A stretch of DNA of 64,000 nucleotides from a virus. Taxonomy: Duplodnaviria > Caudoviricetes. This document shows positions 1 to 64,000 of this stretch, one piece after another. The stretch spans positions 209 through 64,208 of IMG/VR virus record IMGVR_UViG_3300047160_035177; one strand, given 5' to 3'. A program made the position numbers and the translations under genes. The notes under the pieces were generated by a model, which ran no database searches, was not told the DNA's origin, and saw nothing but the letters and a program-made list of their open reading frames with translations. The number at the start of each line of letters is the position of its first letter. Position 1 is the first letter of the stretch.

Positions 1-204
1 CTCATCGGGCGTGTAGGCATCTACACCACTTGAAAAAACGTGTGCGAAGCCGCGTTCACCACCATCGCCGTCAGTGCCGTGTATCGTGGTGGAATAATCG
101 ATCCTAAGAACGCGCCCGAGACAAACAAATGCCTCGGGCCAAACGACACCGTTGATCTCGGGGCAATCGAGTAGCTTGCCGGGGATTTCATCTATGAGGC
201 GCAC
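1..204 (-). CDS. 5' part of a putative virion protein running off position 1 (MRLIDEIPGK...LGRVLRIDY...GFAHVFSSGVDAYTPDE)
   Basis: Own translation: GTG at 204 overlapping the upstream stop, 68 open codons ending exactly at base 1. Confidence 0.7.
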   Translation of the reverse strand, partial: MRLIDEIPGKLLDCPEINGVVWPEAFVCLGRVLRIDYSTTIHGTDGDGGERGFAHVFSSGVDAYTPDE

Positions 205-569
205 TTACAGCTATTCCAGGTTGTTCCCTGCGGACAACGAGGCGGGTAAGGCGGAGTTGTAGTTGGGGTGCAGCAACCACCGCCGCCCGGCGCAAAACTT
301 GTGTATCCGAACGGACAAACAGAAAAACCCGACTTTATTCCTGTTTCCGATGCTTCAGAAGCAACCGCGCGCCGCTGCACTGCAGATCTTGATGCTGGTT
401 TAGTTGTGCCTACGACGCACCGTTGACTGATGTAATCCCAATAGTAGCCGGGTGGGCAGCCGTGCCAAGTGTTGTAAGGGGTAAGCACAGCGCCTTGACC
501 GTATTCGGGCACGAAGCCCATTCCGTGGTCAACGTAGGAAACACCGCACTGATCAACCATTCGTCGCAT
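192..569 (-). CDS. Cys-rich putative virion protein with CPxG(Y/T) repeats
   Basis: GCPPGYYW, CPFGY, CPQGTTW; coupled to neighbours. Confidence 0.7.
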   Translation of the reverse strand: MRRMVDQCGVSYVDHGMGFVPEYGQGAVLTPYNTWHGCPPGYYWDYISQRCVVGTTKPASRSAVQRRAVASEASETGIKSGFSVCPFGYTSFAPGGGGCCTPTTTPPYPPRCPQGTTWNSCKCAS

Positions 570-1000
570 CAGATTTTCCTTCCCGCGGTAGTAAACGCGC
601 TTTTGAAAACGTAGTTGGAAACGATGCCGGCGATCACAGAAACGAGGATGTTGATCACCACGGCTTCGGAGAAAGTGAAATCGCCGAGACCGGACGGGCT
701 AGATGTTGCTCCAATTCCATCAACGGCAGGGGCGAAGAGCATTCCCAGACCTGGACGCGTACGCCCACGCGAGGCGGGGAGACTAGCCCTGACAACTTGG
801 CCCACGGCAACTTCGCTGAAACCTACAGGTTGGGCATCTTGGGGGAGCGGGCAGAGGGACATCCCGATATCGATCATCCCACCGACACCGGGCTGCGTCG
901 CAGGTTTGCAGAGTGTGGGATCGGCCATGAGCGGACGTTGCCGCCCATCTTGGTAGACGGCGAACTGACGCCGATTCCAATCCCACACTGAGTAATTCAT
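569..1000 (-). CDS. Tail-anchored membrane protein with GLG/GIG motifs
   Basis: PGLGM, DGIGA, SGLGD; C-terminal hydrophobic helix VVINILVSVIAGIV. Confidence 0.75.
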   Translation of the reverse strand: MNYSVWDWNRRQFAVYQDGRQRPLMADPTLCKPATQPGVGGMIDIGMSLCPLPQDAQPVGFSEVAVGQVVRASLPASRGRTRPGLGMLFAPAVDGIGATSSPSGLGDFTFSEAVVINILVSVIAGIVSNYVFKSAFTTAGRKI

Positions 1001-1227
1001 TCAAGATCCGAGAACGGCGGTAGCTCCGAGAAAGCCGCTCCTTGGGATTCTACCTGTTCGCGTGACAGCACAACAATCCGAACCTCGATCACCTGCCCAC
1101 AAGAATTCGTCGCCGCAACGTTGATGAACCGTGCACCACGGCCGAGCGCTTCAAGCTCGGCGCTCGTAAGTGCAACTTCAACGGGGCAAGCGTGATGGTT
1201 GTAGGCGGGCGCGGTCATTTTTGCCAA
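997..1227 (-). CDS. Hypothetical protein
   Basis: ORF coupled to downstream gene (ATGA overlap). Confidence 0.55.
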   Translation of the reverse strand: MAKMTAPAYNHHACPVEVALTSAELEALGRGARFINVAATNSCGQVIEVRIVVLSREQVESQGAAFSELPPFSDLE

Positions 1228-1313
1228 GGCGACGCGGAAGGCAGCGGACGTCCCAACTTTTGCTCTTCGAGAGCTTTCTGATCCGCTTCACGGCGGACCT
1301 TGTCGGTGAATGC

Positions 1314-1361
1314 TCAACCAAGACCAGTAGGAACAACGGGAACGGGAACGATGTGGATCAT
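1314..1361 (-). CDS. 15-codon mini-ORF MIHIVPVPVVPTGLG; frame stays open past the TGA to 1215
   Basis: ATG overlaps the stop of 1358..2578; ends exactly on a GLG motif. Confidence 0.3.
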   Translation of the reverse strand: MIHIVPVPVVPTGLG

Positions 1362-2578
1362 GATTTCCCCCGTGAAGCGACCGCGAGAAGCACGATACCA
1401 ACAACAATCCCGATAACGCCGAACGCGGTTGCGCTTGTGCTAGCTGTTTGCGGGCTGCTGGTCGTTGGAAGCGTAGTGAGCAACTTTGGATCAAATTCTT
1501 GCTGTGTGTCCATCCAGCGGGCACGCTCGGTGCCAGGAAGCGGCCACTGGCCGGTGCTCATCGCGATCTTCACCTGTGAAGGCGAGAGATTGATCCACTG
1601 GCCTTGGACCGCAGCGTTTATGAGGGCGTTGGTAGCCAAGCCCACCGCGAGAGAAGCGAGAAGATTCCCACCGGTGCCGAGCGTCCAAAGAGACGTCCAG
1701 GCGGTACCAACGGAAGCAGCGGGGCCCGCGTTGGGATTCACATAGACCTGCAGAACGGGGCCTTCAAGGCGCCGATCGACACTCGCTAGAATTCCCGTGG
1801 GACCAACCTGAGCCGCGGTCGCTGTTAGAACGTCGTACTTGTGGCCCCACTCTACAGCGGTCGACTGCGTTGGCTGGGATCCACAGATGATGCGATCTGT
1901 GAAAGGTCCAACGGCGCGGGTTTGATCTACGCCTCTGGTGCTAGACCAAGAAGACGAATCGGAGGCAAGCCACATCGCCGCCGTCTGCAGGATGGGAAGC
2001 GTCTTCTGATACTGCGCAGGCAGACGAGCGGTCCACGAAGCTACGATCCCTTGCGACTGTTGTAGCTCGGGCGATTCACACTTGGTGGATCCGTCAGGGT
2101 TGCGGAGCGTCAGCGTTCCCGTGGAGCTGCGCACGAAGCCCTGATCGATTGGGGTCGGTGTCTCAGTGCAAGCCGCGAAGGGAGCTTGAATCGATGGGTC
2201 GTTCGCACGAAGCTTGTGCGATTCGTCGATCATCGTGGCCCACGACTTCGACGGGTGGTAAACGCCGGGCTCGACCACTTCGGTAGCGGCAACGGTCGGC
2301 ACCGCGAAACCTTGGCTGTAGCCAGTCCAGATCGCTTGGCAGCGACCGAGCTTATCGACCACTGACTGCGGAGTCGGGAAGTAATCGATGTTGCTGTTCA
2401 GATCGGCAGCGAAAACAGTTCCGCCGTTGGGAAATGCAGCTGGTAGATCAGCTGCTGCCCATGTTCGGCACGGCTGCGAGCTGGACGAGAAGATCCCACC
2501 ACCGGAGACAACGCCGCAGTTGCCTACCTCACGGTAGCGCTTGTCGTCAGTCTGGCCAAGTGATCGAACGGATAGCAT
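1358..2578 (-). CDS. Large tail-anchored putative virion membrane protein
   Basis: N-terminus MLSVRSLGQ; C-terminal TM AFGVIGIVVGIVLLAV followed by basic residues. Confidence 0.8.
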   Translation of the reverse strand: MLSVRSLGQTDDKRYREVGNCGVVSGGGIFSSSSQPCRTWAAADLPAAFPNGGTVFAADLNSNIDYFPTPQSVVDKLGRCQAIWTGYSQGFAVPTVAATEVVEPGVYHPSKSWATMIDESHKLRANDPSIQAPFAACTETPTPIDQGFVRSSTGTLTLRNPDGSTKCESPELQQSQGIVASWTARLPAQYQKTLPILQTAAMWLASDSSSWSSTRGVDQTRAVGPFTDRIICGSQPTQSTAVEWGHKYDVLTATAAQVGPTGILASVDRRLEGPVLQVYVNPNAGPAASVGTAWTSLWTLGTGGNLLASLAVGLATNALINAAVQGQWINLSPSQVKIAMSTGQWPLPGTERARWMDTQQEFDPKLLTTLPTTSSPQTASTSATAFGVIGIVVGIVLLAVASRGKS

Positions 2579-2579
2579 T

Positions 2580-2894
2580 TCACTTTTGAAGTTTGCGAAG
2601 CATGCTTTTGAAAGCGTCTATTTGCATGTTCAACTCGTCTTCGTCGTCTTCGCTTTTGGCTTTATCTAACTGCTTTTCCGCACCTTCGATCGCGTCTTCC
2701 ACTTCTGATTCAAGGCCGTCTTTGAGATCGTCGAACCATTCCGCATCGGTCATGTCGCTATGTGGACGACGTGAACCCAACGCGAGCGCGCCGGTCGAGC
2801 AGACAGCGTAGAGCATGGTGCTTTGGCCACCGTGCCACGCACAAGCGGCTTCGACTTCATCGCCATCAAATTCGATTTCATACTTTGGCATCAA
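2580..2894 (-). CDS. Acidic hypothetical protein
   Basis: Intact ORF in operon. Confidence 0.65.
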   Translation of the reverse strand: MMPKYEIEFDGDEVEAACAWHGGQSTMLYAVCSTGALALGSRRPHSDMTDAEWFDDLKDGLESEVEDAIEGAEKQLDKAKSEDDEDELNMQIDAFKSMLRKLQK

Positions 2895-3058
2895 TTTTTC
2901 CTCGATCGAGATGCGATAACGGCAACGATGCCGATCAGAGCTGCGGCGATTCCAACCTTGGTGATCGTTGGTAGCGTCGAAGCAGTGGAAGTCGAAGAAG
3001 CTTGGGGTGCTTCCTTAACTTCGGTAACTGTGGCGGCACCGAGTGGGATCTTGAGCAT
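2891..3058 (-). CDS. Small tail-anchored membrane protein (MLKIPLGA...)
   Basis: Start reassigned to the ATG in a TAATG overlap at 3058; PLGA motif; C-terminal TM plus SRSRKN. Confidence 0.7.
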   Translation of the reverse strand: MLKIPLGAATVTEVKEAPQASSTSTASTLPTITKVGIAAALIGIVAVIASRSRKN

Positions 3059-3531
3059 TAGCGTTTCAGCAATAGGAGTAGAAGAACCGCGCCACCACCG
3101 AGAAGCAGTAAGGTTTGAGGCGTGATCGAGCTTGGAACTTGGTAGCCCGGGTAACCTGGATACATGCCAGGATAACCGGGAACATTCGGGAGAACCCCAG
3201 CGCCGAAGCTGGCAAGGATGCCGCAAGCACCGCCCGAGTAGCTTTCCCAAGAAGGACCGAGACGGAGAGCTAGAATCCGTCGCGTCTCATCGTTCCAAGT
3301 ACCGGTGACGGAAGCGGCCGTGAGTTGTCCTTGACCCTGAAGGTAAAACTGGATCGCGCGGATGCAGTAATCGCTCGACATCTCTGCCGCGGTCTTCTTG
3401 TCGCAGCGCTGGCAGCCCGAACCTGAAGGATCGAGAGTGATCTTGTAGTCGGTTGGATTCGGGCAGACGAGGGGCGCAGGGTAGTACCCAGTCGGGCAAT
3501 TCGGCGATGCCTGTCCAAGTGCAGAGCGCAT
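3058..3531 (-). CDS. Cys-rich tail-anchored protein with a possible peptidoglycan-binding-like motif
   Basis: MRSALGQ; AIQFYLQGQGQ...VTGTWNDETRRIL resembles a PG-binding helix pair; C-terminal TM. Confidence 0.7.
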   Translation of the reverse strand: MRSALGQASPNCPTGYYPAPLVCPNPTDYKITLDPSGSGCQRCDKKTAAEMSSDYCIRAIQFYLQGQGQLTAASVTGTWNDETRRILALRLGPSWESYSGGACGILASFGAGVLPNVPGYPGMYPGYPGYQVPSSITPQTLLLLGGGAVLLLLLLKR

Positions 3532-4589
3532 TAGCCGGCAGATTTCTTCATGATACCTAGAGCAAGAAGAAGGACCGCAGCGCCGATCGCGATCTTGACA
3601 CCGGTAGAGAAACCTACGTTGGCTTGGCTGGTATCAACTGGCGTTCCGGGCGCGGGCGCGGGCGTTGTTGCGGTTGGCGTAGGCGCCAACGTGGTGGGAA
3701 CGCTTGGGACTACGCAGCACGTGTACTGACCGCGGGCCTCGAGCGTGTACGGTGGTCCGCACGGAATCGGATTCTCGCCGGGTAGGAAGCAATTAGCCCC
3801 ACGAACGCACTTCACGCAGCGGGTGCGAGGATCGACCGCGAGATACTCGCCCGCAGGGCAAGTTGACGGCCCTTGATCGGGAGTTGACCAACCAGGTGCG
3901 CAAAGCGGATTGCAGATCTCGCAACCAGATCCGCTAGGATCTGCAGACCAACCGTAGCCAGGAATACAGGTAATGTGGCTACCGGTGGGTGGTTGCTGAT
4001 AACCCGGCGAACACGGGATCGGTGCAGGAGGGGGAGACGTTGGCGCAGGTAACGTAACTACCGTGGGTGTGAGAGTCACCGCTGGTGCTGGCGTCTTTTC
4101 GACAAGATCCGTCCAGACCATACCGGGTGAGTAAACGCCTGGTGAAACTAGAACTAGACCGCCGTCAGGGGTTGCAACGAGAAGTCCAGCCGATCGCAAA
4201 TCTTGATTTTGGCAGTTACAAGTTCTACCGGCCACGAAACCGCTGTTTGGGGTACAACCGGGTGGATCAAAGAGCGCCGGAGTCTTTGTTCCGCCTCCGA
4301 TGTACCAACCAACCGACGAACTACCTCCAACTTCAGTAACCGGAACTTGGGTGCCGCGGAACAGCGAGTCGATCTGATCAAAAGTCAGATTCGTGTCGCT
4401 GCCATAACGGCCACGTGCTATTTGGTTCTGTGTAGCGCCAACGGGATTGTAATTGCAGTTCCCACCAGGAACGATGCTGTATCGAGATCCCCCAGCCTGA
4501 ACACCTTTGGGCTGGTACTGTTGCTTCGCCTGCCCGAGCCCACGATTTAGGTACGCGAGAATGCTGTCTCGCATAGTTGGTTGAAACAT
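3531..4589 (-). CDS. Cys/Pro/Thr-rich tail-anchored virion protein
   Basis: RGLGQ; CxPGY and CxxC repeats; PT-rich stalk; C-terminal TM. Confidence 0.8.
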   Translation of the reverse strand: MFQPTMRDSILAYLNRGLGQAKQQYQPKGVQAGGSRYSIVPGGNCNYNPVGATQNQIARGRYGSDTNLTFDQIDSLFRGTQVPVTEVGGSSSVGWYIGGGTKTPALFDPPGCTPNSGFVAGRTCNCQNQDLRSAGLLVATPDGGLVLVSPGVYSPGMVWTDLVEKTPAPAVTLTPTVVTLPAPTSPPPAPIPCSPGYQQPPTGSHITCIPGYGWSADPSGSGCEICNPLCAPGWSTPDQGPSTCPAGEYLAVDPRTRCVKCVRGANCFLPGENPIPCGPPYTLEARGQYTCCVVPSVPTTLAPTPTATTPAPAPGTPVDTSQANVGFSTGVKIAIGAAVLLLALGIMKKSAG

Positions 4590-5545
4590 TACTTTTTCCC
4601 CAAGAAGTAGATGAGGCCTAGAACGACCGCGGCGCCGATACCAACCTTAGCGCCGGTCGAGAGATTCGACGTCAACGTTGAAGGTGGCGTGATCGTCGCG
4701 GGCCCCGGCGTTGGCGCTGCCGTTGGCGTTGGTGCCAAAGTCGTAGGCGTCGCGCCCGGCGTTGTAGTAACAGACGGCGGCGCTGCTTGGCCCGGTGGGA
4801 TGGGCGCGCACACAACGCAGTCGGGATACTGTGGGTGATGCACCGACTGCCAACCTTGCTGACACGTCTGCGGGCCATGCACGTACGGACGTGGGCAACC
4901 GCCGATCGCGCAGCCAACGCAGCCCGTGTCTTCCTGCACCGTGAATGTGTAGCCAGGCGGGCAACCACCGAACACCCAGCCCATCGGCGGCTTCGCATAG
5001 CCAGACGGGCAGGGCTGCGCGTTGTCGCGTAGGCACGTGTTGCAGCCGTCTGGCGACAAAATCACTTTCGGGTGATCGGCCGTGCACTGTTGCTGCCAAG
5101 TGAATGGCGGCATGCAGATGGGCGGTGGGTTGCCTGGTCCAAAGCCTGCGGGCGGCATGTTTCCCCCTGGAGGCGGAGCGCCCGGTGCGGGTGCTCCTGG
5201 TGCGCCTCCGCCCGGTGGTCTTTGTATCGGTGGATTTTCGCTGATGTTGCCGGTCGGGCATTTATAGCAATTGGGATTCGATGGATCGGCTTGGATAGCT
5301 ACATCGCAGTAAGACGTTCCGCCGAAATCGTGCCAATACGACTTTGAGAAGTAGGCGCCTTGGCAGGTAGCCGTTACACACGTGTAGCAAGTATCGTCTG
5401 CCCACTTTGGTTGCTGACCGGGAGGGCAAATGTAGGTATTCGGCTGCTTGCCCGAATTGGGATAGTCAGGCGGGCAGGATGCACCAAGACCCGCTAGCGC
5501 ACGCGCGACGTCTGATCGAATCGTTGACTGCGCTCGCTGCCTCAT
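4589..5545 (-). CDS. Cys/Pro/Thr-rich tail-anchored virion protein, likely paralog of 3531..4589
   Basis: Start set at ATGA overlap 5545; AGLGASC; CPxGY repeats; shared TTLAPTPT and STG(A/V)K(V/I)(G/A)IGAAV anchor. Confidence 0.8.
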   Translation of the reverse strand: MRQRAQSTIRSDVARALAGLGASCPPDYPNSGKQPNTYICPPGQQPKWADDTCYTCVTATCQGAYFSKSYWHDFGGTSYCDVAIQADPSNPNCYKCPTGNISENPPIQRPPGGGAPGAPAPGAPPPGGNMPPAGFGPGNPPPICMPPFTWQQQCTADHPKVILSPDGCNTCLRDNAQPCPSGYAKPPMGWVFGGCPPGYTFTVQEDTGCVGCAIGGCPRPYVHGPQTCQQGWQSVHHPQYPDCVVCAPIPPGQAAPPSVTTTPGATPTTLAPTPTAAPTPGPATITPPSTLTSNLSTGAKVGIGAAVVLGLIYFLGKK

Positions 5546-6024
5546 GACATCTCCAACGTGGGTTGAACCGGCCGCGTCCGCCGCAAGATGAGCCAAACGA
5601 GCGTAGCACCAGCGATGAGACCACCTGTGATGATGAGCGGTTTGTATTGCTCCGTGAACGGAACTGCAGAAGGTGGGAGAGGCGAAAGCGACGGACCTAC
5701 AGACTGACCCTGCATCTGCTCGAACTGTGTTCGCCAGTCAGCAAGTTTCGATCGGTATTCAAGCGTCTTCTCGTACGTCCCGTAAAAGAGGCGGGCAGTC
5801 CAATCTTGGTGGTCGCTGTAAAACTGCTTCCACTCCTGCCTCCAACGAGTCCACGCGTTGACCCACAGCGTGTTGGTTCCGGCTCCGGTGAACTGTTGAG
5901 TAATACGGATCGCAAGCTCATCTACAGCCTTGTCGACCGCGTTCATCTCATCAAGCATCTGCCCGGGCGTGACAACGATCGCGCCGAGCCCGGATGCGTA
6001 CTGTGCGGAAGCAACGCGCAGCAT
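5542..6024 (-). CDS. Helical, Trp-rich tail-anchored membrane protein
   Basis: MLRVASAQYASGLGA; WTRWRQEWKQF; C-terminal TM. Confidence 0.75.
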   Translation of the reverse strand: MLRVASAQYASGLGAIVVTPGQMLDEMNAVDKAVDELAIRITQQFTGAGTNTLWVNAWTRWRQEWKQFYSDHQDWTARLFYGTYEKTLEYRSKLADWRTQFEQMQGQSVGPSLSPLPPSAVPFTEQYKPLIITGGLIAGATLVWLILRRTRPVQPTLEMS

Positions 6025-6027
6025 CGA

Positions 6028-6486
6028 TCAATCCTGGTGATCGGCGCATTCGCCGGTTTCGCAAGCCTCGCAAGCTTCGGATGCTTCGTAGGCGTCTTCT
6101 TCTGCTTCCTCCGCGTCGTTCGCTTCGGGGTGGTCTTCTAGATAGCGCTTTACCTCGGCCATGAGGCGGGAACGGGAGCGCCGGGCTCGACGCTCACGAA
6201 GCGCAGTCTTACGTCCGTCTTTCGTTTTGGGCGAGACGTAGCGTTTCCAGAACCAGTAACCGCCAGCGAGAAGAGCGGCCGCCAACGCGAGCTTGGTCCA
6301 AGAAGATGACGATCCCTGCGTTGGAGGCGGAGATGGTTGAGGCTGCTGTTGCCCCAACGGGGAAAGTTGTGGGAGCTGGTTCGGAATCGCGATCAGACCT
6401 TGCGGCGTCTGCACCGCGGTGTAGCCGAGAGGCTGGCCTTGTGGGCCAAGAAGTTGGCCGTCAGGCCCGATCAAAATCTGATTCAC
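6028..6486 (-). CDS. Single-pass membrane protein with basic then acidic C-terminal tail
   Basis: PLGY and PLGQ; TM LALAAALLAGGYWFW; RERRARRSRSR then E/D-rich end. Confidence 0.7.
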   Translation of the reverse strand: MNQILIGPDGQLLGPQGQPLGYTAVQTPQGLIAIPNQLPQLSPLGQQQPQPSPPPTQGSSSSWTKLALAAALLAGGYWFWKRYVSPKTKDGRKTALRERRARRSRSRLMAEVKRYLEDHPEANDAEEAEEDAYEASEACEACETGECADHQD

Positions 6487-6489
6487 GGA

Positions 6490-6927
6490 TCACTCCTCTT
6501 CATCGGGCGGAGGCGACGCTTTGGGCGCTGAGGGTGCTGCTGCTTTCGGCCGTGAAAGCACGATCGCGAGCGTGACAGCACCAAGCGCGACCGCGCCGAT
6601 CACCCAAGGATTCTGGTACCAAGCTTGCGCCGGCGCCGGAATGTTCGGCGGCATCGTTGACGGCATGTTCTTGCAGATGCAGTCAGCGATCAGTTGTGGG
6701 CCACCAACGGCCGCGATCGTTGCGTACCAGGGAGCTTGCGCGGGCGTCCCTGGTGCAACGCTCGGCGTCAACGCCTGCACGATCGCAGCGCTCGCTGCAG
6801 CGCGAACTGCAGGGTTGCACCCGACCTTGGACACGACATCCTTAAGGACCGGGATGTACTGCGTCGGGATGATCGAGCAGTAGTCGAACTGCCCTAGCGC
6901 TGTAGTCGGGCGGAGCATCCGACTCAA
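6490..6927 (-). CDS. Tail-anchored membrane protein
   Basis: MLRPTTALGQ (ATG at 6918 may be the true start); TM WVIGAVALGAVTLAIVL. Confidence 0.75.
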   Translation of the reverse strand: MSRMLRPTTALGQFDYCSIIPTQYIPVLKDVVSKVGCNPAVRAAASAAIVQALTPSVAPGTPAQAPWYATIAAVGGPQLIADCICKNMPSTMPPNIPAPAQAWYQNPWVIGAVALGAVTLAIVLSRPKAAAPSAPKASPPPDEEE

Positions 6928-6964
6928 GACGCTAACACGTGCGCGGCGTTACAAGCAATTCGAG

Positions 6965-7255
6965 CTAGAGCGCGCCCGCCTTTTTTACCTTGAAAGTGCG
7001 ATCATCCGCGGCGCGTTTCTTCTCGGTTGCCCACGATCCGTTGGCAACGATCGGCGAGAAGGGAAGATTACCGACCCAGTTTTGCTCACGTTCGCGACAC
7101 TCTTTGTCGTCGCAAACGGTAGATGATCGGTACGCGTTGTGAATTCGTTTCTGCGCGTGCTTGCCGCAACGTGAGCAACGCGCGAAAGAGCTAGCGGGCA
7201 CCTCTCGTACGTTGCCGTAGCGCGTAGGCGGATTCTTTTTATGTTCAACTCTCAT
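6965..7255 (-). CDS. Small Zn-finger-like protein
   Basis: Start at ATGA overlap; CSRC...CDDKEC. Confidence 0.55.
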   Translation of the reverse strand: MRVEHKKNPPTRYGNVREVPASSFARCSRCGKHAQKRIHNAYRSSTVCDDKECREREQNWVGNLPFSPIVANGSWATEKKRAADDRTFKVKKAGAL

Positions 7256-7872
7256 CGTCGCCCCATGGGAATAGCAGCGGGTTGCCAACCGGCAACGGAC
7301 GGTCGGCGCACAGGCTCGATCGGCCATGCTTGGTAACGCGCGATCGAGTGAATCATTTCGGTCGTGTTCGGGCCGGGAACGGGATCCAGCACGATACGCC
7401 GGCCATCGCCAACTTTGACCACAGTAAAAACATGATGGAAGCCTCGTGACGCATCGGTCGTTATCGTCACGAATTCAGCGGTGTTACCGATAGCCATGAC
7501 CATCGCGGCCAAGGTGGTCGCCATCTCTTCGCAATCGACTTGACGCCCGCGCCGGCCGTCAGCGCGATCCCATGTCTCGGGTTGGAGCACCAAGTAGGGA
7601 TGTTGGGTGTATTCGGTGTGCAGCGGGTCTCGCACGTATCGAACGTTTTTTAGAACGTAGTAGTAGATCGCCGCGATCTCGGAAAGGTAGTCCTTGGCCT
7701 CGACCTGGGCGATGATCGATTCAACGAGGCGACGCAGCTCCGGAGATTGTTCTCGCGTGAGCGCGTCACGCACGAGACGACGCATGTCATCGATCGTGTA
7801 CGGAACGCCGTCGTACTCACGGGACTCGTAGCGTTTCCCCGCGGCGTACTGCGTGTGACCGAGACTCAACAC
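7252..7872 (-). CDS. Transglutaminase-like cysteine protease (putative virion maturation protease)
   Basis: VRYVRDP, DCEE (catalytic Cys), FHHVF (His), VLDP (Asp): papain-like transglutaminase core triad; own N-terminus MLSLGH. Confidence 0.8.
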   Translation of the reverse strand: MLSLGHTQYAAGKRYESREYDGVPYTIDDMRRLVRDALTREQSPELRRLVESIIAQVEAKDYLSEIAAIYYYVLKNVRYVRDPLHTEYTQHPYLVLQPETWDRADGRRGRQVDCEEMATTLAAMVMAIGNTAEFVTITTDASRGFHHVFTVVKVGDGRRIVLDPVPGPNTTEMIHSIARYQAWPIEPVRRPSVAGWQPAAIPMGRR

Positions 7873-8042
7873 GGAAGAATTCTAGCATTTCGACGTCGCC
7901 AGCGTTTCCGCGCCCACGCGCCAGCAAAGAAAAGCGCGCAGATGAAGAGCGCAAGCAGCGCGACCTTCATTGGTGCGGACAAAGAACAGTAGCACCATCG
8001 GCAAACGCAACCTATGCCGGTACCGTTGCAGTTACAGCGCAT
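7866..8042 (-). CDS. Small Cys-rich membrane protein (MRCNCNGTGIGCVCRWCYC...)
   Basis: TGATG-coupled start; GIG motif; TM then RKRWRRR. Confidence 0.6.
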   Translation of the reverse strand: MRCNCNGTGIGCVCRWCYCSLSAPMKVALLALFICALFFAGAWARKRWRRRNARILPC

Positions 8043-8449
8043 CAACCCACAACGATCGTGTAACTCCAAGTGATCGTCTGCGCGCACTTCGTGCCCTGAT
8101 CGATCATTACCGTGACCGTCATCGTTCCTTGCTGCGGAACTTGGGGTGGCGACGCGTCGAATTCGACGTAAGTTCCGCCGCCCGCAACAGTAAAGCTGCC
8201 GGGAATGTTGAAAGGGGCTCCGATCACTGGCACGAAGTGCATCACGTAGGAAGCAACGACGACTGGCTGATTGAATGTGATGTCGGACTCGTTCGGATCG
8301 ATGGCCATCGCACCGGGTAGAGGATTCCGATCCACTATGACCGCTAAGGTACAGGGGCCTTTAACCGTTGTCCTCTTCGCGCAGTTGCGGCAGGCTTGCG
8401 AAGGAACTGCGCCGCCGGCCGTACGAGCTTGTCCCGTGTTCCTAGGCAT
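8042..8449 (-). CDS. Beta-rich (Ig-like?) hypothetical protein
   Basis: Alternating hydrophobic strands; in structural operon. Confidence 0.55.
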   Translation of the reverse strand: MPRNTGQARTAGGAVPSQACRNCAKRTTVKGPCTLAVIVDRNPLPGAMAIDPNESDITFNQPVVVASYVMHFVPVIGAPFNIPGSFTVAGGGTYVEFDASPPQVPQQGTMTVTVMIDQGTKCAQTITWSYTIVVG

Positions 8450-8738
8450 GGATGCACCATCGGAGCGCGAAAGCTCCTAGACCGAGAAGTGGTTGTGTAC
8501 CGTCGGGAGTAACTACCTCACCGCAGGCTTTGCGAATCAGCTTCCCCCACTTGTCCTGTTGCTGGGCCGCAGCGATGACGCGGTCACGAACGGAAGCGCC
8601 ATCGAACATGAGCATTTCGTAGGCGGCCATCGCGTAGGAAGCGTGCACGAGCCCGTAGGCGGGAGACGTATCTTGCTGGGCCGCCATGAGGTAGCGGTCC
8701 GCTTGGCGTATGACGGCAGCGCGCTCGCGATCGGTCAC
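8442..8738 (-). CDS. Protein resembling a conserved uncharacterised Nucleocytoviricota family
   Basis: RQADRYLMAAQQDTSPAYGLVHASYA matches the RQxxRYxxAxQQDxSPxxxxxHAxYA pattern I recall from prasinovirus and mimivirus proteins; not searched. Confidence 0.6.
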   Translation of the reverse strand: MTDRERAAVIRQADRYLMAAQQDTSPAYGLVHASYAMAAYEMLMFDGASVRDRVIAAAQQQDKWGKLIRKACGEVVTPDGTQPLLGLGAFALRWCIHA

Positions 8739-8748
8739 GCCGAAGATT

Positions 8749-8913
8749 CTACGCTGCTTCGTCTTCTAGCGGCAACTCAGGTTCCGACTCATCTTCAGGT
8801 GTGGGCTCTACGGATTCGTTTTCTTGTTTTCCGAACGTTCGATCCCAGCCGTCACGGAAGGCTTGCGAGCCGCCAAGAGCGACAGAGAACGGCGTTGACT
8901 GAAGATACTTCAC
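8749..8913 (-). CDS. 54-aa acidic protein missing from the ORF track (MKYLQSTPF...FRDGWDRTFGK...)
   Basis: Own translation; GTGA overlap with upstream gene; fills the gap exactly. Confidence 0.65.
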   Translation of the reverse strand: MKYLQSTPFSVALGGSQAFRDGWDRTFGKQENESVEPTPEDESEPELPLEDEAA

Positions 8914-10964
8914 GCTTGGATTATCTGCTGCTTAAGCTCGATGAACAACTCACGCAACCACGCTTCGCCTCGTGGGGTGAGAAGAACCGAATCAGGTTCG
9001 TTCGGCCGTTGTGCACAAACCTGCCGGACGATCTCTTGGAACGCGTCCACACCCGCGTTGACGATGTCCTGAAGGTAGAGACGCGGAACCTCCGCAACTA
9101 CTTCTTTCGCGATCTCCACTGCGGGTCGACCGCTCTCGGAAGCTTCCTCGAGGCGCTTCACCGCAACGCCAAGCGCACCGATTTCACTTTCTGTTAGCTG
9201 CGTAGGCTGCACGACTTCGGGCTTCAAGGGCTCTGCAGGTGCAGGCGCGGGCGCGGAAGGCGTTGCTACCGGTGCCGGCGCGGGTGTAGGCGCGGGTGGA
9301 TACATCGGGTAGGGCTGCGGGAATGCGGGCGCTACCTGAATCGGAAAAGCGCCGGGAGGCATCATGTAAGACATCGGCATCATCGGAGCAGCAACCGGTG
9401 CGGCCGGTGCTGTCTGCCGTTGGCCGATCGCGGTCGCTACACGCTCAAACACGCCTTTCGCGGCATCAACGACGCCCGCATCCTTCATGTCTTTAGCGAG
9501 CTGACCGATCTCGGTGCGCATCTCGCCTCCACCCTTTTCGTCGTTGCCGACGCCGGGCATGCGCATCCCGAACTGACTGGCGATACCGACAACGCTTCCG
9601 ATGGTGTCCGAAACAGATTTCAGCGCATCGGGCTTCGAGGTTCGAGCTTCGACCAAGTTGCGCTGCAACTCCTCTTTCTGTTTTTCGATGTCGTGGATGC
9701 GTTGCTCCAGCATCTGAATTCGATTTTCCTGACCCTTGATCTGCTCGCGAAAGATTCCTTCCTGCTTATCTAGCTCGGTCTTCTTCGCGAGATCGTACAT
9801 TTCCTTGAGACGCTCTGTAGCGCGCCGCTCATCGCTGTTCTGATCAGATAGACGCTTGACGTCGGACTGCCACTGACTGCGGATCGATTCGATGTCGCGT
9901 TGATGTAGCTCGTCGCGGTGCTTCTGCCGCTCACTGAAGGAATCCTCGCGTTCCTTCAGCTTCTCTTGGGACGCCTCGAGCTTCTCAACAAGCTTCTCAG
10001 CTTGTTCCTTGTGCTCACGTAGAAGCTGTTTTCGCTCTTCTTCCCACCGTTCGCGATCGTGGCGCTTGTCTTGTTCCCAACGCTCACGGGCTTGATCAAG
10101 CTCGCGCCGTGCGTCGCCTTGCATCTTGGCGACCGTTTCGGCGGATGGGTTACCGTGCGCAAGCTGGATTGCCTCGATCTGTTTCAGAAGAATGTCTGTC
10201 TTTGAATCATTGGCTTCCTTGAGAACCTTCAACATCTCCCCGAATTCACGACCGTGCGGGCCGCCATCGCGTAGATCCTGGATTACCTTCAACAACATTT
10301 CGTTGTTGAGCTTCATTACCTCCGCATCGGGCGAGATGACCCCACCCACTCCTTTAATTTTATCTTTGGAAACGCCACGAAGCATCGGAGGCGCGTTGAT
10401 GGGTACTTGCCCGAACATCTTCAACGGTCGGACTTTTCCAGATTGGGCGTGGTAGCCCATGAACTTCAGTTGATACATATATCCGCCGTTCTCCTGCTCG
10501 ATTTCGGACAGGAGATCATCGGCGTTACGTACGGCCATGATCGACCATTGGCCTGAAAAACCGGACGACGGCTTACCTTCTATGAAGGTAGGCGATACAC
10601 GCCAAGCAGTTACATACGACTGCGGATCTGATTTCAGCTTATCGATCCATTCATCGATAAGTTTCGTCAGCCCCGTTTCTTCTGCAGATAGAGCCGGTGG
10701 GATTCCAGTTGTACGATTCGTAACGTCTTCGCGAAGCGCCCCGAAAATCGGGGGCCTTTTCCGTTCTGGTTTTTCTTCTTCCTCGTTGACGACGGCATCG
10801 TTGACGCTTTCTTGCTCGCCGTTCTCGTCTAGCAGTCCTGCTTGCCGCGCCTGCGCTTGAACTTCAGCGAGATCGATATCGATTTTGCGCGGACGTCCAC
10901 GACGACGTGGAAATACCGGCTCGGGTGCAGGAAGCGCTACATCATCTTGGACTTCGTCATTCAT
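8910..10964 (-). CDS. Large coiled-coil protein with N-terminal AT-hook-like motif
   Basis: PRRRGRPRK; long E/K/R/Q heptad region; Pro-rich linker. Confidence 0.75.
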   Translation of the reverse strand: MNDEVQDDVALPAPEPVFPRRRGRPRKIDIDLAEVQAQARQAGLLDENGEQESVNDAVVNEEEEKPERKRPPIFGALREDVTNRTTGIPPALSAEETGLTKLIDEWIDKLKSDPQSYVTAWRVSPTFIEGKPSSGFSGQWSIMAVRNADDLLSEIEQENGGYMYQLKFMGYHAQSGKVRPLKMFGQVPINAPPMLRGVSKDKIKGVGGVISPDAEVMKLNNEMLLKVIQDLRDGGPHGREFGEMLKVLKEANDSKTDILLKQIEAIQLAHGNPSAETVAKMQGDARRELDQARERWEQDKRHDRERWEEERKQLLREHKEQAEKLVEKLEASQEKLKEREDSFSERQKHRDELHQRDIESIRSQWQSDVKRLSDQNSDERRATERLKEMYDLAKKTELDKQEGIFREQIKGQENRIQMLEQRIHDIEKQKEELQRNLVEARTSKPDALKSVSDTIGSVVGIASQFGMRMPGVGNDEKGGGEMRTEIGQLAKDMKDAGVVDAAKGVFERVATAIGQRQTAPAAPVAAPMMPMSYMMPPGAFPIQVAPAFPQPYPMYPPAPTPAPAPVATPSAPAPAPAEPLKPEVVQPTQLTESEIGALGVAVKRLEEASESGRPAVEIAKEVVAEVPRLYLQDIVNAGVDAFQEIVRQVCAQRPNEPDSVLLTPRGEAWLRELFIELKQQIIQA

Positions 10965-11481
10965 TTTCGACCATCGCTCTAGGTGGTTTCGGGATGCCCC
11001 ATCGCCTACGAAGCTTGACGACGTATTGACCGGTTTTCAGACCTAGTTTCTTTGCTGCCAGTTTTGTCGGCAACGACTCAATTATGTTTTGTACCTTAGG
11101 ACGGTTGTCCTCGCGTGATCCTCTTCCAACCTTGTTCTTATTGCCCCACTGCTCTTTGCCTCGACAGATTCCTTCATGCATCAAAATACGCGCAACAGAG
11201 CCCACGCCGATTTTAAAACGCTCTGCTAACTGATCTGTTGTGAAACATCCAGCGCGATATAGCGCGGCAACTTCAGCTCTAGTTTCGTCGCTGATTTTAC
11301 GCCGGTGTATATTTGGGATGTCGCGACCGCGCTGTGGAACACCGTCCGCACGGATGACTTCATAGATCCTAGGACGAGCGACGTGCAGAGTACGTGCGAT
11401 TTCAGGGATCGACTTTTCCGCTAAGTAAAGCTCGAGGATTTGAGCTTTAAGCTCATCGGAAAATGCTTTATGGCGCGACAA
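10957..11481 (-). CDS. Multi-HTH DNA-binding protein
   Basis: KSIPEIARTLHVARPRIYEVI; TTDQLAERFKIGVGSVARIL; third HTH-like segment. Confidence 0.7.
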   Translation of the reverse strand: MSRHKAFSDELKAQILELYLAEKSIPEIARTLHVARPRIYEVIRADGVPQRGRDIPNIHRRKISDETRAEVAALYRAGCFTTDQLAERFKIGVGSVARILMHEGICRGKEQWGNKNKVGRGSREDNRPKVQNIIESLPTKLAAKKLGLKTGQYVVKLRRRWGIPKPPRAMVENE

Positions 11482-11926
11482 CGGGGTTTGTTTGTGGTTG
11501 GGCAGGAGAAAACAGCGCTTCTACGATTTGAGCTGTGTGCAACGTCTCCTGATCTTGCACGCGTTCTTTTACAAGCATAACCAGCCGTTGGACAAGAGCG
11601 AAAAAGTTTGTCGAAGCGATCGCGCGAGTAAGGTTGCCAAGCCGATCCAGCTCTTCGCGGAGATCTCCGATTTCATCTTCGAGATCAACAACGTCTTCCG
11701 CGGTCAGCGCGCCAACCTTCGCGAGCTTGAGCATGAATCCGTAGATCCAATCGCGCATCTCCGCGCGGCCGTTCTTCGTGTCGTCCCGAAGCTTTTTCAA
11801 AAACGCATCAGAGCCGACCGTGTCCTGCCGACCCTTGATCTCGTCGTGAATGTCGATCCACTCATCGGCGCGGGTAGGATCTTCTAACGGTTCTTCCTTC
11901 ACGGCAACGGCTGTTTCTTCGGTCAT
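11468..11926 (-). CDS. Hypothetical protein
   Basis: Coupled ORF. Confidence 0.65.
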   Translation of the reverse strand: MTEETAVAVKEEPLEDPTRADEWIDIHDEIKGRQDTVGSDAFLKKLRDDTKNGRAEMRDWIYGFMLKLAKVGALTAEDVVDLEDEIGDLREELDRLGNLTRAIASTNFFALVQRLVMLVKERVQDQETLHTAQIVEALFSPAQPQTNPVVAP

Positions 11927-12342
11927 GGATTCTTCTCCTGGGTAGTAGACAACGCCGCAGCGGCCGCAAGCTGCACTTGATGCCTATCTTGCTCCAACAA
12001 GCGGCGTTCATCGAGATCGTCGATCTCGTCTTGTCTCAAGGGTGCCCAGATCGAGCAATCGATCGGCAAAATCGGCGCTGTGCTCAGTATCGAAATCGCG
12101 CGCGCATCGGCTCGACGCTCTTGGAATTGCACTCCCGCGCGGCAGAAACAACGGCGCTGGGCGAGCGCAGAAGTTTGTATCTCGATACCCGTCGGAAATT
12201 GCGTTTCGATGAAATGCCTGCAAGGTCCGCGTTTGCAGATCGTCGGATCTTCCTGCGAAACGGGCTCACTCGTCGTCGCAGCAATTGAAGGCGCGAGCGC
12301 TTCGGCTTCCGCTTCCAAATCGTCAAAAAGATCTTCGGCCAC
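11923..12342 (-). CDS. Hypothetical Cys-containing protein, probably leaderless
   Basis: TACACT 6 nt before the GTG start. Confidence 0.65.
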   Translation of the reverse strand: MAEDLFDDLEAEAEALAPSIAATTSEPVSQEDPTICKRGPCRHFIETQFPTGIEIQTSALAQRRCFCRAGVQFQERRADARAISILSTAPILPIDCSIWAPLRQDEIDDLDERRLLEQDRHQVQLAAAAALSTTQEKNP

Positions 12343-12415
12343 GGCGCGAGTGTATGCGCTGCTGTGCTTTACACGTCAAGAACAGATTTTAGATCTGTCG
12401 CTGCACACAATCGAC

Positions 12416-12443
12416 TTGACATCAACTTGTTTGTCGCCATTCT
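12416..12443 (+). promoter_or_regulatory. Sigma70-type promoter for the putative ncRNA
   Basis: Perfect TTGACA at 12416-12421; CATTCT -10 after 16 nt. Confidence 0.45.
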
Positions 12444-12449
12444 ACGCAA

Positions 12450-12572
12450 TGAAAGAGCGACGGTGAGGAGCAAGCCTCCTCAACGTGTCTCGTTTGCTAA
12501 AAGCAAACAGGATCGTCGGCAACCGTTGCTCCGGAGGGCGGGATCGCGAAAGCGGTCCCGCCCTTTGTGTTT
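12450..12572 (+). ncRNA. Candidate structured small RNA, family unknown
   Basis: Stem 12455-64/12522-31 encloses hairpins 12465-81 and 12492-12508; followed by a terminator; no convincing ORF. Confidence 0.45.
12535..12572 (+). terminator. Rho-independent terminator
   Basis: 12-bp GC stem GGGCGGGATCGC/GCGGTCCCGCCC, GAAA loop, then TTTGTGTTT. Confidence 0.7.
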
Positions 12573-12667
12573 CTAGAACTTCGCGGACCCCTCCGTGACC
12601 CTCCGTAAAATCGCGCCGAAGGCCTCTAGCTTGCGCTAGGCGGGGCGTTTGGCTTCGGGTTGGTACT

Positions 12668-13069
12668 TCACCCTTCCGGATCCGGATCCGCGTCTCCTAC
12701 ACAATCGCCTAGACCGCGGTACAGAATCCGACCATCGGGTAAGAGCATCGCTAGAACGTCGTAAGGCCCGTCAAAGTTTCGTCGCGTTATCCTAACTGCA
12801 CGTAATTTATCGTCAATTTGGACAACAAGCTGTGAAGGCCAAGTACGCCCAAAGCCGTTAAAGACCGTAAAGCCACGGGCCACCAAGTCGGTTTGCACAC
12901 GTAATTCCTCAAGCATCACGCGGGCTCGATGCTGCTTCTCTCGCTCTGCTCGTTCCCGCAACGTTCGTAGTACTGCAGTACGGTCACGGCAGTACGTGTT
13001 GCAGTACACCGATGGACGACCGGCTTCGTTTCGTTCGGGAATTAATCGACCGCAAGTTTGACACGTCAT
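12668..13069 (-). CDS. Zn-finger protein with possible degenerate nuclease-like C-terminal domain
   Basis: CQTC...YCNTYCR; LVARGFTVF...LVVQ. Confidence 0.6.
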   Translation of the reverse strand: MTCQTCGRLIPERNEAGRPSVYCNTYCRDRTAVLRTLRERAEREKQHRARVMLEELRVQTDLVARGFTVFNGFGRTWPSQLVVQIDDKLRAVRITRRNFDGPYDVLAMLLPDGRILYRGLGDCVGDADPDPEG

Positions 13070-13120
13070 GGGACCCTTCTTTCTTCCCTCACAGGGCCTT
13101 CTTATAAGACGATATACGGG

Positions 13121-13170
13121 GGGTGTGAAATAAGCTTAATTACTAGGGTGTGAAATAAGCTTAATTACTA
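13121..13170. repeat. Perfect 25-bp tandem duplication
   Basis: GGGTGTGAAATAAGCTTAATTACTA at 13121-13145 and 13146-13170. Confidence 0.95.
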
Positions 13171-13255
13171 CCCCCCAAAATCGACTTTATATATGACGAT
13201 CCATGGTGTGAAGAAAGAAGGGGCTTATTTCACAAAAACAACGAAAACGGATTTA

Positions 13256-13400
13256 TTTTCTACCCTAGAAATTGCTTCTTGCACCGAGTAAGAAGTGCAA
13301 GAAGGGTAATTTCTACCCTCCGAAATTAGCTTCTTTCACTAGCAAGAGGTGGTGAAAGAAGTGCAAGAAGGGTAATTTCTACCCTGCGAAATTAAATGCT
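13256..13400. repeat. Iteron-like 30-bp direct repeats with nested inverted repeats (putative origin)
   Basis: AAGAAGTGCAAGAAGGGTAATTTCTACCCT at 13290-13319 and 13356-13385; partial third copy near 13256; AT-rich non-coding gap. Confidence 0.85.
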
Positions 13401-13413
13401 TCTGTGAAAGAAG

Positions 13414-14661
13414 CTACTCGTCAACAAGCCAGTACCAACGACCCGTGCGTCCACCAGTCACGACGTCTTTCTCGCAAAGCTGCTCCGCGACTCTTATCGC
13501 GAGCAATGCTTCGTCGAGATTTCTTGCCGTTAAGTGTGTTTTCCTGACAAGCATACTTCGTGCCATACCAGCCTGACCGGCGTTCTTGAGGGCTGCCCGG
13601 ACACGATCCAATGGCGATGCGGTACGCTCGATCACCAAGCCGAAGTTGTCGACCAACGATCGCATGCAGTGCTCTACGAACAAAATCGCCGGCAGCATCG
13701 AGTCTGGCTGGACAACGAGATCGCCCACCGAGTCCGGTGTACGCAACGACGCTTCGTAGAGAGTAGCGACCCGTAGAACGTGCTCTTTAGCGCGGGCGAA
13801 ACTCGGTGCGATATGTGCGGAAGCGCTGCGTTGCAGATCTTGCCACGCTGGATCCTTGTCCCACTTCCGTACTAGCTCCCAAGCTTCGTCACTCAACATT
13901 CCGTAAGTAGGAAGTGTAAGCGGGCCAATCAAAAAATTCAGCTCGTCTTGGAGCTGGCGAACCAGACTAATGACGTCTTGGTCGGCTTCCATCTCCTTGT
14001 CGTCCGGGCGTTTAGCACAACATATCAAATACCTCGCCATCTTCCCGGCGTGCCAATCCAGCATCCCAACAGCGCTGTTAACCAGCTCGCGCGTGGACGC
14101 TCCTAAAATTGAAACGCGCGGGCGCTCGATACGCACTTGCTTGCCGCCCGCTTTGACACGGGACATCGTCTCTGGCGCGTCATAAAGCGTGTTCCACATC
14201 TCGCTTTGGTGTCCCCACCACTTCGCGGCCAAAAGACGATGCAGATCTGTCCACTCGTAGAGGATGATCAGTCGGTTAGCCTCTTTGGCTAGCTCGTCAA
14301 CGATTCCTTCGGGCGATGAAGTACTCGGAAAGAACAGACGCGCTCCACCGTTCGAGACGCGATCGAACACGGGAGAAGCCATCCGAAGAGCGCGCTTGAT
14401 CGAAGAAGTTTTCCGAGATGCGGACGAATCACCCACGATCAGTTGGTAGAGATGCAACGGGTGGATCACGTTTCTAAAAACGAGATCCATCTGCGGCGCT
14501 ACCGCAGTCGACGTCAACGCTAGCGCCGACATAATGTGGTACTCGGGCGGGGCATCGGTACCCTGCACTGCGTACCATACATAGTTGTAGATGAGGCCCC
14601 CCGGCGGAAGGAACTTCTCGTAATCAGAGAAATTCCAAACGGGTGCGACAACCGCCGTCAT
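13414..14661 (-). CDS. DUF3987/YfjI-like replication protein with C-terminal winged helix
   Basis: LYQLIVGDSSASRKT degenerate P-loop; SSPEGIVDEL; start reassigned to MTAVV. Confidence 0.7.
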   Translation of the reverse strand: MTAVVAPVWNFSDYEKFLPPGGLIYNYVWYAVQGTDAPPEYHIMSALALTSTAVAPQMDLVFRNVIHPLHLYQLIVGDSSASRKTSSIKRALRMASPVFDRVSNGGARLFFPSTSSPEGIVDELAKEANRLIILYEWTDLHRLLAAKWWGHQSEMWNTLYDAPETMSRVKAGGKQVRIERPRVSILGASTRELVNSAVGMLDWHAGKMARYLICCAKRPDDKEMEADQDVISLVRQLQDELNFLIGPLTLPTYGMLSDEAWELVRKWDKDPAWQDLQRSASAHIAPSFARAKEHVLRVATLYEASLRTPDSVGDLVVQPDSMLPAILFVEHCMRSLVDNFGLVIERTASPLDRVRAALKNAGQAGMARSMLVRKTHLTARNLDEALLAIRVAEQLCEKDVVTGGRTGRWYWLVDE

Positions 14662-14755
14662 GTATGTCTCTTTCGCGTGTCGTAGATCATCGGCGGCCGA
14701 TCGTTTACACCCACACGCTAAATGGGTCAAAAGAAAAAAGAATCTTCGAATTGCT

Positions 14756-14784
14756 TTGACAACCATTGATTGAGCACCTAGGTT
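14756..14784 (+). promoter_or_regulatory. Sigma70-type promoter of the replication operon
   Basis: TTGACA-N17-TAGGTT. Confidence 0.65.
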
Positions 14785-14799
14785 GCGTGACCGCCGACG

Positions 14800-16284
14800 A
14801 TGTCCTCAATCACTCCACTTCCACGCACAGATTGGTTCATTTGGCGCGCGCCTCCTGATAGCTGGCGAATCGAACATGCCGACGTTCCCGGGCTCGTTTG
14901 GGGCAACACGCGCGGATGGACCGTAAAACTCCATCGAAGCCATCTGCCGCTCACGCCGATTTACTACCCCACCACCAATAATCTGATTCCTACGAACGAG
15001 CTTCTGCGCCCCTACCAACGTGAAGGGCTCCAATTTTTAAAATCGCGTCGCGGCTCGCTTCTCGCTTTCGAGATGCGTCTAGGGAAGACGATCACAGCTT
15101 GCTGCGCGCACGATCCCGATGACGGCCCTCTCGTCGTTGTAGGCCCACTCGCCTCTCGTGACGTGTGGCGGCAGTGGATCGAACGCATCCACGGTGTCCC
15201 ACCAATTCTTCTTCTCGGTCGCAAAGATCCCGAGCCGATGCCCGGATACCCTGCCTACTTCGTCCACTACGATATCCTGGACGCGCACGTAGGCCTCGTT
15301 CCGAAGCTTGGAACCCTCGTCCTAGACGAAATTCATCTTTGCCAGTCCGGGAAAACTCGCCGCACTCAGGCCGCGACAGTTTTAGCAACGCGCGCCGCAC
15401 GCGTGATCGGCCTCTCCGGTACGCCCATGTGGAGCCGCCCGATTTCGCTTCATCCTGTGCTTCACCTCATCTCTCCCGGTGCCTGGGGTGCCCGCCACGC
15501 CTTCGGTCTACGCTACGCGGGCGCGGAGCCAGGCGCCTACGGATGGCACTACGACGGCATTTCAAATTCTGAAGAGCTGCAAGCGCGCCTTGGTGAAGTC
15601 GTTTACCGACGAACCTGGAAAGACGTTGTGGGCGATTTACCACTTACCCAACGCATCGTAGAGCCCATCGAGATCGCACAGAAAGACGTCCAGCAAATCG
15701 AAGAACTTGCGATGGATGCTGCGCTTGCCCGCGGCAAGTCCACCGTCGCGGGCTACACAGCAACACTCCGCCGGAAGCTCGCATCGCTAAAAGTAAAAGC
15801 AGCGGTCGAGACAGCCACGCGCGCCATGCAGGACGGACACAAGGTCGTGATCTGGACGTGGCACAACGAGATCGCCGAAAAAATTTCTTCGGCAATCAAC
15901 CAAGGTGCCGGTCTGCAAGTCGGGCACTTCGCTACGTTCCGATTGAACAGTCACGATTCCCAGACCGTTCGGGACGTCCAGGTAAAGCAGTTTCGCGAGA
16001 TGCCGATCGCTTCCGCGATGATTGCCGGCATCGCAGTCGGTGGCGTTGCGATCGATCTTTCCTGCTCTGATTACGCGATCTTCGCGGAAGTAGATTGGAC
16101 ACCTGCGAATGTACTTCAAGCTGAGATGCGCACGTTCTCGCCAACGCGCCCGCATGTTGTTATCTATCTGGAAGCTGACGTTCCTCTCGAACGAAAGCTT
16201 TTTGAGGCCTTGGGCGTTCGAGAAGACATGAATGCCCGTGTTGGACTAGGTGAATCCGAAATCGCAAGAATGGTGCTGGAATGA
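14800..16284 (+). CDS. SNF2-like superfamily 2 helicase
   Basis: LRPYQREG, EMRLGKT, LDEIH, LSGTP, DWTPANVLQAEMR. Confidence 0.9.
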   Translation: MSSITPLPRTDWFIWRAPPDSWRIEHADVPGLVWGNTRGWTVKLHRSHLPLTPIYYPTTNNLIPTNELLRPYQREGLQFLKSRRGSLLAFEMRLGKTITACCAHDPDDGPLVVVGPLASRDVWRQWIERIHGVPPILLLGRKDPEPMPGYPAYFVHYDILDAHVGLVPKLGTLVLDEIHLCQSGKTRRTQAATVLATRAARVIGLSGTPMWSRPISLHPVLHLISPGAWGARHAFGLRYAGAEPGAYGWHYDGISNSEELQARLGEVVYRRTWKDVVGDLPLTQRIVEPIEIAQKDVQQIEELAMDAALARGKSTVAGYTATLRRKLASLKVKAAVETATRAMQDGHKVVIWTWHNEIAEKISSAINQGAGLQVGHFATFRLNSHDSQTVRDVQVKQFREMPIASAMIAGIAVGGVAIDLSCSDYAIFAEVDWTPANVLQAEMRTFSPTRPHVVIYLEADVPLERKLFEALGVREDMNARVGLGESEIARMVLE

Positions 16285-16484
16285 AAAAGCAAGTAACAGA
16301 CGAAAATGACGACATCCGCCGCGTTGTACGATTAACACCGGACGGCCAATTCTATTTAAGCAAGCTCTCTGAATACTATTCAAATATGCTTGGTGTGAAG
16401 ATCCGAAACAATCAAATCGTTGAGGCCGCACTTCGAGAGCTCATAAACAAGACCGGCGCTAACGGACACGAAAAGATCAAATGA
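16281..16484 (+). CDS. Small possible ribbon-helix-helix regulator
   Basis: VVRLT strand followed by two predicted helices. Confidence 0.45.
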   Translation: MKKQVTDENDDIRRVVRLTPDGQFYLSKLSEYYSNMLGVKIRNNQIVEAALRELINKTGANGHEKIK

Positions 16485-17389
16485 AAATCCCTCTGAACTT
16501 TGATAAATCTAGCGTTCTCTACGCAAATGAAGTAATCTCAAGGGCGCTGAAGCGCTTCGGATGCTCCCCTCCCGGAGGTAGATCGGGCGATGGGTGGAGC
16601 GGGATCGCAGAGCTGCAACGCTGCGCCTACCGTTACTATCTCAACAACGAGCTTCAAGCCACGCCCGTCGGCCCTGGCGCGACGATGAGCACCGCGCTCC
16701 AAGTCGGTACTTATCTACACGCCTTCATGGCGGCCCACTACATTCGATTTCTCCCGGAGGGTTACCCGGGTTGGCAGAAAGATTTTCCCGGACCCATGGA
16801 ATTCATCGACGCATGTGCCAACGAGCGCGTCGACGTTACCGCCTTCGAAGAGGCGAAACGGCTTATGTATGGCTACCTCGAGCATTACTCCAACGAAGAG
16901 ATCCAGCCCGTAGCGGTTGAATACGAAGCAGGAACCCCCGGAATTCACACGTGCCGCTACGACGCGGTCGTTTGGAAAGATGGCGGTCTCTGGGATCTAG
17001 AAACAAAAACGATGGCGCCTACCACCGCGTCCCGCGCCGATGCCTTCGAGGGTTGGTATCTCGACGGTGAAATCGTCGGTCAGGTCTACGCGTGGAAGCT
17101 CGCTAATCTACAAGAGAAGTTTCAAGCTCCTCTTTCAGGCGTGATCATCAACGCCCTCATCAAGTCCCGTGTTCCTGAGTACCGCCGGATGGAAGTCGTC
17201 ATCCCGGAAAAGGTGGTCGAGGCCTACGCCCGAGATCGTCAGTTCTGGGGTCAACAACGTGAGCATTACCGTCGTAGTGGCTACTGGCCCAAATCTCTTT
17301 GGGGCTGCCGTGGAATCTATGACCGTTGCGGTTTCTTCGCCCATTGCCGAGACGAAGACGCAAATCTCATCGAGATAAGGAAACCATGA
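16481..17389 (+). CDS. Cas4/AddB-like PD-(D/E)XK exonuclease with probable Fe-S cluster
   Basis: QRCAYRYYL; RYDAV...DLETKT; C-terminal CRGIYDRCGFFAHC (1+3 Cys arrangement). Confidence 0.8.
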   Translation: MKIPLNFDKSSVLYANEVISRALKRFGCSPPGGRSGDGWSGIAELQRCAYRYYLNNELQATPVGPGATMSTALQVGTYLHAFMAAHYIRFLPEGYPGWQKDFPGPMEFIDACANERVDVTAFEEAKRLMYGYLEHYSNEEIQPVAVEYEAGTPGIHTCRYDAVVWKDGGLWDLETKTMAPTTASRADAFEGWYLDGEIVGQVYAWKLANLQEKFQAPLSGVIINALIKSRVPEYRRMEVVIPEKVVEAYARDRQFWGQQREHYRRSGYWPKSLWGCRGIYDRCGFFAHCRDEDANLIEIRKP

Positions 17390-17730
17390 TCTACGAATAC
17401 GCGATCGTCGACGTCGAGATTCGATCTCCCACTTTTGAATCCGACGCAGAAGAAACCATGGAGCATTTCGACAAGTTGGGCGGTCAAGGCTGGGAATTGG
17501 TTTCCGTCAATGGCGGCGCCGCGTTTTTCCGTAGAAAGAAGGTGCACGAAATCGAAGAACAAAAACCGCGAGCATCCTTCGATGATGTCGTTTCTCTCAT
17601 AGAGGATGTCCTTGCAGGCGCTGGATACAACGCTGAACGTGCTAAGCGAAATTATTCTGATCAAGTAATTCTGTTTACATCACGCCCTGACGGACCGAAG
17701 ATTCGTATTTTCGTTACGACAGACGAATAA
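17386..17730 (+). CDS. DUF4177-like protein
   Basis: LGGQGWELVSV motif; start at ATGA overlap. Confidence 0.55.
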   Translation: MIYEYAIVDVEIRSPTFESDAEETMEHFDKLGGQGWELVSVNGGAAFFRRKKVHEIEEQKPRASFDDVVSLIEDVLAGAGYNAERAKRNYSDQVILFTSRPDGPKIRIFVTTDE

Positions 17731-17795
17731 TACGGTTGACCGTCAATTGATTATCAGATAACAAACTGCCGCCGACTATCTAACTAGGAGCGCCA

Positions 17796-18605
17796 ATGCG
17801 CGAAATCAAAATCGTTCCGGGTGGAGCGCCCGCGAGAGTCCATGGGTTGGTAGCGGGACTATCAGGAAGCGGAAAGACGAGCTTTGCTGCTTCCGCACCC
17901 AAGCCCTTGTTCATCTCTGACGTCAACGAAGGCGGTTACAACACCCTCTTCGCGATGGATCCCGCGATCTGGTGGGATTCCAAGGTAGCGCCGGAAGTTC
18001 ATGCCATCGAGAAGTACACGGACATGTCCGAGGAGATCTCGAAGCTCGAGCAGATGGCCGCGAAGAAAACGTTTCCGTGGCAGACGCTCGTGATCGATCC
18101 CTTGTCCGTCTACGTCGATCGATTCCTGGGTGAATTGATGGCCCAGGATCTATACAAGGACAGCCGGAAGTACTACGGCGATCTTGCCTCCCACATCCAG
18201 GCGCTCGTCCGACGTGTGCATGCGCTTCCCTGCCACGTTCTATGGCTCTGCCACGTGAAGCACGATGGAAGCGAAGTGAACGGCCCTCACATCGGCGGTC
18301 AGATGGCTGAGAAGTTTCCCGCCTACTGCGATTTCAAGTGGCTTACCAACGTCGTAACTCAGCCTAACGCTCCACCAGTCTACGAGCTTCGAACGTTGCC
18401 TTACCGCACGTGGACTTTTCTAGGTGGCCGATGGCCCCTCTACGATCCGATGATTCCCAGCTTCAAGTGCATCTCGCAGCTTTTGGGCCTTGGCTCGCCG
18501 GTATCGCCTTCGGTTCCTGGATTCCCGAATGGCGTCACATACCCACCACGATCGGCTAATGCGCCAACGAATGGCGTTAATCAGCAACAAACAACAAACC
18601 CGTAG
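17796..18605 (+). CDS. AAA_24/Sak4-like recombination ATPase
   Basis: GLSGSGKTS Walker A; LVIDPLS Walker B; sits between nuclease and SSB genes. Confidence 0.8.
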   Translation: MREIKIVPGGAPARVHGLVAGLSGSGKTSFAASAPKPLFISDVNEGGYNTLFAMDPAIWWDSKVAPEVHAIEKYTDMSEEISKLEQMAAKKTFPWQTLVIDPLSVYVDRFLGELMAQDLYKDSRKYYGDLASHIQALVRRVHALPCHVLWLCHVKHDGSEVNGPHIGGQMAEKFPAYCDFKWLTNVVTQPNAPPVYELRTLPYRTWTFLGGRWPLYDPMIPSFKCISQLLGLGSPVSPSVPGFPNGVTYPPRSANAPTNGVNQQQTTNP

Positions 18606-18614
18606 GAGACAGCC

Positions 18615-19220
18615 ATGAAGATCGGATTTGACTACCGCAACACGTCGCCTTGGGGCGGAGGCTTCGCTGAGTTACCGCCGGGCGAAGACTATATTTTCCG
18701 CATCACCGCCGCGGAGATGAAGACCAGCTCGAAGGGGAACGCCCAGGTTCAAATCAAGGTTGAAGTCTGCAACGACAACGAGCTGAAGGGTCGGCAGAAA
18801 TCTTTTTTCTATCCAGCGACCGAGAAGGGAATGGGGCGGATGATGTCCCTGATCGTCGCGACCGGGATTCCTCTGGACGCGAACGGCCAGCCAGACACGG
18901 ACGATTTTATCGACAAGTACTTTTGCGCCGATGTCATCAACGATCCCTACGCCAAGACCGACCCACGCACGGGCGAAGTTGTCATGGTTGATAGCTCCAA
19001 GGCTATGAACGAGCGACCGTTGCCGCAGCAAGGAACGACCCAGGCTGCCCCACAGCAAATGTTCCAGGCTCCAGCCCCGGTTGCGGCTCCGGTGCAGCAA
19101 TTCGTGCCCCAGGCTGTACCGCAGACCGTTGCAGCGCCTCGTCCCGTGGCCGCGCCCGCGATGGCTCGTCCGCAAGGCAATAACAACACCGCTTTCCCGC
19201 GTCCGCCAGTTCGTCAGTAG
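18615..19220 (+). CDS. DUF669-like single-stranded DNA-binding protein
   Basis: LPPGEDYIFRITAAEMKTSSKGN; Q/P/A-rich tail. Confidence 0.7.
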   Translation: MKIGFDYRNTSPWGGGFAELPPGEDYIFRITAAEMKTSSKGNAQVQIKVEVCNDNELKGRQKSFFYPATEKGMGRMMSLIVATGIPLDANGQPDTDDFIDKYFCADVINDPYAKTDPRTGEVVMVDSSKAMNERPLPQQGTTQAAPQQMFQAPAPVAAPVQQFVPQAVPQTVAAPRPVAAPAMARPQGNNNTAFPRPPVRQ

Positions 19221-19320
19221 CGCTCCTGGTGCTCGAGTAAAGCCTCGGTGGCTCGTGTTTACTTGAGCATTTCCTTCCCGTGTGGCCCCGAACGGGCGGA
19301 GCTTCGGGGCATTTAAAATC

Positions 19321-20823
19321 ATGATTCAACGCGATGAAAATGGGCAGGTAGTGCACAGCCGCGGACCTGGCGATTCTCCCAGTTGTGAGGGTTGCCCATG
19401 TTCCCGCGACGGCAAGCCTGGCAAGCCTGTGCGCGCATGGGGTGCCAAGGGCGGTCTAGCGATCGTCGCCGAAGGCCCCGGTAGTGAAGAGTTGATCCAG
19501 GGCTACCCACTCGTGGGTCCCACGGGTCGGCTGCTCAACGATGTTCTGCGTAAGGGAAAGATCGACCGACAACAGTGTTGGATCACCAACGCGCTTCTGT
19601 GCGCTCGTCCATCGATCGATCAGGACATGTTCCGAGCGATTGAACACTGCCGACCGCGGCTCGAAGCTGAGTTACAAACCGCGGCTCCTTCAGCGGTTCT
19701 CGCTCTTGGTGGAACGGCGGCTAAAAGCTTGAAGCTCCCGGTAACGGCGATTTCCGAAGCCCGGGGCACCGTCCAGTATTCTCCGTTCCTGCCTAACGTT
19801 CCCGTTATTACCTCACTACATCCTGCATCGCTCTTCAAAGGTGGCGCAGGTGAAGTAAAAGGCGGTGGGAAAAACAAGCAGAACGTCGACGCGCAAATGA
19901 TGTTTCTTCAGGCCGATGTCGAAAAGGCGGGAGGCGTTGCCTCCGGCGCAATTCCTGCTCAGTGGTCCGACGACATCAAGGTCATAACGTCCATCGAGGA
20001 AACCGCCGCCGAAGTTAAGGCAATCATCGAAGAAGCCCGTGCATGGTGCGCACTCGGTATCGATCTCGAGTGGAACAAAGATCGGATGATCACGTTTCTA
20101 GGCCTTGGCCACGGCGGCCGATCGATTTCGATTCCGTGGTTCCTCATGTCCGAAGAAGCGCTAAACGCTGCCGAAACGGCAATGGTCGATCCGACTCTGC
20201 CCAAGATCATCCACAATCTACAAGCGGACAAAGAGATTTGGGAACTATGCATAGGTCCCATGAATGGGAAGCTCATTGACACGATGTTGCTTCACCACGT
20301 TGGTTTTCCAGGACTCGCTCACGACTTGCAGCAGGTAGCTACTCAGTTTCTCGTCATCCCACCGTGGAAGACAGCTCACCGAGAAGAGCGGAAGAGCGTC
20401 GACAAGGCCTTGAAGCTCCGTGACCGCGAAGCAAAAAAGCTCGCCAAAAAGATGGATCGCATGAAAGCCCACGACGAACGTAACGCGCAGAAGAAGGCGG
20501 AAGCCGAAGAGCGCAAGGCTCAACGCGTAGCCGAACACGAAGCGCGCAACGCAGCCTCCGCGGCCGCAGGCCAAAAGCGCCGTGGCCGGCCGCCCAAGGT
20601 GCGTCCATCGCTAGACGCACCGCCGCCCACCCCCGTTGCCGTGGTGCCTCCAGAACCGCCTGCCGTTGCGCCCGCGGCTGAGATTCCCGTGGAGCCAACG
20701 CCAACGCCTCCTGTTCCTGACAGCCCCTTCGCAGCGCTGGCAGGAGCCCTCAAGAAGAAGCCCACCAAACGTCAACTCAACATCGTTGTTGTGGATGACG
20801 ACGGAAGCGAGCGGCCGGGATGA
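19321..20823 (+). CDS. polA: Split DNA polymerase A, N-terminal chain: family-4 uracil-DNA glycosylase-like domain plus 3'-5' exonuclease motifs I and II
   Basis: CEGCPC, AEGPGSEE, LVGPTG, TNALLC, HPASL; IDLEW (ExoI), HNLQAD (ExoII); charged and Pro-rich tail. Confidence 0.8.
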   Translation: MIQRDENGQVVHSRGPGDSPSCEGCPCSRDGKPGKPVRAWGAKGGLAIVAEGPGSEELIQGYPLVGPTGRLLNDVLRKGKIDRQQCWITNALLCARPSIDQDMFRAIEHCRPRLEAELQTAAPSAVLALGGTAAKSLKLPVTAISEARGTVQYSPFLPNVPVITSLHPASLFKGGAGEVKGGGKNKQNVDAQMMFLQADVEKAGGVASGAIPAQWSDDIKVITSIEETAAEVKAIIEEARAWCALGIDLEWNKDRMITFLGLGHGGRSISIPWFLMSEEALNAAETAMVDPTLPKIIHNLQADKEIWELCIGPMNGKLIDTMLLHHVGFPGLAHDLQQVATQFLVIPPWKTAHREERKSVDKALKLRDREAKKLAKKMDRMKAHDERNAQKKAEAEERKAQRVAEHEARNAASAAAGQKRRGRPPKVRPSLDAPPPTPVAVVPPEPPAVAPAAEIPVEPTPTPPVPDSPFAALAGALKKKPTKRQLNIVVVDDDGSERPG

Positions 20824-21635
20824 AAGCTCGGCCGTTTCTGAAGTGGGCGGGCGGCAAGAAACAGCTTCTACCTGAGTTGTTGAAGCGCGTTCAGATGAAG
20901 TCATATAGGACCTACTACGAACCGTTCTTAGGTGGTGGTGCTCTCTTCTTCGCGCTCGCGCCGAATCGAGCCGTGATCTGTGATGCGAATCTGCGTTTGA
21001 TTCAAACGTACAAAGCGGTGCGTGACTCGGTTGATCAAGTGATCGATATTCTTCGTTGGCATCAAGATCAGCATTCCGAAGAGCATTTCAAAGCAATGCG
21101 AAATATCGATGTAGATAACAAAGATAAGATCGCATGCGCCGGCTGGATGATTTATCTCAACAAGACCGGCTACAACGGTCTATATCGCGTCAACTCCAAG
21201 GGTCATTTCAATGTGCCCTTCGGCCGATACGCGAACCCCAAGATTCTGGATGAAGAGAACTTGCGTGCTTGCTCGGAGCTTCTCGGCCGCGCTGCGATTC
21301 GATGCCAAGATTTCCGAGAGAGCTTAGAGAATCCTATCGGCGGCGACTTCGTCTATCTAGATCCGCCCTACGTTCCCATCTCGGAAACATCTTCGTTCAC
21401 GTCGTACACCGCAGAAAAGTTCACCCACGAAGATCAGAAGGATCTAGCGGCCTACGCCGCGGAGCTGAAATCCCGCGGTGTCTCGGTGCTCCTCTCTAAC
21501 TCCTCGGCACCGTCCGTGACTGAAGATCTCTATCCATCCTTCAAGATCGAGAAAGTTAAAGGCCGTCGATCTATCAACTCCAAAGCCTCGAAACGCGGTC
21601 CCATCGATGAGTATCTGATCTCCACGGAGACGTAA
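20820..21635 (+). CDS. dam: DNA adenine methyltransferase (Dam/D12 class)
   Basis: FLKWAGGK, YYEPFLGGGALFF, VYLDPPY. Confidence 0.92.
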   Translation: MKARPFLKWAGGKKQLLPELLKRVQMKSYRTYYEPFLGGGALFFALAPNRAVICDANLRLIQTYKAVRDSVDQVIDILRWHQDQHSEEHFKAMRNIDVDNKDKIACAGWMIYLNKTGYNGLYRVNSKGHFNVPFGRYANPKILDEENLRACSELLGRAAIRCQDFRESLENPIGGDFVYLDPPYVPISETSSFTSYTAEKFTHEDQKDLAAYAAELKSRGVSVLLSNSSAPSVTEDLYPSFKIEKVKGRRSINSKASKRGPIDEYLISTET

Positions 21636-23206
21636 TGAAAATCTCGCCCGACATCATGAATGAAGGCGTTTACAACGCCCGCGACGTTCTCAGCACATGT
21701 CGTGTCTACCCGTTTCTTATCGATGCGGTCGAGCGCAGCGGCTGCACACAGGTCTACGAAGTTGACGAGCAGATGGCCCACCTTGCCCTGCAGATGACGC
21801 GCGTCGGTATGCCCGTATCTGCTTCGGAGCGGAAGCGGGCAGGCGATCACCTGCGAGAGCTTCGAGATCAAGCCGCCACCGATCTTGAAATAACGATGGA
21901 ATTGAATTGGGAAAGCTTCCTAACTTGGGTCGCCAAGCTTCAAGCCTCCAAGATTCGTAAGAACGAGCCCGCGTTGGGAACACCGCAGTTCGAAGGCGGT
22001 CCCGCACATTCGGAAGAAACGTCCTTCTACGCGCGGGTGGAAATTCGAAAAGAGCAGTTTCGAAAACTCATCGAGAAGCACGGTTGGGCGAAGAAGGGCT
22101 TGAACCTCGGCGCCAAGATTCAACAAGCCGCGTTGTTGCGCGCCTCGGGTGTTCCGCTCACGAAGACGACCCTGAAGAGCGCAATCCCCAAGGTCGACAA
22201 AGAAGTCCTCGAAGACATGCGGCAGTTTCCCGCGGCCAAGGCCTTCTTGCAGTGGTCTCTTACCTCCGCCGCGCTCCGCAACTTCGTGGACAATCTCGAT
22301 CTAGACGAAAACGGATTCATGCATCCGGAATGGGAGATCCACAAGATCTCCGGCCGCTGGGGTAGCAAACCGAACGTGCAGAACTGGAGCAAGCGCGCTG
22401 GGGGAGGCGTCGAGAATCTACGAAAGATGATCGTCGCCCCTGACGGTTACACCTTCGTTGGCGCTGATCAGAAGCAACTTGAAGCGCGGCTCATTGCTGC
22501 TGACTCCGGTGATCCATTCCTCAAAGGTGTCTTCGAACGCAACGAAGATATCCACTCTGCCATGGCCGGAGTTGCCTTCCCGACTGCATGGCCCAAGGCG
22601 GCCGAGACCTATATCGCTCACAAGAAAACGAAATGCGGGCCAAGTGATCTAGAGCCCAAGTGCGATATGTGCAAGCAACGGGACAAGATCCGCGATCTCA
22701 CCAAGCGCCTCGAATACGGCGGCTTCTACGGTGGTACCGATCAGACCCTGCACGAATCTTGCGTGAAAGATTTCCCCGAGCTTAAGCGGGGAGATGTCGT
22801 CAACTTCCTCGCCAACTTCAACAAGCAGATGCCTCGCGTTATGGCGTGGCGCGTAGATATCCTCGAGCAAGCCACCAAGGAAGGCGAGATCCGCTCGCCT
22901 ATACTAGGCCGTCGAGAATGCTTCCCGATGGGTCGTGTAGAGCCAACCGTGGCCTACAATTTCAGGCCGCAGTCCGGTGGCGCTGATCTCTGGGATCTCG
23001 GGGCGATCGAATTCTGTAAACGTTGGGATCAAAGAACGTGGGATGCCCGGATCTGCCACAACGGCCACGACTCAGTCCTGATCTTGTGCCGAGAAGACGT
23101 AGCGCCAAAGGTCGTCGAAGATGTCCACGCTTGTTGGGAACGAGATTGGAACGGCGTTCAGTTCCTCATGGATACTAAGGTAGGCAAAAGCTGGGCGGAC
23201 GTTTAA
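21635..23206 (+). CDS. polA: Split DNA polymerase A, C-terminal chain: ExoIII plus polymerase domain
   Basis: YNARD (ExoIII); ADQKQLEAR (motif A); KRLEYGGFYG (motif B); HDSV (motif C). Confidence 0.9.
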   Translation: MKISPDIMNEGVYNARDVLSTCRVYPFLIDAVERSGCTQVYEVDEQMAHLALQMTRVGMPVSASERKRAGDHLRELRDQAATDLEITMELNWESFLTWVAKLQASKIRKNEPALGTPQFEGGPAHSEETSFYARVEIRKEQFRKLIEKHGWAKKGLNLGAKIQQAALLRASGVPLTKTTLKSAIPKVDKEVLEDMRQFPAAKAFLQWSLTSAALRNFVDNLDLDENGFMHPEWEIHKISGRWGSKPNVQNWSKRAGGGVENLRKMIVAPDGYTFVGADQKQLEARLIAADSGDPFLKGVFERNEDIHSAMAGVAFPTAWPKAAETYIAHKKTKCGPSDLEPKCDMCKQRDKIRDLTKRLEYGGFYGGTDQTLHESCVKDFPELKRGDVVNFLANFNKQMPRVMAWRVDILEQATKEGEIRSPILGRRECFPMGRVEPTVAYNFRPQSGGADLWDLGAIEFCKRWDQRTWDARICHNGHDSVLILCREDVAPKVVEDVHACWERDWNGVQFLMDTKVGKSWADV

Positions 23207-23629
23207 ATGTACAACGGCGAACCACCGTTTATGAGCGGCTCTGATACTTCCGAAGCCGCCGCGGACTACATAAAAGAATTTGCGGGAACACAAAGACACT
23301 TCGTTCTTAAATTCTTTCTGCAACGAGGCTCTGAAGGCGCGACCGTCGACGAAGTTGAATTAGCGTGCGGCCTCAAGCATCAAAGCGCGTTCCCGCGAAT
23401 GCGCGAATTAGAGGGTATGGGTCAGATTGTCCGCCTTGTAGAAACGCGAAGGACTCGAAGCGGTTTGGAGTCCCATCTTTTTGTGATAATCAGTGAAGTT
23501 AACGAACGGGATACGATTCCATATCAGGAACGCCGTTTCATAACTCGAGATTTGTTCGAGATTCTGCTTCAACATTTAGATCCGGCGAAGCGTCAACATA
23601 TATGGGACCATGATTTGAAGGATGAATAA
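23207..23629 (+). CDS. Winged-helix DNA-binding protein
   Basis: GATVDEVELACGLKHQSAFPRMREL. Confidence 0.6.
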   Translation: MYNGEPPFMSGSDTSEAAADYIKEFAGTQRHFVLKFFLQRGSEGATVDEVELACGLKHQSAFPRMRELEGMGQIVRLVETRRTRSGLESHLFVIISEVNERDTIPYQERRFITRDLFEILLQHLDPAKRQHIWDHDLKDE

Positions 23630-23845
23630 ATGTCTGATCTCATCAACCATCCATCGCACTATACGAACCATCCCAGTGGTATCGAATGCATCGACGTTAC
23701 CGAGCATTACAACTTCAACATCGGGAACGCGATTAAGTACCTTTGGAGATGCGATGAGAAAGGCGCTCCGATAGAAGATCTCAAGAAAGCAGTTTGGTAC
23801 ATCAACCGTGAAATTGAGCGTCGGGGAAGATATGAGACCAGATAA
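23630..23845 (+). CDS. DUF3310 family phage protein
   Basis: INHPSHY...IECID...GNAIKYLWR...EDLKKAVWY. Confidence 0.85.
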   Translation: MSDLINHPSHYTNHPSGIECIDVTEHYNFNIGNAIKYLWRCDEKGAPIEDLKKAVWYINREIERRGRYETR

Positions 23846-24152
23846 CAAGCCGAAATCTTCCGTGGAATACGATCGGGAAATGTTCGAACACGGTGACATT
23901 GTCATCACCATCTCAACGGCCCGTGTAGAGAACCCTTGGGTATCTATCGCTTTCGGCCGCAAGAGCTTGGATCCAGCGCGTCCGTCGCCTTGGATCGCTT
24001 GGGAACGTCTCGATGAAATCGAGGATGCGATCGAGGCCTTGCGCGAAAGCGAAATGGGGCGACAAGCGGAGTACCGCACCGAGCAGCTTATCGAGCATCG
24101 ACAACGCCGCGAAGGCCGCAGCGGTTACAGGAACATCTGGAACGATCGTTGA
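23832..24152 (+). CDS. Hypothetical protein
   Basis: Start reassigned to the ATG after a purine-rich RBS. Confidence 0.55.
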   Translation: MRPDNKPKSSVEYDREMFEHGDIVITISTARVENPWVSIAFGRKSLDPARPSPWIAWERLDEIEDAIEALRESEMGRQAEYRTEQLIEHRQRREGRSGYRNIWNDR

Positions 24153-24430
24153 TGAAAGCTGAAAACGTCGAAGCGGCCCAGAAGATGCTCGAGAACTGTT
24201 GCGGCCGTGGCCCGAAACCAGATCTAGATAAGCTCGCTTCGTTGCTTGGTCTACCAGCGCCCCCGCAAACGTTCCTCTACACCAAAGAAATGTTGATCAT
24301 GCCTCGCAGCGGTATGCGCGCATTCTCACTGTGGGCGATGGAAAAATTGGGGTTTCAACCGCCCTACGCTCCAACGGATGCCCCACACGTGTTGTCGAAC
24401 CTCCTGGACACTCTTCGTATCGAGCGTTAA
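24149..24430 (+). CDS. Hypothetical protein
   Basis: Coupled ORF. Confidence 0.55.
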   Translation: MMKAENVEAAQKMLENCCGRGPKPDLDKLASLLGLPAPPQTFLYTKEMLIMPRSGMRAFSLWAMEKLGFQPPYAPTDAPHVLSNLLDTLRIER

Positions 24431-24439
24431 CCTCAAGGC

Positions 24440-24652
24440 ATGACGTTCGGCCAGATCAAGACGAAGAAGGAACTGCCGCGGAAGTTCGTTGTGGGCTCGC
24501 CTGTGCGTAAGCCTGCTCGTCTAAGCGTCACCGTCATGGCCAACACTGACAAGCTGGAGATGAACCGCAAGCGGATCGGGTCGAAGAAGACCGCACGAGG
24601 GATGCAACCCTTCAGCTCCGCTTCGTTGAACACTCCACCGATCTCCCGGTGA
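24440..24652 (+). CDS. Small basic hypothetical protein
   Basis: TAACCT-N6-ATG leaderless signature. Confidence 0.55.
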   Translation: MTFGQIKTKKELPRKFVVGSPVRKPARLSVTVMANTDKLEMNRKRIGSKKTARGMQPFSSASLNTPPISR

Positions 24653-25113
24653 TTCCGACGTCGACGCGGAAGATCGCGTCTTGCATCTTGCCTCGGCGCC
24701 AAGGCCGCGGATCTCTCTGGCAAGGTGGCGTCCAGCGCTTCTCGGCCGATGCGCCTTGTGTAGTAGCTTTGAAAGACGTTGATGCGGCGGTTCTTCTCGA
24801 ATGCGAAGCTGAGATCGACGTTGACGCTCCCGTGGTGCGTTACCTTCCTTTGGTGGATAGCGCTAGCGATCTTGATTACCTGCCGGAGCTGCACGACGTC
24901 GCCCGTGAGATGGCCATCACCATCCATCAAGGCGGAGACGTCGCAACGCTCTGCTACCAGGGCCGGAACCGCTCGGGGCTTCTCTCAGGGCTGATTCTTT
25001 ACGAGCTTGGGATGGACGGCCGCGATGCCGTGAAGCTCGTGCGGAAGCGACGCCGCAGGCACGCCCTTTCCACACCCGCGTTTGCGAAATACCTCAACGG
25101 ACTGGTAGGCTAA
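24649..25113 (+). CDS. Dual-specificity/tyrosine protein phosphatase
   Basis: CX5R loop LCYQGRNRSG; LVDSASD general-acid loop. Confidence 0.8.
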   Translation: MIPTSTRKIASCILPRRQGRGSLWQGGVQRFSADAPCVVALKDVDAAVLLECEAEIDVDAPVVRYLPLVDSASDLDYLPELHDVAREMAITIHQGGDVATLCYQGRNRSGLLSGLILYELGMDGRDAVKLVRKRRRRHALSTPAFAKYLNGLVG

Positions 25114-25118
25114 CCGAC

Positions 25119-25640
25119 GTGAGCGATACTTTCGCAGATTACCGAGGCTCTGCCGCCAAGGGCGGACCGCGCGTTGTGACATTCATTCCAACGGCGGTTG
25201 GCCAGATCCTGGCGAATTGCCCAACCTGCGCGGGTCGCTGGTCGCTGACCACGGTTACCGGCGAGGATTACAACTGCAATCCCGCCGAGCCCGGCAACGG
25301 TGGTCAACCCCTCGTGCTTGGCTGGTATGAGCTGCAGACCGAGGTGGATGTCTACTGGCAGCAAGTAAACCCGGCCGATGCCTGTAGCGTGGATCCTTAT
25401 TGTACCGGGCGTCTCCTGCGCGCTGGTGCCTGCATTGTTTTCTATGTCGACGCGGCCGAGCGCGATGGAATCGTCGTTCTAAAATTCGCTTCGATCACGC
25501 TCACGACAACCTATCCGCCTTCGGGGCTCGCTCGCATCAACCGCAGCGATACCATCTTGGGAACGCTCGTCACCGGCGAATCTGCCAACATCGAGCCCGC
25601 GCCGGCCTCGCCTGCTTGCACCCCGCGGCGACCGGTGTAG
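25119..25640 (+). CDS. Cys-containing beta-rich hypothetical protein
   Basis: TAGGCT-N7-GTG start; intact ORF. Confidence 0.6.
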   Translation: MSDTFADYRGSAAKGGPRVVTFIPTAVGQILANCPTCAGRWSLTTVTGEDYNCNPAEPGNGGQPLVLGWYELQTEVDVYWQQVNPADACSVDPYCTGRLLRAGACIVFYVDAAERDGIVVLKFASITLTTTYPPSGLARINRSDTILGTLVTGESANIEPAPASPACTPRRPV

Positions 25641-26255
25641 CTAGTACGGCAGAATCGGAATTTCTTTCGCCCGTTTCGGGATCGAGTCGCCTTCGATGGA
25701 ATCGATCCGCCCGAGATCGATGATCACGGGCTTTCCACGCAACAAGCCCCAGTTGTCGCTGTGCCAGTCTTCCCAGATGAATCCTAGGCGCGCCAAGGTC
25801 TTCACGCCTTCATTCACGGCCTCGAGCGCCTGACGCATCCGACGATCTGCCTCGGTGGGGCCTCGGTGCTCCGCCTCGCGCCACGAGATCTCGCGTAGAA
25901 CCGCCTCGTAGGTGTTCTCCCACGAGTCCGTCTCATCATCGTCGTCGGTGAATTCGTAAAGCTCATCGATCGGCGCGCCCCACGACGCAGGAAGCTTCTC
26001 TACACGATCGGCCTTGATGGCGTACCCTGACTTGAGGCGCCACACCACATGCACCGGGACGATCCACTGTGGTTGAGGCTTCTGGCCCGCTACCAGCCAG
26101 CACGCGAGCGCGTCGCCCGCATCATGCGTAACCTTAACGACACCATCCGGGACCGCATAGACGCACGCGTCTTCACCGCAACCTATCTTTTCTGAATTCG
26201 CGGTGAGGCCTAGAGCCTTCTCTTGGCTATCCGAAAGTTGAATCTTCCAAGTCAT
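25641..26255 (-). CDS. Atypical protein kinase-like protein
   Basis: KIGCGEDACVY Gly loop, VVKVT, DWHSDN catalytic loop, IIDLG; start at TAATG overlap. Confidence 0.75.
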   Translation of the reverse strand: MTWKIQLSDSQEKALGLTANSEKIGCGEDACVYAVPDGVVKVTHDAGDALACWLVAGQKPQPQWIVPVHVVWRLKSGYAIKADRVEKLPASWGAPIDELYEFTDDDDETDSWENTYEAVLREISWREAEHRGPTEADRRMRQALEAVNEGVKTLARLGFIWEDWHSDNWGLLRGKPVIIDLGRIDSIEGDSIPKRAKEIPILPY

Positions 26256-26947
26256 TACCGAACGGCCCAGGGTACCGGTCGCCCCGCGGGCCACGGCTGA
26301 TTTATCCCGGCGATCTTTAGATCGTTCGAGTCCAAAGCGTAAGCGATATTACCTTTGCAGGTTGTGCAAACCTGAGAGAATTTAAATTGCCCCAAGACAA
26401 CATCCATCTCACCGGGCGTGGGGAACCTACCTGTGCGGGCGCCGACATCGCGCATCGTTCCCAGGATCTGCGTCTGGATCTGTCTCCACTCAGAATCCTT
26501 GAAGCGAACGCCCATGGAGCAAGGTGGTCCGCCATCGATCCCGCGGTACTTGTGCGAGATCCACGTCTGCGCCCAACAGTTGGGACAGAACGGCCCCTCG
26601 CCATTTTCCTTGGTCAAGGCATCAACCCTTGGAGTCACCTTGGTGCCGCACGAGAGGCATGCGGCGGTGCCAGCCTGCACGGGCGTGTTGCCGGCCATCC
26701 CCTGTTGACCCATCTGCGCAAGCTGTTGCTGCGTCTCTTGCTGCCGAGAGACCATCATGTTGCCCTGCGCAGATCGCGGCGCGGGTCCCGTCTCGGCCTT
26801 GCGAACGCGGATCCCTTGGGGCATCCCACGAACGCCTTGCGTCCCGGGAGTCGGTCGCGACACGCGGATCGAAGTGTTCGGCGGAGTCACGACACGCGTT
26901 GTTGGTGCTTGCGTAGACTGCTGCCTAGTCCCAACTTTGATGCCCAT
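26255..26947 (-). CDS. Hypothetical protein with disordered N-terminus and Zn-binding CxxC pairs
   Basis: CLSC, CPNC, CTTC. Confidence 0.65.
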   Translation of the reverse strand: MGIKVGTRQQSTQAPTTRVVTPPNTSIRVSRPTPGTQGVRGMPQGIRVRKAETGPAPRSAQGNMMVSRQQETQQQLAQMGQQGMAGNTPVQAGTAACLSCGTKVTPRVDALTKENGEGPFCPNCWAQTWISHKYRGIDGGPPCSMGVRFKDSEWRQIQTQILGTMRDVGARTGRFPTPGEMDVVLGQFKFSQVCTTCKGNIAYALDSNDLKIAGINQPWPAGRPVPWAVR

Positions 26948-26962
26948 GTTCAAAACTTTATA

Positions 26963-27475
26963 CTACGTAGCCCCGTAGAAATCCAAGAGCACGTCCGCTG
27001 CTTCGTTCGCGAGAACGAGCTGATTTACGTCTCCGCCGCGATCCGGGTGGTGCAAAAACGCAAGCTCGCGCCGGCGCTTGCGGATCTCTTCCACGCTGGT
27101 TGGATGTCCGAGACCTAATCTACTTAGCGCCGACGTCACGTCCGTAGGAAGTCGAGGCACCGACGGTCGTACCGACGGTCGCACCGATGATCGCACTGAC
27201 GGCCTACGAACCTTGAATGTCCGGCGCGGCTCTGGCTCCGGCGCCGCACGTGGCGCTGCATCAAGCCTAGTCCAACAAGCTAAACAAAGAACAATTCCAT
27301 TGCCCGATTCATAGAGGCGAAGGCCGCACGTAGGGCACGTCTCGTCCAGTTGCCAGTAAGGATCGTGCGGGGTTTCATCGAAAGATAAAATCGAGTCGAC
27401 GATCGTCTCCGCGGCTTCGTCTGCGGCGCGTTGGATCACCTGCTCGATCCAGGTTCGTCGCACGCGCTTTCGCAT
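26963..27475 (-). CDS. Zn-ribbon plus DnaJ-domain protein
   Basis: CPTC...CLAC; EIRKRRRELAFLHHPDRGG (HPD motif). Confidence 0.8.
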   Translation of the reverse strand: MRKRVRRTWIEQVIQRAADEAAETIVDSILSFDETPHDPYWQLDETCPTCGLRLYESGNGIVLCLACWTRLDAAPRAAPEPEPRRTFKVRRPSVRSSVRPSVRPSVPRLPTDVTSALSRLGLGHPTSVEEIRKRRRELAFLHHPDRGGDVNQLVLANEAADVLLDFYGAT

Positions 27476-27511
27476 CTAGAGATTGTACAAGGATCAGTCT
27501 ACCCTGCTCGC

Positions 27512-28027
27512 ATGCAAGCGGAGATGCGCAAGTTGTGGACCGATCACGTTGTATGGACGCGTAACTACATCATTTCCGCGATCGCGAACCTGGGCGATGT
27601 ACCTGCAGTTACCGAGCGTCTTCTTCATAACCAAGACGAGATCGGCGCCGCGATCGGGCCCTACTACGGTTGGCAAGCTGCGCATCAACTCAGCCAGCTT
27701 CTACGTGAGCACATCATGATCGCGGGCCAGCTCGTTACCGCTGCAAAAGTTGGAGATCGTAACGCCGCAACGCGCATCGAGCATGATTGGTACCGCAACG
27801 CCGATCAGATCGCGGCCTTTCTTGCACGTGCCAACCCATATTGGAAAGAGAAGTCGATGCAGGCGATGCTTTACCAGCATCTCACCTTGACCAAGGCCGA
27901 GGCGATGCTCCGATTACAGCAACGGTGGGTCGAAGACGTCGTCAACTACGACAACATCTACGCGCAAGCGCTGAAGATGGCGGACATGTTGAGCGCCGGG
28001 ATCTGCAGGCAGTTCCCGCAGCACTAG
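27512..28027 (+). CDS. Helical His-containing protein of a widespread uncharacterised family
   Basis: MRKLWTDHVVWTR, GPYYG, LLREHI, WYRNADQIAAFLARANPYW; start from TACCCT-N6-ATG. Confidence 0.7.
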   Translation: MQAEMRKLWTDHVVWTRNYIISAIANLGDVPAVTERLLHNQDEIGAAIGPYYGWQAAHQLSQLLREHIMIAGQLVTAAKVGDRNAATRIEHDWYRNADQIAAFLARANPYWKEKSMQAMLYQHLTLTKAEAMLRLQQRWVEDVVNYDNIYAQALKMADMLSAGICRQFPQH

Positions 28028-28288
28028 CTAGATTCGCGAATCACGAATCTTCGCCGCAGCTACGTTGAGCCAGTCCGCAACTTCCAAGACGTGTTTCCCG
28101 CCGTGGCAAGCGCGAACCTCGGTTGCCATCGCGTCCAGCTCTTCAGCATCATCCGTGTGAGCTTGGTTCCGCGCTTCACGAGCGATCTCGCTGAGCAGAT
28201 TCGCTAGATCGTCTCTATCGTCCGCGCCTTGCATCCACGCGCGCAGAATTATCTGCGCTTTCTCGTATGCCCAGTCAGGGCAGCTCAC
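28028..28288 (-). CDS. Hypothetical protein
   Basis: GTGA-coupled start. Confidence 0.5.
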   Translation of the reverse strand: MSCPDWAYEKAQIILRAWMQGADDRDDLANLLSEIAREARNQAHTDDAEELDAMATEVRACHGGKHVLEVADWLNVAAAKIRDSRI

Positions 28289-28503
28289 GCCTTCGCCTCC
28301 CGCAACATCGCCAAGAGGCCCAGCAACGCGGCCTTGGAATCTTCCCCGCGTCGAGCCCGGAACACGCAAAATTCGCAGGCTGCCTGCCAGCGGCCTGCTA
28401 CCTTGCGGATCCCGATCGCGACATCGTCCGCGGCAACGTCGAAGCGATGGGCGGCTCGTCTACGGATCTCGCTCGTCAACTCAGCAAATTGGATGGTCGG
28501 CAT
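28285..28503 (-). CDS. Hypothetical protein
   Basis: Intact ORF downstream of sigma factor. Confidence 0.5.
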   Translation of the reverse strand: MPTIQFAELTSEIRRRAAHRFDVAADDVAIGIRKVAGRWQAACEFCVFRARRGEDSKAALLGLLAMLREAKA

Positions 28504-28520
28504 GCTGCTTGTCTAACACT

Positions 28521-29156
28521 TTATACAACGGCCGTCAAGCCTCGCACGAGACGGAGTTTTTCCAGCACCTTCGCCTCGATCTGCCGCGCTCGTTCGCGAG
28601 AGACGTCCCACGCATCGCTGAACGTCTTGAGGGTAGATGGATCATCATGAAGAAGCCGACCGTATAGAATTTCGCGCTCTCGACTGTTAAGCGTCGTCGC
28701 GGCGATCGCCCGACGAAGCCAAGCAACCCGTTCGAAGCCGATCAACGTGCTTTCTGCGCTCGGTTGATGATAGTCCACCAAGTCACAATCACGTTCGTCG
28801 TCATCGAGCGGTACATTAAGCCGACTGCGAAAATTGCGTTTTCGTATCGCCTCGCTGATCGCGCCTTTGATCCAGAGTTGAGCGTAGGTCGAAAACCGTA
28901 CGCCCCGTTCCGGATCGAATCTGTCCGCCGCCTCGAGAAGCCCAAGATTCCCTTCTTGGATCAGATCAGGGTCGAAACCACCGCAGAACTGCAGCGCTTC
29001 GTGCAGAACAAACTTTAAGTTCGCGGTGATGAGCGCATCCCGGGCGCGTTTGCATCCGGCTCGTGCGCGCCGCGCGATCTCGATTTCAGTCTCGCGATCG
29101 ACTACCTGGGCGTGTGCATTGAGATCCCGTGAATAGGCTTGGGAAAGCTTTTCCAT
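28521..29156 (-). CDS. RpoD/RpoH-like sigma70 factor
   Basis: LITANLKFV, DLIQEGNLGLLEAADRFDPERGVRFSTYAQLWI, VSRERARQIE; start reassigned to MEKL. Confidence 0.9.
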   Translation of the reverse strand: MEKLSQAYSRDLNAHAQVVDRETEIEIARRARAGCKRARDALITANLKFVLHEALQFCGGFDPDLIQEGNLGLLEAADRFDPERGVRFSTYAQLWIKGAISEAIRKRNFRSRLNVPLDDDERDCDLVDYHQPSAESTLIGFERVAWLRRAIAATTLNSREREILYGRLLHDDPSTLKTFSDAWDVSRERARQIEAKVLEKLRLVRGLTAVV

Positions 29157-29243
29157 GCGAGCAAGATAAACGACGATCGATTTTTGGCAAAGAAAAACTG
29201 TTGAACGAGTTATACAGACCGTGGTACGTGATAGAATCCTCGC

Positions 29244-29840
29244 ATGACCATTACGGATCTCCTTCTTCTCGGCGGAGCCGGGTTTCTCGGCTGGAAGATC
29301 TATGAGGCTGTGCAGGATCAGCAAAGCCAGAAGACCGAAGCACAAGGGATGCCCGTCTACATGCCCCTCGTCGCCTCGGCCGCCGGCACCGCGGGAATCC
29401 CGACGTGGGCGCTCGCTGCCATCGTCAACACGGAAAGCTCTTGGGACAACTCCCCGCGCGAGAAGAGCTGCTCTGATGGATGCTCGGTCCCGTGTCGCGC
29501 TTCGTGCCCACCCACATGCGCGATCGGTCTAGCGCAACTCAAAGCCAAATACTTCGCGCCTGGAGGCGACGCTACCGCGCTGTGCGACCCCGCGACGAAC
29601 CTCCGGATCGCGGCCCAGCATCTCCGCGATCTTTATGCCCACTTCAAGGACTGGAACATTGCCTTCGTGGCCTACAACCAAGGCACGGGCACTGTAGATA
29701 GCGCGATCAAGGCTGGGAAAGACCCCATCGCGCTCAACTCTTCCTACGTCAGCAAGACCGTCTCGGCTGCCCAACGCTACGGCGCCGGTAGCGCCCTAGC
29801 TGGTAGTTTGCGTCTTCCTTCACTGTTCAGGGTCGCATGA
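29244..29840 (+). CDS. Membrane-anchored lytic transglycosylase (SLT family)
   Basis: N-terminal hydrophobic anchor; AIVNTESS, GLAQL, AYNQG. Confidence 0.85.
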   Translation: MTITDLLLLGGAGFLGWKIYEAVQDQQSQKTEAQGMPVYMPLVASAAGTAGIPTWALAAIVNTESSWDNSPREKSCSDGCSVPCRASCPPTCAIGLAQLKAKYFAPGGDATALCDPATNLRIAAQHLRDLYAHFKDWNIAFVAYNQGTGTVDSAIKAGKDPIALNSSYVSKTVSAAQRYGAGSALAGSLRLPSLFRVA

Positions 29841-30721
29841 AAATCGACAAAATTCTGTTCTCCGTCTCCGAGCCCGAGGAGTACTCCTCCTTCTGGAACA
29901 TGCAATCTCGGATCTGGCGCTCGATGGGAATCGAGCCCGTGTGTCTTCTCTTCGGCAAGAAGGCAAACACCGACATGACCGAGGAATACGGGAAGATCAT
30001 TGAGCGGGAGTTTTTCCCCGATCTCCCTTGGTCTGTTCAACTCGTGTGGTCGAAGTTTGACTACCCAACCGAAGAACCCGAAACAACTTGGCTCATCGGG
30101 GACATGGATCTTGTTCCGCTTCAACGAGCCCATTTCACCAAGAAGATCGAAGAAACCGATCCTAACCACATAGCGCATCTTAACGCGGGAGGCATCTCCC
30201 AACCGCGCCTCGGCAGTATCGACGGTTTCTTGACCCAAGGCCCCCAACGCTTCCGCAAGGATCATGGCCAAACCGGCGGTGCTGATCTACCGGGCCACTA
30301 CTGGGCCATGAAGGGCAAGCACTTCGGGATCTTCTCGCAAGGGCGTTCCTTCTGGGATCAGGTGAACCATATCATTTCATCGAATCGCTACGGCCTTGGG
30401 CCCATGGACGGGAAGCCTCCGCCCCACGCGGTCGGCGAAAAGTACTGGCACTTCTGGTGCTGCGAAGAGAATTACACTTCTGAACTACTCTGGAACGCGT
30501 TAAAAGAAGGCAGGGTTGCTTTCGATCCTCTCTATTACAACAACAACCACAACCGCGAACGCATCGATCGCAGCAACTGGAACGAGGCGCACAAGACGTA
30601 TCGCCCGGATATGAAACGAATCGCTGCTAAGCAGATCGTCGACATCCACTGTTGCCGTCCCTACAAGCGACAGAAGGACGAACTGGAGAAGATGATCGAA
30701 GCCTCGGGCGTGCTGGGATGA
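29837..30721 (+). CDS. Glycosyltransferase-like protein (GT-A?)
   Basis: WLIGDMD DxD motif; lies within a glycan locus. Confidence 0.55.
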   Translation: MKIDKILFSVSEPEEYSSFWNMQSRIWRSMGIEPVCLLFGKKANTDMTEEYGKIIEREFFPDLPWSVQLVWSKFDYPTEEPETTWLIGDMDLVPLQRAHFTKKIEETDPNHIAHLNAGGISQPRLGSIDGFLTQGPQRFRKDHGQTGGADLPGHYWAMKGKHFGIFSQGRSFWDQVNHIISSNRYGLGPMDGKPPPHAVGEKYWHFWCCEENYTSELLWNALKEGRVAFDPLYYNNNHNRERIDRSNWNEAHKTYRPDMKRIAAKQIVDIHCCRPYKRQKDELEKMIEASGVLG

Positions 30722-31200
30722 TCATCTATGCCCATCGCGGCAATCTCGATGGTCCCGAAGAAAACAACGAGAATAGGCCTTCACAGATTGAACGAGCTTT
30801 GGAAGCGGGGTTCTACGCCGAAGTCGACATTCGCCGTAGCTACAGCGGTTTCTGGTTCGGCCACGACGGGGCGGACTACCGCGTGGAAGACGATTGGATC
30901 AACGAGCGTCGAGATCGTCTTCTTCTGCACGTGAAGGACTTCGAAACCCTGCAATACATCGCGGATCGGCGGCTTGCGTGGCACTTCATCTGCCACGCTT
31001 CGGATCCCTACACCATCACAAGCCGGTCGCATGTTTGGTTGCACGATATCCGCAAACTTGTGCCAGACGATCGCACCGTGGTTCCGCTTCTGTCGCTCGA
31101 ACAGCTACGCGCATATCCCTACATCAAAGTCGTAGGTGGGATCTGCACTGATTATCCCTACGAAGCGCACATTCTCACAACCTGGCAGAGCGTAGCGTGA
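30718..31200 (+). CDS. Glycerophosphodiester phosphodiesterase-like protein
   Basis: IYAHRGN...EN...EVD...GHD; GICTDY. Confidence 0.75.
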   Translation: MIIYAHRGNLDGPEENNENRPSQIERALEAGFYAEVDIRRSYSGFWFGHDGADYRVEDDWINERRDRLLLHVKDFETLQYIADRRLAWHFICHASDPYTITSRSHVWLHDIRKLVPDDRTVVPLLSLEQLRAYPYIKVVGGICTDYPYEAHILTTWQSVA

Positions 31201-32030
31201 CGATCGTTATCCCGATGGGTGGTACGGGCGCTCGTTTCCTCGCCGAGCGCTACGTTCCTCCGAAGCCGCTTATCCGCTTACTGCCCGATCGCCGCATGAT
31301 CATCGAGCATGTCCTGGACATGTTTCCCGACAACGGCGAGCGCCTGATTTTCGTCTGCAATGAACATCATCTTGCCGAAACGCACATGGAAGAAGTGCTC
31401 AAGAAGCTGCGTCCCAACGCCATCATTGTTCCCATCGCGCCGCACAAAAAGGGCCCGGTGTGGACCGTTAAGGCAGCCTTCGATCACATCGATCCAAGCG
31501 AAGAAGTGATTGTCTCTTACTGCGATGGAACCGTGAATCTAGATCGCGAGAGGCTATCTCAACACGTCAAGGATCAGAAACTTGATGGGTGCCTGATCAC
31601 TCACACGGGCTTTCATCCTCATGTGCTCTCGAAAACCACCAAGATGGCTTTCGTCAAGCCCACCGGAAATCACATCGAACAAGTGAAAGAGAAAGAGAGC
31701 TACACGAACGATCCGCAAAGCGAACACGCCTCGTCTGGCGTTTACTGGTTCCAAAGTGGCGAGATCGTCAAGATGTACTTCGAAGAGTACTTAAATAGCC
31801 AAAAAGGTACCTACAACGGCGAGCATTACGTCACGCTCGTCTACAACCTGATGATCCGCGACGGGCTGCGCGTGGGCTACTTCGACACAAGTCATGTCGC
31901 GATTCTCGGCACGCCCGACGAAGTTCGCAACTTCGAGGCATGGGCTGCCATTCTCGGAGGCGCGCAGGTTCGAAATGAAGAAGACTTGGTGCGCTGCTAC
32001 CGTTATTGGAAGCAATACCACCAGCGATGA
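31197..32030 (+). CDS. Sugar or alcohol-phosphate nucleotidyltransferase
   Basis: IVIPMGGTGARF...PKPLI; VSYCD; KEK...ASSGVYWF. Confidence 0.8.
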   Translation: MTIVIPMGGTGARFLAERYVPPKPLIRLLPDRRMIIEHVLDMFPDNGERLIFVCNEHHLAETHMEEVLKKLRPNAIIVPIAPHKKGPVWTVKAAFDHIDPSEEVIVSYCDGTVNLDRERLSQHVKDQKLDGCLITHTGFHPHVLSKTTKMAFVKPTGNHIEQVKEKESYTNDPQSEHASSGVYWFQSGEIVKMYFEEYLNSQKGTYNGEHYVTLVYNLMIRDGLRVGYFDTSHVAILGTPDEVRNFEAWAAILGGAQVRNEEDLVRCYRYWKQYHQR

Positions 32031-32935
32031 CGCGTATTCGACGCGTTGTCCGAGGCGTCAAGCGTAAGCTGTTTCAGAAACCGAAGCCAGCGCCTCCGAC
32101 ACTTCCAGTCCCAGTTGTCGTTGCCTCTCGCCCACGTCCGACCGCAGAACGCACGTGTATCACGTGGGGCAACCCGACGAGCAGCGGCCTCGGCGACCGT
32201 TTTATGGATCTCGTTTTGCTGCTCGCGTATGCACGGATCGAGCAGCTAACGTTGAACATTTCGAGTTGGCCGAAGCATTATGGATCATCGAGGATGCTCG
32301 ATTTCCGTTCGAAGGACACAGCGTTGGAGATCGTCAAGAATTACATCCGATTCCCACCCGACATTCGATTCGATGCCACTTGCGAACACGTTTTCAAGCC
32401 GTACATCGGAGGCGGTGCGAGTTTGGGCGGTTTCTACGAGTCTTATCTTTCAAGCAAGTGTTCACAGAAGCACTTCGAGCGTTGTGTTTCCGACGCGGCT
32501 AAGGACTTCTCGTTCTGCGATGAGATTCTAAATTTCCTCGCGAAGCTGCCTTCTCGACTCGTAGGGATCCACGTCCGACGGAGTGATAAGTTCCAGGTTG
32601 GTGTTGATGACGGAACGGTAATGCCGACGAGTAAGCTCGATCGAATCAACGAGCTAACATATCGAGCTATCGATCGATTTCGTGATGCCAGCTTCTTCGT
32701 TTGCGGCGACGAAGATTCAAAGGCCGATGTATTTCGCGAATATGCGCGTAGTCGTGGGCAATTGATCACGATCCCGTCGATGCCGAAGCACGAGGCCAGC
32801 TTTTACGATCTGGCGGTTCTCAGCCGTTGCGATCCGGTGCTCGTCTCGCACACAGGTTCTAACTTCAGTCGCTTTGCCAGTATGATCGGCGGGCACACTT
32901 TCGCATCAGTTACTGCGTTGCCATCCAACCTATAG
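32027..32935 (+). CDS. Fucosyltransferase-like GT-B glycosyltransferase
   Basis: SGLGDR, GIHVRRSDK, FFVCGD, DLAVLSRC, SNFS. Confidence 0.7.
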   Translation: MTRIRRVVRGVKRKLFQKPKPAPPTLPVPVVVASRPRPTAERTCITWGNPTSSGLGDRFMDLVLLLAYARIEQLTLNISSWPKHYGSSRMLDFRSKDTALEIVKNYIRFPPDIRFDATCEHVFKPYIGGGASLGGFYESYLSSKCSQKHFERCVSDAAKDFSFCDEILNFLAKLPSRLVGIHVRRSDKFQVGVDDGTVMPTSKLDRINELTYRAIDRFRDASFFVCGDEDSKADVFREYARSRGQLITIPSMPKHEASFYDLAVLSRCDPVLVSHTGSNFSRFASMIGGHTFASVTALPSNL

Positions 32936-33839
32936 CAGCTTCGATCTCCCGGAGCGGCCTCGTTTCGGGCAAAGTATCGTAGAAGGCGCAAGGGTTCTCC
33001 ACGTTGAATCCCGACACCCCTGCATAGGCGGCAAAGTTATCTGCTTCCGAAAGCGCCAACCGCGGTACGTCTTTGATCGATTCCAACGGCAGGCTCGACG
33101 TCGGTTTTCCTGCCAGTTGATGCACCAGCATGTGATCGCCAACGTAAGGGCCGATCACCCGGTTCAAAAAGTTTTGGTCGGCTCCGTGGGCACTCCATAC
33201 GACCGAGTCCGAGGCGACAAACTGATCCCAGCTCGGCCAACGTTCACGGATCTTGTCGACTCGATAGGCAGAGAGCCCACCCATGAGGCCCGCATGCGCG
33301 ACGTTGTCCAGCAAGCAGTGCGCCCACGCTCCTGAAGCAACGAATGCTTCTAGCGTGACACGGTCGCGCACCATCGGTAACGCATCGATGTCTCGGCAGG
33401 CGACGATCTCTGCGCCTTCTTCGAACCAGATCGGACGCATTCGCCACAGCATCCCGCGGCAAAGCTCGCCCGGGTGTCCAAGGCTGCGCAGCTTCAACAT
33501 GCCCGCTTCTTCTGCGCGTTTCAGCACCGCACCGTACGGATGCGCCATCAACGAATCGTCGTGGTGGATAACTACCGTCCATGATGGAAACAACGTCAGG
33601 CACGCCCGCAGAACCGCGGGCACCGAACGATGGTAGAGTCCCAACGCGCGTTCATCATCCGGCCGCATCTGGAAAACGGCGTAGCTCAGAATCCGTTTTC
33701 CATCACGCGGTCCCGCTTCGGCCAACCGGCCAATTTCCATGGGTTTCGGCAACGGCGCTCGACTGGGTAGATAAGAAATGTGAGGCGTGTGTTTCAGCTT
33801 CACTTGCGATCGGCGATCCATCGTTCGTAGCTTTCTCAT
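32910..33839 (-). CDS. Uncharacterised glycosyltransferase-like protein
   Basis: ILSYAVF, GMLWR, CRDIDA, H...MGG pattern. Confidence 0.6.
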   Translation of the reverse strand: MRKLRTMDRRSQVKLKHTPHISYLPSRAPLPKPMEIGRLAEAGPRDGKRILSYAVFQMRPDDERALGLYHRSVPAVLRACLTLFPSWTVVIHHDDSLMAHPYGAVLKRAEEAGMLKLRSLGHPGELCRGMLWRMRPIWFEEGAEIVACRDIDALPMVRDRVTLEAFVASGAWAHCLLDNVAHAGLMGGLSAYRVDKIRERWPSWDQFVASDSVVWSAHGADQNFLNRVIGPYVGDHMLVHQLAGKPTSSLPLESIKDVPRLALSEADNFAAYAGVSGFNVENPCAFYDTLPETRPLREIEAAIGWMATQ

Positions 33840-35278
33840 GCTCGACGTTGAATTCCTCGAGGCGGTGCGACGGGATTCTGATGGTGGGTCAAAGATCCCA
33901 TGGTAGAGAAACGATAGTAGTACAAGACTCGGTCAATACGGGTCTCCGAATGCAGCAATCTACGAAGGCGGCCGCTCCAATTCGCGTCTTCTCCGAAGTT
34001 GATCTCGGGGAACTTCACTTGCGCGGCTAACTCTCGCTTGATTGCGCACAGATGATTCGGCCTTCGTTCGTATCCCCACGATACAGTACGATCATCGAGA
34101 TGTAGCCCAAACTGAAAGCGCCGCGGTAGCCGACCGTCCGTGGTCATTTCTCCATCGAAGGTGACACAGTCGGTACCTTTCGAGGCAGCTTCAACGATAG
34201 CGTCCAAGTAATCGGAAGCGATCTCGTCATCGTCATCGATGAAGATCACATATCTCCCCAACGCCTCCGCGATGAGCTGATTCCGTTTCTGGCCCACCTT
34301 CATACGACCATCATCGAGAAGCGATCGGATCTCAATATCGGTACGCTCCAACGCTTGGCCTTTGAGATCGTCGATCAGGCGGGAAAACATCGGCCCACGA
34401 GCGAGAACCGTCGGGATGAGCACGCTCAACAAAGGCTCCGTTCCAGCGTGTTCGACATGGCTGGACAAGTTCAACACGCTCGACGGTGTTTCCTTTGGGA
34501 ATCCTTTCAACCGTCGACGGAAGTAGGTATCTCGATCTGCAGCGAAAAATCGATCATTGCGCACGTACAGCGCATCACGACCGCGGCCAACGTTCGAGGG
34601 ATGCTCGTGACGCGCCAGCACAACGGGAAGCGAGTAGAGCTTGCCCGTCTTGCGCGCTACGTCGGTGTATTCGTTGTCGCACCACAGGGACTTGTAATCT
34701 GGATGGTAGACGTAGCCCCACGACTCCCACAGCTTCCGGCCCATCACAGGCAACGTGCAGATGTCCCGCCGGTAGCCGTCGCTGTAGTGGATCGCCCCAT
34801 CGAGATCAGGAAATTTTCCCAACATATCTTCGACGGCCCGGGCGTCGTACCCATCGATCTGGGGCATCATGTCGTCCGAAGCGACGATGAGCACATCGAA
34901 GTCGCGGCCCGCGATGTCTCGGTTCACGGCATCGATTTTGTTTTCCGATTTCCCTATCACCACGACAACCGACGGATCGCAAGCCTTCGCTTTGTCTAAA
35001 ACGTCCAACGTCGCTTGATCATCTTCGTCTACGGAGACGAGAAATTCTACCGAGTGATATCGGGATCTCAGCTCGATCCAACGACTTAGACAAACAAGAA
35101 ACTTCTGTGGCCGAGCCCGAGTAGGCAACTTCACCAGTACCCGACGCGGTGAAATTTCTCGATTTACCTGGTGAATCGAGGCCTTTTCGGCCTCCGTCGT
35201 CGAAGCCACATACCGCAACGGTCCATGTTGCATGCCCACTTTGAGGCGTCGATTCACGGCCCGATGGTATCGTTTCAT
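33836..35278 (-). CDS. Tandem two-domain GT2 glycosyltransferase
   Basis: LPTRARP...ASDDM and LSVLIPT...FIDDDD...GED. Confidence 0.8.
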   Translation of the reverse strand: MKRYHRAVNRRLKVGMQHGPLRYVASTTEAEKASIHQVNREISPRRVLVKLPTRARPQKFLVCLSRWIELRSRYHSVEFLVSVDEDDQATLDVLDKAKACDPSVVVVIGKSENKIDAVNRDIAGRDFDVLIVASDDMMPQIDGYDARAVEDMLGKFPDLDGAIHYSDGYRRDICTLPVMGRKLWESWGYVYHPDYKSLWCDNEYTDVARKTGKLYSLPVVLARHEHPSNVGRGRDALYVRNDRFFAADRDTYFRRRLKGFPKETPSSVLNLSSHVEHAGTEPLLSVLIPTVLARGPMFSRLIDDLKGQALERTDIEIRSLLDDGRMKVGQKRNQLIAEALGRYVIFIDDDDEIASDYLDAIVEAASKGTDCVTFDGEMTTDGRLPRRFQFGLHLDDRTVSWGYERRPNHLCAIKRELAAQVKFPEINFGEDANWSGRLRRLLHSETRIDRVLYYYRFSTMGSLTHHQNPVAPPRGIQRRA

Positions 35279-35301
35279 TCACGAGCGTGCTAGCTTGACG
35301 T

Positions 35302-35556
35302 ATGGCCAAATCTGCCGCTCTTGCTCGTCCGGTGCAGCCCGATGACGTTCTCGCTGACATCATCGGCAGTGATCGCCCGATGCCCCGAACCCAGATCGTG
35401 AAAAAGGTTTGGGACTACATCAAGAAGCACGGCCTGCAGGATCCCGACGACAAGCGCGTGATCGTTGCTGACAGCCTTCTTCGCGATCTGTTCAATGGGA
35501 AGAAAGAATCGACGATGTTGCAGTTAGCCGGCTACATCTCGAAGCATGTCGACTGA
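35302..35556 (+). CDS. SWIB/MDM2 domain protein
   Basis: LADIIG...PRTQIVKKVWDYIKKHGLQDPDDKRVIVADSLL. Confidence 0.9.
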   Translation: MAKSAALARPVQPDDVLADIIGSDRPMPRTQIVKKVWDYIKKHGLQDPDDKRVIVADSLLRDLFNGKKESTMLQLAGYISKHVD

Positions 35557-35989
35557 TCAAGAATCTTTCGCTAGTCGCCTCGTCGGCTCAACGGGGGTCT
35601 TCGCGGTTTTCTTCGCGGCGTGTGCGCTTCTCGGCCAGCATCATCTCCCAAGCACACCGTCGCTTTCGCTCTTCCTGCTCGCTGCGTACGCGCTCACGGC
35701 CATCGTTGTAGACAGCAAGATCGCTTGGCCTTTCAGTGAGCTGGCTGGAAAGATTCCGATCTTCGGTCCCGGGCTCTACTCAGAAGACAAGGATGGGACG
35801 CAGAGCGGCTTGCTTTCCTGCGCTATGTGCACGGGAATGTGGACCGGAGCAGCCCTCGCGGCCGCGGGAATCTCGATCTACCCGATCGGCGATGGCCTTC
35901 TCGGCGCACGGGATCTCGTCGTTCATGGAATCATTTCTTCGGGTGCTTCCTTCGCAGGCCACCTTGTGGTTGAAAAACTGAAGAAATGA
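35546..35989 (+). CDS. Multi-pass membrane protein (DUF1360-like)
   Basis: LLSCAMCTGMW motif; several TM segments. Confidence 0.6.
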   Translation: MSTDQESFASRLVGSTGVFAVFFAACALLGQHHLPSTPSLSLFLLAAYALTAIVVDSKIAWPFSELAGKIPIFGPGLYSEDKDGTQSGLLSCAMCTGMWTGAALAAAGISIYPIGDGLLGARDLVVHGIISSGASFAGHLVVEKLKK

Positions 35990-36003
35990 GAAACTAGCAC
36001 CGC

Positions 36004-36237
36004 GTGGATCTCGACGCGGCGCTTGCATTTATACGCGAACTGGGGCCCGTAGCAGGCTTCCCGATCCTCGTTGCGTTGTGGTTCATGCTGCGTCTAGAAC
36101 GCAGGCTAGAACACATTTCCAACGCTCAGGAAAAGCTCCTAGTCACCCAAGCGGTGCTCCTCCGCACCTTCGACTCTCTTGACGGAAGCGCCGTTCACGG
36201 TTTGATCTCAGGCGAGACAGAGGAGATCAAGCGATGA
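36004..36237 (+). CDS. YvrJ-like putative holin
   Basis: GFPILVALWFMLRLERRL. Confidence 0.55.
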   Translation: MDLDAALAFIRELGPVAGFPILVALWFMLRLERRLEHISNAQEKLLVTQAVLLRTFDSLDGSAVHGLISGETEEIKR

Positions 36238-36449
36238 ACGTCGTGGCGTGGATCTTGGGTCTGGCGCTTCTCGGCACGCTTATTGCTCTCGAGATTCGCG
36301 TCTCGCGCCGTCTACGCGCGAAGGAGCGCGCTATCCAGACTGAGATCGACAAGATCGCCGAAGTGATCGACGCGAGATTCCAGCGTCAGTATGGCCGCAA
36401 GAGCGCCACGCTCGCCCAGCATTTCCCGCGACTAGGAGCCGGGCAGTGA
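36234..36449 (+). CDS. Small N-anchored membrane protein
   Basis: N-terminal TM; coupled. Confidence 0.55.
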
Positions 36450-37528
36450 ATATCTGTTGCGCCCGTGGTGGCGTTGCTAGCGGCGGTGGATCCCAGGGCC
36501 CGCAAGGGCCACAGGGCCCGCCAGGATCTACAGGTCCACAGGGCTCGCAGGGAGCCCAAGGTCCGCAAGGCGCACAAGGCGCCGCTGGTGCGCAAGGTGC
36601 TCAGGGCTCGCAGGGGGCGCAGGGGGCTCAAGGCGCACAGGGCGCGGGTGTAACGCTCAACAACGCAGCGGACGGCCGCTTGACGTTGGTTACCGGTGTT
36701 CCCGTTCCTCAGACCGACCAAAGCGCAAAAACCGTCCTTTATTACACGCCGTACATCGGCGACAGCATTTCGCTGTGGAACGGCGCATCTTGGCAGACGG
36801 TTATTTTTACCGAGAAGAGCATCGACTTCACGGTTCTAGCCAACAATATTTCAGCAAACGTAAATTACGACATTTTCGGATTTCTTTCGGCGGGAACGCT
36901 TGCTCTCGATCCGCCCTTCGCTTGGGCAACAAGCGGCGCAGGAACCAGCACGCGGGTAGCAAACTTAACTCGCCAGGATGGACGACTCGTAAAAAACGGT
37001 GATGCGACGCGGTTGTACCTCGGCACTATTCGAGGTACAGGCGCGAATCAAACTTCCGATACAGCGGCCGGTCGCTACGTTTGGAACAGCTACAACCGCA
37101 CGACGCGGCCGATGTTGGAGCAGTCAGCGACCAATAGTTGGACGTACACAACGGCCACTTGGCGCCAAGCGAATGCAGACACGGCGAATCAAGTTGCGCA
37201 TGTAGTTGGCTTTGTAGATGACGACTTATATCTATCTCTAGGCGTAATCGCTTCCTGTGCCGTCGCAGACGCTGCTGTTTCCGTCGGTGTAGATTCGACG
37301 ACAACACCGAACGCCAACATGATCATATCTTACCAATCTGGTACGATCACAGCGGCAATCACAGCTTATCTTACCTATCAACCTACGATTGGTTACCATT
37401 TCTACGCGTGGTTGGAAATTTCCCCGACCGGTTCTGGCACAGTTACATGGTTTGGTTTCATCGGTACCAATCCAGTTACGGCAACGACATCCGGCCAATC
37501 TGGCATCTCGGGAACGTGGTCATGCTGA
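36446..37528 (+). CDS. Collagen-repeat fibre/spike protein
   Basis: MNICCARGG; (GxQ)n; [12 protein letters not shown]...YYTPYIG domain. Confidence 0.8.
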
Positions 37529-37547
37529 ATAAAATGGGAGCGGGGTA

Positions 37548-38522
37548 ATGTCTACGATCTGTTGTCAACGCGGACCACGTGGACCCGAAGGCCCCCAAGG
37601 TACCCAAGGCCCGCAGGGTTCGACGTCGTTTCTGAATGTTGTCGCCGACGGGCGCCTAACGGTTGCTTCGGGCCAGCCCGTTCCGAACAACCAAGATCTT
37701 CCTGCTCAAGGAACGCTCTTCTACACGCCCTATACTGGTGCATTCATCGCGTTGTGGGACGGCGCCCAATGGATCATCGTTCCTTTCACCGAACAGAGCA
37801 TCGTTTTCGCTGGCGGGAATGCGATCGTAGCCAACACTAACTACGACATCTTCGGCTTCCTATCCGCGGGAACCCTCGCGCTAGATCCGCCCTACGCTTG
37901 GGCTTCTAGCGGCGCAGGCACCAGCACCCGCGTCGCGCCTCTCTCACGTCAAGACGGTGTGCTGGTCAAGAACGCGGATCCAACGCGTCGCTATCTGGGA
38001 ACAATCCGCGCCAGCGCCAACAACCAAACATCTGACAGCTTGGTTCAACGGTTCGTCTGGAACAACTATAACCGGGTGACTCGACCGGTTTACATGTTCT
38101 ACAACGTGCACACATGGACATACAGCGCTCCGGGCTCGAATGTTTGGCGCGAAGCTGACGACTCAAACAACCCAAGTACTCCACGAATCATCGAGCAGGT
38201 TGTCGGTGTGGTCGACGATGCGGTTCACATCCAACTAGCCGTTCTGTCAGCTCTTAACAGCGGAGCCGACGCCGCTGTGGGTATAGGCATGGATTCGCTG
38301 ACCAGTCCCGATGCGCAATGCTCCAACACCTACAGCTCCATTCAGACCTTCGTAAATTTGTATGCATTTTTGGAACAACAACCCAGCATCGGATACCACT
38401 TCTACTCATGGTTGGAGCAATCGCCCGCGAACGCGAGCCCGACATTTCGCGGATTTGATGGCGCTAGCTCCTTCCCTGCATCTGATCAGCGCTCCGCTCT
38501 TAGCGGAATGGTGACGTCATGA
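37548..38522 (+). CDS. Fibre/spike paralog with short collagen segment
   Basis: MSTICCQRG; DGRLTVASGQPV...FYTPYTG; clear paralog of 36446..37528. Confidence 0.8.
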   Translation: MSTICCQRGPRGPEGPQGTQGPQGSTSFLNVVADGRLTVASGQPVPNNQDLPAQGTLFYTPYTGAFIALWDGAQWIIVPFTEQSIVFAGGNAIVANTNYDIFGFLSAGTLALDPPYAWASSGAGTSTRVAPLSRQDGVLVKNADPTRRYLGTIRASANNQTSDSLVQRFVWNNYNRVTRPVYMFYNVHTWTYSAPGSNVWREADDSNNPSTPRIIEQVVGVVDDAVHIQLAVLSALNSGADAAVGIGMDSLTSPDAQCSNTYSSIQTFVNLYAFLEQQPSIGYHFYSWLEQSPANASPTFRGFDGASSFPASDQRSALSGMVTS

Positions 38523-38959
38523 TCTACACGCAACTGCTTCGCCAAGTAAGAGTGGTGTCGCCAAACACGATCGGCGTGACGGGGCAAACTGGACGTGCCG
38601 TCATAGATGCTGGTCAAGTCAGATTCGTCGAGCCGAACAGCGTACCTGATGGCCCGGTTGTCATCACGTTTGCCGCCGGCGCAACGAACACCGAGAAAAG
38701 CGACGCGCAGGCTATCGCTGACGCCTACGATTGGATCGACCGCGAAACGAAGAACGGTGCGATCGACGATCGAACCAACGAGCTTCTCGTAAGCGTGCTC
38801 CAACAGAGCAAAGAAAATCTTTGGTACGGCTCTCTCGTCGCCTCCGACATCAACCTGCAGACGGCCCGCGACACCATCAACTCTGGTGAGGCACTCAAGG
38901 GCCAAGTCGCAGCCGCCAACACACAAAGTGAAGTCAACGCAGTCACGGATACTCGTTAA
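38519..38959 (+). CDS. Putative fibre assembly chaperone
   Basis: Between fibre genes; ends LKGQVAAANTQSEVNAV like fibre chaperones. Confidence 0.45.
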   Translation: MIYTQLLRQVRVVSPNTIGVTGQTGRAVIDAGQVRFVEPNSVPDGPVVITFAAGATNTEKSDAQAIADAYDWIDRETKNGAIDDRTNELLVSVLQQSKENLWYGSLVASDINLQTARDTINSGEALKGQVAAANTQSEVNAVTDTR

Positions 38960-38961
38960 CC

Positions 38962-40425
38962 ATGATCTGCTGTAGACAAGGGCCTCGTGGGCCAGCAGGT
39001 CCCCAGGGTGTGCAGGGGCCTTCGGGCGATGCGCTGATCTTCAACTCGATCGCGCTGAACGCGCCGCAGCTCCAAGCCGCGTTCGGCTACCCGAACGGCT
39101 CGGTGGCGTTCGTCAACTCGGTCCAAGATCTGTTCACGTTCGATGCAAGCAGCACGCTCACGCCCGATCAAATCACCATCGTGCAGCCTCTCGCGGGAGG
39201 CGGACGCTGGCTCAGGCGCAACGTTCCCAGCCAGGATTGGGCGAAGCAGTCGACTTGGTTTCTCGATCCCGCTGGGGATGACGAATTCTCCGGCGCTACC
39301 GCGCTTCTACCCATCAAGACGTTCGCGGAGCTTGCCCGCCGCATTAACAAGCTCTCGATCACCCAAGCGACTACGATCACTCTCGCGGCCGGGACCTACG
39401 ACGATCTGCGCCTCGAGCTGACGATTCCACAAGGGATCTTCATCACGATTCAAGGCCACGTCACGACCACGTACACGGGTACAGTCCAATCGCATGTGGC
39501 GACGGTTCCCAGCACCAACACCCGCGGGCAGATCACGGACCCAGGCGCTAGTTATACAGACAAGCAGCGCCTCAAACTCGCTTCTGGGGCTATCGCATAC
39601 GTAACCCGCGTCATCGCCCCGACCAACGCCAACGTCTCGCGTTGGGGCCTCGACAACCCTGCCGTGTCGATCACGCCTACGATCGTTGAGCCTAACGACG
39701 GCGATTCCTACACGATGGATACGCTCGATTCCATCATCGGGCAAACGGATCTGATCATCCACGGCGGCGGGGTGTTTCTCACACGCGAAGTCACCATCAA
39801 CGCCGGTTCGCCATCGCGGGCGCATCGAGCCCATGTCGACAACGGCACTGCATCGAACGTCCGTTGGTACTCCTGCCTTTGGAACGCTCCCACCAACAAC
39901 TTCTACGACTACGAAGGAACCATCATCTGTTCGGCTTTGGCAGGTACAGCCGTAAACTTCGATGGACAGGGTGTCATAGTTCTACTTCGCAACAGCGTCA
40001 TTCAATCCAGCGTTTGGTCAGCGCTGAACTGCTTTTTGGATTTCTTTTCCTCATGTTGCATCGATGGAGCTTCTTCGGTTGCCGCCAACAACACAGGAAC
40101 GGGCAACGGGGCGAACATACGCCAACCAGGAACTGGTGGGACGCCTTCCGATCTGCAGATGGTTGACATCTCCGATGCAGCCGCGTGGGAGATATTCGGT
40201 GGGGCTACCGTAGAATTCTTCACCGCTCAGACGGTTTGGGGCACGAACAACACGCTTACGACGGCAACTTTCATCGTCCGCAGCGGAAGCAACCTGCTTT
40301 ACACCGTCAAACCCATCGTGGCCGGTGGTGCGTCAGATACTCAAATCGGAGGGAATCTGAAGTCCTACGCTCAGGTTCCTTTCTACGACACTTCGCACGG
40401 CTGCGGCTTCATCGACGACGTCTAG
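38962..40425 (+). CDS. Fibre/spike protein with probable beta-helical body
   Basis: MICCRQGPRGPAGPQG; GGGRWLR; DPAGDDEFSG...PIKTFAEL. Confidence 0.75.
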   Translation: MICCRQGPRGPAGPQGVQGPSGDALIFNSIALNAPQLQAAFGYPNGSVAFVNSVQDLFTFDASSTLTPDQITIVQPLAGGGRWLRRNVPSQDWAKQSTWFLDPAGDDEFSGATALLPIKTFAELARRINKLSITQATTITLAAGTYDDLRLELTIPQGIFITIQGHVTTTYTGTVQSHVATVPSTNTRGQITDPGASYTDKQRLKLASGAIAYVTRVIAPTNANVSRWGLDNPAVSITPTIVEPNDGDSYTMDTLDSIIGQTDLIIHGGGVFLTREVTINAGSPSRAHRAHVDNGTASNVRWYSCLWNAPTNNFYDYEGTIICSALAGTAVNFDGQGVIVLLRNSVIQSSVWSALNCFLDFFSSCCIDGASSVAANNTGTGNGANIRQPGTGGTPSDLQMVDISDAAAWEIFGGATVEFFTAQTVWGTNNTLTTATFIVRSGSNLLYTVKPIVAGGASDTQIGGNLKSYAQVPFYDTSHGCGFIDDV

Positions 40426-40457
40426 CCCGAAGCCAACGGACAAAGTACAAGGCCTGG

Positions 40458-41093
40458 ATGATCCAACCCGCTCTAGGTGTAGATGTTTCCCACTGGAAAC
40501 CCGTACGAGACTGGAAAGAAGTTAGCGCCGCGCAAATTTCGTTCGTTGGAATCAAGGCGACCGAAGGCCTTAACCATATAGATCCCAAGCTACGGGACCA
40601 TCGGGAAGGCTTTCGGCAACAGCCTTTTCTGCTTGGTGTGTACTACCACTTCGCTCGCAGTGGCGACCCCGTGAAGCAGGCAGAGCGCCTCCTGGACGCC
40701 GTGGGCCAGCTCCGGGACTATGAACGCCTCGCGCTCGATCTCGAGGTAGCGACCACGCCACGGCCGCAGGACACCCTCTCGTGGACCGATGTCTTCTTCG
40801 ACACCCTAGATGATGGATGGCCCGACAGGCGGCACCTTATCTACACCAACGAGCGCTTCTGGAGGAGCATCGGCAACCCCGACTGGGACAGAGCTGCCGA
40901 AGTAGATCTCTGGATCCCTCGCTACTCTGACCAAGAGCCGCTCGTCCCGAAGCCTTGGAGCACCCCCGCCCGCGGGTGGGTGATCTGGCAGAACACCGAT
41001 CAGGCCGTCTGCCCGGGCTTCGACACGTTCGTAGACGGAGATGTTTTCTACGGCGATGCCGCCGAGCTAACTCGATACGCGAAGTTGGGCTAA
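40458..41093 (+). CDS. GH25 lysozyme (endolysin candidate)
   Basis: GVDVSHW, IKATEG, YYHF, LDLE, IYT, WQNT, VDGDVF; start reassigned. Confidence 0.9.
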   Translation: MIQPALGVDVSHWKPVRDWKEVSAAQISFVGIKATEGLNHIDPKLRDHREGFRQQPFLLGVYYHFARSGDPVKQAERLLDAVGQLRDYERLALDLEVATTPRPQDTLSWTDVFFDTLDDGWPDRRHLIYTNERFWRSIGNPDWDRAAEVDLWIPRYSDQEPLVPKPWSTPARGWVIWQNTDQAVCPGFDTFVDGDVFYGDAAELTRYAKLG

Positions 41094-41401
41094 GCGGCGT
41101 TCTTCGCCTTGAGCGCAACCGCCAGCTTGATCGCAGCCTTCACGCCGTCTTTGGCGCGCAAGGCCTTTACCTTTTCGACGTCCGCCTTGGACAGGTTGCG
41201 CATGTTGCCCATGAACTGACCTTGAAGCTTCCGGGCTTCCGACTGCGCCGGGCTCGTTGTCTTGGGCTTCCCGTTCCCATTCCCATTCGCCTTCTTGGGT
41301 GGAGGTTCGCCTAAGGCCTCTAGCACTGTCTCCCGCGTCTGCGCTTCGATCAGAGCTGTAACCTTGCTCACAAATTCTTCTACGATTTCCTCTACGGTCA
41401 T
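41090..41401 (-). CDS. Small basic putative DNA-binding protein
   Basis: RKLQGQFMGNMRNL...KDGVKAAI resembles a family I associate with myxobacteria (recall only). Confidence 0.55.
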   Translation of the reverse strand: MTVEEIVEEFVSKVTALIEAQTRETVLEALGEPPPKKANGNGNGKPKTTSPAQSEARKLQGQFMGNMRNLSKADVEKVKALRAKDGVKAAIKLAVALKAKNAA

Positions 41402-41438
41402 TGGTGGTCGTCCTTTCGGGCGCTTTGTATAGGCACGT

Positions 41439-41654
41439 TCAACGGTGGGCGGGATGGCCGCGCTCGTAGGAAACGTGATCGGGATGCCAGTAAATTCTAT
41501 TGTCGACCACGGTGAGAAGGCCGCTCACGCAAAAGCCGTCGACTTCTCGGGCTTCGGCATGCGTGAGCGTGCTTCTCTGACGTTCGACGTAGCTTCTTGC
41601 GCGCTCGAGGCCTGCATCGGCCATCGCGTGGAGCACTGCACCAAAGAAATTCAT
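41439..41654 (-). CDS. Hypothetical protein
   Basis: TAATG-coupled start. Confidence 0.5.
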   Translation of the reverse strand: MNFFGAVLHAMADAGLERARSYVERQRSTLTHAEAREVDGFCVSGLLTVVDNRIYWHPDHVSYERGHPAHR

Positions 41655-41842
41655 TAGATTTTCCATACGTTCGTTGGAAGGCCGAAGCACCCTTCGATGC
41701 GCCAAGTGCCGCGGTTGGTCTGAAGATGGATCTCGTACCCACCAGGTTCGCCCGCATAAATGCCTACCATAGTTTCGGGATCGTCGTTGATCTTGATGTC
41801 CAACACCTTATCCCCGATCGCTTCTTCGATTCGCTCGATCAT
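41654..41842 (-). CDS. Hypothetical protein
   Basis: Coupled to recombinase gene. Confidence 0.55.
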   Translation of the reverse strand: MIERIEEAIGDKVLDIKINDDPETMVGIYAGEPGGYEIHLQTNRGTWRIEGCFGLPTNVWKI

Positions 41843-42834
41843 GGGTTCTCCTTTTTCCGCAGCTTTTCGATTGCGGTGTCCATCACCTCAGCGCCTTCTC
41901 GAGCGTGCTCTGCCAGGTTGTCCACATAGCGCATCGTCATGGTCATGTTGGAGTGTCGAGCGAATGCGAAGGCCGAGGCAGCTCCTTTCTCCTTCACAAC
42001 CTGAGTAATCGCTCGGTGCCGGAAGCCGTGGGGCTTCGCGTTGGGAACCCCAGCGGCCGCGGCTGCGGTGCGAATCACTTTGTAGAGGCCCACCCCCGTG
42101 AGCCGCCCGCCTAGATAGTTGGTGAAAACGGGGCCTGTTGGGGGCCATCCATGCTTCGCTCGTACGGTGATCCAGGCGGCTAGAACCTCGGCCACCTTTG
42201 GGGTGATCGGCACCTTGTTGCGATCGATCTGCCCTTTTCCCAGGATGTTGACCGTTCGCTCCTTGAGATCTACATGCTCGATATCGAGGCCTAGAACTTC
42301 GCCCCGCCGTAGGCCATTGCCGAGCATCAAGTAGACCGCCGCTCGGTTCCGCACCGCGAGAAAGCCCCAGTTTCTGGTGCCCGCGGCGTCCTTGTCGAAG
42401 TGATCTAGAAGCGCCGCGATCACTTCATCCGGCGGACCCTTGGTATCCCGGCTTTTTTGAATTCGAGGCAGCGGCACCGCGAGGCGCCACGAGATCAGGC
42501 CCAGGGTGTTGCCTACCGAGACCACAGCTGCGAGGCCTCCGTAGATTCGGCGCCTGATCGTCGCCGTTGCCTTTCCTTCCGCCTCGAGGTGATTTGCGTA
42601 GGCGAGTAGCAACCGATTCGCCTTCGCCTGGCTTTGAAGCAAGAGCTTAACTGCGGTGCGCTGATCCACCGCCCCGATCCATTCACGGAAAAGCTCTAGA
42701 TCTTGCTCGTACTCCGCAAGGGTGCTTTTCTTCCGCCGCGCCCGCCAGAATTCTAGGATCTGATCCTCGGGAGGAAGATCCTCGTCGGTTATCCGCTTAA
42801 CGAGCGCGGTGGTTTCGGGTTTTTGGACGGGCAT
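41839..42834 (-). CDS. Tyrosine recombinase (integrase/Xer-like)
   Basis: GLRRGE (R), GKG (K), HGFRH (HxxR), ARHSN (H), MRY (Y). Confidence 0.9.
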   Translation of the reverse strand: MPVQKPETTALVKRITDEDLPPEDQILEFWRARRKKSTLAEYEQDLELFREWIGAVDQRTAVKLLLQSQAKANRLLLAYANHLEAEGKATATIRRRIYGGLAAVVSVGNTLGLISWRLAVPLPRIQKSRDTKGPPDEVIAALLDHFDKDAAGTRNWGFLAVRNRAAVYLMLGNGLRRGEVLGLDIEHVDLKERTVNILGKGQIDRNKVPITPKVAEVLAAWITVRAKHGWPPTGPVFTNYLGGRLTGVGLYKVIRTAAAAAGVPNAKPHGFRHRAITQVVKEKGAASAFAFARHSNMTMTMRYVDNLAEHAREGAEVMDTAIEKLRKKENP

Positions 42835-42952
42835 GTGGCATGCGACGTGGGATGCGTTTCATGGTTCCTCTACCGCGATCGGGTCGACGTGACGCCGCTC
42901 CAACAGCGGAGCACGAGGTAGGCGAAGACCGGGCATGGAATTTCCTTGGCGG

Positions 42953-43156
42953 TCACGGCCGTGCCCTCCATTCGATTTCGTTCCGCTCGCACCAAGCCCG
43001 AAGCGCCGAGAAGCCGTGCACTTCGGTCAGATGATCCAGAAAGCAGTGCAGGGAATCGCAGAGCACGGGCCCGCAACCGTCTTTCAGACACACACCGCAG
43101 GTACATGCGTTAGCTGGATACCGACACACGAGGCAGGTTGGCTCGACGTCGTTCAC
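42953..43156 (-). CDS. Small Cys-rich protein
   Basis: CLVC, CTCGVC, C...HC...H. Confidence 0.5.
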   Translation of the reverse strand: MNDVEPTCLVCRYPANACTCGVCLKDGCGPVLCDSLHCFLDHLTEVHGFSALRAWCERNEIEWRARP

Positions 43157-43374
43157 GACTGCACCGAGGCCGCGATCATGCGGTCCATGACCGCGTCCAT
43201 CGCGGCGGGCGTTGACTGGCTAGCAACCGCCGCTTCGATCTCGGCGCGTGAGCCGCGGGGCCCGAGCAACAACCACCCGTCCAAGAGCGCATACCACTGG
43301 CCCGGCTGGTAGCCCGGAGCGCTGTAGCTCTGTTGCCAGATTTCGATCGCGGGCTGAGTCGTCTTGGTTTGCAT
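43153..43374 (-). CDS. Hypothetical protein
   Basis: GGAG RBS; coupled downstream. Confidence 0.5.
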   Translation of the reverse strand: MQTKTTQPAIEIWQQSYSAPGYQPGQWYALLDGWLLLGPRGSRAEIEAAVASQSTPAAMDAVMDRMIAASVQS

Positions 43375-43391
43375 GTTGTTTCTCCGAGCGG

Positions 43392-43619
43392 TTAGTAGTC
43401 GGTCTCGTAGAACGCTTCACCAGCGTCGGCCGGGTCGAACTGCCGATCGTGGTTGCGGCCGTCAGCTTTCCAGCACGCATCGCAGTACATGCCTGCGTAA
43501 ACATCCATCGAGTAGCGCTCGTCAGCCTGGCGGATCTTGTTCGCCTCGATGCAGCGCCGGCAGAAGTAGCGACCAAACTTCACTTCGGCTCTTTCGAAAA
43601 TGTCCATCGTCGTCTTCAT
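43392..43619 (-). CDS. Small Zn-finger protein
   Basis: GGAGG RBS; CRRC...YCDAC. Confidence 0.6.
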   Translation of the reverse strand: MKTTMDIFERAEVKFGRYFCRRCIEANKIRQADERYSMDVYAGMYCDACWKADGRNHDRQFDPADAGEAFYETDY

Positions 43620-43721
43620 GTTGGCCTCCATGAAGATCAGCTTGCGGCCACCGAGTCGAAGAGTCAACAAAAATTATGCTTTTGATAACCAAATCTGAAA
43701 AAGCCCAATGATATCAAGGAC

Positions 43722-43904
43722 TTACACGATTTCTCGAAGATCCGAGGGATCGTAGCGGTCCGCGATCCGCATCGCCTCACGCAAGGAATCACCGTCTACG
43801 CCCACGAAAACCTTTTGGGGGCGGAAAATGGGTACGTTCCCTCGAAGCCGGGCTAGGAGGGCCTCGTAGCGCTTCGCGATCTTGAGAGCTTGTCGTTTTT
43901 TCAT
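43722..43904 (-). CDS. Hypothetical protein (MKKRQALK...)
   Basis: ATGA-coupled start. Confidence 0.5.
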   Translation of the reverse strand: MKKRQALKIAKRYEALLARLRGNVPIFRPQKVFVGVDGDSLREAMRIADRYDPSDLREIV

Positions 43905-44116
43905 CCCAAGATTTCCTTGAGGGCACGTGCCACGGGGTTCCGCTCCCACACCGTTTGCCCCCAACGGTAGGCGAGCAGTTCGTGGAGCAGCGTGTCGCTC
44001 AACACGGCGCCGATCCCGCAGTAGGTGCAGACGAAATACCGTTGATCGGCTTGCGGGCCGTTGACCGCTGCGGCGTAGTGACGTCCGTGCGTCGACTTCG
44101 GGCACTTATCGCTCAT
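43901..44116 (-). CDS. Small Zn-binding hypothetical protein (MSDKCPK...)
   Basis: ATGA-coupled start; C...H...CTYC. Confidence 0.5.
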   Translation of the reverse strand: MSDKCPKSTHGRHYAAAVNGPQADQRYFVCTYCGIGAVLSDTLLHELLAYRWGQTVWERNPVARALKEILG

Positions 44117-45048
44117 GGAAGACACACCTTCGTGTCGGGCGGAAGCCCAGGTTTCCACGTACAACGCCGGGCGCCGCATTCTGCGTCGCTCTTGCACGAG
44201 GGCATACAGCCTCGAACGTCCCGAGCGTCTTCGGAGTAAAGCAAGGCGCAGGAGGAGCCTTCTGAACACTCGTCGCTCGATCCGCACGAGGCTACGCAGT
44301 CAGCCACGATCGCATCGGGACCACGTTTCAACGTCGCGCAGATCTTGCCGTCCGTGCAGCCCTTTTCTAGGCAGTCGGCTTCTCCCCGCTTGGTGCACTG
44401 CCTACGCCCTTCGCCGGCGATCAGGCAACCGAGGCCTTCAGGACAGTCCGCGTCCTTGTCGCAGGCGGGAATGCAACGCGAGGAAGAGTCCTCAGTTTTC
44501 AGGTTGATGCAGGCGCTCCCCTTCGGGCATCCCTCAGCGCACGTCTTGGGTAGGCACACTCCCTCGACGCAGTAGAGCCCGGCCGCGCAGGAATTTTCAC
44601 CCCGACACGGTGAATTTACAGGCCTCGCACCGTTTTTGACGCAACGGCGGATCGAGCGATCGCGTCGCGGTTGATCTAGACAAGCACCGTCGGGGCAATC
44701 GGAGTCGGTGGTGCAGTTCGAAGGAAGGCAGCGCCACAAGCCCGCAGCGGTCGCCCCGCAGATTTCAGTAGGAGCGCACTCTAGATCTGACGAGCAGACA
44801 CGTGGACACGAGCCGCGAACGCATTCCGTCCCGCAGATACTCTGGCAGTCGAGCGGGGCAACAGATCTGTGTTGCTCACGGCGAGAAAAAGCCGCAACTC
44901 TCGTCGACTCGCTACGCGTGGAAGTCTCCGGTAGCGACGGCTTCGGCCTGGGGCTCGAAACCGCCGAGCCAACGAAGCGCCAGCCGACGATGATCCCAAC
45001 CACGGCAAGGAGTGCGAAGAGAGCCCGAGAGTTGCGGCGGCGAGTCAT
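44113..45048 (-). CDS. Exported or membrane-anchored Cys-repeat protein
   Basis: N-terminal basic plus TM; five CxxDxxC-type repeats (CSSDLEC, CTTDSDC, CDKDADC, CGSSDEC, CKSDAEC). Confidence 0.8.
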   Translation of the reverse strand: MTRRRNSRALFALLAVVGIIVGWRFVGSAVSSPRPKPSLPETSTRSESTRVAAFSRREQHRSVAPLDCQSICGTECVRGSCPRVCSSDLECAPTEICGATAAGLWRCLPSNCTTDSDCPDGACLDQPRRDRSIRRCVKNGARPVNSPCRGENSCAAGLYCVEGVCLPKTCAEGCPKGSACINLKTEDSSSRCIPACDKDADCPEGLGCLIAGEGRRQCTKRGEADCLEKGCTDGKICATLKRGPDAIVADCVASCGSSDECSEGSSCALLYSEDARDVRGCMPSCKSDAECGARRCTWKPGLPPDTKVCLP

Positions 45049-45293
45049 GGGAGTGTCAGCGAGATCGGGTTACAGTCGTAGTCCTCGTAGTTCCAGTAAC
45101 AGTAATTTTGCACGCAGTAATAGATCGTGCCGTCAATTGATTGATAGCACTGGTAGTGAATCGGGTAGCAATAATGTACCCAGTGCGAACACTGCGCGGC
45201 TTCAGCCACTTCGCTTTCAGGCGCTCGCGCACCTACAAGCAGCGCCGCTGCCGCGGCCAACAAGAATACGAACCTTCGCAACTTCTGTCTCAT
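45045..45293 (-). CDS. Secreted 6-Cys Tyr-rich peptide
   Basis: Signal peptide MRQKLRRFVFLLAAAAALLVGA; AGAGG RBS. Confidence 0.7.
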   Translation of the reverse strand: MRQKLRRFVFLLAAAAALLVGARAPESEVAEAAQCSHWVHYCYPIHYQCYQSIDGTIYYCVQNYCYWNYEDYDCNPISLTLP

Positions 45294-45409
45294 TTGGTCA
45301 CCTCTATCCTACGCACGCGTCGCTAGGTACTGCACCCGCTGCGTCGCAGAGCGGGGCTTGCCTTTTCGTCCGAGCGTTGTATAACTGTTTAGACAAGGAG
45401 GCAAGAAAA

Positions 45410-45574
45410 ATGTCCACCGGTCAGACGCGAGAAGAGGAAACCCTCGAGGTGATCCAGCAACTACGCCAGATGAAATCTGATCTTCGGCGGCAGCTTATCG
45501 AGCTGAACGAAGAGAACACGCGGCTCTACGCCGAAGTGGCGCGACTTCAGCGCAAACTCGGGGAGCTGGCTTAA
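45410..45574 (+). CDS. 54-aa coiled-coil protein
   Basis: AAGGAGG RBS and TATAAC upstream; heptads ELNEENTRLYAEVARLQRKL. Confidence 0.7.
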   Translation: MSTGQTREEETLEVIQQLRQMKSDLRRQLIELNEENTRLYAEVARLQRKLGELA

Positions 45575-46860
45575 GACTTCGGAAACGTTCGGAGTCCCGG
45601 CGTTTCTTGCTCAACGTTTCCGCCCTTGAGGGCCACGAGATCGGCCGCGACGTAAGAAATGTGGTGCTGGGCGTGCCAATCCGACGGAAAGTAAGTCTCC
45701 GTGCGGATGTTGCGGAACCGAACGTCGGTGTTGCGGATGTACTTCGCCTGCTCGGCGCGAGTCCAATACCACCACGAGTTTTCGTTCCAGTAGCTTACGT
45801 GCGTGGGATCCTGGAACGCCCCGCGGCCATCGGTAGAAGGAGTCAGCGAGAGAAGCCAACCGCCTTCGGTGAGACAGCTATGGATCTGCCTCATCGTTTG
45901 CTGCTTTAACGGCAAATGCTCGAGAAAATCGTGGGCTCGGAAAGCACCAACTGAGCCGTTGGGCCACGGCCAAGCGCGGCTCAAATCGTGGCGTAGTCTC
46001 GGCTCGACGTCGTGAAGATCGATAGGAGTCCAACCTGGCGCGCAGTTGTGTGCTCCACCGAGATCGTAAGCGGGAAGCCCTGCCAGCTCAGCCTGGCGAA
46101 GCACCAAGCGCTCGATGCGTTCGAGATAGAGCTGCGCCGAGAGCTTCTGGATTTTGTCGACGTTCTGCGCCCACGTGTTCGCGCCGTGCGTACGGTAGAG
46201 GTAGAGAACCTCGGGGATGAGCTTGCACACGCCCGATAGATAGGTGCGCTGTAGTAGATCGAGATCATCGCAAAGCTCGTACTGATGGGAATGTCCGCCC
46301 ACGCGCTCGTAGAACGTTCGGCGCCAGGCACGTACGTGATTCGGTGCCCACTGGATCGTGGAGAACGTGGCCGCGCTAGGCTGCCAAGCGATGGGGTGAA
46401 CAACGCGTCCTCGCGGTGTGTCTACTTCATCGAATCGCCAACCGTCGCTTTCCCACGCGGTGCGAACAGTAGGGTGGTTGTAGGTGCGCAAAACGTCGTC
46501 GTCAGAGAAATCTGCCCAGTAGGAGTAAACGAAGTCAACGGCGTGATCTTCGAATGCTTTCGCGATTTTATCGAGCGAACCGGGCATCAGAAGATCGTCG
46601 TGATCCAGCTCGATCAAGACATCGCCTCGACCCATCGAGAAAGCTAGATGCTTGAGAGCCCCAACACCGGCGCTGGTCGGCACGGGAAGCCGAACGATTC
46701 GAATACGAGGATCTTCGAACGGAAGATCAGCATCTTGCGCTTGGCCGTTGAGCGCGATCACCCATTCGAAGGGAACATCGCCAGCCGCGTCTTGGATGCT
46801 CGTCCAAAGCTCGGGCAACCAACGCGTGTCGTGGCTCGGCGTGATGAGCGAAAGCAGCAT
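45571..46860 (-). CDS. GT2 glycosyltransferase fused to a SAM-dependent methyltransferase
   Basis: SLITPSH...ELDHDDLL; YDLGG, AHDFLEHL, GAFQDPTH. Confidence 0.85.
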   Translation of the reverse strand: MLLSLITPSHDTRWLPELWTSIQDAAGDVPFEWVIALNGQAQDADLPFEDPRIRIVRLPVPTSAGVGALKHLAFSMGRGDVLIELDHDDLLMPGSLDKIAKAFEDHAVDFVYSYWADFSDDDVLRTYNHPTVRTAWESDGWRFDEVDTPRGRVVHPIAWQPSAATFSTIQWAPNHVRAWRRTFYERVGGHSHQYELCDDLDLLQRTYLSGVCKLIPEVLYLYRTHGANTWAQNVDKIQKLSAQLYLERIERLVLRQAELAGLPAYDLGGAHNCAPGWTPIDLHDVEPRLRHDLSRAWPWPNGSVGAFRAHDFLEHLPLKQQTMRQIHSCLTEGGWLLSLTPSTDGRGAFQDPTHVSYWNENSWWYWTRAEQAKYIRNTDVRFRNIRTETYFPSDWHAQHHISYVAADLVALKGGNVEQETPGLRTFPKS

Positions 46861-46979
46861 GCGAAGCTTGTAGCATCGAGCTTACGTGCTGTATAACTCT
46901 TTCGACGCGTTCCCGGACTCTCCTCTTTCAAGAAACCCCTCCGACAACGGGAACGCGTCGTTTTTGTTAGAATCCTGGG

Positions 46980-47144
46980 GTGGACGAAAAAGGGAATTGC
47001 AACTGCGGGCGGCAGGCACGCAAGCCGCTGAAGATGCGCATCGTCGACGGCAAGCGCGTGTACCTCGATGATGATGGCAAGCCTGTAGATCCCGCGACGT
47101 TGGCGCCTCCACCGGTGAAAAGGGTGCGGGAGATCACGCCATGA
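46980..47144 (+). CDS. 54-aa protein missing from the ORF track (MDEKGNCNCGRQ...)
   Basis: TAGAAT-N6-GTG; stop overlaps the next ATG. Confidence 0.5.
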   Translation: MDEKGNCNCGRQARKPLKMRIVDGKRVYLDDDGKPVDPATLAPPPVKRVREITP

Positions 47145-47500
47145 AGCGCGGTTGCCTGCAGTTCGGCACTCCGCACTTAGCGCAGTTCGATCTCGAGATC
47201 CCCGAGACATGGCCGGAGATGCAGCGAGGCCTCGTGGGCCGGGATCTCGGAAGCAAGCAGGGAATGCTCTTCGTCGGCCACGGCGAGGCCGTGGATATGT
47301 GGATGAGCGATGTCAACTACCCGCTCGACATGGTGTGGTTGGGAGATGACGGGCGCGTGAAGACGATTCAGAGGAACGTAAAGCCCGGCGATCCGAAGAC
47401 CTATAGGTCAGGCGGGATCGCGTGCGTGGAGCTACGAGGCGGAACGGCGAGGGCCCTGGGAATTCAGAACGGAACGCCTTGGGTCGTTTTCAACTGCTAA
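47141..47500 (+). CDS. DUF192 family protein
   Basis: RGLVGR...GMLF...MWM...YPLDMVWL...VELRGG. Confidence 0.85.
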   Translation: MKRGCLQFGTPHLAQFDLEIPETWPEMQRGLVGRDLGSKQGMLFVGHGEAVDMWMSDVNYPLDMVWLGDDGRVKTIQRNVKPGDPKTYRSGGIACVELRGGTARALGIQNGTPWVVFNC

Positions 47501-47503
47501 TCT

Positions 47504-48463
47504 TTAGCCGTTGGAGAAGAGGCGCACCCAACGCGCTCCGCCGGCCTCCGTCGTGTTGCAGTAAATGAACGCGTTGACACCCGTTGCGAAGCTAATCGTG
47601 GCGCCGGTGTTGGTCATAATGCAGTTAACGGCGCTGCTATTACCGGTATCGTTGTTGGTCACAGACCAAGTGTTCGTATTGGCGCCGGTGTAGATGATAA
47701 CGATCGATCCCTCTTTCGCAGGGGCGACCATACCGGTAAGCGTGAAACCGGCGCTCGGACCGGTAATGAACCAGAACGAAGATCCACGGAGATCAACGTT
47801 GTTGTTGTTGCCGTTCGAAAGCGTGATCGATTTCGCGGGACCTAGACACAGGTTGCCGAGAATCCGGGTGAACGTATCTGCGACGTTCTGACCGAGATCG
47901 ACATCGATCGCATTGGCGCCGATAAGCACGTTACCGTTCGCGGTCGCGACGTTGCCCGTGCCAGCATCAAGAGTAAGATTCCCGCCGGTAGTTCCCGAAG
48001 ATGCGCCTGCTTTGAGGCTGATTGAGCTGCCGGCTCCAGCTACGGAAGGAGGCGCCAACGCGCCTGATCCGTTCGTCTGAATGATGTCGCCGCTAAGCGT
48101 TGTCGCGCCGCTGAAGTAGGCTATCTGCGTTGCCGTGCCCGAGATTGTTCCCGCACCTTGGGGACCTTGTGAACCCTGTGAACCCTGCGAACCCTGCGAA
48201 CCTTGAGCACCCGTCGCACCTTGTGAACCCTGCGAACCTTGAGCACCGGTGGCGCCCTGAGCACCCGTTGCGCCTTGAGCTCCAGTCGAGCCCTGGGGTC
48301 CTTGAGAACCCGTTGCGCCCTGTGGGCCCTGAGCTCCAGTCGAGCCCTGCGGACCAGCGGAACCTTGAGCGCCGGATGCGCCTTGGGGCCCTTGGGGCCC
48401 TTGGGGGCCTTGAGGACCCTGCGCTCCTCCGCTTTGGTATCCGCCTCGAGCGCAGCAAATCAT
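47504..48463 (-). CDS. Long collagen-repeat fibre protein
   Basis: MICCARGG; about 30 Gly-X-Y triplets; Gly/Asn-rich C-terminal domain. Confidence 0.85.
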   Translation of the reverse strand: MICCARGGYQSGGAQGPQGPQGPQGPQGASGAQGSAGPQGSTGAQGPQGATGSQGPQGSTGAQGATGAQGATGAQGSQGSQGATGAQGSQGSQGSQGSQGPQGAGTISGTATQIAYFSGATTLSGDIIQTNGSGALAPPSVAGAGSSISLKAGASSGTTGGNLTLDAGTGNVATANGNVLIGANAIDVDLGQNVADTFTRILGNLCLGPAKSITLSNGNNNNVDLRGSSFWFITGPSAGFTLTGMVAPAKEGSIVIIYTGANTNTWSVTNNDTGNSSAVNCIMTNTGATISFATGVNAFIYCNTTEAGGARWVRLFSNG

Positions 48464-48490
48464 CGTTCTAGGCCCATGCTACCATGGGCT

Positions 48491-48718
48491 ATGGCGACAC
48501 GATTCTCGACGGGAGTGTTCACTCGCGGCAATCTCGCCACGTTCCGCAGCGGGGCGACGTTTGCGCGGGGTGGATCGCGTGTTCTGTTGTGGCAATCGAC
48601 CGCGAACCCGAATCCGTTAGGAAACTCCGGAACTTTCAGCCTGACTCGCGTTGTAGGCCCCCAGCGATGCCGCCCGTGCCCACCGGGAAAGCCTCAGTGT
48701 AACTGCGTCAAGTCGTGA
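48491..48718 (+). CDS. Small basic protein with Cys-rich C-terminus (MATRFSTG...)
   Basis: TGcTACCAT-N5-ATG; PLGN; CRPCPPGKPQCNC. Confidence 0.55.
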   Translation: MATRFSTGVFTRGNLATFRSGATFARGGSRVLLWQSTANPNPLGNSGTFSLTRVVGPQRCRPCPPGKPQCNCVKS

Positions 48719-49002
48719 AAGTTCGTTACGTAGACGGCGACGTTCTAGATGGCTACGCAGCTCTGCACGCGCTCACGGCCGCGGGCAGGAAACTCGGTAT
48801 CCCACACGGCGAAATCTGGATTGCCCAGGATCTGAAATCGATTTCGCCGGTGCTGAAGTTTCATGAAGAAGTCGAATACCAAATGCGCAAGCAAGGGATG
48901 CAAGCCGCAGCGTCGCACGTTCGCGCGATGCGGCTCGAGCGCGAAAAGTTCGAAGGCACAGCCGTCTACGAAAAAGCCAAGCGGCTCCTAAAGGATCGCT
49001 AG
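48715..49002 (+). CDS. Hypothetical phage protein
   Basis: EIWI...HEEVE...SH possible metal-binding motif. Confidence 0.55.
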   Translation: MKVRYVDGDVLDGYAALHALTAAGRKLGIPHGEIWIAQDLKSISPVLKFHEEVEYQMRKQGMQAAASHVRAMRLEREKFEGTAVYEKAKRLLKDR

Positions 49003-49231
49003 CTGTAGTACTCTTTGAACATGAGTTTTCGATGCGCGTGCGGTAAGAAGAAAAAGAAGTAGCTGTGTGTCCCTGTCGGCGCAAATCCGCAGCGCCCGCG
49101 CTTGACGAGAACGGCAACGTGATCGTGGCCGCGGTTGTCGCTCCTCCACCATCCTCTTCTTCCCTACCAACACAGAACGCGCGGAAACTTAGATCGCTGC
49201 CTGCTCGCTTGCTTCGGCTCCGCCGGGGTCG

Positions 49232-49441
49232 TTAAGGCTGCGGGTGCGGACCGGTGGTGTAAAGCTGGTGCGATCCGCAAGTGTCGCAGGCCTCGGGCGC
49301 CGGGGCGTTCCAGCGGTGGTCACAGAGCGTACACGTGTAGCCGAGAAGCGTTCGAGGCTTACGTAGAGTGACGCCAACGAGAACGCCAGCGACGAAGCCA
49401 GCAACGAAACCGGTGCTCAGAAGAGCCACTAAGTCCATCAT
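49232..49441 (-). CDS. Membrane-anchored Zn-ribbon protein
   Basis: N-terminal TM; CTLC...CDTC. Confidence 0.6.
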   Translation of the reverse strand: MMDLVALLSTGFVAGFVAGVLVGVTLRKPRTLLGYTCTLCDHRWNAPAPEACDTCGSHQLYTTGPHPQP

Positions 49442-50382
49442 TCCGCCTCCACTGCTTCGGCCTCGGCCTGTTTCTGGGCTTTCACTCGGGCTCGCTCCGC
49501 TCGATGTAGAAGAGGAAGGAATCCAGGGATCGCCTCTCCTACTCGACCTTCCGAGATATCTCCAGTAATCCATGAAAGTAGGGCGATCTCCCGTTTGCTG
49601 AAGATGGTTCGATCGTCATTCTCGCGATCGATGTCTACGAGCTTTCGAAGCTGCTTCTTCCCGGGAAGGGGTTTAGCGCCGGCTTTGCCGCCAGCTTTTT
49701 CAACGGCTTTGCGCACACTAACTCCGTTGTTGCCGTGCGCGCCAAGCTCCGTCAGCACTTCGATCTGCTTCTCGCGAGGCAGCGTCCCGAGCTTGCTGAC
49801 AGCGTTGCTCGCTGAGATCTGGCCTTGCTCGACCGCTGCTTGAACTTTGGGGTGCAGATCGAGCAGCTCCACCCAGGCGCGGATCGTCACGGTGGAAACG
49901 CCGAAGATCTCCGCGACGTCGCTGTCACTACGGCCGCGTTGAAGGAGAATGTTGGCCTTCTTCGCGCGGGCGAGCGGGGTGTCATCTTCCCGTTGCTCGT
50001 TCAGCACGATCGCAGTTTCGAACGCAGCGCCGTCATCTCCGCGCCACAGCAAGATGGGGATCGAAACAGGAGATGCGCCTTCGGCTCGTAGGCGACGGTT
50101 CGCTTCACGAGCGCCTCGAACGCGCTGACGTCCGTCGACTACTTCCGGTTGCTCACCATTTTTGCGAACGATCACGGGCTCGAGAACACCGCGGGCCATG
50201 ATCGAGCGGACGAACGGCTCACTCAGGGGTTTCTCGATGCGCGGGTCGTAGAGCGCGTGATCCTTGTCTTCGATGATCAGCAGGTTGTCGGGATCCAGGT
50301 AGAAAACGGTGCCGCGGTGGCCATCGAAGGCTGTCTTGGTCTTCTTGTCTTTGCTCTTCTCTAGGTCCTTTTTCTTGGTCAT
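49438..50382 (-). CDS. ParB-like protein
   Basis: GVLEPVIVR...VVDGRQRVR; HTH DVAEIFGVS; GGAGG RBS. Confidence 0.85.
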   Translation of the reverse strand: MTKKKDLEKSKDKKTKTAFDGHRGTVFYLDPDNLLIIEDKDHALYDPRIEKPLSEPFVRSIMARGVLEPVIVRKNGEQPEVVDGRQRVRGAREANRRLRAEGASPVSIPILLWRGDDGAAFETAIVLNEQREDDTPLARAKKANILLQRGRSDSDVAEIFGVSTVTIRAWVELLDLHPKVQAAVEQGQISASNAVSKLGTLPREKQIEVLTELGAHGNNGVSVRKAVEKAGGKAGAKPLPGKKQLRKLVDIDRENDDRTIFSKREIALLSWITGDISEGRVGEAIPGFLPLLHRAERARVKAQKQAEAEAVEAE

Positions 50383-50514
50383 GGGCGATACCTCCGGGGT
50401 TGCGATCTGTATAACGAGTTGGACAACCGCCGCAAGAAATTTTGTTTTACCGGTCAAGGCTAGCGACGACTGTTGCCGGATACGTACTCGCCCGTTAAAC
50501 TCGCTAGACAGTCG

Positions 50515-50808
50515 ATGCCAGGAAAAAAACCGTCTTTCAGGCAAGTGTCCTTCAAGGAGTCGTTCAAGGGATTTCGGATCGCCAAGTCCCGCGGCTCTGT
50601 TCTTCTCGAACGAGCCGTGAAGAAATTCGGGTCGCTCGCCTTAGCGACCAAAGACTTGAACGAGAAGACCGTGCACGGTCCCCACGCCAGACGCTACCTG
50701 CGCGCGTCCGTGTGGCACTGGGCAACGGGTCAACACAAGCCCGGACGGAAGGCGGCCGCGGCCCTAGAAAAGTGGGCCAACATCTCTATTCGTGCGTGGG
50801 ACGAATGA
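50515..50808 (+). CDS. Cro/XRE-like HTH protein
   Basis: SVWHWATGQHKPG...AAALEK. Confidence 0.55.
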   Translation: MPGKKPSFRQVSFKESFKGFRIAKSRGSVLLERAVKKFGSLALATKDLNEKTVHGPHARRYLRASVWHWATGQHKPGRKAAAALEKWANISIRAWDE

Positions 50809-50981
50809 CTTTTCGAATCGACATCATTGAAGAGGATTCGGGAACGGTCGTTCAGAGCGTGCGAGGGATCCCCGAGCGGAAAATGATGTTGATTCTCAGC
50901 ATGTTAGGCGCGGTCGGCAATTTCTTGCGTGAGATGCGACCGGTACGGGAGGCGATCCGAGCGGCCATGGAGCGGCGATGA
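50805..50981 (+). CDS. Hypothetical protein
   Basis: ATGA-coupled on both ends. Confidence 0.55.
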   Translation: MTFRIDIIEEDSGTVVQSVRGIPERKMMLILSMLGAVGNFLREMRPVREAIRAAMERR

Positions 50982-51598
50982 ACGAGACATGTCAAGTCAA
51001 TGGATGTGGTAAGCCAGCTTCCTCTTTTATTCGTCTTCTCGTTCCGCTAGATGACGGGACTTCGTATCCGATCTCGTTGCCGGTGTTCTTCTGTGAATCG
51101 TGCCGTCACGACGTCCGCGAGCGCGCAGACGCGATGAATGATGATCTTTGGGAGAACGTCGAGAAGTTGATTCCCGAGGGGCGCAAACCTTCACGAGAAG
51201 ATGTCGAGATCGAAACGGCGGACATGATCAACGTGCCGCCTCCGCCTCCCGATCTCGCCGCTGCATTAGATCGCTTCGCACGAGCATCGGCCGCATTCTC
51301 GCAGATGACGGGCACGGGATCGGTACGGGCGCACGCTGCGAGCGAGATCGCCAATCGAGCTGATTCCTGCGCTCGCGTGCTGCGCAATTGGCCCAGAGGA
51401 GCGGAATCGGAGCGTCAAGCAGCCGCGAACGCGTTCGGCAGCTTGAGTGAGCACATGCGCAACATCGCCAAGTTCCTCGGCCGCAACGACGTCGAAGGCG
51501 CAAACGAGCTTGTTCCGGAGCTTGGAAGCAAATTTTTCATGGCGCGGCAGCTGACAGCGATCGCTGTAGTAGCGATGACGGCGCCTCTGACGAACTAG
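50978..51598 (+). CDS. Hypothetical protein with N-terminal Zn-binding motif
   Basis: CQVNGC...FCESC. Confidence 0.6.
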   Translation: MNETCQVNGCGKPASSFIRLLVPLDDGTSYPISLPVFFCESCRHDVRERADAMNDDLWENVEKLIPEGRKPSREDVEIETADMINVPPPPPDLAAALDRFARASAAFSQMTGTGSVRAHAASEIANRADSCARVLRNWPRGAESERQAAANAFGSLSEHMRNIAKFLGRNDVEGANELVPELGSKFFMARQLTAIAVVAMTAPLTN

Positions 51599-51732
51599 AG
51601 CAGCACTAATAGAGCTGCTAGAGCCGCGAGCGCCAGCACCGCTGCGAACGGGCGCAGATCGAGAGTCTGACTCGTGCCCGAAATTCCCTGGGCCAGGAAG
51701 AGACGGAGACGTCTGCGTTCACGGCGAGTCAT
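51595..51732 (-). CDS. 45-aa Arg-rich tail-anchored peptide missing from the ORF track
   Basis: Own translation MTRRERRRLRLF...FAAVLALAALAALLVLL. Confidence 0.5.
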   Translation of the reverse strand: MTRRERRRLRLFLAQGISGTSQTLDLRPFAAVLALAALAALLVLL

Positions 51733-52066
51733 AGCGCGGGCCCCTAGAAATCGCCTCGAGTACTACAGCGCGGGGCGTGAATTTTTCTTCAACGAACCCC
51801 AAGGCTTGACGCCACTGTGAGATCCGTTGTTTGGTGACGTCAAATTCTTTGGCTACTTTCTCGATGGGCTCACAGCGTTGAAACATGCAGACGATGTGCT
51901 TCAAGCCGTTGGGACCGCCATAGCAAGTCACGATCCGATGGACGATCTGCGCGGCTTTTGCGTCAACTAACGGATTGGTGCTTTGCTGGATTGCCTCTCG
52001 AGCCCACTGAGGAAGCGCAGCGATCCGCTTCGAGCGAAGCAGAACGAACGCATCAAACGGATCCAT
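51719..52066 (-). CDS. HTH protein
   Basis: IEKVAKEFDVTKQRISQWR; start reassigned to MDPF. Confidence 0.6.
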   Translation of the reverse strand: MDPFDAFVLLRSKRIAALPQWAREAIQQSTNPLVDAKAAQIVHRIVTCYGGPNGLKHIVCMFQRCEPIEKVAKEFDVTKQRISQWRQALGFVEEKFTPRAVVLEAISRGPRYDSP

Positions 52067-52478
52067 CCCATTCGGCCGCGGGGCCTTCCCAGACGACGGA
52101 TCGACCGGAGACTTTGGCTTGCTTACCGCATTCATCACAACGGATCTCCGCTCTAGATCTCAAGAGGCCTGCAGATAGCTCCTTGGTCGTGGCCAGATCG
52201 CGCGCGACGAGAACGATTCGATCGCGTGTGGCATGGGTACGCGGGCAGGTGACCGTGAGATCAAGAACCTGCAAGAATTTGCCTTTGATCGAAGGCCGAA
52301 AGTAGCTAGCCCGGATCTTCTCGAGCAGCTCAGGTGACCAATCTCTCGTATCTACTGTAACCCCGCCTACACGATTAAACGTTGGGTTTGGCGCTACGGG
52401 CGCAGGCCGACTCCATCGTCCAACGATCGCTACAGCGGCGATAACACTCAGGCCTAGACCCACGATCGTGAAGATCAC
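52053..52478 (-). CDS. N-anchored membrane protein with Zn-binding motif
   Basis: N-terminal TM; CPRTH...CDEC. Confidence 0.55.
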   Translation of the reverse strand: MIFTIVGLGLSVIAAVAIVGRWSRPAPVAPNPTFNRVGGVTVDTRDWSPELLEKIRASYFRPSIKGKFLQVLDLTVTCPRTHATRDRIVLVARDLATTKELSAGLLRSRAEIRCDECGKQAKVSGRSVVWEGPAAEWDGSV

Positions 52479-53173
52479 GGCTCTTGTTCCTCTTCATCTT
52501 CGATGGGCTCGAGTAGCCCTTCTTCGCGGAAAGAGAAGTACGGTGCGCGATCTTCACGCGAGCGCGGGTCGATACCGGGACGCCCGATGATGAGGTGATC
52601 GAACAGACAAAGATCGTACTCAGCAAGCAGCTCTTGAACTGCCGCGGTCAACTCAGCGTCTGCCTGGGAGGGTGAGGGGTCTCCCGACGGATGGTTATGC
52701 AGGAAGAACATGCAACGGGCGTTGCCCAAGATGGCGTCCTTCAACATGTCCTTGGCGCTCGCCTGGACGTTGTCGATGGCCCCCTTGTGCGCGAGCTTCC
52801 AACCGATCAACTGCCAACGCGTGTCCAAGAGACCCACCACAAGGTGCTCTTGGTCGAGCCAACCCATGCCTTCGAAAAGTTCGTAGAGATCCTCGGGCGT
52901 CTCGATGACAGGACCGGGATCTTCGTCGCCGCGAAAGTCAGCGTCGCGCTCGATGTAGACAGCTTTGGTGTCGGGATGGATCCTCGTGACGAATTCGAGA
53001 TCCTTGACCACCGGCGCGAAAGACGTCACAGGCGAGAGATCGTCGACGTCGTACCAACTCGTCTTCTTGGGCGCGTCCGAGAAAGTGACCCGGGCGCGCG
53101 AGCCCTTGGTCTCCTTCACGATGCCGACGTTATAGGTGTCGCCTTGACGGTACACGAGAGCGCCTTTGCGCAT
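52475..53173 (-). CDS. radC: RadC-like JAB domain protein with extra N-terminal SH3-like domain
   Basis: QEHLVV, HNHPSGDPSPSQAD, FDHLII. Confidence 0.85.
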   Translation of the reverse strand: MRKGALVYRQGDTYNVGIVKETKGSRARVTFSDAPKKTSWYDVDDLSPVTSFAPVVKDLEFVTRIHPDTKAVYIERDADFRGDEDPGPVIETPEDLYELFEGMGWLDQEHLVVGLLDTRWQLIGWKLAHKGAIDNVQASAKDMLKDAILGNARCMFFLHNHPSGDPSPSQADAELTAAVQELLAEYDLCLFDHLIIGRPGIDPRSREDRAPYFSFREEGLLEPIEDEEEQEP

Positions 53174-53177
53174 GCGC

Positions 53178-53945
53178 CTATTCTATCTTGCTTTGCTGGA
53201 CCTTGGCCTGAGCGCGCACGCTGATCATCTGCGACGCGAAGATGATCCGCTTGCGCAAGGCTTCGGCGGAGGCCTCGCCATCGGCGACTTCGATTTGCTC
53301 AGCGGGCTCGTCTACGGCCACGAGCTTCTTGTCTTCTTCTCGCATCCACGTGAGTAGCGTTCCGGCCGCGGTGTCAGCTGTCAGCGTGCGTAGGTTCGTC
53401 TTGGCTTCGGCTGTGGTGAAGATCCAATCGAACTTGCTTAGGTTCACGTCGTCGCTGATTTCTCCCGTGACGCAGCCCGAAGCCATCACGGGGATCGAGC
53501 CGGAGAGACGAGCCGCGGAGCCGAAGAACAGCCGGAAATTCGGCTTCCACGGGAATTTTTGAGATCGACCCGTGGGGGCTGATTTTTCTATCTCATGTCC
53601 TTTGTGTAAGCCTAGATACATCTTTGGAAACCACTTCGCCTTCCCATCGCGCATGCACGAAGGACTTCTACAGAAATACTGGTGGATCAGTTCCCATCGA
53701 CCTTCGGGGATTTCGCAGTGACTTCGAAGCGGCTCCGGAAGCGTCTTCGCTGTTTCAGGCTGGATGCGCAGGACAAGATGCTTGGGTTGGCCTGGAGGCG
53801 GAAGCGATCGAAGCACGATGCAGGCCTTGGGCTCGGCCGTGAGAATTCGCTTCGTGAGCGCGGTAGCGATCTTGCCCCAACGTACGTCATCGGGCGCGAG
53901 CCCAGCGCGGGTGTAGTTGTAGTCAGCTACGAATTCGAAGGGCAC
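53178..53945 (-). CDS. Hypothetical protein
   Basis: Intact ORF in operon. Confidence 0.65.
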   Translation of the reverse strand: MPFEFVADYNYTRAGLAPDDVRWGKIATALTKRILTAEPKACIVLRSLPPPGQPKHLVLRIQPETAKTLPEPLRSHCEIPEGRWELIHQYFCRSPSCMRDGKAKWFPKMYLGLHKGHEIEKSAPTGRSQKFPWKPNFRLFFGSAARLSGSIPVMASGCVTGEISDDVNLSKFDWIFTTAEAKTNLRTLTADTAAGTLLTWMREEDKKLVAVDEPAEQIEVADGEASAEALRKRIIFASQMISVRAQAKVQQSKIE

Positions 53946-53948
53946 GGG

Positions 53949-54734
53949 CTACTTCGCAACGGCAGGCGAGTAGAGAAACCGGTGCTGGATCGCGTGGATC
54001 GTGCTGACCCGGGGATCAACCACGAAGTCCAAGTTGTGCTCTTTGAGCTTGCCACAGAACGCGACGTCTTCGCCGGCATGCTCGAAGCCCTCAGCGACCC
54101 GGCGGAACCATTTTATCTTCTCGCCGGTTTCCTTCTCGACGGTTTGAGCGACATTTCGAATTTTGTCGAGATCGAGAAGAGCGCAAGCGAGCCCGCAGAA
54201 TTCAACGGGGAATGCCGTGAGGCTTTGTGGGAGATCAGCGCGTAGTAGTGGCTTGTGCCGCCCATCGGCATCGAGGATGAAAGCGTTGTAGACGCCATCG
54301 CTCGCAACGTAGCGCTGGAAAACAAGGGCCGCGACCATGGCCGCGTCCCAGCGCGCCATCGTCTCGACGAGCATATCGAGGCCTTTGACGTCGATCACGG
54401 TATCGGAGTCGAGGAAGAGAAGCTTGTGGTAGCCCGCATCGAGAAAGAACTTGAGTAGGTGTTCTCGATTGTTGGCGATCTCGAAGCTCTGCACGGTGAG
54501 AGGCGTTAGCCCTAGATCACAAGCGAGGCCTTTAGCGACACAGGCCAAAGTTTCTTCGGTCACGGAACGGCCAGGCGCGCAGGGAATAGCAACACCAATC
54601 CCAGCGTTGTGCAGGCTCTTTTTCCAACGAGGGATGAGCCGCAAGATCGCTTGATGCGCGTCTTGATCACTGATCTCTTCTTCGCCGAGAGTTAAGAGTG
54701 CTTCCTGGAGCCTTGCTTTCACTTCGGGTGTCAT
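53949..54734 (-). CDS. GT-A fold glycosyltransferase-like protein
   Basis: LLFLDSD, CGLACALL, GEDVAFC, VDP...H. Confidence 0.7.
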   Translation of the reverse strand: MTPEVKARLQEALLTLGEEEISDQDAHQAILRLIPRWKKSLHNAGIGVAIPCAPGRSVTEETLACVAKGLACDLGLTPLTVQSFEIANNREHLLKFFLDAGYHKLLFLDSDTVIDVKGLDMLVETMARWDAAMVAALVFQRYVASDGVYNAFILDADGRHKPLLRADLPQSLTAFPVEFCGLACALLDLDKIRNVAQTVEKETGEKIKWFRRVAEGFEHAGEDVAFCGKLKEHNLDFVVDPRVSTIHAIQHRFLYSPAVAK

Positions 54735-55498
54735 GGAGTCACGATCTGGCCGGAAGCCGTTGGTTTGCGGGGCGAGAGAAGACGATTCGAGATGCGAGAG
54801 GCGATTCCATCTTCGATGCGCACAGCCCATGTGCAGCGCTCGCCTACAAGGCGTTGCTCAGGACCGTGGCGGCCGCTTTGGCACCGGACGATTTCGCGCA
54901 CGGTGAGACGAGCGGCGCTGTCTAGACTCATGTGGAAAATGGGGTAGCAGAGACGGAAGGTAACTTCCTTCGCGTCGGCTTCGGGGTTCCCGGGCATCCA
55001 ACCCAGACGGCCTTCGACGATCACGGGCTTGGTGCGGTCGGCAACGTCGACTTGAGACGGAGCGCGCATGAGGCACTCAGGGCAAAGGCCTGTGACCATC
55101 GCGGGGCCGCCGGCGCTATTGGGAAGCCATTCCCACGTCATCGCGTACTGATCGCCAGGGGCGCGGGCGTAGATCACTTTGATGTACTTCGCGCCTTTGA
55201 TCTGCGGGGCTCCTTCGCCAAACGAACGGCCCAGCATTCGCTTGCTGTAGTAGCGCTCTAGATCGTGTCGCAGCTTGGTCGGGTCCTCTTTACCCTGCAC
55301 CATGTTGTCGACGCGCTTCTTGATTTGCTGAATAGCCTTGACGTGCTCTTCAGCGCCGGCAGCGAGCGTGTAAGTGACGTCCTTACCGTGGACGATTTGC
55401 TGGGATTCTAGGCGCCCAGATTCGGAAACCACACGCGTTGTGTGGTCCTGACCGGGACCGTGCCCATAGGGGTGAATCGGGCAGGGCTTGGTGTCCAC
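54731..55498 (-). CDS. Hypothetical Cys/His-containing protein
   Basis: TTGACC-N17-TAAATA-N6-GTG suggests start 55498 (track gives 55504). Confidence 0.65.
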   Translation of the reverse strand: MDTKPCPIHPYGHGPGQDHTTRVVSESGRLESQQIVHGKDVTYTLAAGAEEHVKAIQQIKKRVDNMVQGKEDPTKLRHDLERYYSKRMLGRSFGEGAPQIKGAKYIKVIYARAPGDQYAMTWEWLPNSAGGPAMVTGLCPECLMRAPSQVDVADRTKPVIVEGRLGWMPGNPEADAKEVTFRLCYPIFHMSLDSAARLTVREIVRCQSGRHGPEQRLVGERCTWAVRIEDGIASRISNRLLSPRKPTASGQIVTP

Positions 55499-55535
55499 CC
55501 TCACTATTTAGAGCACTGGACTTTACTGGTCAAGG

Positions 55536-55952
55536 CTAACGTCGGCGCCCAGCGGGCTGGATTAACTCATCGAGAGGGTTGATGTCTTCAGGAGCTGGCG
55601 GGCTCGGCGGCACCGCTTGCACGATGGGCGCAACGTGCGCGTCGACCATCTGTTCGATTCGTTGCTGTGGGTGGGCTCCTAGAAGAGCGCTCACCTCGCG
55701 CCCGTCTTTGAACAAGATCATTCGAGGCACGTTGCGCACGTTGTATCGGCGCCGTGCGTCGGGGTTTTTATCGACGTCGAGTTTTACGATCGTGAGGCGA
55801 CCAGCGTACTTCTGGGCGATGCGATCGAGCGTCGGTGCGAGGGCTCGACAGGGGCCGCACCACGTGGCCCAGAAATCAACGAGAACGGGGAGCGGGGCTG
55901 AAAGTACATCTTCGTCGAAAGTCGCGTCTGACGTCTCGTACGTGTCGCTCAT
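55536..55952 (-). CDS. trxA: Thioredoxin
   Basis: VDFWATWCGPCR; VP cis-Pro; FKDG. Confidence 0.92.
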   Translation of the reverse strand: MSDTYETSDATFDEDVLSAPLPVLVDFWATWCGPCRALAPTLDRIAQKYAGRLTIVKLDVDKNPDARRRYNVRNVPRMILFKDGREVSALLGAHPQQRIEQMVDAHVAPIVQAVPPSPPAPEDINPLDELIQPAGRRR

Positions 55953-56161
55953 CGACGGCCGCAGTTACAAGGCTTCTGCGCGCAGGTGATAACCTGGCCG
56001 TTCGGCGCCTGCGCTATCGCGTGCGTGTGCCCCGCAGACGGGTAAACGCGCCAACCCACGATCTGGTGGGAGTGCCCCGACTCAATGCTACTCGTGCCGT
56101 TGCCGGCAGCGTCGAGTTGGGCGCAGTGGGTGTGACCGGCGCTTGGAGTTAGCTGGATCAT
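55949..56161 (-). CDS. His-rich putative metal-binding peptide
   Basis: PSAGHTH twice, SGHSH, CNC. Confidence 0.65.
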   Translation of the reverse strand: MIQLTPSAGHTHCAQLDAAGNGTSSIESGHSHQIVGWRVYPSAGHTHAIAQAPNGQVITCAQKPCNCGRR

Positions 56162-56164
56162 GAT

Positions 56165-56335
56165 CTACTTCGCATGGCTGCCATCGCACCGCGGCTTCGT
56201 ACTGGACTTGCCGCACGAGCAGAGCGCGATTTTGTCGCTGGTGATCAGGTTCCCGTCCGCGTCGTAAACTGGGCAGCAATCGACGAGGTAGGGTCCACCC
56301 TTGGTAAGGTTCACTTTCGGCTCTTTGTTATTCAT
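56165..56335 (-). CDS. CDGSH iron-sulfur [2Fe-2S] domain protein (56 aa), missing from the ORF track
   Basis: Own translation MNNKEPKVNLTKGGPYLVDCCPVYDADGNLITSDKIALCSCGKSSTKPRCDGSHAK; exact CDGSH consensus; ATGA-coupled. Confidence 0.9.
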   Translation of the reverse strand: MNNKEPKVNLTKGGPYLVDCCPVYDADGNLITSDKIALCSCGKSSTKPRCDGSHAK

Positions 56336-56547
56336 GGTGTTCCCATTTTTATATCAGGGGCGAGGCCTGTCATCATGGCTAAAATCGCCCCGAGCGCGAA
56401 AGAGGCGACGCTTCGGCCCGGAAAAATTTTCGCGGTCGCCATCCCAATGGTCCCAGCCGTCACAATCTTCCCGGTCGGAGACGCAAGAAAAGCATCGACC
56501 CGGGTGATCCCGGTTTGTTCCTGACCAAGTGATCTAATCGCGAGCAT
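56332..56547 (-). CDS. Small membrane protein (MLAIRSLGQ...)
   Basis: N-terminus nearly identical to 1358..2578; two hydrophobic segments. Confidence 0.7.
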   Translation of the reverse strand: MLAIRSLGQEQTGITRVDAFLASPTGKIVTAGTIGMATAKIFPGRSVASFALGAILAMMTGLAPDIKMGTP

Positions 56548-56955
56548 TTAGTAGCTGGGCGTGAAAAGCTTGAACGGCTGCGCGGGCGCGCTCGCGGTCG
56601 AAATCGTCGGTTGCGGAGTAGCAGTCACAACCGGAGGAGTTACGATCGTAGGAGCTGCCGCGGGGCGTGGTGCCGTTCTAGTCGCATGCGCGATCACAGT
56701 CTGATCGGCAATGATCTCGTACGGATAAGGCGTGTAGCTACCTGGGCAGCGACCCGAGATCGCAGCTTCGGTATCCACACCAACGTGCTTGCGCACGCGC
56801 CGGTGCTGCGAGGTGAGGCGTACCGGAGTGCCACCACCGCCAGCGAACGGTACAACCTGCGGCGCCACCCAGTTCGGAGCGTTGGCACCGCAAGTCCACT
56901 GGATCGGAGCGAACTGGGAGGGAAGCGCGCCGTAGCAATCCCTTGAAAAAACCAT
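56548..56955 (-). CDS. Putative virion protein with Pro/Thr-rich tail
   Basis: Intact ORF in structural operon. Confidence 0.6.
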   Translation of the reverse strand: MVFSRDCYGALPSQFAPIQWTCGANAPNWVAPQVVPFAGGGGTPVRLTSQHRRVRKHVGVDTEAAISGRCPGSYTPYPYEIIADQTVIAHATRTAPRPAAAPTIVTPPVVTATPQPTISTASAPAQPFKLFTPSY

Positions 56956-57051
56956 GGAGTTGAGCGTACCTCGATCGCGTCCCGGGGTCTACCAGGAGCC
57001 TGCTTGTATAACTGGTTTGACAGGCGGCCGCGCGCGCGCGAGGATCGGCGC

Positions 57052-57567
57052 ATGAAACACATAATTTTCGTTTTTCTGCTTCTCGGGTGCGATGGCGATC
57101 CGATCCTTGCTGGTGATGCTGGCGGCAGCGGAAGCGACGGCGGAGGCGGAGAGATCGATCCCAACCAGATCGGTCACGGTGACGCGGGCGTGCAGGCGGA
57201 AACAAATTCTGATGCAGTCGTGGATCCTGATGCGGTCCCGGATATTCTAGAAGCGCCTTCGGGTCCGTGTGATCCCTACAAGCAGACGGGATGCGGTCCT
57301 GGAGAGGCCTGCGACCGCACGTGCGATGGCTTCAAGTGCCGCAAGGCGGGCATCAACGGATCAGGCGGAATGTGTATGGTGATCGGAGATGGATACTGCG
57401 CCGCCGGGTTAACGTGCGTCAAAAGCGAACAGACCAACGGGAGTTATAAGTACTTCTGCGAGAAGTTGTGCGGCAGTGTCAACGACTGCGCTGGGCGCCC
57501 GTGCAACCCCGTGTGGTGCGATTGGAATCGCACGGGCTCTACCGTTACCGGAATTTGCGGTCTCTAG
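57052..57567 (+). CDS. Cys-rich lipoprotein of myxobacterial style
   Basis: Lipobox LLGC; DAG linkers; CDPYKQTGCGPGEAC; antisense to flanking operon. Confidence 0.75.
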   Translation: MKHIIFVFLLLGCDGDPILAGDAGGSGSDGGGGEIDPNQIGHGDAGVQAETNSDAVVDPDAVPDILEAPSGPCDPYKQTGCGPGEACDRTCDGFKCRKAGINGSGGMCMVIGDGYCAAGLTCVKSEQTNGSYKYFCEKLCGSVNDCAGRPCNPVWCDWNRTGSTVTGICGL

Positions 57568-58196
57568 AGACCACAGAGAATCGGGAACTGGCTCAAATTG
57601 AGCGGAAGCAGGTTGGAGCCGCCGCAGTCGACAACGGTGCGGCCGCTGACCCTGCGAATCGAAATTTGAAAATTCGAGATCGTCGCGCCGCAGCCGAGAA
57701 GCTCGAAGCCCGGCGTGCAACTGGTCACTTCCGCGTAGATGAAACCGGTGCAGGTGACGACAACATCGGTTCCAGGAGCGCTGCACTCAGTGATTTGGTA
57801 CGCGGTGGTCGTATCGTCGCAGCTGGGAAAGAACGCGGCGAGAACGAAGGAGCCCGTTGGAAGTGTAGCTTCCATCCGAACCTCGATCTCATAAGTGCCT
57901 GGAGCGAGATCGGGAACGCAGACGATACCGTCGAGAGGACCCGGATTGATGAATCCAGGCTCCGGCGAAAGCAGGTTAGTTGCTCCGCTGAAAGCGAACG
58001 GGCCGCCGGCCGAGAAGATGAAGTTATTCGCGCCCTGGGCTTCCTCAGTGCGGAAGTAGTTGCAGCACGCTGAGATGTCGCAGGGCGTGGTGGACGTCGC
58101 GCCCGCAAGCACGGCCGCGCAAGGCGCAGTGCCGATAGCCGGGTTGAGCACAAACTGCGGCTCATTGCTGGGGCATTCGCAATCGTTCGTGCTCAT
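57564..58196 (-). CDS. Cys-rich beta-sandwich protein (vertex/penton candidate)
   Basis: TYEIEVRMEA, VVVTCTGFIY, FQISIRR strands. Confidence 0.55.
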   Translation of the reverse strand: MSTNDCECPSNEPQFVLNPAIGTAPCAAVLAGATSTTPCDISACCNYFRTEEAQGANNFIFSAGGPFAFSGATNLLSPEPGFINPGPLDGIVCVPDLAPGTYEIEVRMEATLPTGSFVLAAFFPSCDDTTTAYQITECSAPGTDVVVTCTGFIYAEVTSCTPGFELLGCGATISNFQISIRRVSGRTVVDCGGSNLLPLNLSQFPILCGL

Positions 58197-58540
58197 CGTC
58201 GTGTGCTCCTACCTAGAAGGAACGCGATTACCGGTACGGATAGTATCATCAGCGCCGTGAGGCCCTGATTCTCCTTCACCCATGCGATCGTTTGCAGGGC
58301 AGGATTGATATCTGAAAGCTTGTGCTGCGTCGGTGTGGTCGTTCCGAAGGAAGGAAGCGACGCGAACGGAGGCGCGACGATGATTCGTCGCACTAGCTGG
58401 AAAGTCGCAGGCGCGCCGGGATCGTTGGTGCTCAGCGCCGTTCCCGCAGCGGTCAGGCCCGCATCGACAAGGGGATCGATGTAGCCCGGCTGCGTCGTCG
58501 GGGCGAACTGGCCAAGTTGGCGCGTCTGGATCGAGAGCAT
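58193..58540 (-). CDS. Tail-anchored membrane protein
   Basis: MLSIQTRQLGQ; C-terminal TM. Confidence 0.7.
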   Translation of the reverse strand: MLSIQTRQLGQFAPTTQPGYIDPLVDAGLTAAGTALSTNDPGAPATFQLVRRIIVAPPFASLPSFGTTTPTQHKLSDINPALQTIAWVKENQGLTALMILSVPVIAFLLGRSTRR

Positions 58541-58924
58541 TTAGCTTCGCTTTCGCTTTCGCTTCTGCTTGTTCACGGTCGCGGCCGCGATCGCCTTTGC
58601 GTCGGGAAGCGAGTAGCCCTGCGCTAGAGCGCTCTTCTTGATCGCCTCGTACTGACGGTTTTCTTTTTTCGTCGCGCCGGGAAGATGCTTGCCACCGGGA
58701 TTCGAACGGCGCTTGCGCTCGTGGGGCTTGCGCTCTTGCTTGATCGCTTTGTCGAATTCGCCGCCGTCTTTGGTCAGAAGATAGTAGCCACGGGGATCAC
58801 GGCAGATCTCCTCACCGCCACCAAGGCCAACGCACTGCCCGACTTTGGGCATCTTGTAGCCATCGACCTGCAGGACCGTCGCGACCTTGCGCGCCTCGGC
58901 CTTGGTGAGATTCCAGAGACTCAT
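58541..58924 (-). CDS. Basic putative DNA-binding protein
   Basis: RQYEAIKKS...AKAIAAATVNK resembles a ChaB-like/plasmid-stabilisation-annotated motif (recall); KRKRKRS end. Confidence 0.6.
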   Translation of the reverse strand: MSLWNLTKAEARKVATVLQVDGYKMPKVGQCVGLGGGEEICRDPRGYYLLTKDGGEFDKAIKQERKPHERKRRSNPGGKHLPGATKKENRQYEAIKKSALAQGYSLPDAKAIAAATVNKQKRKRKRS

Positions 58925-58931
58925 GCTTACC

Positions 58932-59147
58932 TTAGCGAGAGCTGATTAGAGCTGAGATCGCCCAGAGACCACCAAGAAGGAGCGCGATAGGAAGCCAAGC
59001 CGCGCCAGTAGCAGCCTGACCAAGTTCGCCACAACCACAGTTGCTTCCACCAGAGAGCGCGGGAGGCTGAGGTGATGCACCGGCGCTCTGCCAACCGAGG
59101 CCGTGGTTGACGAGGAGAGTGCCGTTCTGATCGTAAGCCATTCGCAT
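58932..59147 (-). CDS. Small tail-anchored membrane protein
   Basis: HGLGW, ELGQ; C-terminal TM. Confidence 0.7.
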   Translation of the reverse strand: MRMAYDQNGTLLVNHGLGWQSAGASPQPPALSGGSNCGCGELGQAATGAAWLPIALLLGGLWAISALISSR

Positions 59148-59158
59148 GGAGATCTCCC

Positions 59159-60028
59159 TTAACCGCCAGCTTGGTAGGACTTGTTGTCCAACGCTTCGGC
59201 GAGAAGTTGTTGGTTAACCATGTAACCGCGGACACGAACGCCAACGATGGTTGGGAATCCCGGAAACGGCGAGTGAAACACCTTGTAGCCAGCGCCAACG
59301 CTGTTCTTCATGACGTCGGTGTAGGGCGGATGCGAGAGAGCGGCAATCTCAGGCGCGTTGACGATTTCATCGCCGCTTGCGGTATCGCCTTGCGTGAGCG
59401 TCTGCTCACCAAGGGCATGCACGCCGTTGTCTGCCCGGAGGAAGAAAGCGACTTGGCCGACGAGAGAGAATGGATCTACTGCGATGAAGGCGCCGGGAAG
59501 ACCGGGGTTATTGAGCGCGGCGAAACTCGAAAAGCTCGTGACGATAAGAGACTGAGTATCGGGAACGCGGATGTCGCCGGGAAGCTTATCGCCGAGGTTC
59601 TGCGTTTCGTTGAGATCCAAGGGAATGGAATGCACACCAAGCGTGCGATCGAAGTTGACCCAGCCCGAGCGGATGATTGGAACGATGTCGGTGTTCCGAA
59701 GAACGTTGCTCGCGAGAAAATCGAAAACCTGTTGGGAACACGAGTAGGCGGCCGCGGTCAGGGGCGCTGCGCACCCCGCGAATTGCGCAACGACGCCTTC
59801 CTGACCGAGACCGTCGAGAGAGCTTAGCGAGATCGGCTGTAGCTCGCGAGCGAGCATCGATGCGGCGTTGGCGTCAACACCGATGCCCTTGGCGAATGGC
59901 GGAAGCTCGTGCTTCGCCCCAGAGAGTACGGGCGCTGGCGCGGGCAATCTTTTCTTCGGGGCACCGTTAGGCGCCCCGTCGCCTACCCGGAACTTGCGAT
60001 CCGGGGGCGAATCGGTGGGGCGGCCCAC
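59159..60028 (-). CDS. Capsid protein candidate (possible single jelly-roll after a propeptide)
   Basis: Disordered N-terminus ending DGLGQ; beta-rich remainder ending VGVRVRGYMV. Confidence 0.5.
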   Translation of the reverse strand: MGRPTDSPPDRKFRVGDGAPNGAPKKRLPAPAPVLSGAKHELPPFAKGIGVDANAASMLARELQPISLSSLDGLGQEGVVAQFAGCAAPLTAAAYSCSQQVFDFLASNVLRNTDIVPIIRSGWVNFDRTLGVHSIPLDLNETQNLGDKLPGDIRVPDTQSLIVTSFSSFAALNNPGLPGAFIAVDPFSLVGQVAFFLRADNGVHALGEQTLTQGDTASGDEIVNAPEIAALSHPPYTDVMKNSVGAGYKVFHSPFPGFPTIVGVRVRGYMVNQQLLAEALDNKSYQAGG

Positions 60029-60032
60029 GGGT

Positions 60033-61085
60033 TTACCCCACGTTCGGCGCGGTCATTGCTCCCGGGAGAGCCGGAATGCCGCAACCGCCAGCACCGCAAG
60101 TGATGAGCCGGAAGCCCGCGAAGACGAACGAGACGACCACATTGAATCGGCTAGGCCGCGTCAGCGTGAGCGCTACTTGGAGAATCTTCTGGCAGTCGAG
60201 GTAAGCCCCAACACCGATGCAGTCGGGAACCTCGTTGGTGATATCCCAGTTGACCTGGGGCGACCACAGATCGAGCGGGAACTGGGTGTTTTGCCAACCG
60301 CAGCCGTTGACGTTCACCTCGGTTACACCGGAGAGACACTCCGGGTGATCCAAGGTGAGCAAGGGAACGGTCGCTTGGAAGTTGCTGGTGCTGCCGCCGG
60401 GGCACTCCAGGCTCGCGCAAAGTGTGTTCTGCCCTGCGGAGAGAAGCTTGCAGTCCAAGACCGAAATCGGAATCGACATCCCACGGACGTCGAGGCCTGG
60501 GATGAGCTGCGATCCGAAGTCGATCGAGAAAGTAGCTTCCTCGTCGCTGCTCGTGAAGGAGTTGCTACCGCAATTCGGGTTGCACGAGGGGATATCGATC
60601 GCCGAGAACGGGAAGTTCTGGGCGCGGGTGTCCTTCGTATCGATGAAGGCGAAGGCCATAAGGTCGGTGATGAACACCGGGCCATCGGAGGTTGAGAGAA
60701 CCTCTCCAACAACGCGCTCGCCTTCGGTGTCGCGATCGTAGGGAATGTCGACCGTGAGGAACCACGGGAGCACGCGGCCCTGGATCACAGCCTGCGCAAC
60801 AGAGCCAAGCCCGGGCTCGCCAAGCGCCGAAACGCCCGACATGCCCATGGCCGAGTTGGGCCGCGAGCGGACGAGATCTTGAATCTGCGACTCACCGGAG
60901 ATGAGCCGCTGTTGCATGCCGGCAAGTTGCTCGGCCATGCGCTGCTCGAGGCTTCCAAGATTCCGACGCAGATCGTACCAGCGAACAAGCTGATCATCGC
61001 CGCCCTGCGCCTGGCCCATAGGGGTAAGCTGGGGGGGATTATAAGGGGGGAGCTGGCGAGAGTGAGGCGGGCGATTGATCGGCAT
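60033..61085 (-). CDS. Capsid protein candidate (possible single jelly-roll after a propeptide)
   Basis: AAGGAGG RBS; coiled coil then ALGEPGLGS; FLTVDI, FITDL, VSFVFAGFRL strands. Confidence 0.5.
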   Translation of the reverse strand: MPINRPPHSRQLPPYNPPQLTPMGQAQGGDDQLVRWYDLRRNLGSLEQRMAEQLAGMQQRLISGESQIQDLVRSRPNSAMGMSGVSALGEPGLGSVAQAVIQGRVLPWFLTVDIPYDRDTEGERVVGEVLSTSDGPVFITDLMAFAFIDTKDTRAQNFPFSAIDIPSCNPNCGSNSFTSSDEEATFSIDFGSQLIPGLDVRGMSIPISVLDCKLLSAGQNTLCASLECPGGSTSNFQATVPLLTLDHPECLSGVTEVNVNGCGWQNTQFPLDLWSPQVNWDITNEVPDCIGVGAYLDCQKILQVALTLTRPSRFNVVVSFVFAGFRLITCGAGGCGIPALPGAMTAPNVG

Positions 61086-61160
61086 CGAAGTCTCCTCCTT
61101 GGAGGGCATCCCTTTCGGGCCTCTGAGCTTATATGCGGGCTCAGGATCCGCAAAACTGAA

Positions 61161-61250
61161 CGCGGCGCCGGAAGAACTACCTCACCGGCAGGGACCGGCG
61201 CCGCGGAATATAAATCGGGGCTACGTTAGCCGGCTACTAGCCCCAATTTA
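61161..61250. terminator. Two inverted repeats downstream of the major capsid candidate
   Basis: CGCGGCGCCGG (61161-71)/CCGGCGCCGCG (61195-205); TAAAT-GGGGCTA/TAGCCCC-ATTTA (61211-50). Confidence 0.55.
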
Positions 61251-61256
61251 GTGGAG

Positions 61257-62057
61257 CTAGCAGAGGGTAACGCAGGCGAGACCGTCGATCGCGAACGAAA
61301 CCAGCTCGATGATCCCGTGGATATCGCCGAGCTTGGAATCAGGGCAGTTGCCGGCGGTCGTGCAAAGCGCGTCGCCACCCACGATCGCCGCGGCGTCGAG
61401 AGCATTGAAGCAGTTGTTGTCCGCGTCGGTGATCTCGGCGAAGAACGTAAAACCGGTCACCGAAGAGGTGTTGCCGATCGCCAGCGGGTTGACGATCCGG
61501 AACTTCGGCTGATCCGGCAGGCCGTTCGTCACGTTGACGAACAATGGGCAGGTGCAGTTGATGTCGGGGGAGCCTGGGATCGACGACTCCTGCGCGCAGG
61601 TGGCCGAAGCCATCGTCGCGAAGGCGCCCCCGCCCTCCGGCAGCTGCGAGAAGGCCTCGCAGATCTCATCAACGCCCCGAACCTGCAGGGTGATGAAGCC
61701 GGTCTCGATGATGAGGCTGGCCAGGAAGAGAACGACCGCGCCGTCAAACGCATTGAACCCGAGAGCGAGATCGCCCGCGTGATTCGTGTGCGTCGGAGTC
61801 ACGCTGGTGATGAACACCGGCACCGACAGGAAGTCCGGCACGAACACGGTACCGTCGCTTCCACCGAAGAAGATTCCCCGGAAGAAGTCGGTGGAGCAGC
61901 CACCAACCCCGGTGGGGTTCTGGAAGAGCTGCGAGCGGGCATTCACGTCCGGGAAGCAGCAAAACGAGCCGCAAAGCCCGTTAAGAATGCTGTCCTGGAT
62001 GCGGATGTACTTGGTGTGGTTGAGGTTCGTGATCTGGGATGCGCAAACTGCTGGCAT
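61257..62057 (-). CDS. Major capsid protein candidate (single jelly-roll?)
   Basis: Strong TTGGAGG RBS before MPAVC; flanked by hairpins; beta-rich; LFQNPTG...THTN motif like non-tailed virus capsid proteins I recall. Confidence 0.5.
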   Translation of the reverse strand: MPAVCASQITNLNHTKYIRIQDSILNGLCGSFCCFPDVNARSQLFQNPTGVGGCSTDFFRGIFFGGSDGTVFVPDFLSVPVFITSVTPTHTNHAGDLALGFNAFDGAVVLFLASLIIETGFITLQVRGVDEICEAFSQLPEGGGAFATMASATCAQESSIPGSPDINCTCPLFVNVTNGLPDQPKFRIVNPLAIGNTSSVTGFTFFAEITDADNNCFNALDAAAIVGGDALCTTAGNCPDSKLGDIHGIIELVSFAIDGLACVTLC

Positions 62058-62129
62058 TGTTCTAACCTCCAACGAAGCGCGGCTTTTGACCGCTGGGTCC
62101 GTTAAAGTAAAACCCCTTCACTTTTGAAA

Positions 62130-62171
62130 CAGGCGCCGGGGTGTTAAAGGGGCAATAACCCCCGGCGCCTG
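62130..62171 (-). terminator. Hairpin between core protein and capsid genes
   Basis: CAGGCGCCGGGG/CCCCGGCGCCTG 12-bp stem followed by TTT on the minus strand. Confidence 0.6.
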
Positions 62172-62183
62172 ATCAAGAGTCAG

Positions 62184-63740
62184 TTACCCGATGCCGACCG
62201 AATCCAGCGTGCCTTGGAGCTGCTGAGCGCGCTGAATGAGCAGGCTCGCCACGAACGGGTCGTTAGCGGCAGCGCCTGCCTTCTTGAGGGCCATGTCACC
62301 AGCGACGCCGCGAGCCCCAGCGGCAGCCGGCGCCACCGCGGTTCCCGAAGCGGTCACGCCCGGAGCCGGCATGGTGCCCGGGAAGTAAGGCGACGGAAGT
62401 GGGCATGGGCTGGTGCTGGTCGGCCATGCACACCCGTACTGGCAAGTGCCAAGACCGGCTCCGTGCCCACAAGTGCCTCCAAGGCCTGCGGTGCCAGTCG
62501 GCGCCAACGCACCCGGAGCGGGTGGCGTGACGGCCGGAGGCAACGCAGAGCCCGGGAAGTACGGCGAGGGCAACGGACACGGCGAAGTGCTGGTCGGCCA
62601 AGCGCAGCCGTATTGGCAGGTACCAAGCCCTGCGCCATGGTCGCAGAGTCCGCCGAGCCCGGCCATGGGCGATCCGTAGATCGCGTTGCCGAGAACGCCA
62701 CCCTTACCGGGGCCGAGCCCGACCATCGGCAGCACGATGCCGAGAACGTCTTCGACAAAGTGCAGCGCCGCACCGAGAGCGATCAGCTCCCGATTCGAGC
62801 GCCAAGCCGAAGGCGTCCAGTTCTGTCCGCCAGCCCACCACAGAGCGCCCGTGGTGATCGCCGAGACGACCGGAGGAGCCCACTTCGAGGCGCTGATCGA
62901 CGGAGCGGCCTTGGCAAGCTGGGTAGTACCCCAGCTCGACAGAGCGCGTGCGCCGATGAGACCAATGGAGGCGATTGCTGCCTTCTTGGTCAGATCGACG
63001 AAACGACCCGTCGGGTTGGCGCTCCGCATCTCATACGACCGTCGGTGCCGTCGCCGGCGCTCTGAAGGCATGTACGAGGAGTACGGACGGCCAAGAGCCG
63101 TAAACTCGCGGCTCCGCCGATGACGCCGCCTGCGGCGCTCGCCTACAGCCTCACGGGACCGTCGCCGCGACCGGCGCCGCCGACGCTCGCCCATGAAGAA
63201 CGGGAGAAACTCGCGCGACCGACGCCGCGCCCGTCGACGCGACCGTCGCCGCCTCCGGCGCTCACCGAGCCCGAAGAAACTCGCCAGAGTTTCCCGGCTT
63301 CGCCGCCTTCGGCGCCGCTCGCCCGTTCGCCGAGACCGACGCCTTCGGCGCCGCTCACCAGCGCGCATCGTCTCGCGCGACCGGCGCCGACGTCGACGCT
63401 CGGAAGCAACAACTTCACGCGACCGCCGACGCCGCTTGCGCGACCGCCTCCGGCGACGCTCCGAAAGATCACCTGCGACGGCTTCTCGCGACCGGCGCCG
63501 ACGACGCCGACGGCGCTCTGCTAGCGCCTGAAATGCTGCCATGGCCATGCGATTCTCCTTTGGTCGATAACGACGACGTTCACCGAGGGTTATCGGTCCA
63601 TCTGGCGGATAAACCAGCGTGGCCGTTGTGACGCCTCCTATCACCGCGTCTGCGGGTAGCGCGTCACGATAACGCCGTCTGCGTTTACGCACGTTGATCA
63701 CGTTACGTGGATGGGGGAAAGCGTCAAGAGAAAATTTCAA
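62184..63740 (-). CDS. Protamine-like Arg-repeat core protein fused to hydrophobic and Cys-repeat regions
   Basis: About 10 xERRRRR(R)SR blocks; hydrophobic helices; duplicated GLGTCQYGCAWPTSTSPCPLPSPYFPG. Start uncertain: TTG 63740, GTG 63692, or ATG 63548 with AAGGAG RBS. Confidence 0.8.
   Translation of the reverse strand: MKFSLDAFPHPRNVINVRKRRRRYRDALPADAVIGGVTTATLVYPPDGPITLGERRRYRPKENRMAMAAFQALAERRRRRRRRSREAVAGDLSERRRRRSRKRRRRSREVVASERRRRRRSRETMRAGERRRRRRSRRTGERRRRRRSRETLASFFGLGERRRRRRSRRRARRRSREFLPFFMGERRRRRSRRRSREAVGERRRRRHRRSREFTALGRPYSSYMPSERRRRHRRSYEMRSANPTGRFVDLTKKAAIASIGLIGARALSSWGTTQLAKAAPSISASKWAPPVVSAITTGALWWAGGQNWTPSAWRSNRELIALGAALHFVEDVLGIVLPMVGLGPGKGGVLGNAIYGSPMAGLGGLCDHGAGLGTCQYGCAWPTSTSPCPLPSPYFPGSALPPAVTPPAPGALAPTGTAGLGGTCGHGAGLGTCQYGCAWPTSTSPCPLPSPYFPGTMPAPGVTASGTAVAPAAAGARGVAGDMALKKAGAAANDPFVASLLIQRAQQLQGTLDSVGIG
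62381..62665 (-). repeat. Duplicated Cys/Pro-rich coding repeat of about 37 aa
   Basis: Two nearly identical peptides encoded with many synonymous DNA differences. Confidence 0.85.
63028..63521 (-). repeat. Poly-Arg coding repeat array
   Basis: Repeated (G/S/A)ERRRRRRSRE units. Confidence 0.9.
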
Positions 63741-63811
63741 CGATTACTGATGCTTACATTGAGAATCGAGTCGTGTACGTTGAATCGCTAGCAATTATCG
63801 ACGTTTGGGGA

Positions 63812-64000
63812 TCATCCCGTGATCATTCCCGTGGAATCCAAGCCCAGAAATCCGCCTTGGATCACTGCAACGGGATGGCCGTCCATCGAAACAGCGAGGA
63901 GTTTTTTGCCTTCGGGATCCCACGCCAAGAGACACGGATCGATGGCGCAGATCTCGTCTACGTCTTCGGAGATCGCGTCATCGACATCTTTCCGTTCGTA
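63812..64000 (-). CDS. 3' part of a protein entering from the right edge (YERKDVDD...LAWDPEGKKL...QGGFLGLDSTGMITG*)
   Basis: Own translation: 62 codons plus TGA, first codon starts exactly at 64000. Confidence 0.7.
   Translation of the reverse strand, partial: YERKDVDDAISEDVDEICAIDPCLLAWDPEGKKLLAVSMDGHPVAVIQGGFLGLDSTGMITG

Follow-up and report, generated by a model that had tools for sequence, protein, structure and literature searches.

The stretch of DNA analysed here, which we refer to as the window, is 64,000 nucleotides long and is open at both ends, i.e., a reading frame runs off each of them. This raises the question of whether the two frames are parts of one gene, such that the genome closes into a circle at this point. 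A preliminary description of the window had proposed that they are, and had gone on to suggest a circular genome of about 64 kb, a protein of 130 amino acids formed by joining the window ends directly, and a structural operon that continues across the join. Its coordinates and reading frames proved accurate: on the minus strand, one ORF runs from position 204 to base 1, where it ends on a full codon (...VDAYTPDE), and base 64000 is the first base of a complete codon in another frame (YERKDVDD...), which extends to 63812 (positions are those of the window, unless assigned to the contig).

We examined the window ends within the record from which the window was taken. This record, classed as a virus, consists of one contig (64,208 bp, GC content 57.8%), of which the window comprises positions 209-64208, omitting the first 208 bases. 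Contig bases 1-97 were found to equal contig bases 64112-64208 base for base, a direct terminal repeat of 97 bp with 100% identity, and the terminal redundancy that the preliminary description had proposed looking for is hence present in exact form. The end copy falls within the window (63904-64000), the start copy lies outside it, upstream of window base 1, and a unique stretch of 111 bases, or 37 codons, separates the two window ends (contig 98-208). Without one of the two repeat copies, the sequence closes into a circular map of 64,111 bp, which leads from window base 64000 through contig 98-208 to window base 1. A contig continuing with unrelated sequence had been named beforehand as the outcome that would speak against closure; instead, the extra 208 bp consist of the missing middle of the ORF and a copy of the last 97 bp of the window. 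GC skew ran on unbroken through the junction, its cumulative curve having extremes near 8 kb and 44 kb of the contig, and the contig contained neither an inverted terminal repeat nor any N. No other viral record was matched by a pattern requiring the closed junction.

CheckV takes a genome as closed when the two contig ends share a repeat of 20 bp or more (PMC8116208). Such terminal repeats often result from the assembly of a circular genome, or of a linear genome replicated through a concatemer; an assembler breaks a circle at a random place and leaves an overlap of k-mer length, the commonest lengths being 55, 77 and 99 (PMC8116208). Three classes of false positives are recognized, namely repeats of low complexity, repeats with further copies inside the contig, and concatenated genome copies (PMC8116208), concatenation being scored when a duplicated region makes up 20% of the contig or more. 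The 97-bp repeat is of high complexity, with an entropy of 1.98 bits per base and 16 of 16 dinucleotides present, and each of its k-mers is present at the two contig termini only. A search of the contig for internal copies yielded none (the best internal match was 23 nt at 87%), and self-BLAST detected no concatenated genome copies, the longest other repeat in the contig being 96 nt at 76%. Given this complexity, the lack of an internal copy and the lack of any other duplication longer than 96 nt, all three false-positive classes are excluded. The record agreed with the CheckV criteria for direct terminal repeats throughout, i.e., in repeat length and identity, complexity and uniqueness, absence of concatenation, viral content, and gene continuity across the closure.

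On the closed unit, the minus-strand frame passes through the 111 bp without a stop, giving a gene of 68 + 37 + 62 = 167 codons. Its first 68 codons occupy window positions 1-204, with a GTG start at 204-202, and its last 62 codons and stop occupy positions 63812-64000, the stop being at 63812-63814. An in-frame TAA directly precedes the GTG, which fixes the N-terminus of the protein. The repeat encodes codons 106-138 of this gene, and the ORF is intact only on the circle. The frames of the two window ends agree because both lie in one gene and because the omitted 111 bp amount to 3 x 37 nt. There is no direct join between the window ends, the real protein has 167 amino acids, and the 130-amino-acid version is an internal deletion artefact of where the window was cut.

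Could such an agreement in frame arise by chance, or through a chimeric misassembly bringing together ends from different genes? Two random ends will be in frame in one case out of three, and high-GC DNA is rich in long spurious ORFs; a plus-strand ORF of 145 amino acids (contig 63915-64111 + 1-241), for example, also crosses the junction, antisense to the 167-codon gene, and is most likely a shadow ORF of the GC-rich coding DNA. Nevertheless, an exact, unique, high-complexity match of 97 nt is beyond chance, and the explanation is further refuted by homologs from independent samples that contain both halves of the protein together with its middle (see below). We therefore consider it hardly credible.

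Using a word-based search, we found a homolog of the 167-amino-acid protein in a JGI metagenome (P0001, 170 amino acids), which aligned with it from end to end at 56% identity (E = 5e-58) with 5 gap positions. This alignment includes the 37 residues encoded outside the window; aligning P0001 with the direct 130-amino-acid join, in contrast, required 42 gap positions. The product of the last 62 codons was 55% identical to P0001 residues 109-170, and the N-terminus matched those of P0001 and P0002, which start with V/MRLVDEI. A profile search of 1.84 billion representatives uncovered 13 further homologs of 157-238 amino acids, each covering profile positions ~3-170 in one stretch. At 50% identity, the family thus numbers 14 representatives out of 1.84 billion proteins, all 14 of them metagenomic; ten that were looked up were singletons from metagenome or Logan assemblies, and two members, P0005 and P0013, are encoded on contigs of 22.8 kb and 99.6 kb, respectively. 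Conserved motifs extend over the full length of the 14-member alignment, including the segment outside the window, and the members share a GMI-G end at the C-terminus. One member, P0012, carries an N-terminal DUF5661. Four long profile matches (P0015, P0017, P0018 and P0019) were rejected as homologs, being Calx-beta, LVIVD and HYR repeat proteins that matched by composition.

In all 14 family members, which come from independent samples, the two halves and the middle are contiguous. Since the homologs are full-length and collinear, the halves at the window ends and the omitted middle form one protein, and the circular closure is thereby validated independently of the DNA overlap. The proposal of a circular genome of about 64 kb with one gene across the junction is thus borne out twice, by the exact 97-bp overlap and by the full-length homologs. 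Regarding the joined protein, the homologs uphold the contiguity of its halves and contradict its length, given that the 130-amino-acid join needs a gap of ~40 residues. Searches of the viral_contigs, metagenome_contigs and phages collections for related loci found none, either with the spanning protein, P0001 or profile A1, or via the flanking 358-amino-acid protein, the 406-amino-acid protein and the DNA polymerase.

An AlphaFold2 model of P0001, built on the family alignment, showed one compact all-beta domain (pLDDT 92, pTM 0.87), in which strands 86-100 and 103-110 fall in the segment outside the window. As the model is a single compact domain with strands 86-110 in the omitted part, neither half can be a protein alone. 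The 167-amino-acid protein is acidic (18 kDa, pI 4.1), has 6 Cys, and lacks a hydrophobic segment. No family match was obtained in Pfam, PHROGs, NCBIfam or PADLOC, nor any sequence match in the PDB; Foldseek against the PDB and BFVD gave TM values of 0.2 or less, i.e., no fold neighbour. Similarly, a Foldseek-independent fold search (VIA-align) reached a best Z of 2.9, and the ESM Atlas returned sub-threshold rows only, scoring 0.83. The Leu-Gly pair at residues 29-30 might have marked a cleavable leader (LG propeptide), but we rejected this idea, since in the folded domain these residues are part of strand 25-38.

Taken together, these results lead us to conclude, with a probability of roughly 0.92, that the record represents the whole genome of a virus, 64,111 bp long on a circular map, which the assembler opened at an arbitrary site within a gene, leaving 97 bp of overlap, and that the window omits the start copy of this overlap (97 bases) as well as the adjoining 111 bases. 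The record resembles the contigs with direct terminal repeats described for CheckV (PMC8116208) in its exact terminal repeat of at least 20 bp, the odd, k-mer-like length of that repeat, its uniqueness, the viral content and the arbitrary intragenic cut; it differs in that 97 bp is not among the most frequent overlaps (55, 77 and 99), and otherwise in nothing essential. A k-mer origin of the 97 bp is accordingly plausible, though unproven. The overlap would be a by-product of assembling a circular or circularly permuted template, and not a physical end. The DNA in the particle may be either a covalently closed circle or a circularly permuted linear molecule.

A repeat of this kind could alternatively belong to a linear genome with fixed ends, as in T7-like phages, that carries a genuine 97-bp direct terminal repeat, with circularity limited to a transient or concatemeric stage. 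Direct terminal repeats of ~100 bp are within the range of real phage terminal repeats, which counts in favour of this explanation. So does the absence of 97 from the k-mer lengths given in PMC8116208. However, the repeat corresponds to the middle of a conserved single-domain ORF, and fixed ends at this place would leave a truncated copy of the gene at each end of the virion DNA. To our knowledge, fixed direct terminal repeats lie in non-coding ends; this is the T7-type arrangement, and here the repeat was found in coding sequence. Moreover, neither a terminase nor a portal was detected in ORFs of at least 200 amino acids, nor any Walker A motif of the packaging type. Fixed ends are, in our judgement, very unlikely.

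The 97 bp could also be the core of an attachment site, in which case the contig would be an integrated provirus trimmed at attL/attR. A tyrosine recombinase/integrase is indeed encoded on the minus strand at 41839-42834 (PF00589, E = 1.4e-21; phrog_1, E = 2e-32). Yet the contig is free of host DNA, the integrase gene lies ~21 kb from the junction and does not adjoin it, and the repeat codes for the middle of a viral protein whose parts are contiguous in 14 of 14 family members. A search of 185,579 prokaryote species genomes gave no exact match to a 30-nt core of the repeat, a weak argument given that the host may not be represented there. We hold this explanation to be even less likely than fixed ends. 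Tyrosine recombinases act on circular DNA forms, and a ParB-like protein, of a kind typical of circular episomes and phage-plasmids, is encoded at 49438-50544 on the minus strand (phrog_1033, E = 6.8e-32; HTH_ParB, ParB_N). The pair fits a circular stage.

We further characterized the genes on either side of the junction, all of which lie on the minus strand. Upstream of the spanning gene is a gene for a 125-amino-acid protein with 9 Cys and no family match (192-569, minus, stop at 192-194), which shares 13 nt with the beginning of the spanning gene; this overlap suggests that the two genes are translationally coupled. Downstream, beginning 71 nt past the stop of the spanning gene, is a gene for an Arg-rich protein of 518 amino acids (62184-63740, minus), with a pI of 12.0, one hydrophobic segment and, again, no family match. 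Along this protein, repeated Arg runs are followed by the hydrophobic segment and then by a duplicated Cys/Trp/Pro-rich unit, the DNA copies of which (62376-62453 and 62550-62627) are 78% identical. Overall, the genes around the junction encode Cys-rich proteins, mostly with a C-terminal hydrophobic anchor, in addition to the pI-12 Arg-rich protein. No terminator or promoter motif was found at the junction. Strand, spacing and the lack of such motifs support the continuity of the operon postulated across the join; the label "structural" could not be upheld, as the flanking genes match no family. With low confidence, the gene for the 167-amino-acid protein would share a transcript with those for the Cys-rich, membrane-anchored and Arg-rich proteins beside it.

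The remainder of the replicon is of viral type and includes a phage-type replisome, with PHROG matches to a DNA polymerase, primase, helicase, Sak4, the ParB-like protein, the integrase and collagen-like fibre proteins. The DNA polymerase, of family A, is split between two ORFs, one bearing a UDG domain and a 3'-5' exonuclease (19282-20823) and the other the polymerase domain (21635-23206); an ORF of 271 amino acids (20820-21635) lies between them. The Sak4-like ATPase (17796-18605) contains the sole canonical Walker A motif in a plausible ATPase. Also encoded are an SNF2 helicase, a PD-(D/E)XK nuclease, a sigma factor and glycosyltransferases, along with three collagen-repeat, fibre-like proteins (36446-37528, 37548-38522 and 47504-48463), whose matches to many PHROG tail-fibre families are confined to the Gly-X-Y repeats. 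A common segment of 89 nt, at 83% identity, occurs at 36863-36951 and 37839-37927. No tRNAs were found. A primase/helicase with DUF3987 is encoded at 13414-14766 (minus), and just downstream of it, the intergenic region 13070-13413 harbours two sets of direct repeats, i.e., a 25-nt unit in tandem (13120-13190) and a ~46-nt unit at 13290 and 13356 (91% identical, 66-nt spacing), as well as a 33-nt imperfect inverted repeat. Judging by this layout, the region is a candidate iteron-type replication origin.

Searching ORFs of at least 200 amino acids against Pfam and PHROGs, we recognized no terminase, portal, HK97 capsid protein or jelly-roll capsid protein, and no packaging ATPase was found. On these grounds the replicon could, though improbably, be a plasmid-like episome instead of a virus, a possibility opposed by its PHROG-matching, viral gene content.

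Two types of known phages bear comparison with a complete viral genome of this kind. Phages of the P22/P1 type, which package by the headful mechanism and whose DNA is circularly permuted and terminally redundant, assemble into a circle whose break point may lie inside a gene. The arbitrary, possibly intragenic break point is shared with the present record; these phages differ in encoding a large terminase and a portal, neither of which is detectable here. Tailless phages with an internal membrane, such as PM2 (Corticoviridae) and Salisaeta phage SSIP-1, have circular dsDNA genomes. They are similar to the present genome in their circular map, in the lack of a recognizable terminase, portal or HK97 capsid protein, and in a late block rich in small membrane-anchored proteins. 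They differ in that neither a double or single jelly-roll capsid protein nor a packaging ATPase of the FtsK/A32 type was identified here. The phage collection held no sequence relatives of this genome.

Overlapping ends are commonplace among viral contigs assembled as circles, and standard pipelines already make use of them. What the closure adds is a corrected gene model, in which the junction gene encodes 167 amino acids and not 130, where annotation of the linear record would split or truncate the gene; together with the demonstration of completeness, this is useful bookkeeping and not a discovery. With a complete genome, a truncated contig cannot explain why a terminase, a portal and a capsid hallmark are absent, and the genes for the particle and its packaging must be unrecognizable rather than missing. 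As for the spanning protein, its gene position and charge hint, with low confidence, at a late-expressed, soluble accessory or assembly factor that possibly works with the basic, Arg-rich neighbour. A broader and decidedly tentative idea, which we regard as doubtful, is that this rare-family protein may be a lineage-specific morphogenesis factor, e.g., an acidic partner of the pI-12 Arg-rich protein, in a tailless virus that has a truly circular genome of 64 kb and no recognizable packaging enzyme.

Follow-up and report, generated by a model that had tools for sequence, protein, structure and literature searches.

The question raised by this locus is why so many unrelated particle proteins of one virus carry a short leader ending in Leu-Gly, and whether a transglutaminase-fold enzyme encoded among them reads this signal. 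The window, by which we mean the whole 64-kb stretch of DNA analysed, represents an uncultured soil virus whose record is 64 kb long, whole and bounded by terminal repeats. Its particle module lies on the minus strand at 55.9-64 kb and 1-8.8 kb and comprises 28 of the window's 91 proteins. Family searches of the window detected neither a terminase nor an HK97-type capsid family. The first-pass annotation had suggested that the enzyme cleaves after Leu-Gly in about 20 virion proteins, or alternatively that the leader is a sorting signal. All the N-termini that it quoted are found on the minus strand, with the motif Gly at the residues listed below. The carriers with short leaders, and one protein with the motif next to its membrane helix, are the following:

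569-1000, minus strand: protein with two GLG motifs immediately preceding its C-terminal membrane helix
1358-2578, minus strand: tail-anchored protein of 406 aa, leader ending SLGQ (G8)
2891-3058, minus strand: tail-anchored protein of 55 aa, leader ending PLGA (G7)
3058-3531, minus strand: tail-anchored protein, leader ending ALGQ (G6)
3531-4589, minus strand: Cys-rich, tail-anchored protein, leader ending GLGQ (G19)
4589-5545, minus strand: Cys-rich, Pro/Thr-stalked, tail-anchored protein, leader ending GLGA (G21)
5542-6024, minus strand: tail-anchored protein, leader ending GLGA (G14)
6490-6918, minus strand: tail-anchored protein, leader ending ALGQ (G9)
56332-56547, minus strand: protein of 71 aa with a moderately hydrophobic C-terminus, leader ending SLGQ (G8)
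58193-58540, minus strand: tail-anchored protein, leader ending QLGQ (G10)

Within the first 25 residues, LG[QA] occurs in nine of the 28 module proteins versus none of the other 63 (Fisher p 8.8e-6), in agreement with the earlier remark that replication-gene N-termini lack it. Composition-preserving shuffles gave 0.69 ± 0.79 such module proteins, and nine was reached in 0 of 3000. The broader pattern [GASPQ]LG[QAE], for which an enrichment check had been proposed, is present in 14 module proteins (18 sites) versus 2.4 ± 1.5 proteins expected, and outside the module in 2 proteins versus 5.2 expected. LGQ took rank 5 in an unbiased 3-mer scan of all N-termini, with collagen repeats ranking above it. 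The motif is real and lies far above chance, and these observations support its confinement to the particle module.

A motif of this kind could also be a by-product of composition, gene kinship or a nucleotide signal at translation starts. Indeed, Gly, Leu and Ala are abundant in the module proteins, and many of their starts are translationally coupled: six carrier starts immediately abut the upstream stop, five of them as TAATG, which supports the start codons of these six. However, the shuffles never attain the observed count, the codons used for L, G and Q/A vary from gene to gene among the carriers, which points to selection at the protein level, and the motif persists in orthologues with diverged leaders. 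In an all-against-all BLASTP of the module, moreover, a shared 19-residue leader was the only sign of paralogy. The by-product explanation is already contradicted by the shuffles, the codon variation and the absent paralogy, and we consider it very improbable.

Conservation in homologues, which the first-pass annotation had named as a check, was found. The few relatives preserve the LG, and the surrounding leaders have diverged in length and sequence so that [LM]G alone is kept. For instance, the leader of the L008 orthologue of 6490-6918 (42% identity) differs, is longer by six residues and ends PLGQ, and the L008 relatives of 3058-3531 and 3531-4589 have SLGW at G27 and GLGA at the leader end (G26), respectively. 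Orthologues that keep [LM]G alone as leader length and sequence change are as expected for a processing site. The residue after Gly had been given as Q, A or E, but W, F, H and S also occur in paralogues and relatives, and the motif core is therefore better written as [G/S/A]-[L/M]-G. GLG is also found inside folded or juxtamembrane regions in the window, and cutting at every GLG site would fragment proteins.

The carriers are mostly membrane proteins. A C-terminal membrane helix is present in eight of the nine LG[QA] carriers versus 4 of the 19 other module proteins (p 0.0012). Because eight of nine carriers are tail-anchored, the sorting-signal alternative gains weight. The Leu-Gly leader could be a retained addressing or docking tag, a common receptor gathering membrane proteins, capsid proteins and the enzyme at the assembling particle or viral membrane patch, with the enzyme as tagged cargo. 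We regard this as possible but somewhat doubtful. In addition to the tie with membrane anchors, docking is favored by the tagging of the enzyme itself and by a longer, conserved leader of 18 residues that looks more like a folded element for binding than like a simple site of cutting. Two window proteins have this leader type:

192-569, minus strand: Cys-rich protein, 18-residue leader ending HGMGF
58932-59147, minus strand: small tail-anchored protein with a fixed 18-residue leader ending HGLGW

In 58932-59147 a second LGQ immediately precedes the membrane helix, and the leader and the two motifs are all retained in the L002 orthologue. Further leaders of the HG[LM]G type occur at L008 370, 772 and 9312 and at L005 1408. 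The simple leaders, however, have only two to three residues conserved between orthologues and vary in length from 5 to 27, which is little for a binding epitope, and no candidate receptor was identified.

The motif is not restricted to short leaders. Three further particle proteins carry it internally:

59159-60028, minus strand: capsid-protein candidate, leader of about 75 residues ending DGLGQ, followed by a conserved domain
60033-61109, minus strand: capsid-protein candidate, leader of about 100 residues, helical and rich in Pro/Gln, ending ALGEPGLGS, followed by a beta-rich domain
62184-63740, minus strand: protamine-like protein in which nine E-R(4-8) blocks precede a membrane helix and a Cys/Trp/Pro unit that is duplicated and has GLG on its flanks

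The internal DGLGQ and ALGEPGLGS noticed in the first pass are present, and in both capsid candidates the motif stands exactly at the border between variable leader and conserved domain. L74 and G75 of 59159-60028 are invariant in three homologues (lowest identity 34%), and the flanks are variable. The motif of 60033-61109 is preserved in an alignment with three homologues; the most distant of these has it as QLGE, at a shifted position immediately preceding the conserved block. The structure model of 60033-61109 is of low confidence (pLDDT 35.8) and no claim on the fold is drawn from it. That the motif of the capsid candidates lies at a domain boundary, 75-100 residues into the protein, speaks against a docking tag. 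The GLGE/LGE described earlier for the core protein 62184-63740 held for one junction only: five of the nine Arg blocks follow Gly (LG, MG, VG, AG and TG, one each), GLG-E is found once, the other eight blocks follow MG, VG, AG, TG, S or A, and most junctions are G-E or S-E. Cleavage of this protein into basic peptides is speculation. Altogether 13 N-terminal tags were counted (nine LG[QA], the enzyme, 59159-60028 if read from its ATG, and two HG[LM]G), in addition to a few internal or juxtamembrane sites, and the figure of about 20 proteins is consequently an upper bound.

The enzyme and the gene that precedes it are:

7252-7872, minus strand: transglutaminase-fold Cys enzyme of 206 aa with its own N-terminal SLGH (G5), candidate leader peptidase
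7866-8087, minus strand: small Cys-rich protein, single membrane helix, stop codon overlapping the enzyme gene start

The transglutaminase-type fold and C-H-D triad assigned to this ORF in the first pass are borne out by Pfam, the structure model and the homologues. The enzyme matches PF01841 over residues 58-164 (E 3.8e-5, 24.4 bits, cut-off 23); this was the sole family listed in a Pfam scan with E up to 0.1, in which the BTLCP/LapG family profile gave no match. In the AlphaFold model (pLDDT 88.6, residues 1-11 disordered), Cys114 begins the helix 114-127, a strand begins at 147, and D163 comes after the strand 159-162. C114, H147 and D163 are invariant or nearly so in 40 homologues and invariant in the seven closest. 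The structural matches of the model include 3kd4 (Z 12.0), transglutaminase 3 (Z 10.4), factor XIII (Z 10.0) and LapG (Z 9.7, rmsd 4.1 over 138 residues), and Foldseek gave a probability of 1.00 to 3isr, 3kd4 and LapG. Sequence and model together support a transglutaminase/papain-like fold for the enzyme, and its Cys-His-Asp triad is conserved. An identity with adenain-type clan CE proteases was considered and rejected, since the order is Cys-His-Asp and the fold is a transglutaminase core, not the Ulp1-like His-Glu/Asp-Cys arrangement. No signal peptide or hydrophobic signal segment was seen in the enzyme.

The enzyme's own N-terminal LG tag was also as quoted earlier. A GTG/TTG start is needed for the enzyme because conservation begins at residue 16-20. 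The short-leader homologue P0010 starts with [S/A]LGH as the enzyme does, and the longer N-terminal extensions of the homologues P0006-P0008 contain LG motifs, which fits self-processing of the enzyme; the extension of P0005 is without any. A tag on the enzyme is equally expected if the enzyme is mere tagged cargo.

The enzyme has one cultured relative only: gp34 of Salisaeta phage SSIP-1 (BLASTP E 1.3e-18, 30% identity), which carries the annotation virion structural protein. A tblastn search of 50,697 phage records gave no other homologue (E 3e-13 for gp34), and the best viral structure match of the enzyme is I1ZBG7 (E 1.9e-10). The gp34 gene heads the SSIP-1 structural genes, and G[LM]G lies between residues 17 and 34 in four SSIP-1 late proteins. 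For SSIP-1 the motif count does not exceed chance significantly (9 versus 5.2 ± 2.3 expected; 42 of 500 shuffles reach 9). In BLASTP comparisons of the window proteins with the 57 SSIP-1 proteins (E up to 0.01), gp34 and the sigma-like ORF 2 were the only matches, so that a sigma-factor gene is common to both genomes; the packaging ATPase gp40 and the capsid proteins of SSIP-1 had no window counterpart by BLASTP, and profile or fold comparison might reveal them. In six distant viral contigs, whose enzyme homologue is only 30-36% identical, G[LM]G was counted 47 times in the 58 ORFs that lie downstream of the enzyme gene, a threefold excess over the expected 14.8 ± 4.0, and 11 times in the remaining 109 ORFs versus 15.0 expected. 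This enrichment is module-wide and not clearly at the N-termini (rate ratio 1.3-1.9), and a spread across the module proteins beyond the N-termini is again in favor of docking.

Judged from the model, the fold would be compatible alike with a protease and with a cross-linking transglutaminase, a PNGase-type amidase or a pseudomurein endoisopeptidase, all of which match it at Z 9-10 or in Foldseek. Pseudomurein endoisopeptidases are cell-wall peptidases of methanogen phages. The motif could be processed by a host protease or another viral one. The enzyme would then either serve entry as a cell-wall peptidase carried in the virion, or harden the particle by cross-linking or deamidation. By Foldseek and the structural aligner, PeiP/PeiW, PNGase, transglutaminases 2 and 3 and factor XIII match the model approximately as well as LapG does, and SSIP-1 gp34 is a particle component like the entry lysins of membrane phages. 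Gln, the acyl donor of transglutaminases, follows the motif Gly in 11 of 23 sites, but in the other 12 the residue is A, W, F or H, and therefore Gln chemistry is unlikely to be the common denominator. Moreover, the genome already has a GH25 lysozyme, and the motif enrichment tracks the enzyme gene across very distant contigs. Pfam and PHROGs scans, covering about 50 of the 91 ORFs, showed no other protease candidate in the particle module; the sole other peptidase-like gene, that of a RadC-type JAB protein, lies outside it. We consider this explanation unlikely.

The most likely reading, which we hold tentatively, is that the enzyme recognizes and cuts the Leu-Gly signal in particle proteins, forming a previously undescribed cut-and-assemble system. 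Particle proteins would be marked by a short linear motif, [G/S/A]-[L/M]-G with Q, A, W or F as the usual next residue, in three places: at the end of a 5-27 residue N-terminal leader in tail-anchored membrane proteins, at the end of a 75-100 residue scaffold-like leader in the two capsid candidates, and in the flexible N-terminus of the enzyme itself. During assembly or within the particle, the enzyme 7252-7872 would recognize this signal and cut at or beside Gly, thereby removing the leaders, which may beforehand bring the proteins to where assembly takes place. That cutting of the motif occurs, at which position and by this enzyme is what we infer. The proposed logic would be similar to that of the T4 capsid-targeting sequence and gp21, and of the adenovirus protease and its precursor proteins.

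In the T4 CTS/gp21 and phiKZ-type systems, short N-terminal leaders with a simple consensus end are found on many unrelated particle proteins; they load the protein into the particle and are then cut off, and the main capsid protein is likewise shortened at its N-terminus. The proteases of these tailed phages are serine enzymes of the herpesvirus-assemblin type that cut after Glu. The virus described here likewise has the same short leader type on unrelated particle proteins (nine LG[QA], two HG[LM]G and the enzyme), but differs in the cysteine/transglutaminase fold, the Leu-Gly site and the membrane-protein carriers, and in that a terminase and an HK97-type capsid were not found in the window. 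Adenain cuts at (M/I/L)XGG-X and (M/I/L)XGX-G, poxvirus I7 at AG-X and African swine fever virus pS273R at GG-X. These are virus-encoded Cys proteases of clan CE from viruses of eukaryotes, packaged in or acting on the particles, and their substrates include membrane-associated and DNA-condensing core proteins. The Gly-centered code with a nearby hydrophobic residue is alike, whereas the fold here is predicted to be a transglutaminase core and the hydrophobic residue immediately precedes Gly. LapG, of the bacterial transglutaminase-like cysteine proteinases (BTLCP), is a site-specific endoprotease that removes the N-terminal module of LapA at Ala108-Ala109 (PMC10990149). It shares the fold and the Cys-His-Asp triad with the enzyme, and its cut is site-specific, at a small-residue motif. 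However, LapG is periplasmic, calcium-dependent and c-di-GMP-regulated via LapD, with one adhesin substrate, whereas the enzyme is viral, has no signal peptide and would have at least a dozen substrates with a Leu-Gly site.

In a broader and rather improbable extension of the proposal, the virus would belong to an unrecognized lineage of tailless, membrane-containing soil viruses of bacteria in which an adenovirus-like maturation has evolved independently. A packaged transglutaminase-fold protease would then cut a Gly-centered code in approximately fifteen particle proteins, stripping the scaffold-like leaders from the capsid proteins, trimming the tail-anchored proteins and chopping a protamine-like precursor into Arg-rich, DNA-condensing peptides. 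Maturation by proteolysis at a readable code is known in tailed phages and in viruses of eukaryotes, adenovirus and poxviruses among them. To our knowledge, and as far as the searchable literature goes, there is no account of it in bacterial viruses that contain a membrane or with a transglutaminase-fold enzyme, and no description of a leader tag paired with such an enzyme was found in the literature searched. If the code is real, the particle proteome of an uncultured virus group, represented by contigs of 45-131 kb with no detectable terminase or HK97 capsid, would be readable from sequence, and the mature protein ends of these viruses would be predictable. The cultured phage SSIP-1 would provide a direct test bed. 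The approximately one thousand small transglutaminase-like proteins of the enzyme's family found in metagenomes would also obtain their first assigned function.

The particle module of this genome consists of 28 ORFs, all on the minus strand, forming a single tightly coupled block that extends from 55.9 kb to the end of the window and from 1 to 8.7 kb. Nine of the 28 module proteins carry the motif LG[QA] in their first 25 residues, compared to none of the 63 others (Fisher p 8.8e-6). When residues were shuffled within each protein, 0.69 +/- 0.79 module proteins with LG[QA] were expected and none of 3000 shuffles reached nine. The N-termini quoted in the first-pass annotation are all present, and the wider LG-containing pattern it had attributed to the virion proteins is indeed enriched in the module (14 proteins against 2.4 expected from shuffles; 2 against 5.2 expected outside the module). 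The module ORFs referred to by position are the following:

192-569, minus strand, protein with the fixed-length leader
1358-2578, minus strand, module protein used in the complex prediction
3058-3531, minus strand, module protein with an orthologue in contig L008
3531-4589, minus strand, module protein with an orthologue in contig L008
6490-6918, minus strand, module protein with an orthologue in contig L008
7252-7872, minus strand, transglutaminase-fold enzyme of 206 aa
58932-59147, minus strand, protein with the fixed-length leader
59159-60028, minus strand, capsid candidate with the motif after a leader of about 75 residues
60033-61109, minus strand, capsid candidate with the motif after a leader of about 100 residues
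62184-63740, minus strand, protamine-like core protein

The Leu, Gly and Gln/Ala codons of the motif vary from gene to gene, and the signal therefore resides in the protein and not in the DNA. The called start codons are supported in that six of them immediately abut the stop codon of the preceding gene (five TAATG and one TGAAATG). All-against-all BLASTP of the module revealed that the carriers are not paralogous, the sole match being one shared 19-residue leader. Taken together, the shuffles, the codon variation and the BLASTP comparison exclude, for practical purposes, chance, composition or paralogy as the origin of the motif. At 23 sites pooled from the window and its relatives, Leu/Met is preceded by Gly (12), Ser (5), Ala, Pro or Gln and the Gly is followed by Gln (11), Ala (5), Trp (4), Phe (2) or His (1), so that the core of the motif is [G/S/A]-[L/M]-G.

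Eight of the 9 carriers, compared to 4 of the 19 other module proteins, have one membrane helix at their C-terminal end with basic residues after it (p 0.0012). The tagged proteins are thus tail-anchored in the membrane and have no classical signal peptide. In addition, there is a second leader of fixed length, M-R-x3-D-x2-G-x3-V-[DN]-[HR]-G-[LM]-G-[WFAQ], placing the Gly at residue 18 or 19, which is present on 192-569, 58932-59147 and five proteins of related contigs. When ten module proteins were searched against NCBIfam, no known leader family or C-terminal sorting signal rose above noise. Both the link of the motif with membrane anchors and the structured 18-residue leader speak for the main rival explanation, namely that the motif leader is a docking tag which is left uncleaved. 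We consider this possible, if somewhat unlikely.

Relatives are very rare. Out of 5.8 billion proteins, only three are homologues of the capsid candidate 60033-61109. These retain the ALGEPGLG[SA] block with which the variable leader ends, except that the most distant one has QLGE instead, abutting the conserved domain. Similarly, Leu74-Gly75 of 59159-60028 is invariant down to 34% identity with differing flanks, and one homologue has three LG[QE] copies in this region. The 36-kb contig L008 displays partial synteny with the window and encodes an enzyme 55% identical. Here 6490-6918, 3531-4589 and 3058-3531 have orthologues whose leaders differ in length and sequence and end again with PLGQ, GLGA and SLGW, respectively, and further module ORFs have initial leaders ending with SLGQ and QLGQ. 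Homologue searches with 6490-6918 retrieved only itself and the L008 orthologue.

A more distant set comprised six IMG/VR contigs of 45-131 kb, in which the enzyme is only 30-36% identical. N-terminal enrichment of the motif was not clear in these contigs with their crude gene calls, and when the distant loci were pooled, LG-containing words did not stand out at N-termini in an unbiased k-mer test. Downstream of the enzyme gene, the 58 ORFs contain 47 G[LM]G against 14.8 +/- 4.0 expected, and the other 109 ORFs contain 11 against 15.0 expected. No match was obtained in IMG/VR with the enzyme sequence alone as the query.

The Transglut_core (Pfam) match of the enzyme lies just over the curated cut-off, and a full HMMER search gave 1075 relatives. 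Cys114, His147 and Asp163 are invariant or nearly so across the homologues. The AlphaFold model is confident (pLDDT 88.6), with Cys114 opening a helix and with the first 11 residues, including the SLGH tag, disordered. Among structural matches, the putative protease 3kd4 (Z 12.0) is followed by transglutaminase 3 and factor XIII (about 10), LapG (9.7), PNGase (9.6), and vasohibin and the CPR-C4 protease (8.8-8.9); pseudomurein endoisopeptidases are also among the Foldseek matches, and comparison to PDB sequences gave no match. The fold is thus certain to be of the transglutaminase type, whereas the chemistry is not certain. Conservation among the homologues starts at residue 16-20, which shows that the start at GTG/TTG and the N-terminal SLGH are real. 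The short homologue P0010 opens with ALGH, and P0006, P0007 and P0008, three of the homologues with extensions of 80-180 residues, have LG motifs in those extensions.

A protein of 680-850 aa is always encoded before the enzyme gene (window 8910-10964; L008 5451-7997; about 6.3-8.9 kb in the related contigs L015-L019). From its N-terminus onward it comprises a part rich in beta structure, a long coiled coil with many charges, a linker rich in Pro and a helical end; it has only a weak tape-measure match in PHROGs (E 3.5e-5), and may be a scaffold or length-determining protein. In the unrelated short metagenome contig L012, the enzyme-family protein P0012 (177 aa, 41% identical, 569-1102) is directly preceded by a protein with Gln/Gly repeats and a tail that is Lys-rich and histone-like (2-448), which may be another pairing of the enzyme with a DNA-condensing protein.

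The explanation we tentatively favor is leader cleavage, in which the transglutaminase-fold enzyme would cut the leaders of the particle proteins at the Leu-Gly motif. LapG, which has the same fold, takes off an N-terminal module at a site of small residues (PMC10990149), demonstrating that an enzyme of this fold can be a site-specific endoprotease. Complex prediction for the enzyme and the first 40 residues of 1358-2578 gave a score of 0.01, from which no verdict on binding was drawn. It is rather improbable that the enzyme is instead a tagged entry lysin or cross-linker with its tag processed by something else; 12 of the 23 sites have no Gln after the Gly, and Gln-directed transglutaminase chemistry thus cannot account for the motif overall. 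The only other peptidase-like gene found encodes a RadC-like JAB/MPN protein (HNHPSG motif, 52475-53173) and lies outside the particle module.

A search of 50,697 phage records gave a single match to the enzyme, gp34 of SSIP-1 (Salisaeta icosahedral phage 1), an icosahedral phage with an internal membrane and T=49 (PMC6356626, PMC6260650). This protein is annotated as structural and is encoded at the head of the SSIP-1 structural genes. Four SSIP-1 late proteins have G[LM]G at residues 17-34, an enrichment that is not significant. No further SSIP-1 particle protein is similar to the window proteins in BLASTP. A second gene common to both viruses encodes a sigma-70-type factor (window 28521-29156) similar to SSIP-1 ORF 2 (BLASTP E 6e-7). 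In the literature searched, no paper connected SSIP-1 or tailless phages with a transglutaminase-like enzyme.

For 59159-60028, the protein atlas gave unnamed viral clusters only and a weak lead (0.77) to PM2 capsid protein families. No informative cluster was found there for 60033-61109, and its structure model, built from four sequences, was unusable for a fold search (pLDDT 35.8). The core protein 62184-63740 has nine E-R(4-8) blocks, also written E-R(4-8)-S-R, then a membrane helix and two copies of a Cys/Trp/Pro-rich unit, which is unusual for a bacterial virus. Gly precedes five of the nine blocks, but Leu-Gly precedes only one. Cutting of this protein into protamine-like peptides, by analogy to adenovirus, would be attractive but is unsupported.

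The window covers bases 209-64208 of the 64,208-base IMG/VR record, which has direct terminal repeats, and therefore represents essentially the whole genome. Among its replication and maintenance genes are those for a family A DNA polymerase, SNF2 helicase, DUF3987 primase-helicase, PD-(D/E)XK nuclease, ParB, tyrosine integrase and a Sak4-like ATPase (17796-18605), the sole Walker A ATPase found in the window. The polymerase (19282-23206) is split over two ORFs, one with the UDG and 3'-5' exonuclease part and the other with the polymerase part, and a complete Dam-like methyltransferase ORF (20820-21635) is situated between them. Other identified genes encode a sigma factor, glycosyltransferases, GH25 lysozyme and collagen-like fibers with G-P-Q/G-P-R repeats (37548-38522, 38962-40425, 47504-48463 and also 36446-37528, which is tail-fiber-like in PHROGs through its repeats only). 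Three of the fiber proteins open with M-(x2)-I-C-C directly followed by the collagen repeats, and these two cysteines may knot a trimer or provide an anchor. The Cys-rich particle module has at its downstream end a thioredoxin gene (WCGPC, 55536-56161), which lies beside a His-rich small ORF, and a 311-aa protein (44113-45048) has 36 cysteines and an N-terminal membrane helix.

Apart from the Pfam match of the transglutaminase-like ORF, no scanned module protein matched a Pfam or PHROG family above threshold, and in PHROGs neither the enzyme nor any other module protein was assigned to a family. Scanning about 50 of the 91 ORFs with Pfam and PHROGs revealed no terminase, portal or HK97-type capsid gene, nor did the Terminase_6N and Phage_capsid profiles match this genome or four related viral records of 45-131 kb. 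Identical pieces of 151-235 bases from window positions 1358-8738 were present at low depth in three soil metagenomes, and no variants were seen among these few pieces. The virus is therefore probably rare in soil communities. No RNA sequencing runs with it were listed. Scans for related loci in bacterial and archaeal genomes and JGI metagenomes gave no match, and thus no host or provirus was identified.

The best reading of the Leu-Gly pattern is that of a short signal for processing or addressing, because it is minimal, position-restricted, conserved and found on unrelated particle proteins, because it sits at the boundaries of leaders and domains, and because an intact cysteine enzyme from the same block itself bears the motif. 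The logic of a leader and an enzyme is the one known from virion maturation and targeting by leader and protease, whereas the system of this genome differs from the known ones in the enzyme fold, the site and the substrate class.

Follow-up and report, generated by a model that had tools for sequence, protein, structure and literature searches.

The target gene and its neighborhood

The window (the whole 64,000-nucleotide stretch of DNA analyzed here) covers nearly the whole of an IMG/VR record whose length is 64,208 bp and which has direct terminal repeats. The target gene and the features discussed with it are all on the minus strand of this stretch (Table 1). A sequence-only reading of the DNA had quoted two strings from the ORF at 8442-8738, and the ORF exists with both strings as given. 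These correspond to residues 11-43 (nucleotides 8610-8708) and 59-72 (nucleotides 8523-8564), respectively. The same reading described a G-L-G-A motif as C-terminal. The motif is present at residues 86-89 (nucleotides 8472-8483), but it is nine residues short of the C-terminus.

Table 1. Coordinates of the target gene, its parts and the genes around it, in window numbering
Feature	Position	Strand	Details and basis
Target gene	8442..8738	minus	98 aa, GTG start, stop at 8442-8444; soluble member of a three-helix-bundle family; ORF list
Three-helix-bundle domain, residues 3-71	8526..8732	minus	AF2 model, alignments, and hhalign span to the giant-virus family
Core motif, residues 11-43, R-Q-x2-R-Y ... 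Q-D-x2-P-x5-H-A-S-Y-A	8610..8708	minus	Sequence
C-terminal tail, residues 72-98, low confidence	8445..8525	minus	pLDDT 51-63 over the last 20 residues
Internal ATG (Met18), start in the public gene call	8685..8687	minus	Gives the truncated 81-aa product P0001
Downstream gene, 135 aa	8042..8449	minus	Start overlaps the target stop by 8 nt; ORF list, sequence
Upstream gene, 54 aa, family unknown	8749..8913	minus	Ends 10 nt before the target start
Transglutaminase-like (papain-clan) gene	7252..7872	minus	Two genes downstream of the target; Pfam PF01841 at E 3.8e-5, with 24.4 bits just above the cut-off of 23
Coiled-coil-rich 684-aa protein	8910..10964	minus	Upstream, same direction of transcription; PHROG 167, E 3.5e-5, coiled-coil stretch

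The start codon of the target differs from that of the public gene call, which begins at an internal ATG. The resulting protein is identical to the target from residue 18 on, and the conserved helix 1 is cut off. The homologues P0002 and P0003 extend through this helix. Because relatives conserve the residues that precede Met18, the longer form that begins with GTG is the correct one.

The C-terminal tail of the target includes a semi-conserved cysteine (Cys72) and a G-L-G-[AY]-W-like motif. Alignments indicate that the latter is common to the closest relatives only. The extended tail motif (G-L-G...W...C) was also sought in the other ORFs of the window as a possible shared cleavage or docking tail, and a regular-expression scan of these ORFs found none.

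The overlap of the target stop codon with the start of the 135-aa gene suggests that the two genes are translationally coupled. The product of the 135-aa gene has no match in Pfam or PHROGs. The sequence-only reading had located the target next to a protease, but the gene in question is the transglutaminase-like one, which is two genes away. Its product contains a D-C-E-E-M-A block, which resembles the catalytic cysteine motif of the transglutaminase-like family. The long coiled-coil-rich protein upstream has a weak, tape-measure-like match to PHROG 167 that is probably compositional. This protein has no Pfam match.

The carrier element

The element encodes a DUF3987 primase-helicase, an SNF2 helicase, a PD-(D/E)XK nuclease, a Sak4-like ATPase, a UDG-exonuclease, a Dam methylase, a DNA polymerase A, a tyrosine integrase and ParB. 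Also present are genes for a sigma-70 factor, RadC, glycosyltransferases and collagen-repeat proteins. Judged by this gene content, the element is likely a virus of bacteria.

Particle genes were sought in several ways. PHROGs and Pfam searches of every ORF of at least 350 aa in the 64-kb record find no terminase, portal, or HK97 or jelly-roll capsid protein, and six-frame family searches of the record reveal no terminase, portal, HK97 or double-jelly-roll capsid gene. Comparison by tblastn with 50,697 phage records does not lead to recognition of any particle gene in the element. The NCLDV hallmark families PF04451, PF16903 and PF04665 have no match in the 64-kb record, which also includes no P-loop of the packaging type. 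The only related matches are collagen-repeat "fibre-like" proteins located 28-39 kb from the target. Because no particle gene was found in the record, the "structural operon" in which the sequence-only reading had placed the target cannot be established.

One 358-aa protein of the element was modeled as a capsid candidate, and its AF2 model has a pLDDT of 37.

The family of short phage-type proteins

Standard searches detect about 25 relatives of the target, all of which are unnamed metagenomic proteins. A phmmer search of 1.84 billion representatives gives 19 matches, about 15 of which are true relatives; these are 69-220 aa long and, again, unnamed in every case. No match to the target is found in PHROGs, and a tblastn search of 50,697 phage records with the target returns only a chance match of 17 residues. 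Among 185,579 species genomes, one true family match was found (L128), which is located on a 108-kb contig. The family is found essentially only in viruses. Neither the phage-type family nor the giant-virus family described below has a cellular homologue or a known function.

In alignments of the target family, Q22, H32, A33, Y35, A36, A57 and Q61 are invariant, and D23 is invariant or nearly so. Residues Q12, R15, Y16, L17, A19, P26, G29, S34, E41, L43, G47 and W64 are nearly invariant. The proteins P0004 and P0005 are tandem duplications, and P0020, P0021 and P0023 have long C-terminal extensions.

Predicted fold and dimer

The target is confidently predicted to fold as a three-helix bundle. 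Its AF2 model, which is based on 22 sequences, has a mean pLDDT of 90.1 and places helices at residues 3-22, 26-45 and 51-71. Conserved positions of the domain are Q12, R15, Y16, A19, Q22, D23, P26, H32, A33, S34, Y35, A36, A57, Q61, D62 and W64.

Structure prediction also suggests that the protein most likely functions as a homodimer, in which two symmetric copies pack against each other through helices 2 and 3. The median score of the predicted homodimer is 0.66, whereas the best of three controls reaches 0.02. Separate runs have at least 65% of contacts in common, with a partner pLDDT of at least 72. Among proteins solved as one-chain pairs, 20 of 30 reach the mark used for dimers, and among those solved as single chains, 1 of 23 does. 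These counts apply only roughly to the target, for which a custom alignment was used. The predicted interface is composed of helices 2 and 3, including P26, S34, Y35, Q61 and the region around C72. The tandem-duplicated forms are consistent with a unit of two domains, which supports the dimer.

Searches for related proteins of known structure gave no significant match. A Foldseek search of the PDB with the target model gives no match at E <= 0.001. When the sequences of all PDB chains are searched with a profile, nothing significant emerges (the sole chain is 3iuk, at E 0.25), and phmmer finds no match to the target among PDB sequences. By the profile and Foldseek searches, no relationship of the target to any solved protein is detectable, and this includes virion proteins.

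Several candidate assignments were rejected. The single Pfam model to register the target is VG15 (PF25310), with E 0.017 and a score of 15.7 bits where the cut-off is 26 bits. Only 1 of 15 family members matches this model, and the match is attributed to chance. The conserved residues also prompted readings of the protein as HEPN-like (R-x4-6-H), phospholipase-A2-like (H-D-x2-Y) or chorismate-mutase-like, which were dropped because the motifs and their spacings do not fit these families.

A related family in giant viruses

Prasinoviruses rank among the most abundant viruses infecting marine picoalgae. The sequence-only reading had likened the pattern of the target to that of small conserved proteins of prasinoviruses and mimiviruses, and the likeness to a conserved family in Nucleocytoviricota is borne out by the searches described below.

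The pattern Q-D-x2-P-x5-H-A-x-Y-A, taken from the query family and back-translated, was used to scan IMG/VR. The scan finds at least 120 loci, and all those listed encode a single family of proteins of about 122 aa. Each consists of an N-terminal hydrophobic helix, R-Q-x2-R-Y, Q-D-x2-P-x5-H-A-N-Y-A, an insert of about 10 residues, a Q-D on helix 3, a cysteine and a conserved tail. The core-motif block of the target is also present in every NCLDV-type protein recovered. The quoted pattern is real: it is the conserved core of the family, far beyond chance.

Among the 120 listed loci, 7 are on contigs named as giant-virus MAGs. The NCLDV capsid family PF04451 is found on all six giant-virus-type contigs tested, mostly in several copies. 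This number of capsid paralogues per contig fits prasinoviruses, for which up to eight have been reported (PMC5371798).

A profile search extends the family to 2002 related clusters at 90% identity. These include named prasinovirus proteins, namely gp183 of Micromonas pusilla virus MpV-SP1 (YP_009665028.1 / AET84955.1) and OtV6_234 (AFC35142.1) of Ostreococcus tauri virus RT-2011. The family is unnamed and has no Pfam entry, and the literature search turned up no paper that mentions either of the two prasinovirus locus tags. To our knowledge, most conserved small prasinovirus genes have no known function or relatives. In prasinoviruses, the gene is located between RING-finger and glycosyltransferase genes, with topoisomerase II and capsid genes farther upstream.

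Structure searches lead to the same family. When the Atlas is searched with the target, ranks 1-3 are occupied by three clusters of 121-125-aa proteins that are mostly from Nucleocytoviricota (TM 0.64-0.69). The best matches to the target in BFVD are also giant-virus proteins, at values that are not significant (E 0.013-0.09). One of the Foldseek matches is to a Klosneuvirus KNV1 protein, with 19% identity and a non-significant E of 0.013. The proposed link to prasinoviruses is confirmed by the named members and by the NCLDV capsid genes. The link to mimiviruses is so far not supported, as this Klosneuvirus match is all that bears on it.

Evidence for common descent

The target and the gp183/OtV6_234-like proteins are very probably true homologues. 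Comparison by hhalign of the phage-type family with the giant-virus family gives a probability of 97.6% and an E of 4.3e-12 over 79 columns, which span the whole domain. The giant-virus set was retrieved by using a motif of the query family, so part of this profile score arises by construction. A shuffle control was therefore run, in which the 7 selected motif residues were kept and the remaining residues were shuffled 300 times. The native median is 45.7 bits, versus 10.3 bits for the motif alone, and the maximum in the 300 shuffles is 23.6 bits. The selection motif alone is insufficient to explain the profile score.

The alternative is that two unrelated families of small helical bundles resemble each other by convergence or by chance. 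Three-helix bundles do recur widely, pairwise identity between the families is only about 20-29%, and the giant-virus proteins were collected by means of a motif from the query. Moreover, masking of the 7 selected residues lowers the best score to 18.9 bits. However, the families also align outside the selection motif, at R-Q-x2-R-[YW], at several small-residue positions, at Gly47, at the Q-D of helix 3 and at the cysteine that follows it. In the reverse test, the giant-virus profile scores phage proteins that were not chosen by motif at 18-41 bits, with the target at 29.3 bits. The Atlas structure search, which is independent of the motif, also agrees with homology. In addition, anchored forms from two bacterial-type loci (L116 and L128) bridge the two families, with median scores of 37-39 bits against giant-virus proteins and an E of 1e-7 against the target. 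With this evidence, convergence or chance is highly improbable.

The similarity of single sequences is lower. The target scores 28.6 bits against giant-virus proteins, at about 29% identity, which is not significant against a whole database. This explains why phmmer missed the giant-virus proteins.

Anchored relatives on soil and sediment contigs

Three relatives (L004, L116 and L128) have an N-terminal membrane helix, and two of these, L116 and L128, also have an insert like that of the giant-virus proteins. L116 is in an 89-kb IMG/VR record (G005), and the contig of L128 belongs to a Vicinamibacterales MAG (Acidobacteriota). A scan of metagenomes finds 26 further anchored members, on contigs that are as long as 150 kb. 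The same scan also yields 2 short forms and 5 giant-virus forms, and another 5 matches are due to chance. The anchored bacterial-type forms occur on soil and sediment contigs of about 90-150 kb. The replication modules of G005 and the window are colinear, with 23-28% identity, which indicates that the carriers are distantly related elements.

Among the bacterial carriers, one member has a HerA/FtsK-type ATPase, and many have small membrane proteins in clusters.

In a tree of the family, the giant-virus clade has support of 100/99, and the short phage forms are on one side of a branch with support of 94/89. The anchored bacterial-type forms are located between the giant-virus clade and the short forms. 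The tree is unrooted, so no direction of transfer can be read from it.

Anchored soil-type loci, 17 in all, have a conserved partner gene that forms a divergent pair with the family gene. The N-terminal domain of the partner protein resembles peptidoglycan-binding domains, and its C-terminal part includes a membrane helix. Pfam models PG_binding_1/3 match 5 of 5 representatives of this partner, with E values of 0.001-0.03 that are consistent but all sub-threshold. The window contains no homologue of the partner gene.

Possible functions

The context of the gene differs in phage-type, prasinovirus and soil loci, and on this basis the gene behaves as a single-gene cassette. No neighboring gene is conserved across the phage-type loci.

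The target might nevertheless be a component of the virion or of its morphogenesis, for example a factor that links the capsid to a membrane, and it might have been inherited in a structural module tied to giant viruses. The gene is in a long run of genes with a single direction, which includes several predicted membrane proteins, the 684-aa coiled-coil protein and the transglutaminase-like putative protease, and it is apparently translationally coupled to the next gene. The two closest relatives seem to retain neighbors of the same sizes as those in the window, a microsynteny that is judged by gene sizes only. Also, the giant-virus and soil branches are membrane-anchored, and many inner-membrane virion proteins of giant viruses have membrane anchors. 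However, the record has no recognizable capsid, portal, terminase or packaging ATPase, so that no structural module can be defined, and no neighbor is conserved between the branches. In another locus (L003), the gene is beside a HEPN/nucleotidyltransferase pair, and in L116 and L128, it is near a Dam methylase. The family is sporadic among related elements, and the empty PDB searches likewise offer no related virion protein. A role in the virion is therefore unlikely. The sequence-only reading had proposed that the protein links a morphogenesis module of this virus to eukaryotic giant viruses, but no such module is detectable and relatives have no conserved neighbors, so this part of the proposal is not upheld.

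Alternately, the family might act in the cell envelope or in lysis, for instance by regulating or partnering membrane proteins with an action on the cell wall. Anchored forms would then be partners of the peptidoglycan-binding membrane protein, and the copy in the window would be a soluble regulator. The divergent pairing in soil-type loci is suggestive of such a role, as are the papain-clan protein and three small membrane proteins that follow the target within 2.5 kb, and the papain-family peptidase encoded 1.7 kb downstream of L116. In contrast, the divergent partner has no counterpart in the window, its Pfam matches are all below threshold, and the surroundings of the gene revealed no endolysin catalytic domain. 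Moreover, the hosts of prasinoviruses have no peptidoglycan, so the function common to the family cannot involve it. Nor can this function depend on any conserved partner gene. An envelope or lysis role is accordingly improbable.

A further possibility concerns the origin of the family, which might be an anciently inherited, membrane-associated component common to giant viruses and to an unrecognized lineage of large (64-150 kb) bacterial viruses. This lineage would lack terminase, portal and HK97 capsid genes, and its members would be bacterial viruses that contain a membrane and are akin to the ancestral stock of giant viruses. We regard this as very improbable. If it were true, the protein would be one of very few markers that link such elements to giant viruses.

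Proposed explanation

Overall, the evidence is likely best explained by a real small helical gene that belongs to a virus-only family with three branches related by common descent, and that exists as a single-gene cassette with an accessory role. The first branch would comprise the short soluble forms of a few bacterial virus-like elements, the protein in the window included. The second would consist of the N-terminally membrane-anchored forms on soil and sediment contigs, and the third of the very abundant anchored forms of about 122 aa in prasinoviruses and on other giant-virus contigs. All three would derive from a common ancestor, and the gene would have moved between bacterial and algal viruses as a cassette of one gene without a conserved partner.

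The strictly conserved polar residues of this family are a Gln-Asp at the predicted turn between helices 1 and 2, a His and a Tyr on helix 2 and a Gln-Asp on helix 3. In the models, they are partly in the predicted dimer interface and partly in the core of the bundle. This polar cluster might be a binding site, or a structural network of hydrogen bonds, at the cytoplasmic face of the membrane. In the giant-virus forms, basic residues follow the anchor helix, which suggests that the domain is oriented toward the cytoplasm. Perhaps the protein is a dimeric, membrane-proximal adaptor, and the copy in the window has lost its anchor.

On this explanation, the gene would be accessory, and not a demonstrable component of the capsid or of morphogenesis. 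The more specific role of accessory adaptor is tentative, though we favor it over roles in the virion and in the envelope or lysis.

Implications

Gene sharing between phages and giant viruses is an established phenomenon. The cross-domain link described here, between a bacterial virus-like element and this giant-virus family, appears to be new. Neither the phage-type nor the giant-virus family is known to have been described before. As a result, gp183 and OtV6_234 can now be placed in a larger virus-only family, with members in bacterial virus-like elements as well. The family shows that viruses of two domains either have exchanged genes or share ancestry. The short proteins are soluble natural variants that have no anchor, and they should be much easier to express, crystallize and assay than the membrane-bound proteins of algal viruses. 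The invariant residues define targets for mutation. Also, the carrier elements, which have no recognizable particle genes, merit study in their own right.

Comparison with known systems

Among solved structures, the MIT domains and single TPR-like units (such as 2w2u, 2v6x and 4wng) have the same up-down-up three-helix bundle as the model of the target and are of similar size. They align with the target over 63-72 residues (VIA Z 9.7-10.1, rmsd 1.4-3.0 A). However, identity is 6-11%, there are no common motifs, and the Foldseek E is about 1. The Z scores are within the range for unrelated helical bundles, and this likeness to the predicted structure is best read as a resemblance of fold only.

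The soil-type relatives have the same domain as the target and a genomic context of bacterial type, which includes a Dam methylase and a sigma factor. They differ in having a membrane helix, an insert like that of giant-virus proteins and the divergent pairing with a gene for a peptidoglycan-binding-like protein, all of which are absent from the target or the window.

The gp183/OtV6_234 family differs from the target in several respects. Its members have an N-terminal membrane helix, and a hydrophobic helix at this position is present in 105 of 108 giant-virus proteins versus none of the 22 short forms, target included. Helices 2 and 3 of these proteins are separated by an insert of about 10 residues, and the C-terminus has a C-P-x-F...D-x-Y-L tail. 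Neither feature occurs in the target, where the Cys alone aligns with this tail. The family occurs on genomes with NCLDV capsid genes, whereas the record of the target has none, and identity to the target is only about 25-29%. In common, the two have R-Q-x2-R-[YW], Q-D-x2-P-x5-H-A-[SN]-Y-A, a Q-[DE] on helix 3 and the Cys that follows it. The block R-Q-x2-R-[YW]-x2-A-x2-Q-D-x2-P-x5-H-A-[SN]-Y-A is present in the target at residues 11-36 and aligns with that of the giant-virus proteins column for column.

Carrier records

The family is present in three terminal-repeat "virus" records: the window (64 kb) and two other records of 89 kb and 96 kb (G005, which spans L131-L135, and G006, which spans L136-L140). 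Searches with Pfam, PHROGs and tblastn did not detect terminase, portal, HK97 capsid or NCLDV/PRD1-type capsid genes in any of them. The sole packaging-type ATPase seen across the three records is a HerA/FtsK-like protein of G006, which is labeled "terminase large subunit" in PHROGs (phrog_2666, E 5e-14) and has no homologue in the window. The three carriers may belong to a virus lineage that is new, or they may be circular, plasmid-like elements.

In the window, the UDG/exonuclease, Dam methylase and polymerase A genes lie back-to-back (see table), and therefore the polymerase looks as if it has been split by the methylase gene. The sigma-70 family factor is the element's own, and it has a partial match in G005 (47% identity over 49 aa).

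Coordinates of genes in the carriers and soil-type loci
Feature	Location	Strand	Remarks
Conserved gene divergent from family gene	L116:4407-4990	-	also in other loci
	L128:1189-1905	+	
	L145:6461-6985	+	
	L177:1877-2467	-	
Transglutaminase-like papain-clan protein	window 7252-7872	-	
Peptidase C1-like papain-clan protein	L116:7187-8050	+	
Four consecutive genes, products each with a single hydrophobic helix	window 4589-6927	-	
HerA/FtsK-like P-loop protein, 575 aa	L137:12608-14335	+	G006; PF01935, E 1e-7
UDG + 3'-5' exonuclease, complete Dam (D12) methylase and DNA polymerase A ORFs, back-to-back	window 19282-23206	+	
Sigma-70 family factor, regions 2 and 4	window 28521-29345	-	

Genes near the family gene

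In soil-type loci, the family gene has a conserved, divergently transcribed neighbour. The protein encoded by this neighbour combines a peptidoglycan-binding-like domain at the N-terminus with a membrane helix at the C-terminus, after which come basic residues; it lacks a signal peptide. This topology is odd for a wall-binding protein.

Two distant carriers, the window and the soil-type locus L116, encode a papain-clan protein no more than about 2 kb downstream of the family gene. A homologue of the window's transglutaminase-like protein occurs in G006, but there it is 12.5 kb away. None of the window's four single-helix proteins has a database match; in most of them the helix is at or near the C-terminus, and one is Cys- and Pro-rich.

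Tails and other carriers

The motif Gly-[Ala/Cys]-Trp-Pro...Gly-Phe...Arg-Pro occurs once or twice at the end of the long forms P0020, P0021 and P0023 (L001:10001-10894); the tail of the window protein, like those of its closest relatives, holds a shorter echo of it, G-L-G-[AY]-W.

Locus L003, a 22.5-kb Logan contig, has a tandem-duplicated family member. Five genes, including RadC, are common to this contig and window positions 52-56 kb (33-49% identity); the L003 family gene instead adjoins a HEPN/nucleotidyltransferase pair. P0172 (MDA9846614.1) is a family member of the giant-virus type deposited as "Flavobacteriaceae bacterium", and its 47.7-kb contig is probably a giant-virus contig that was binned into a bacterial MAG.
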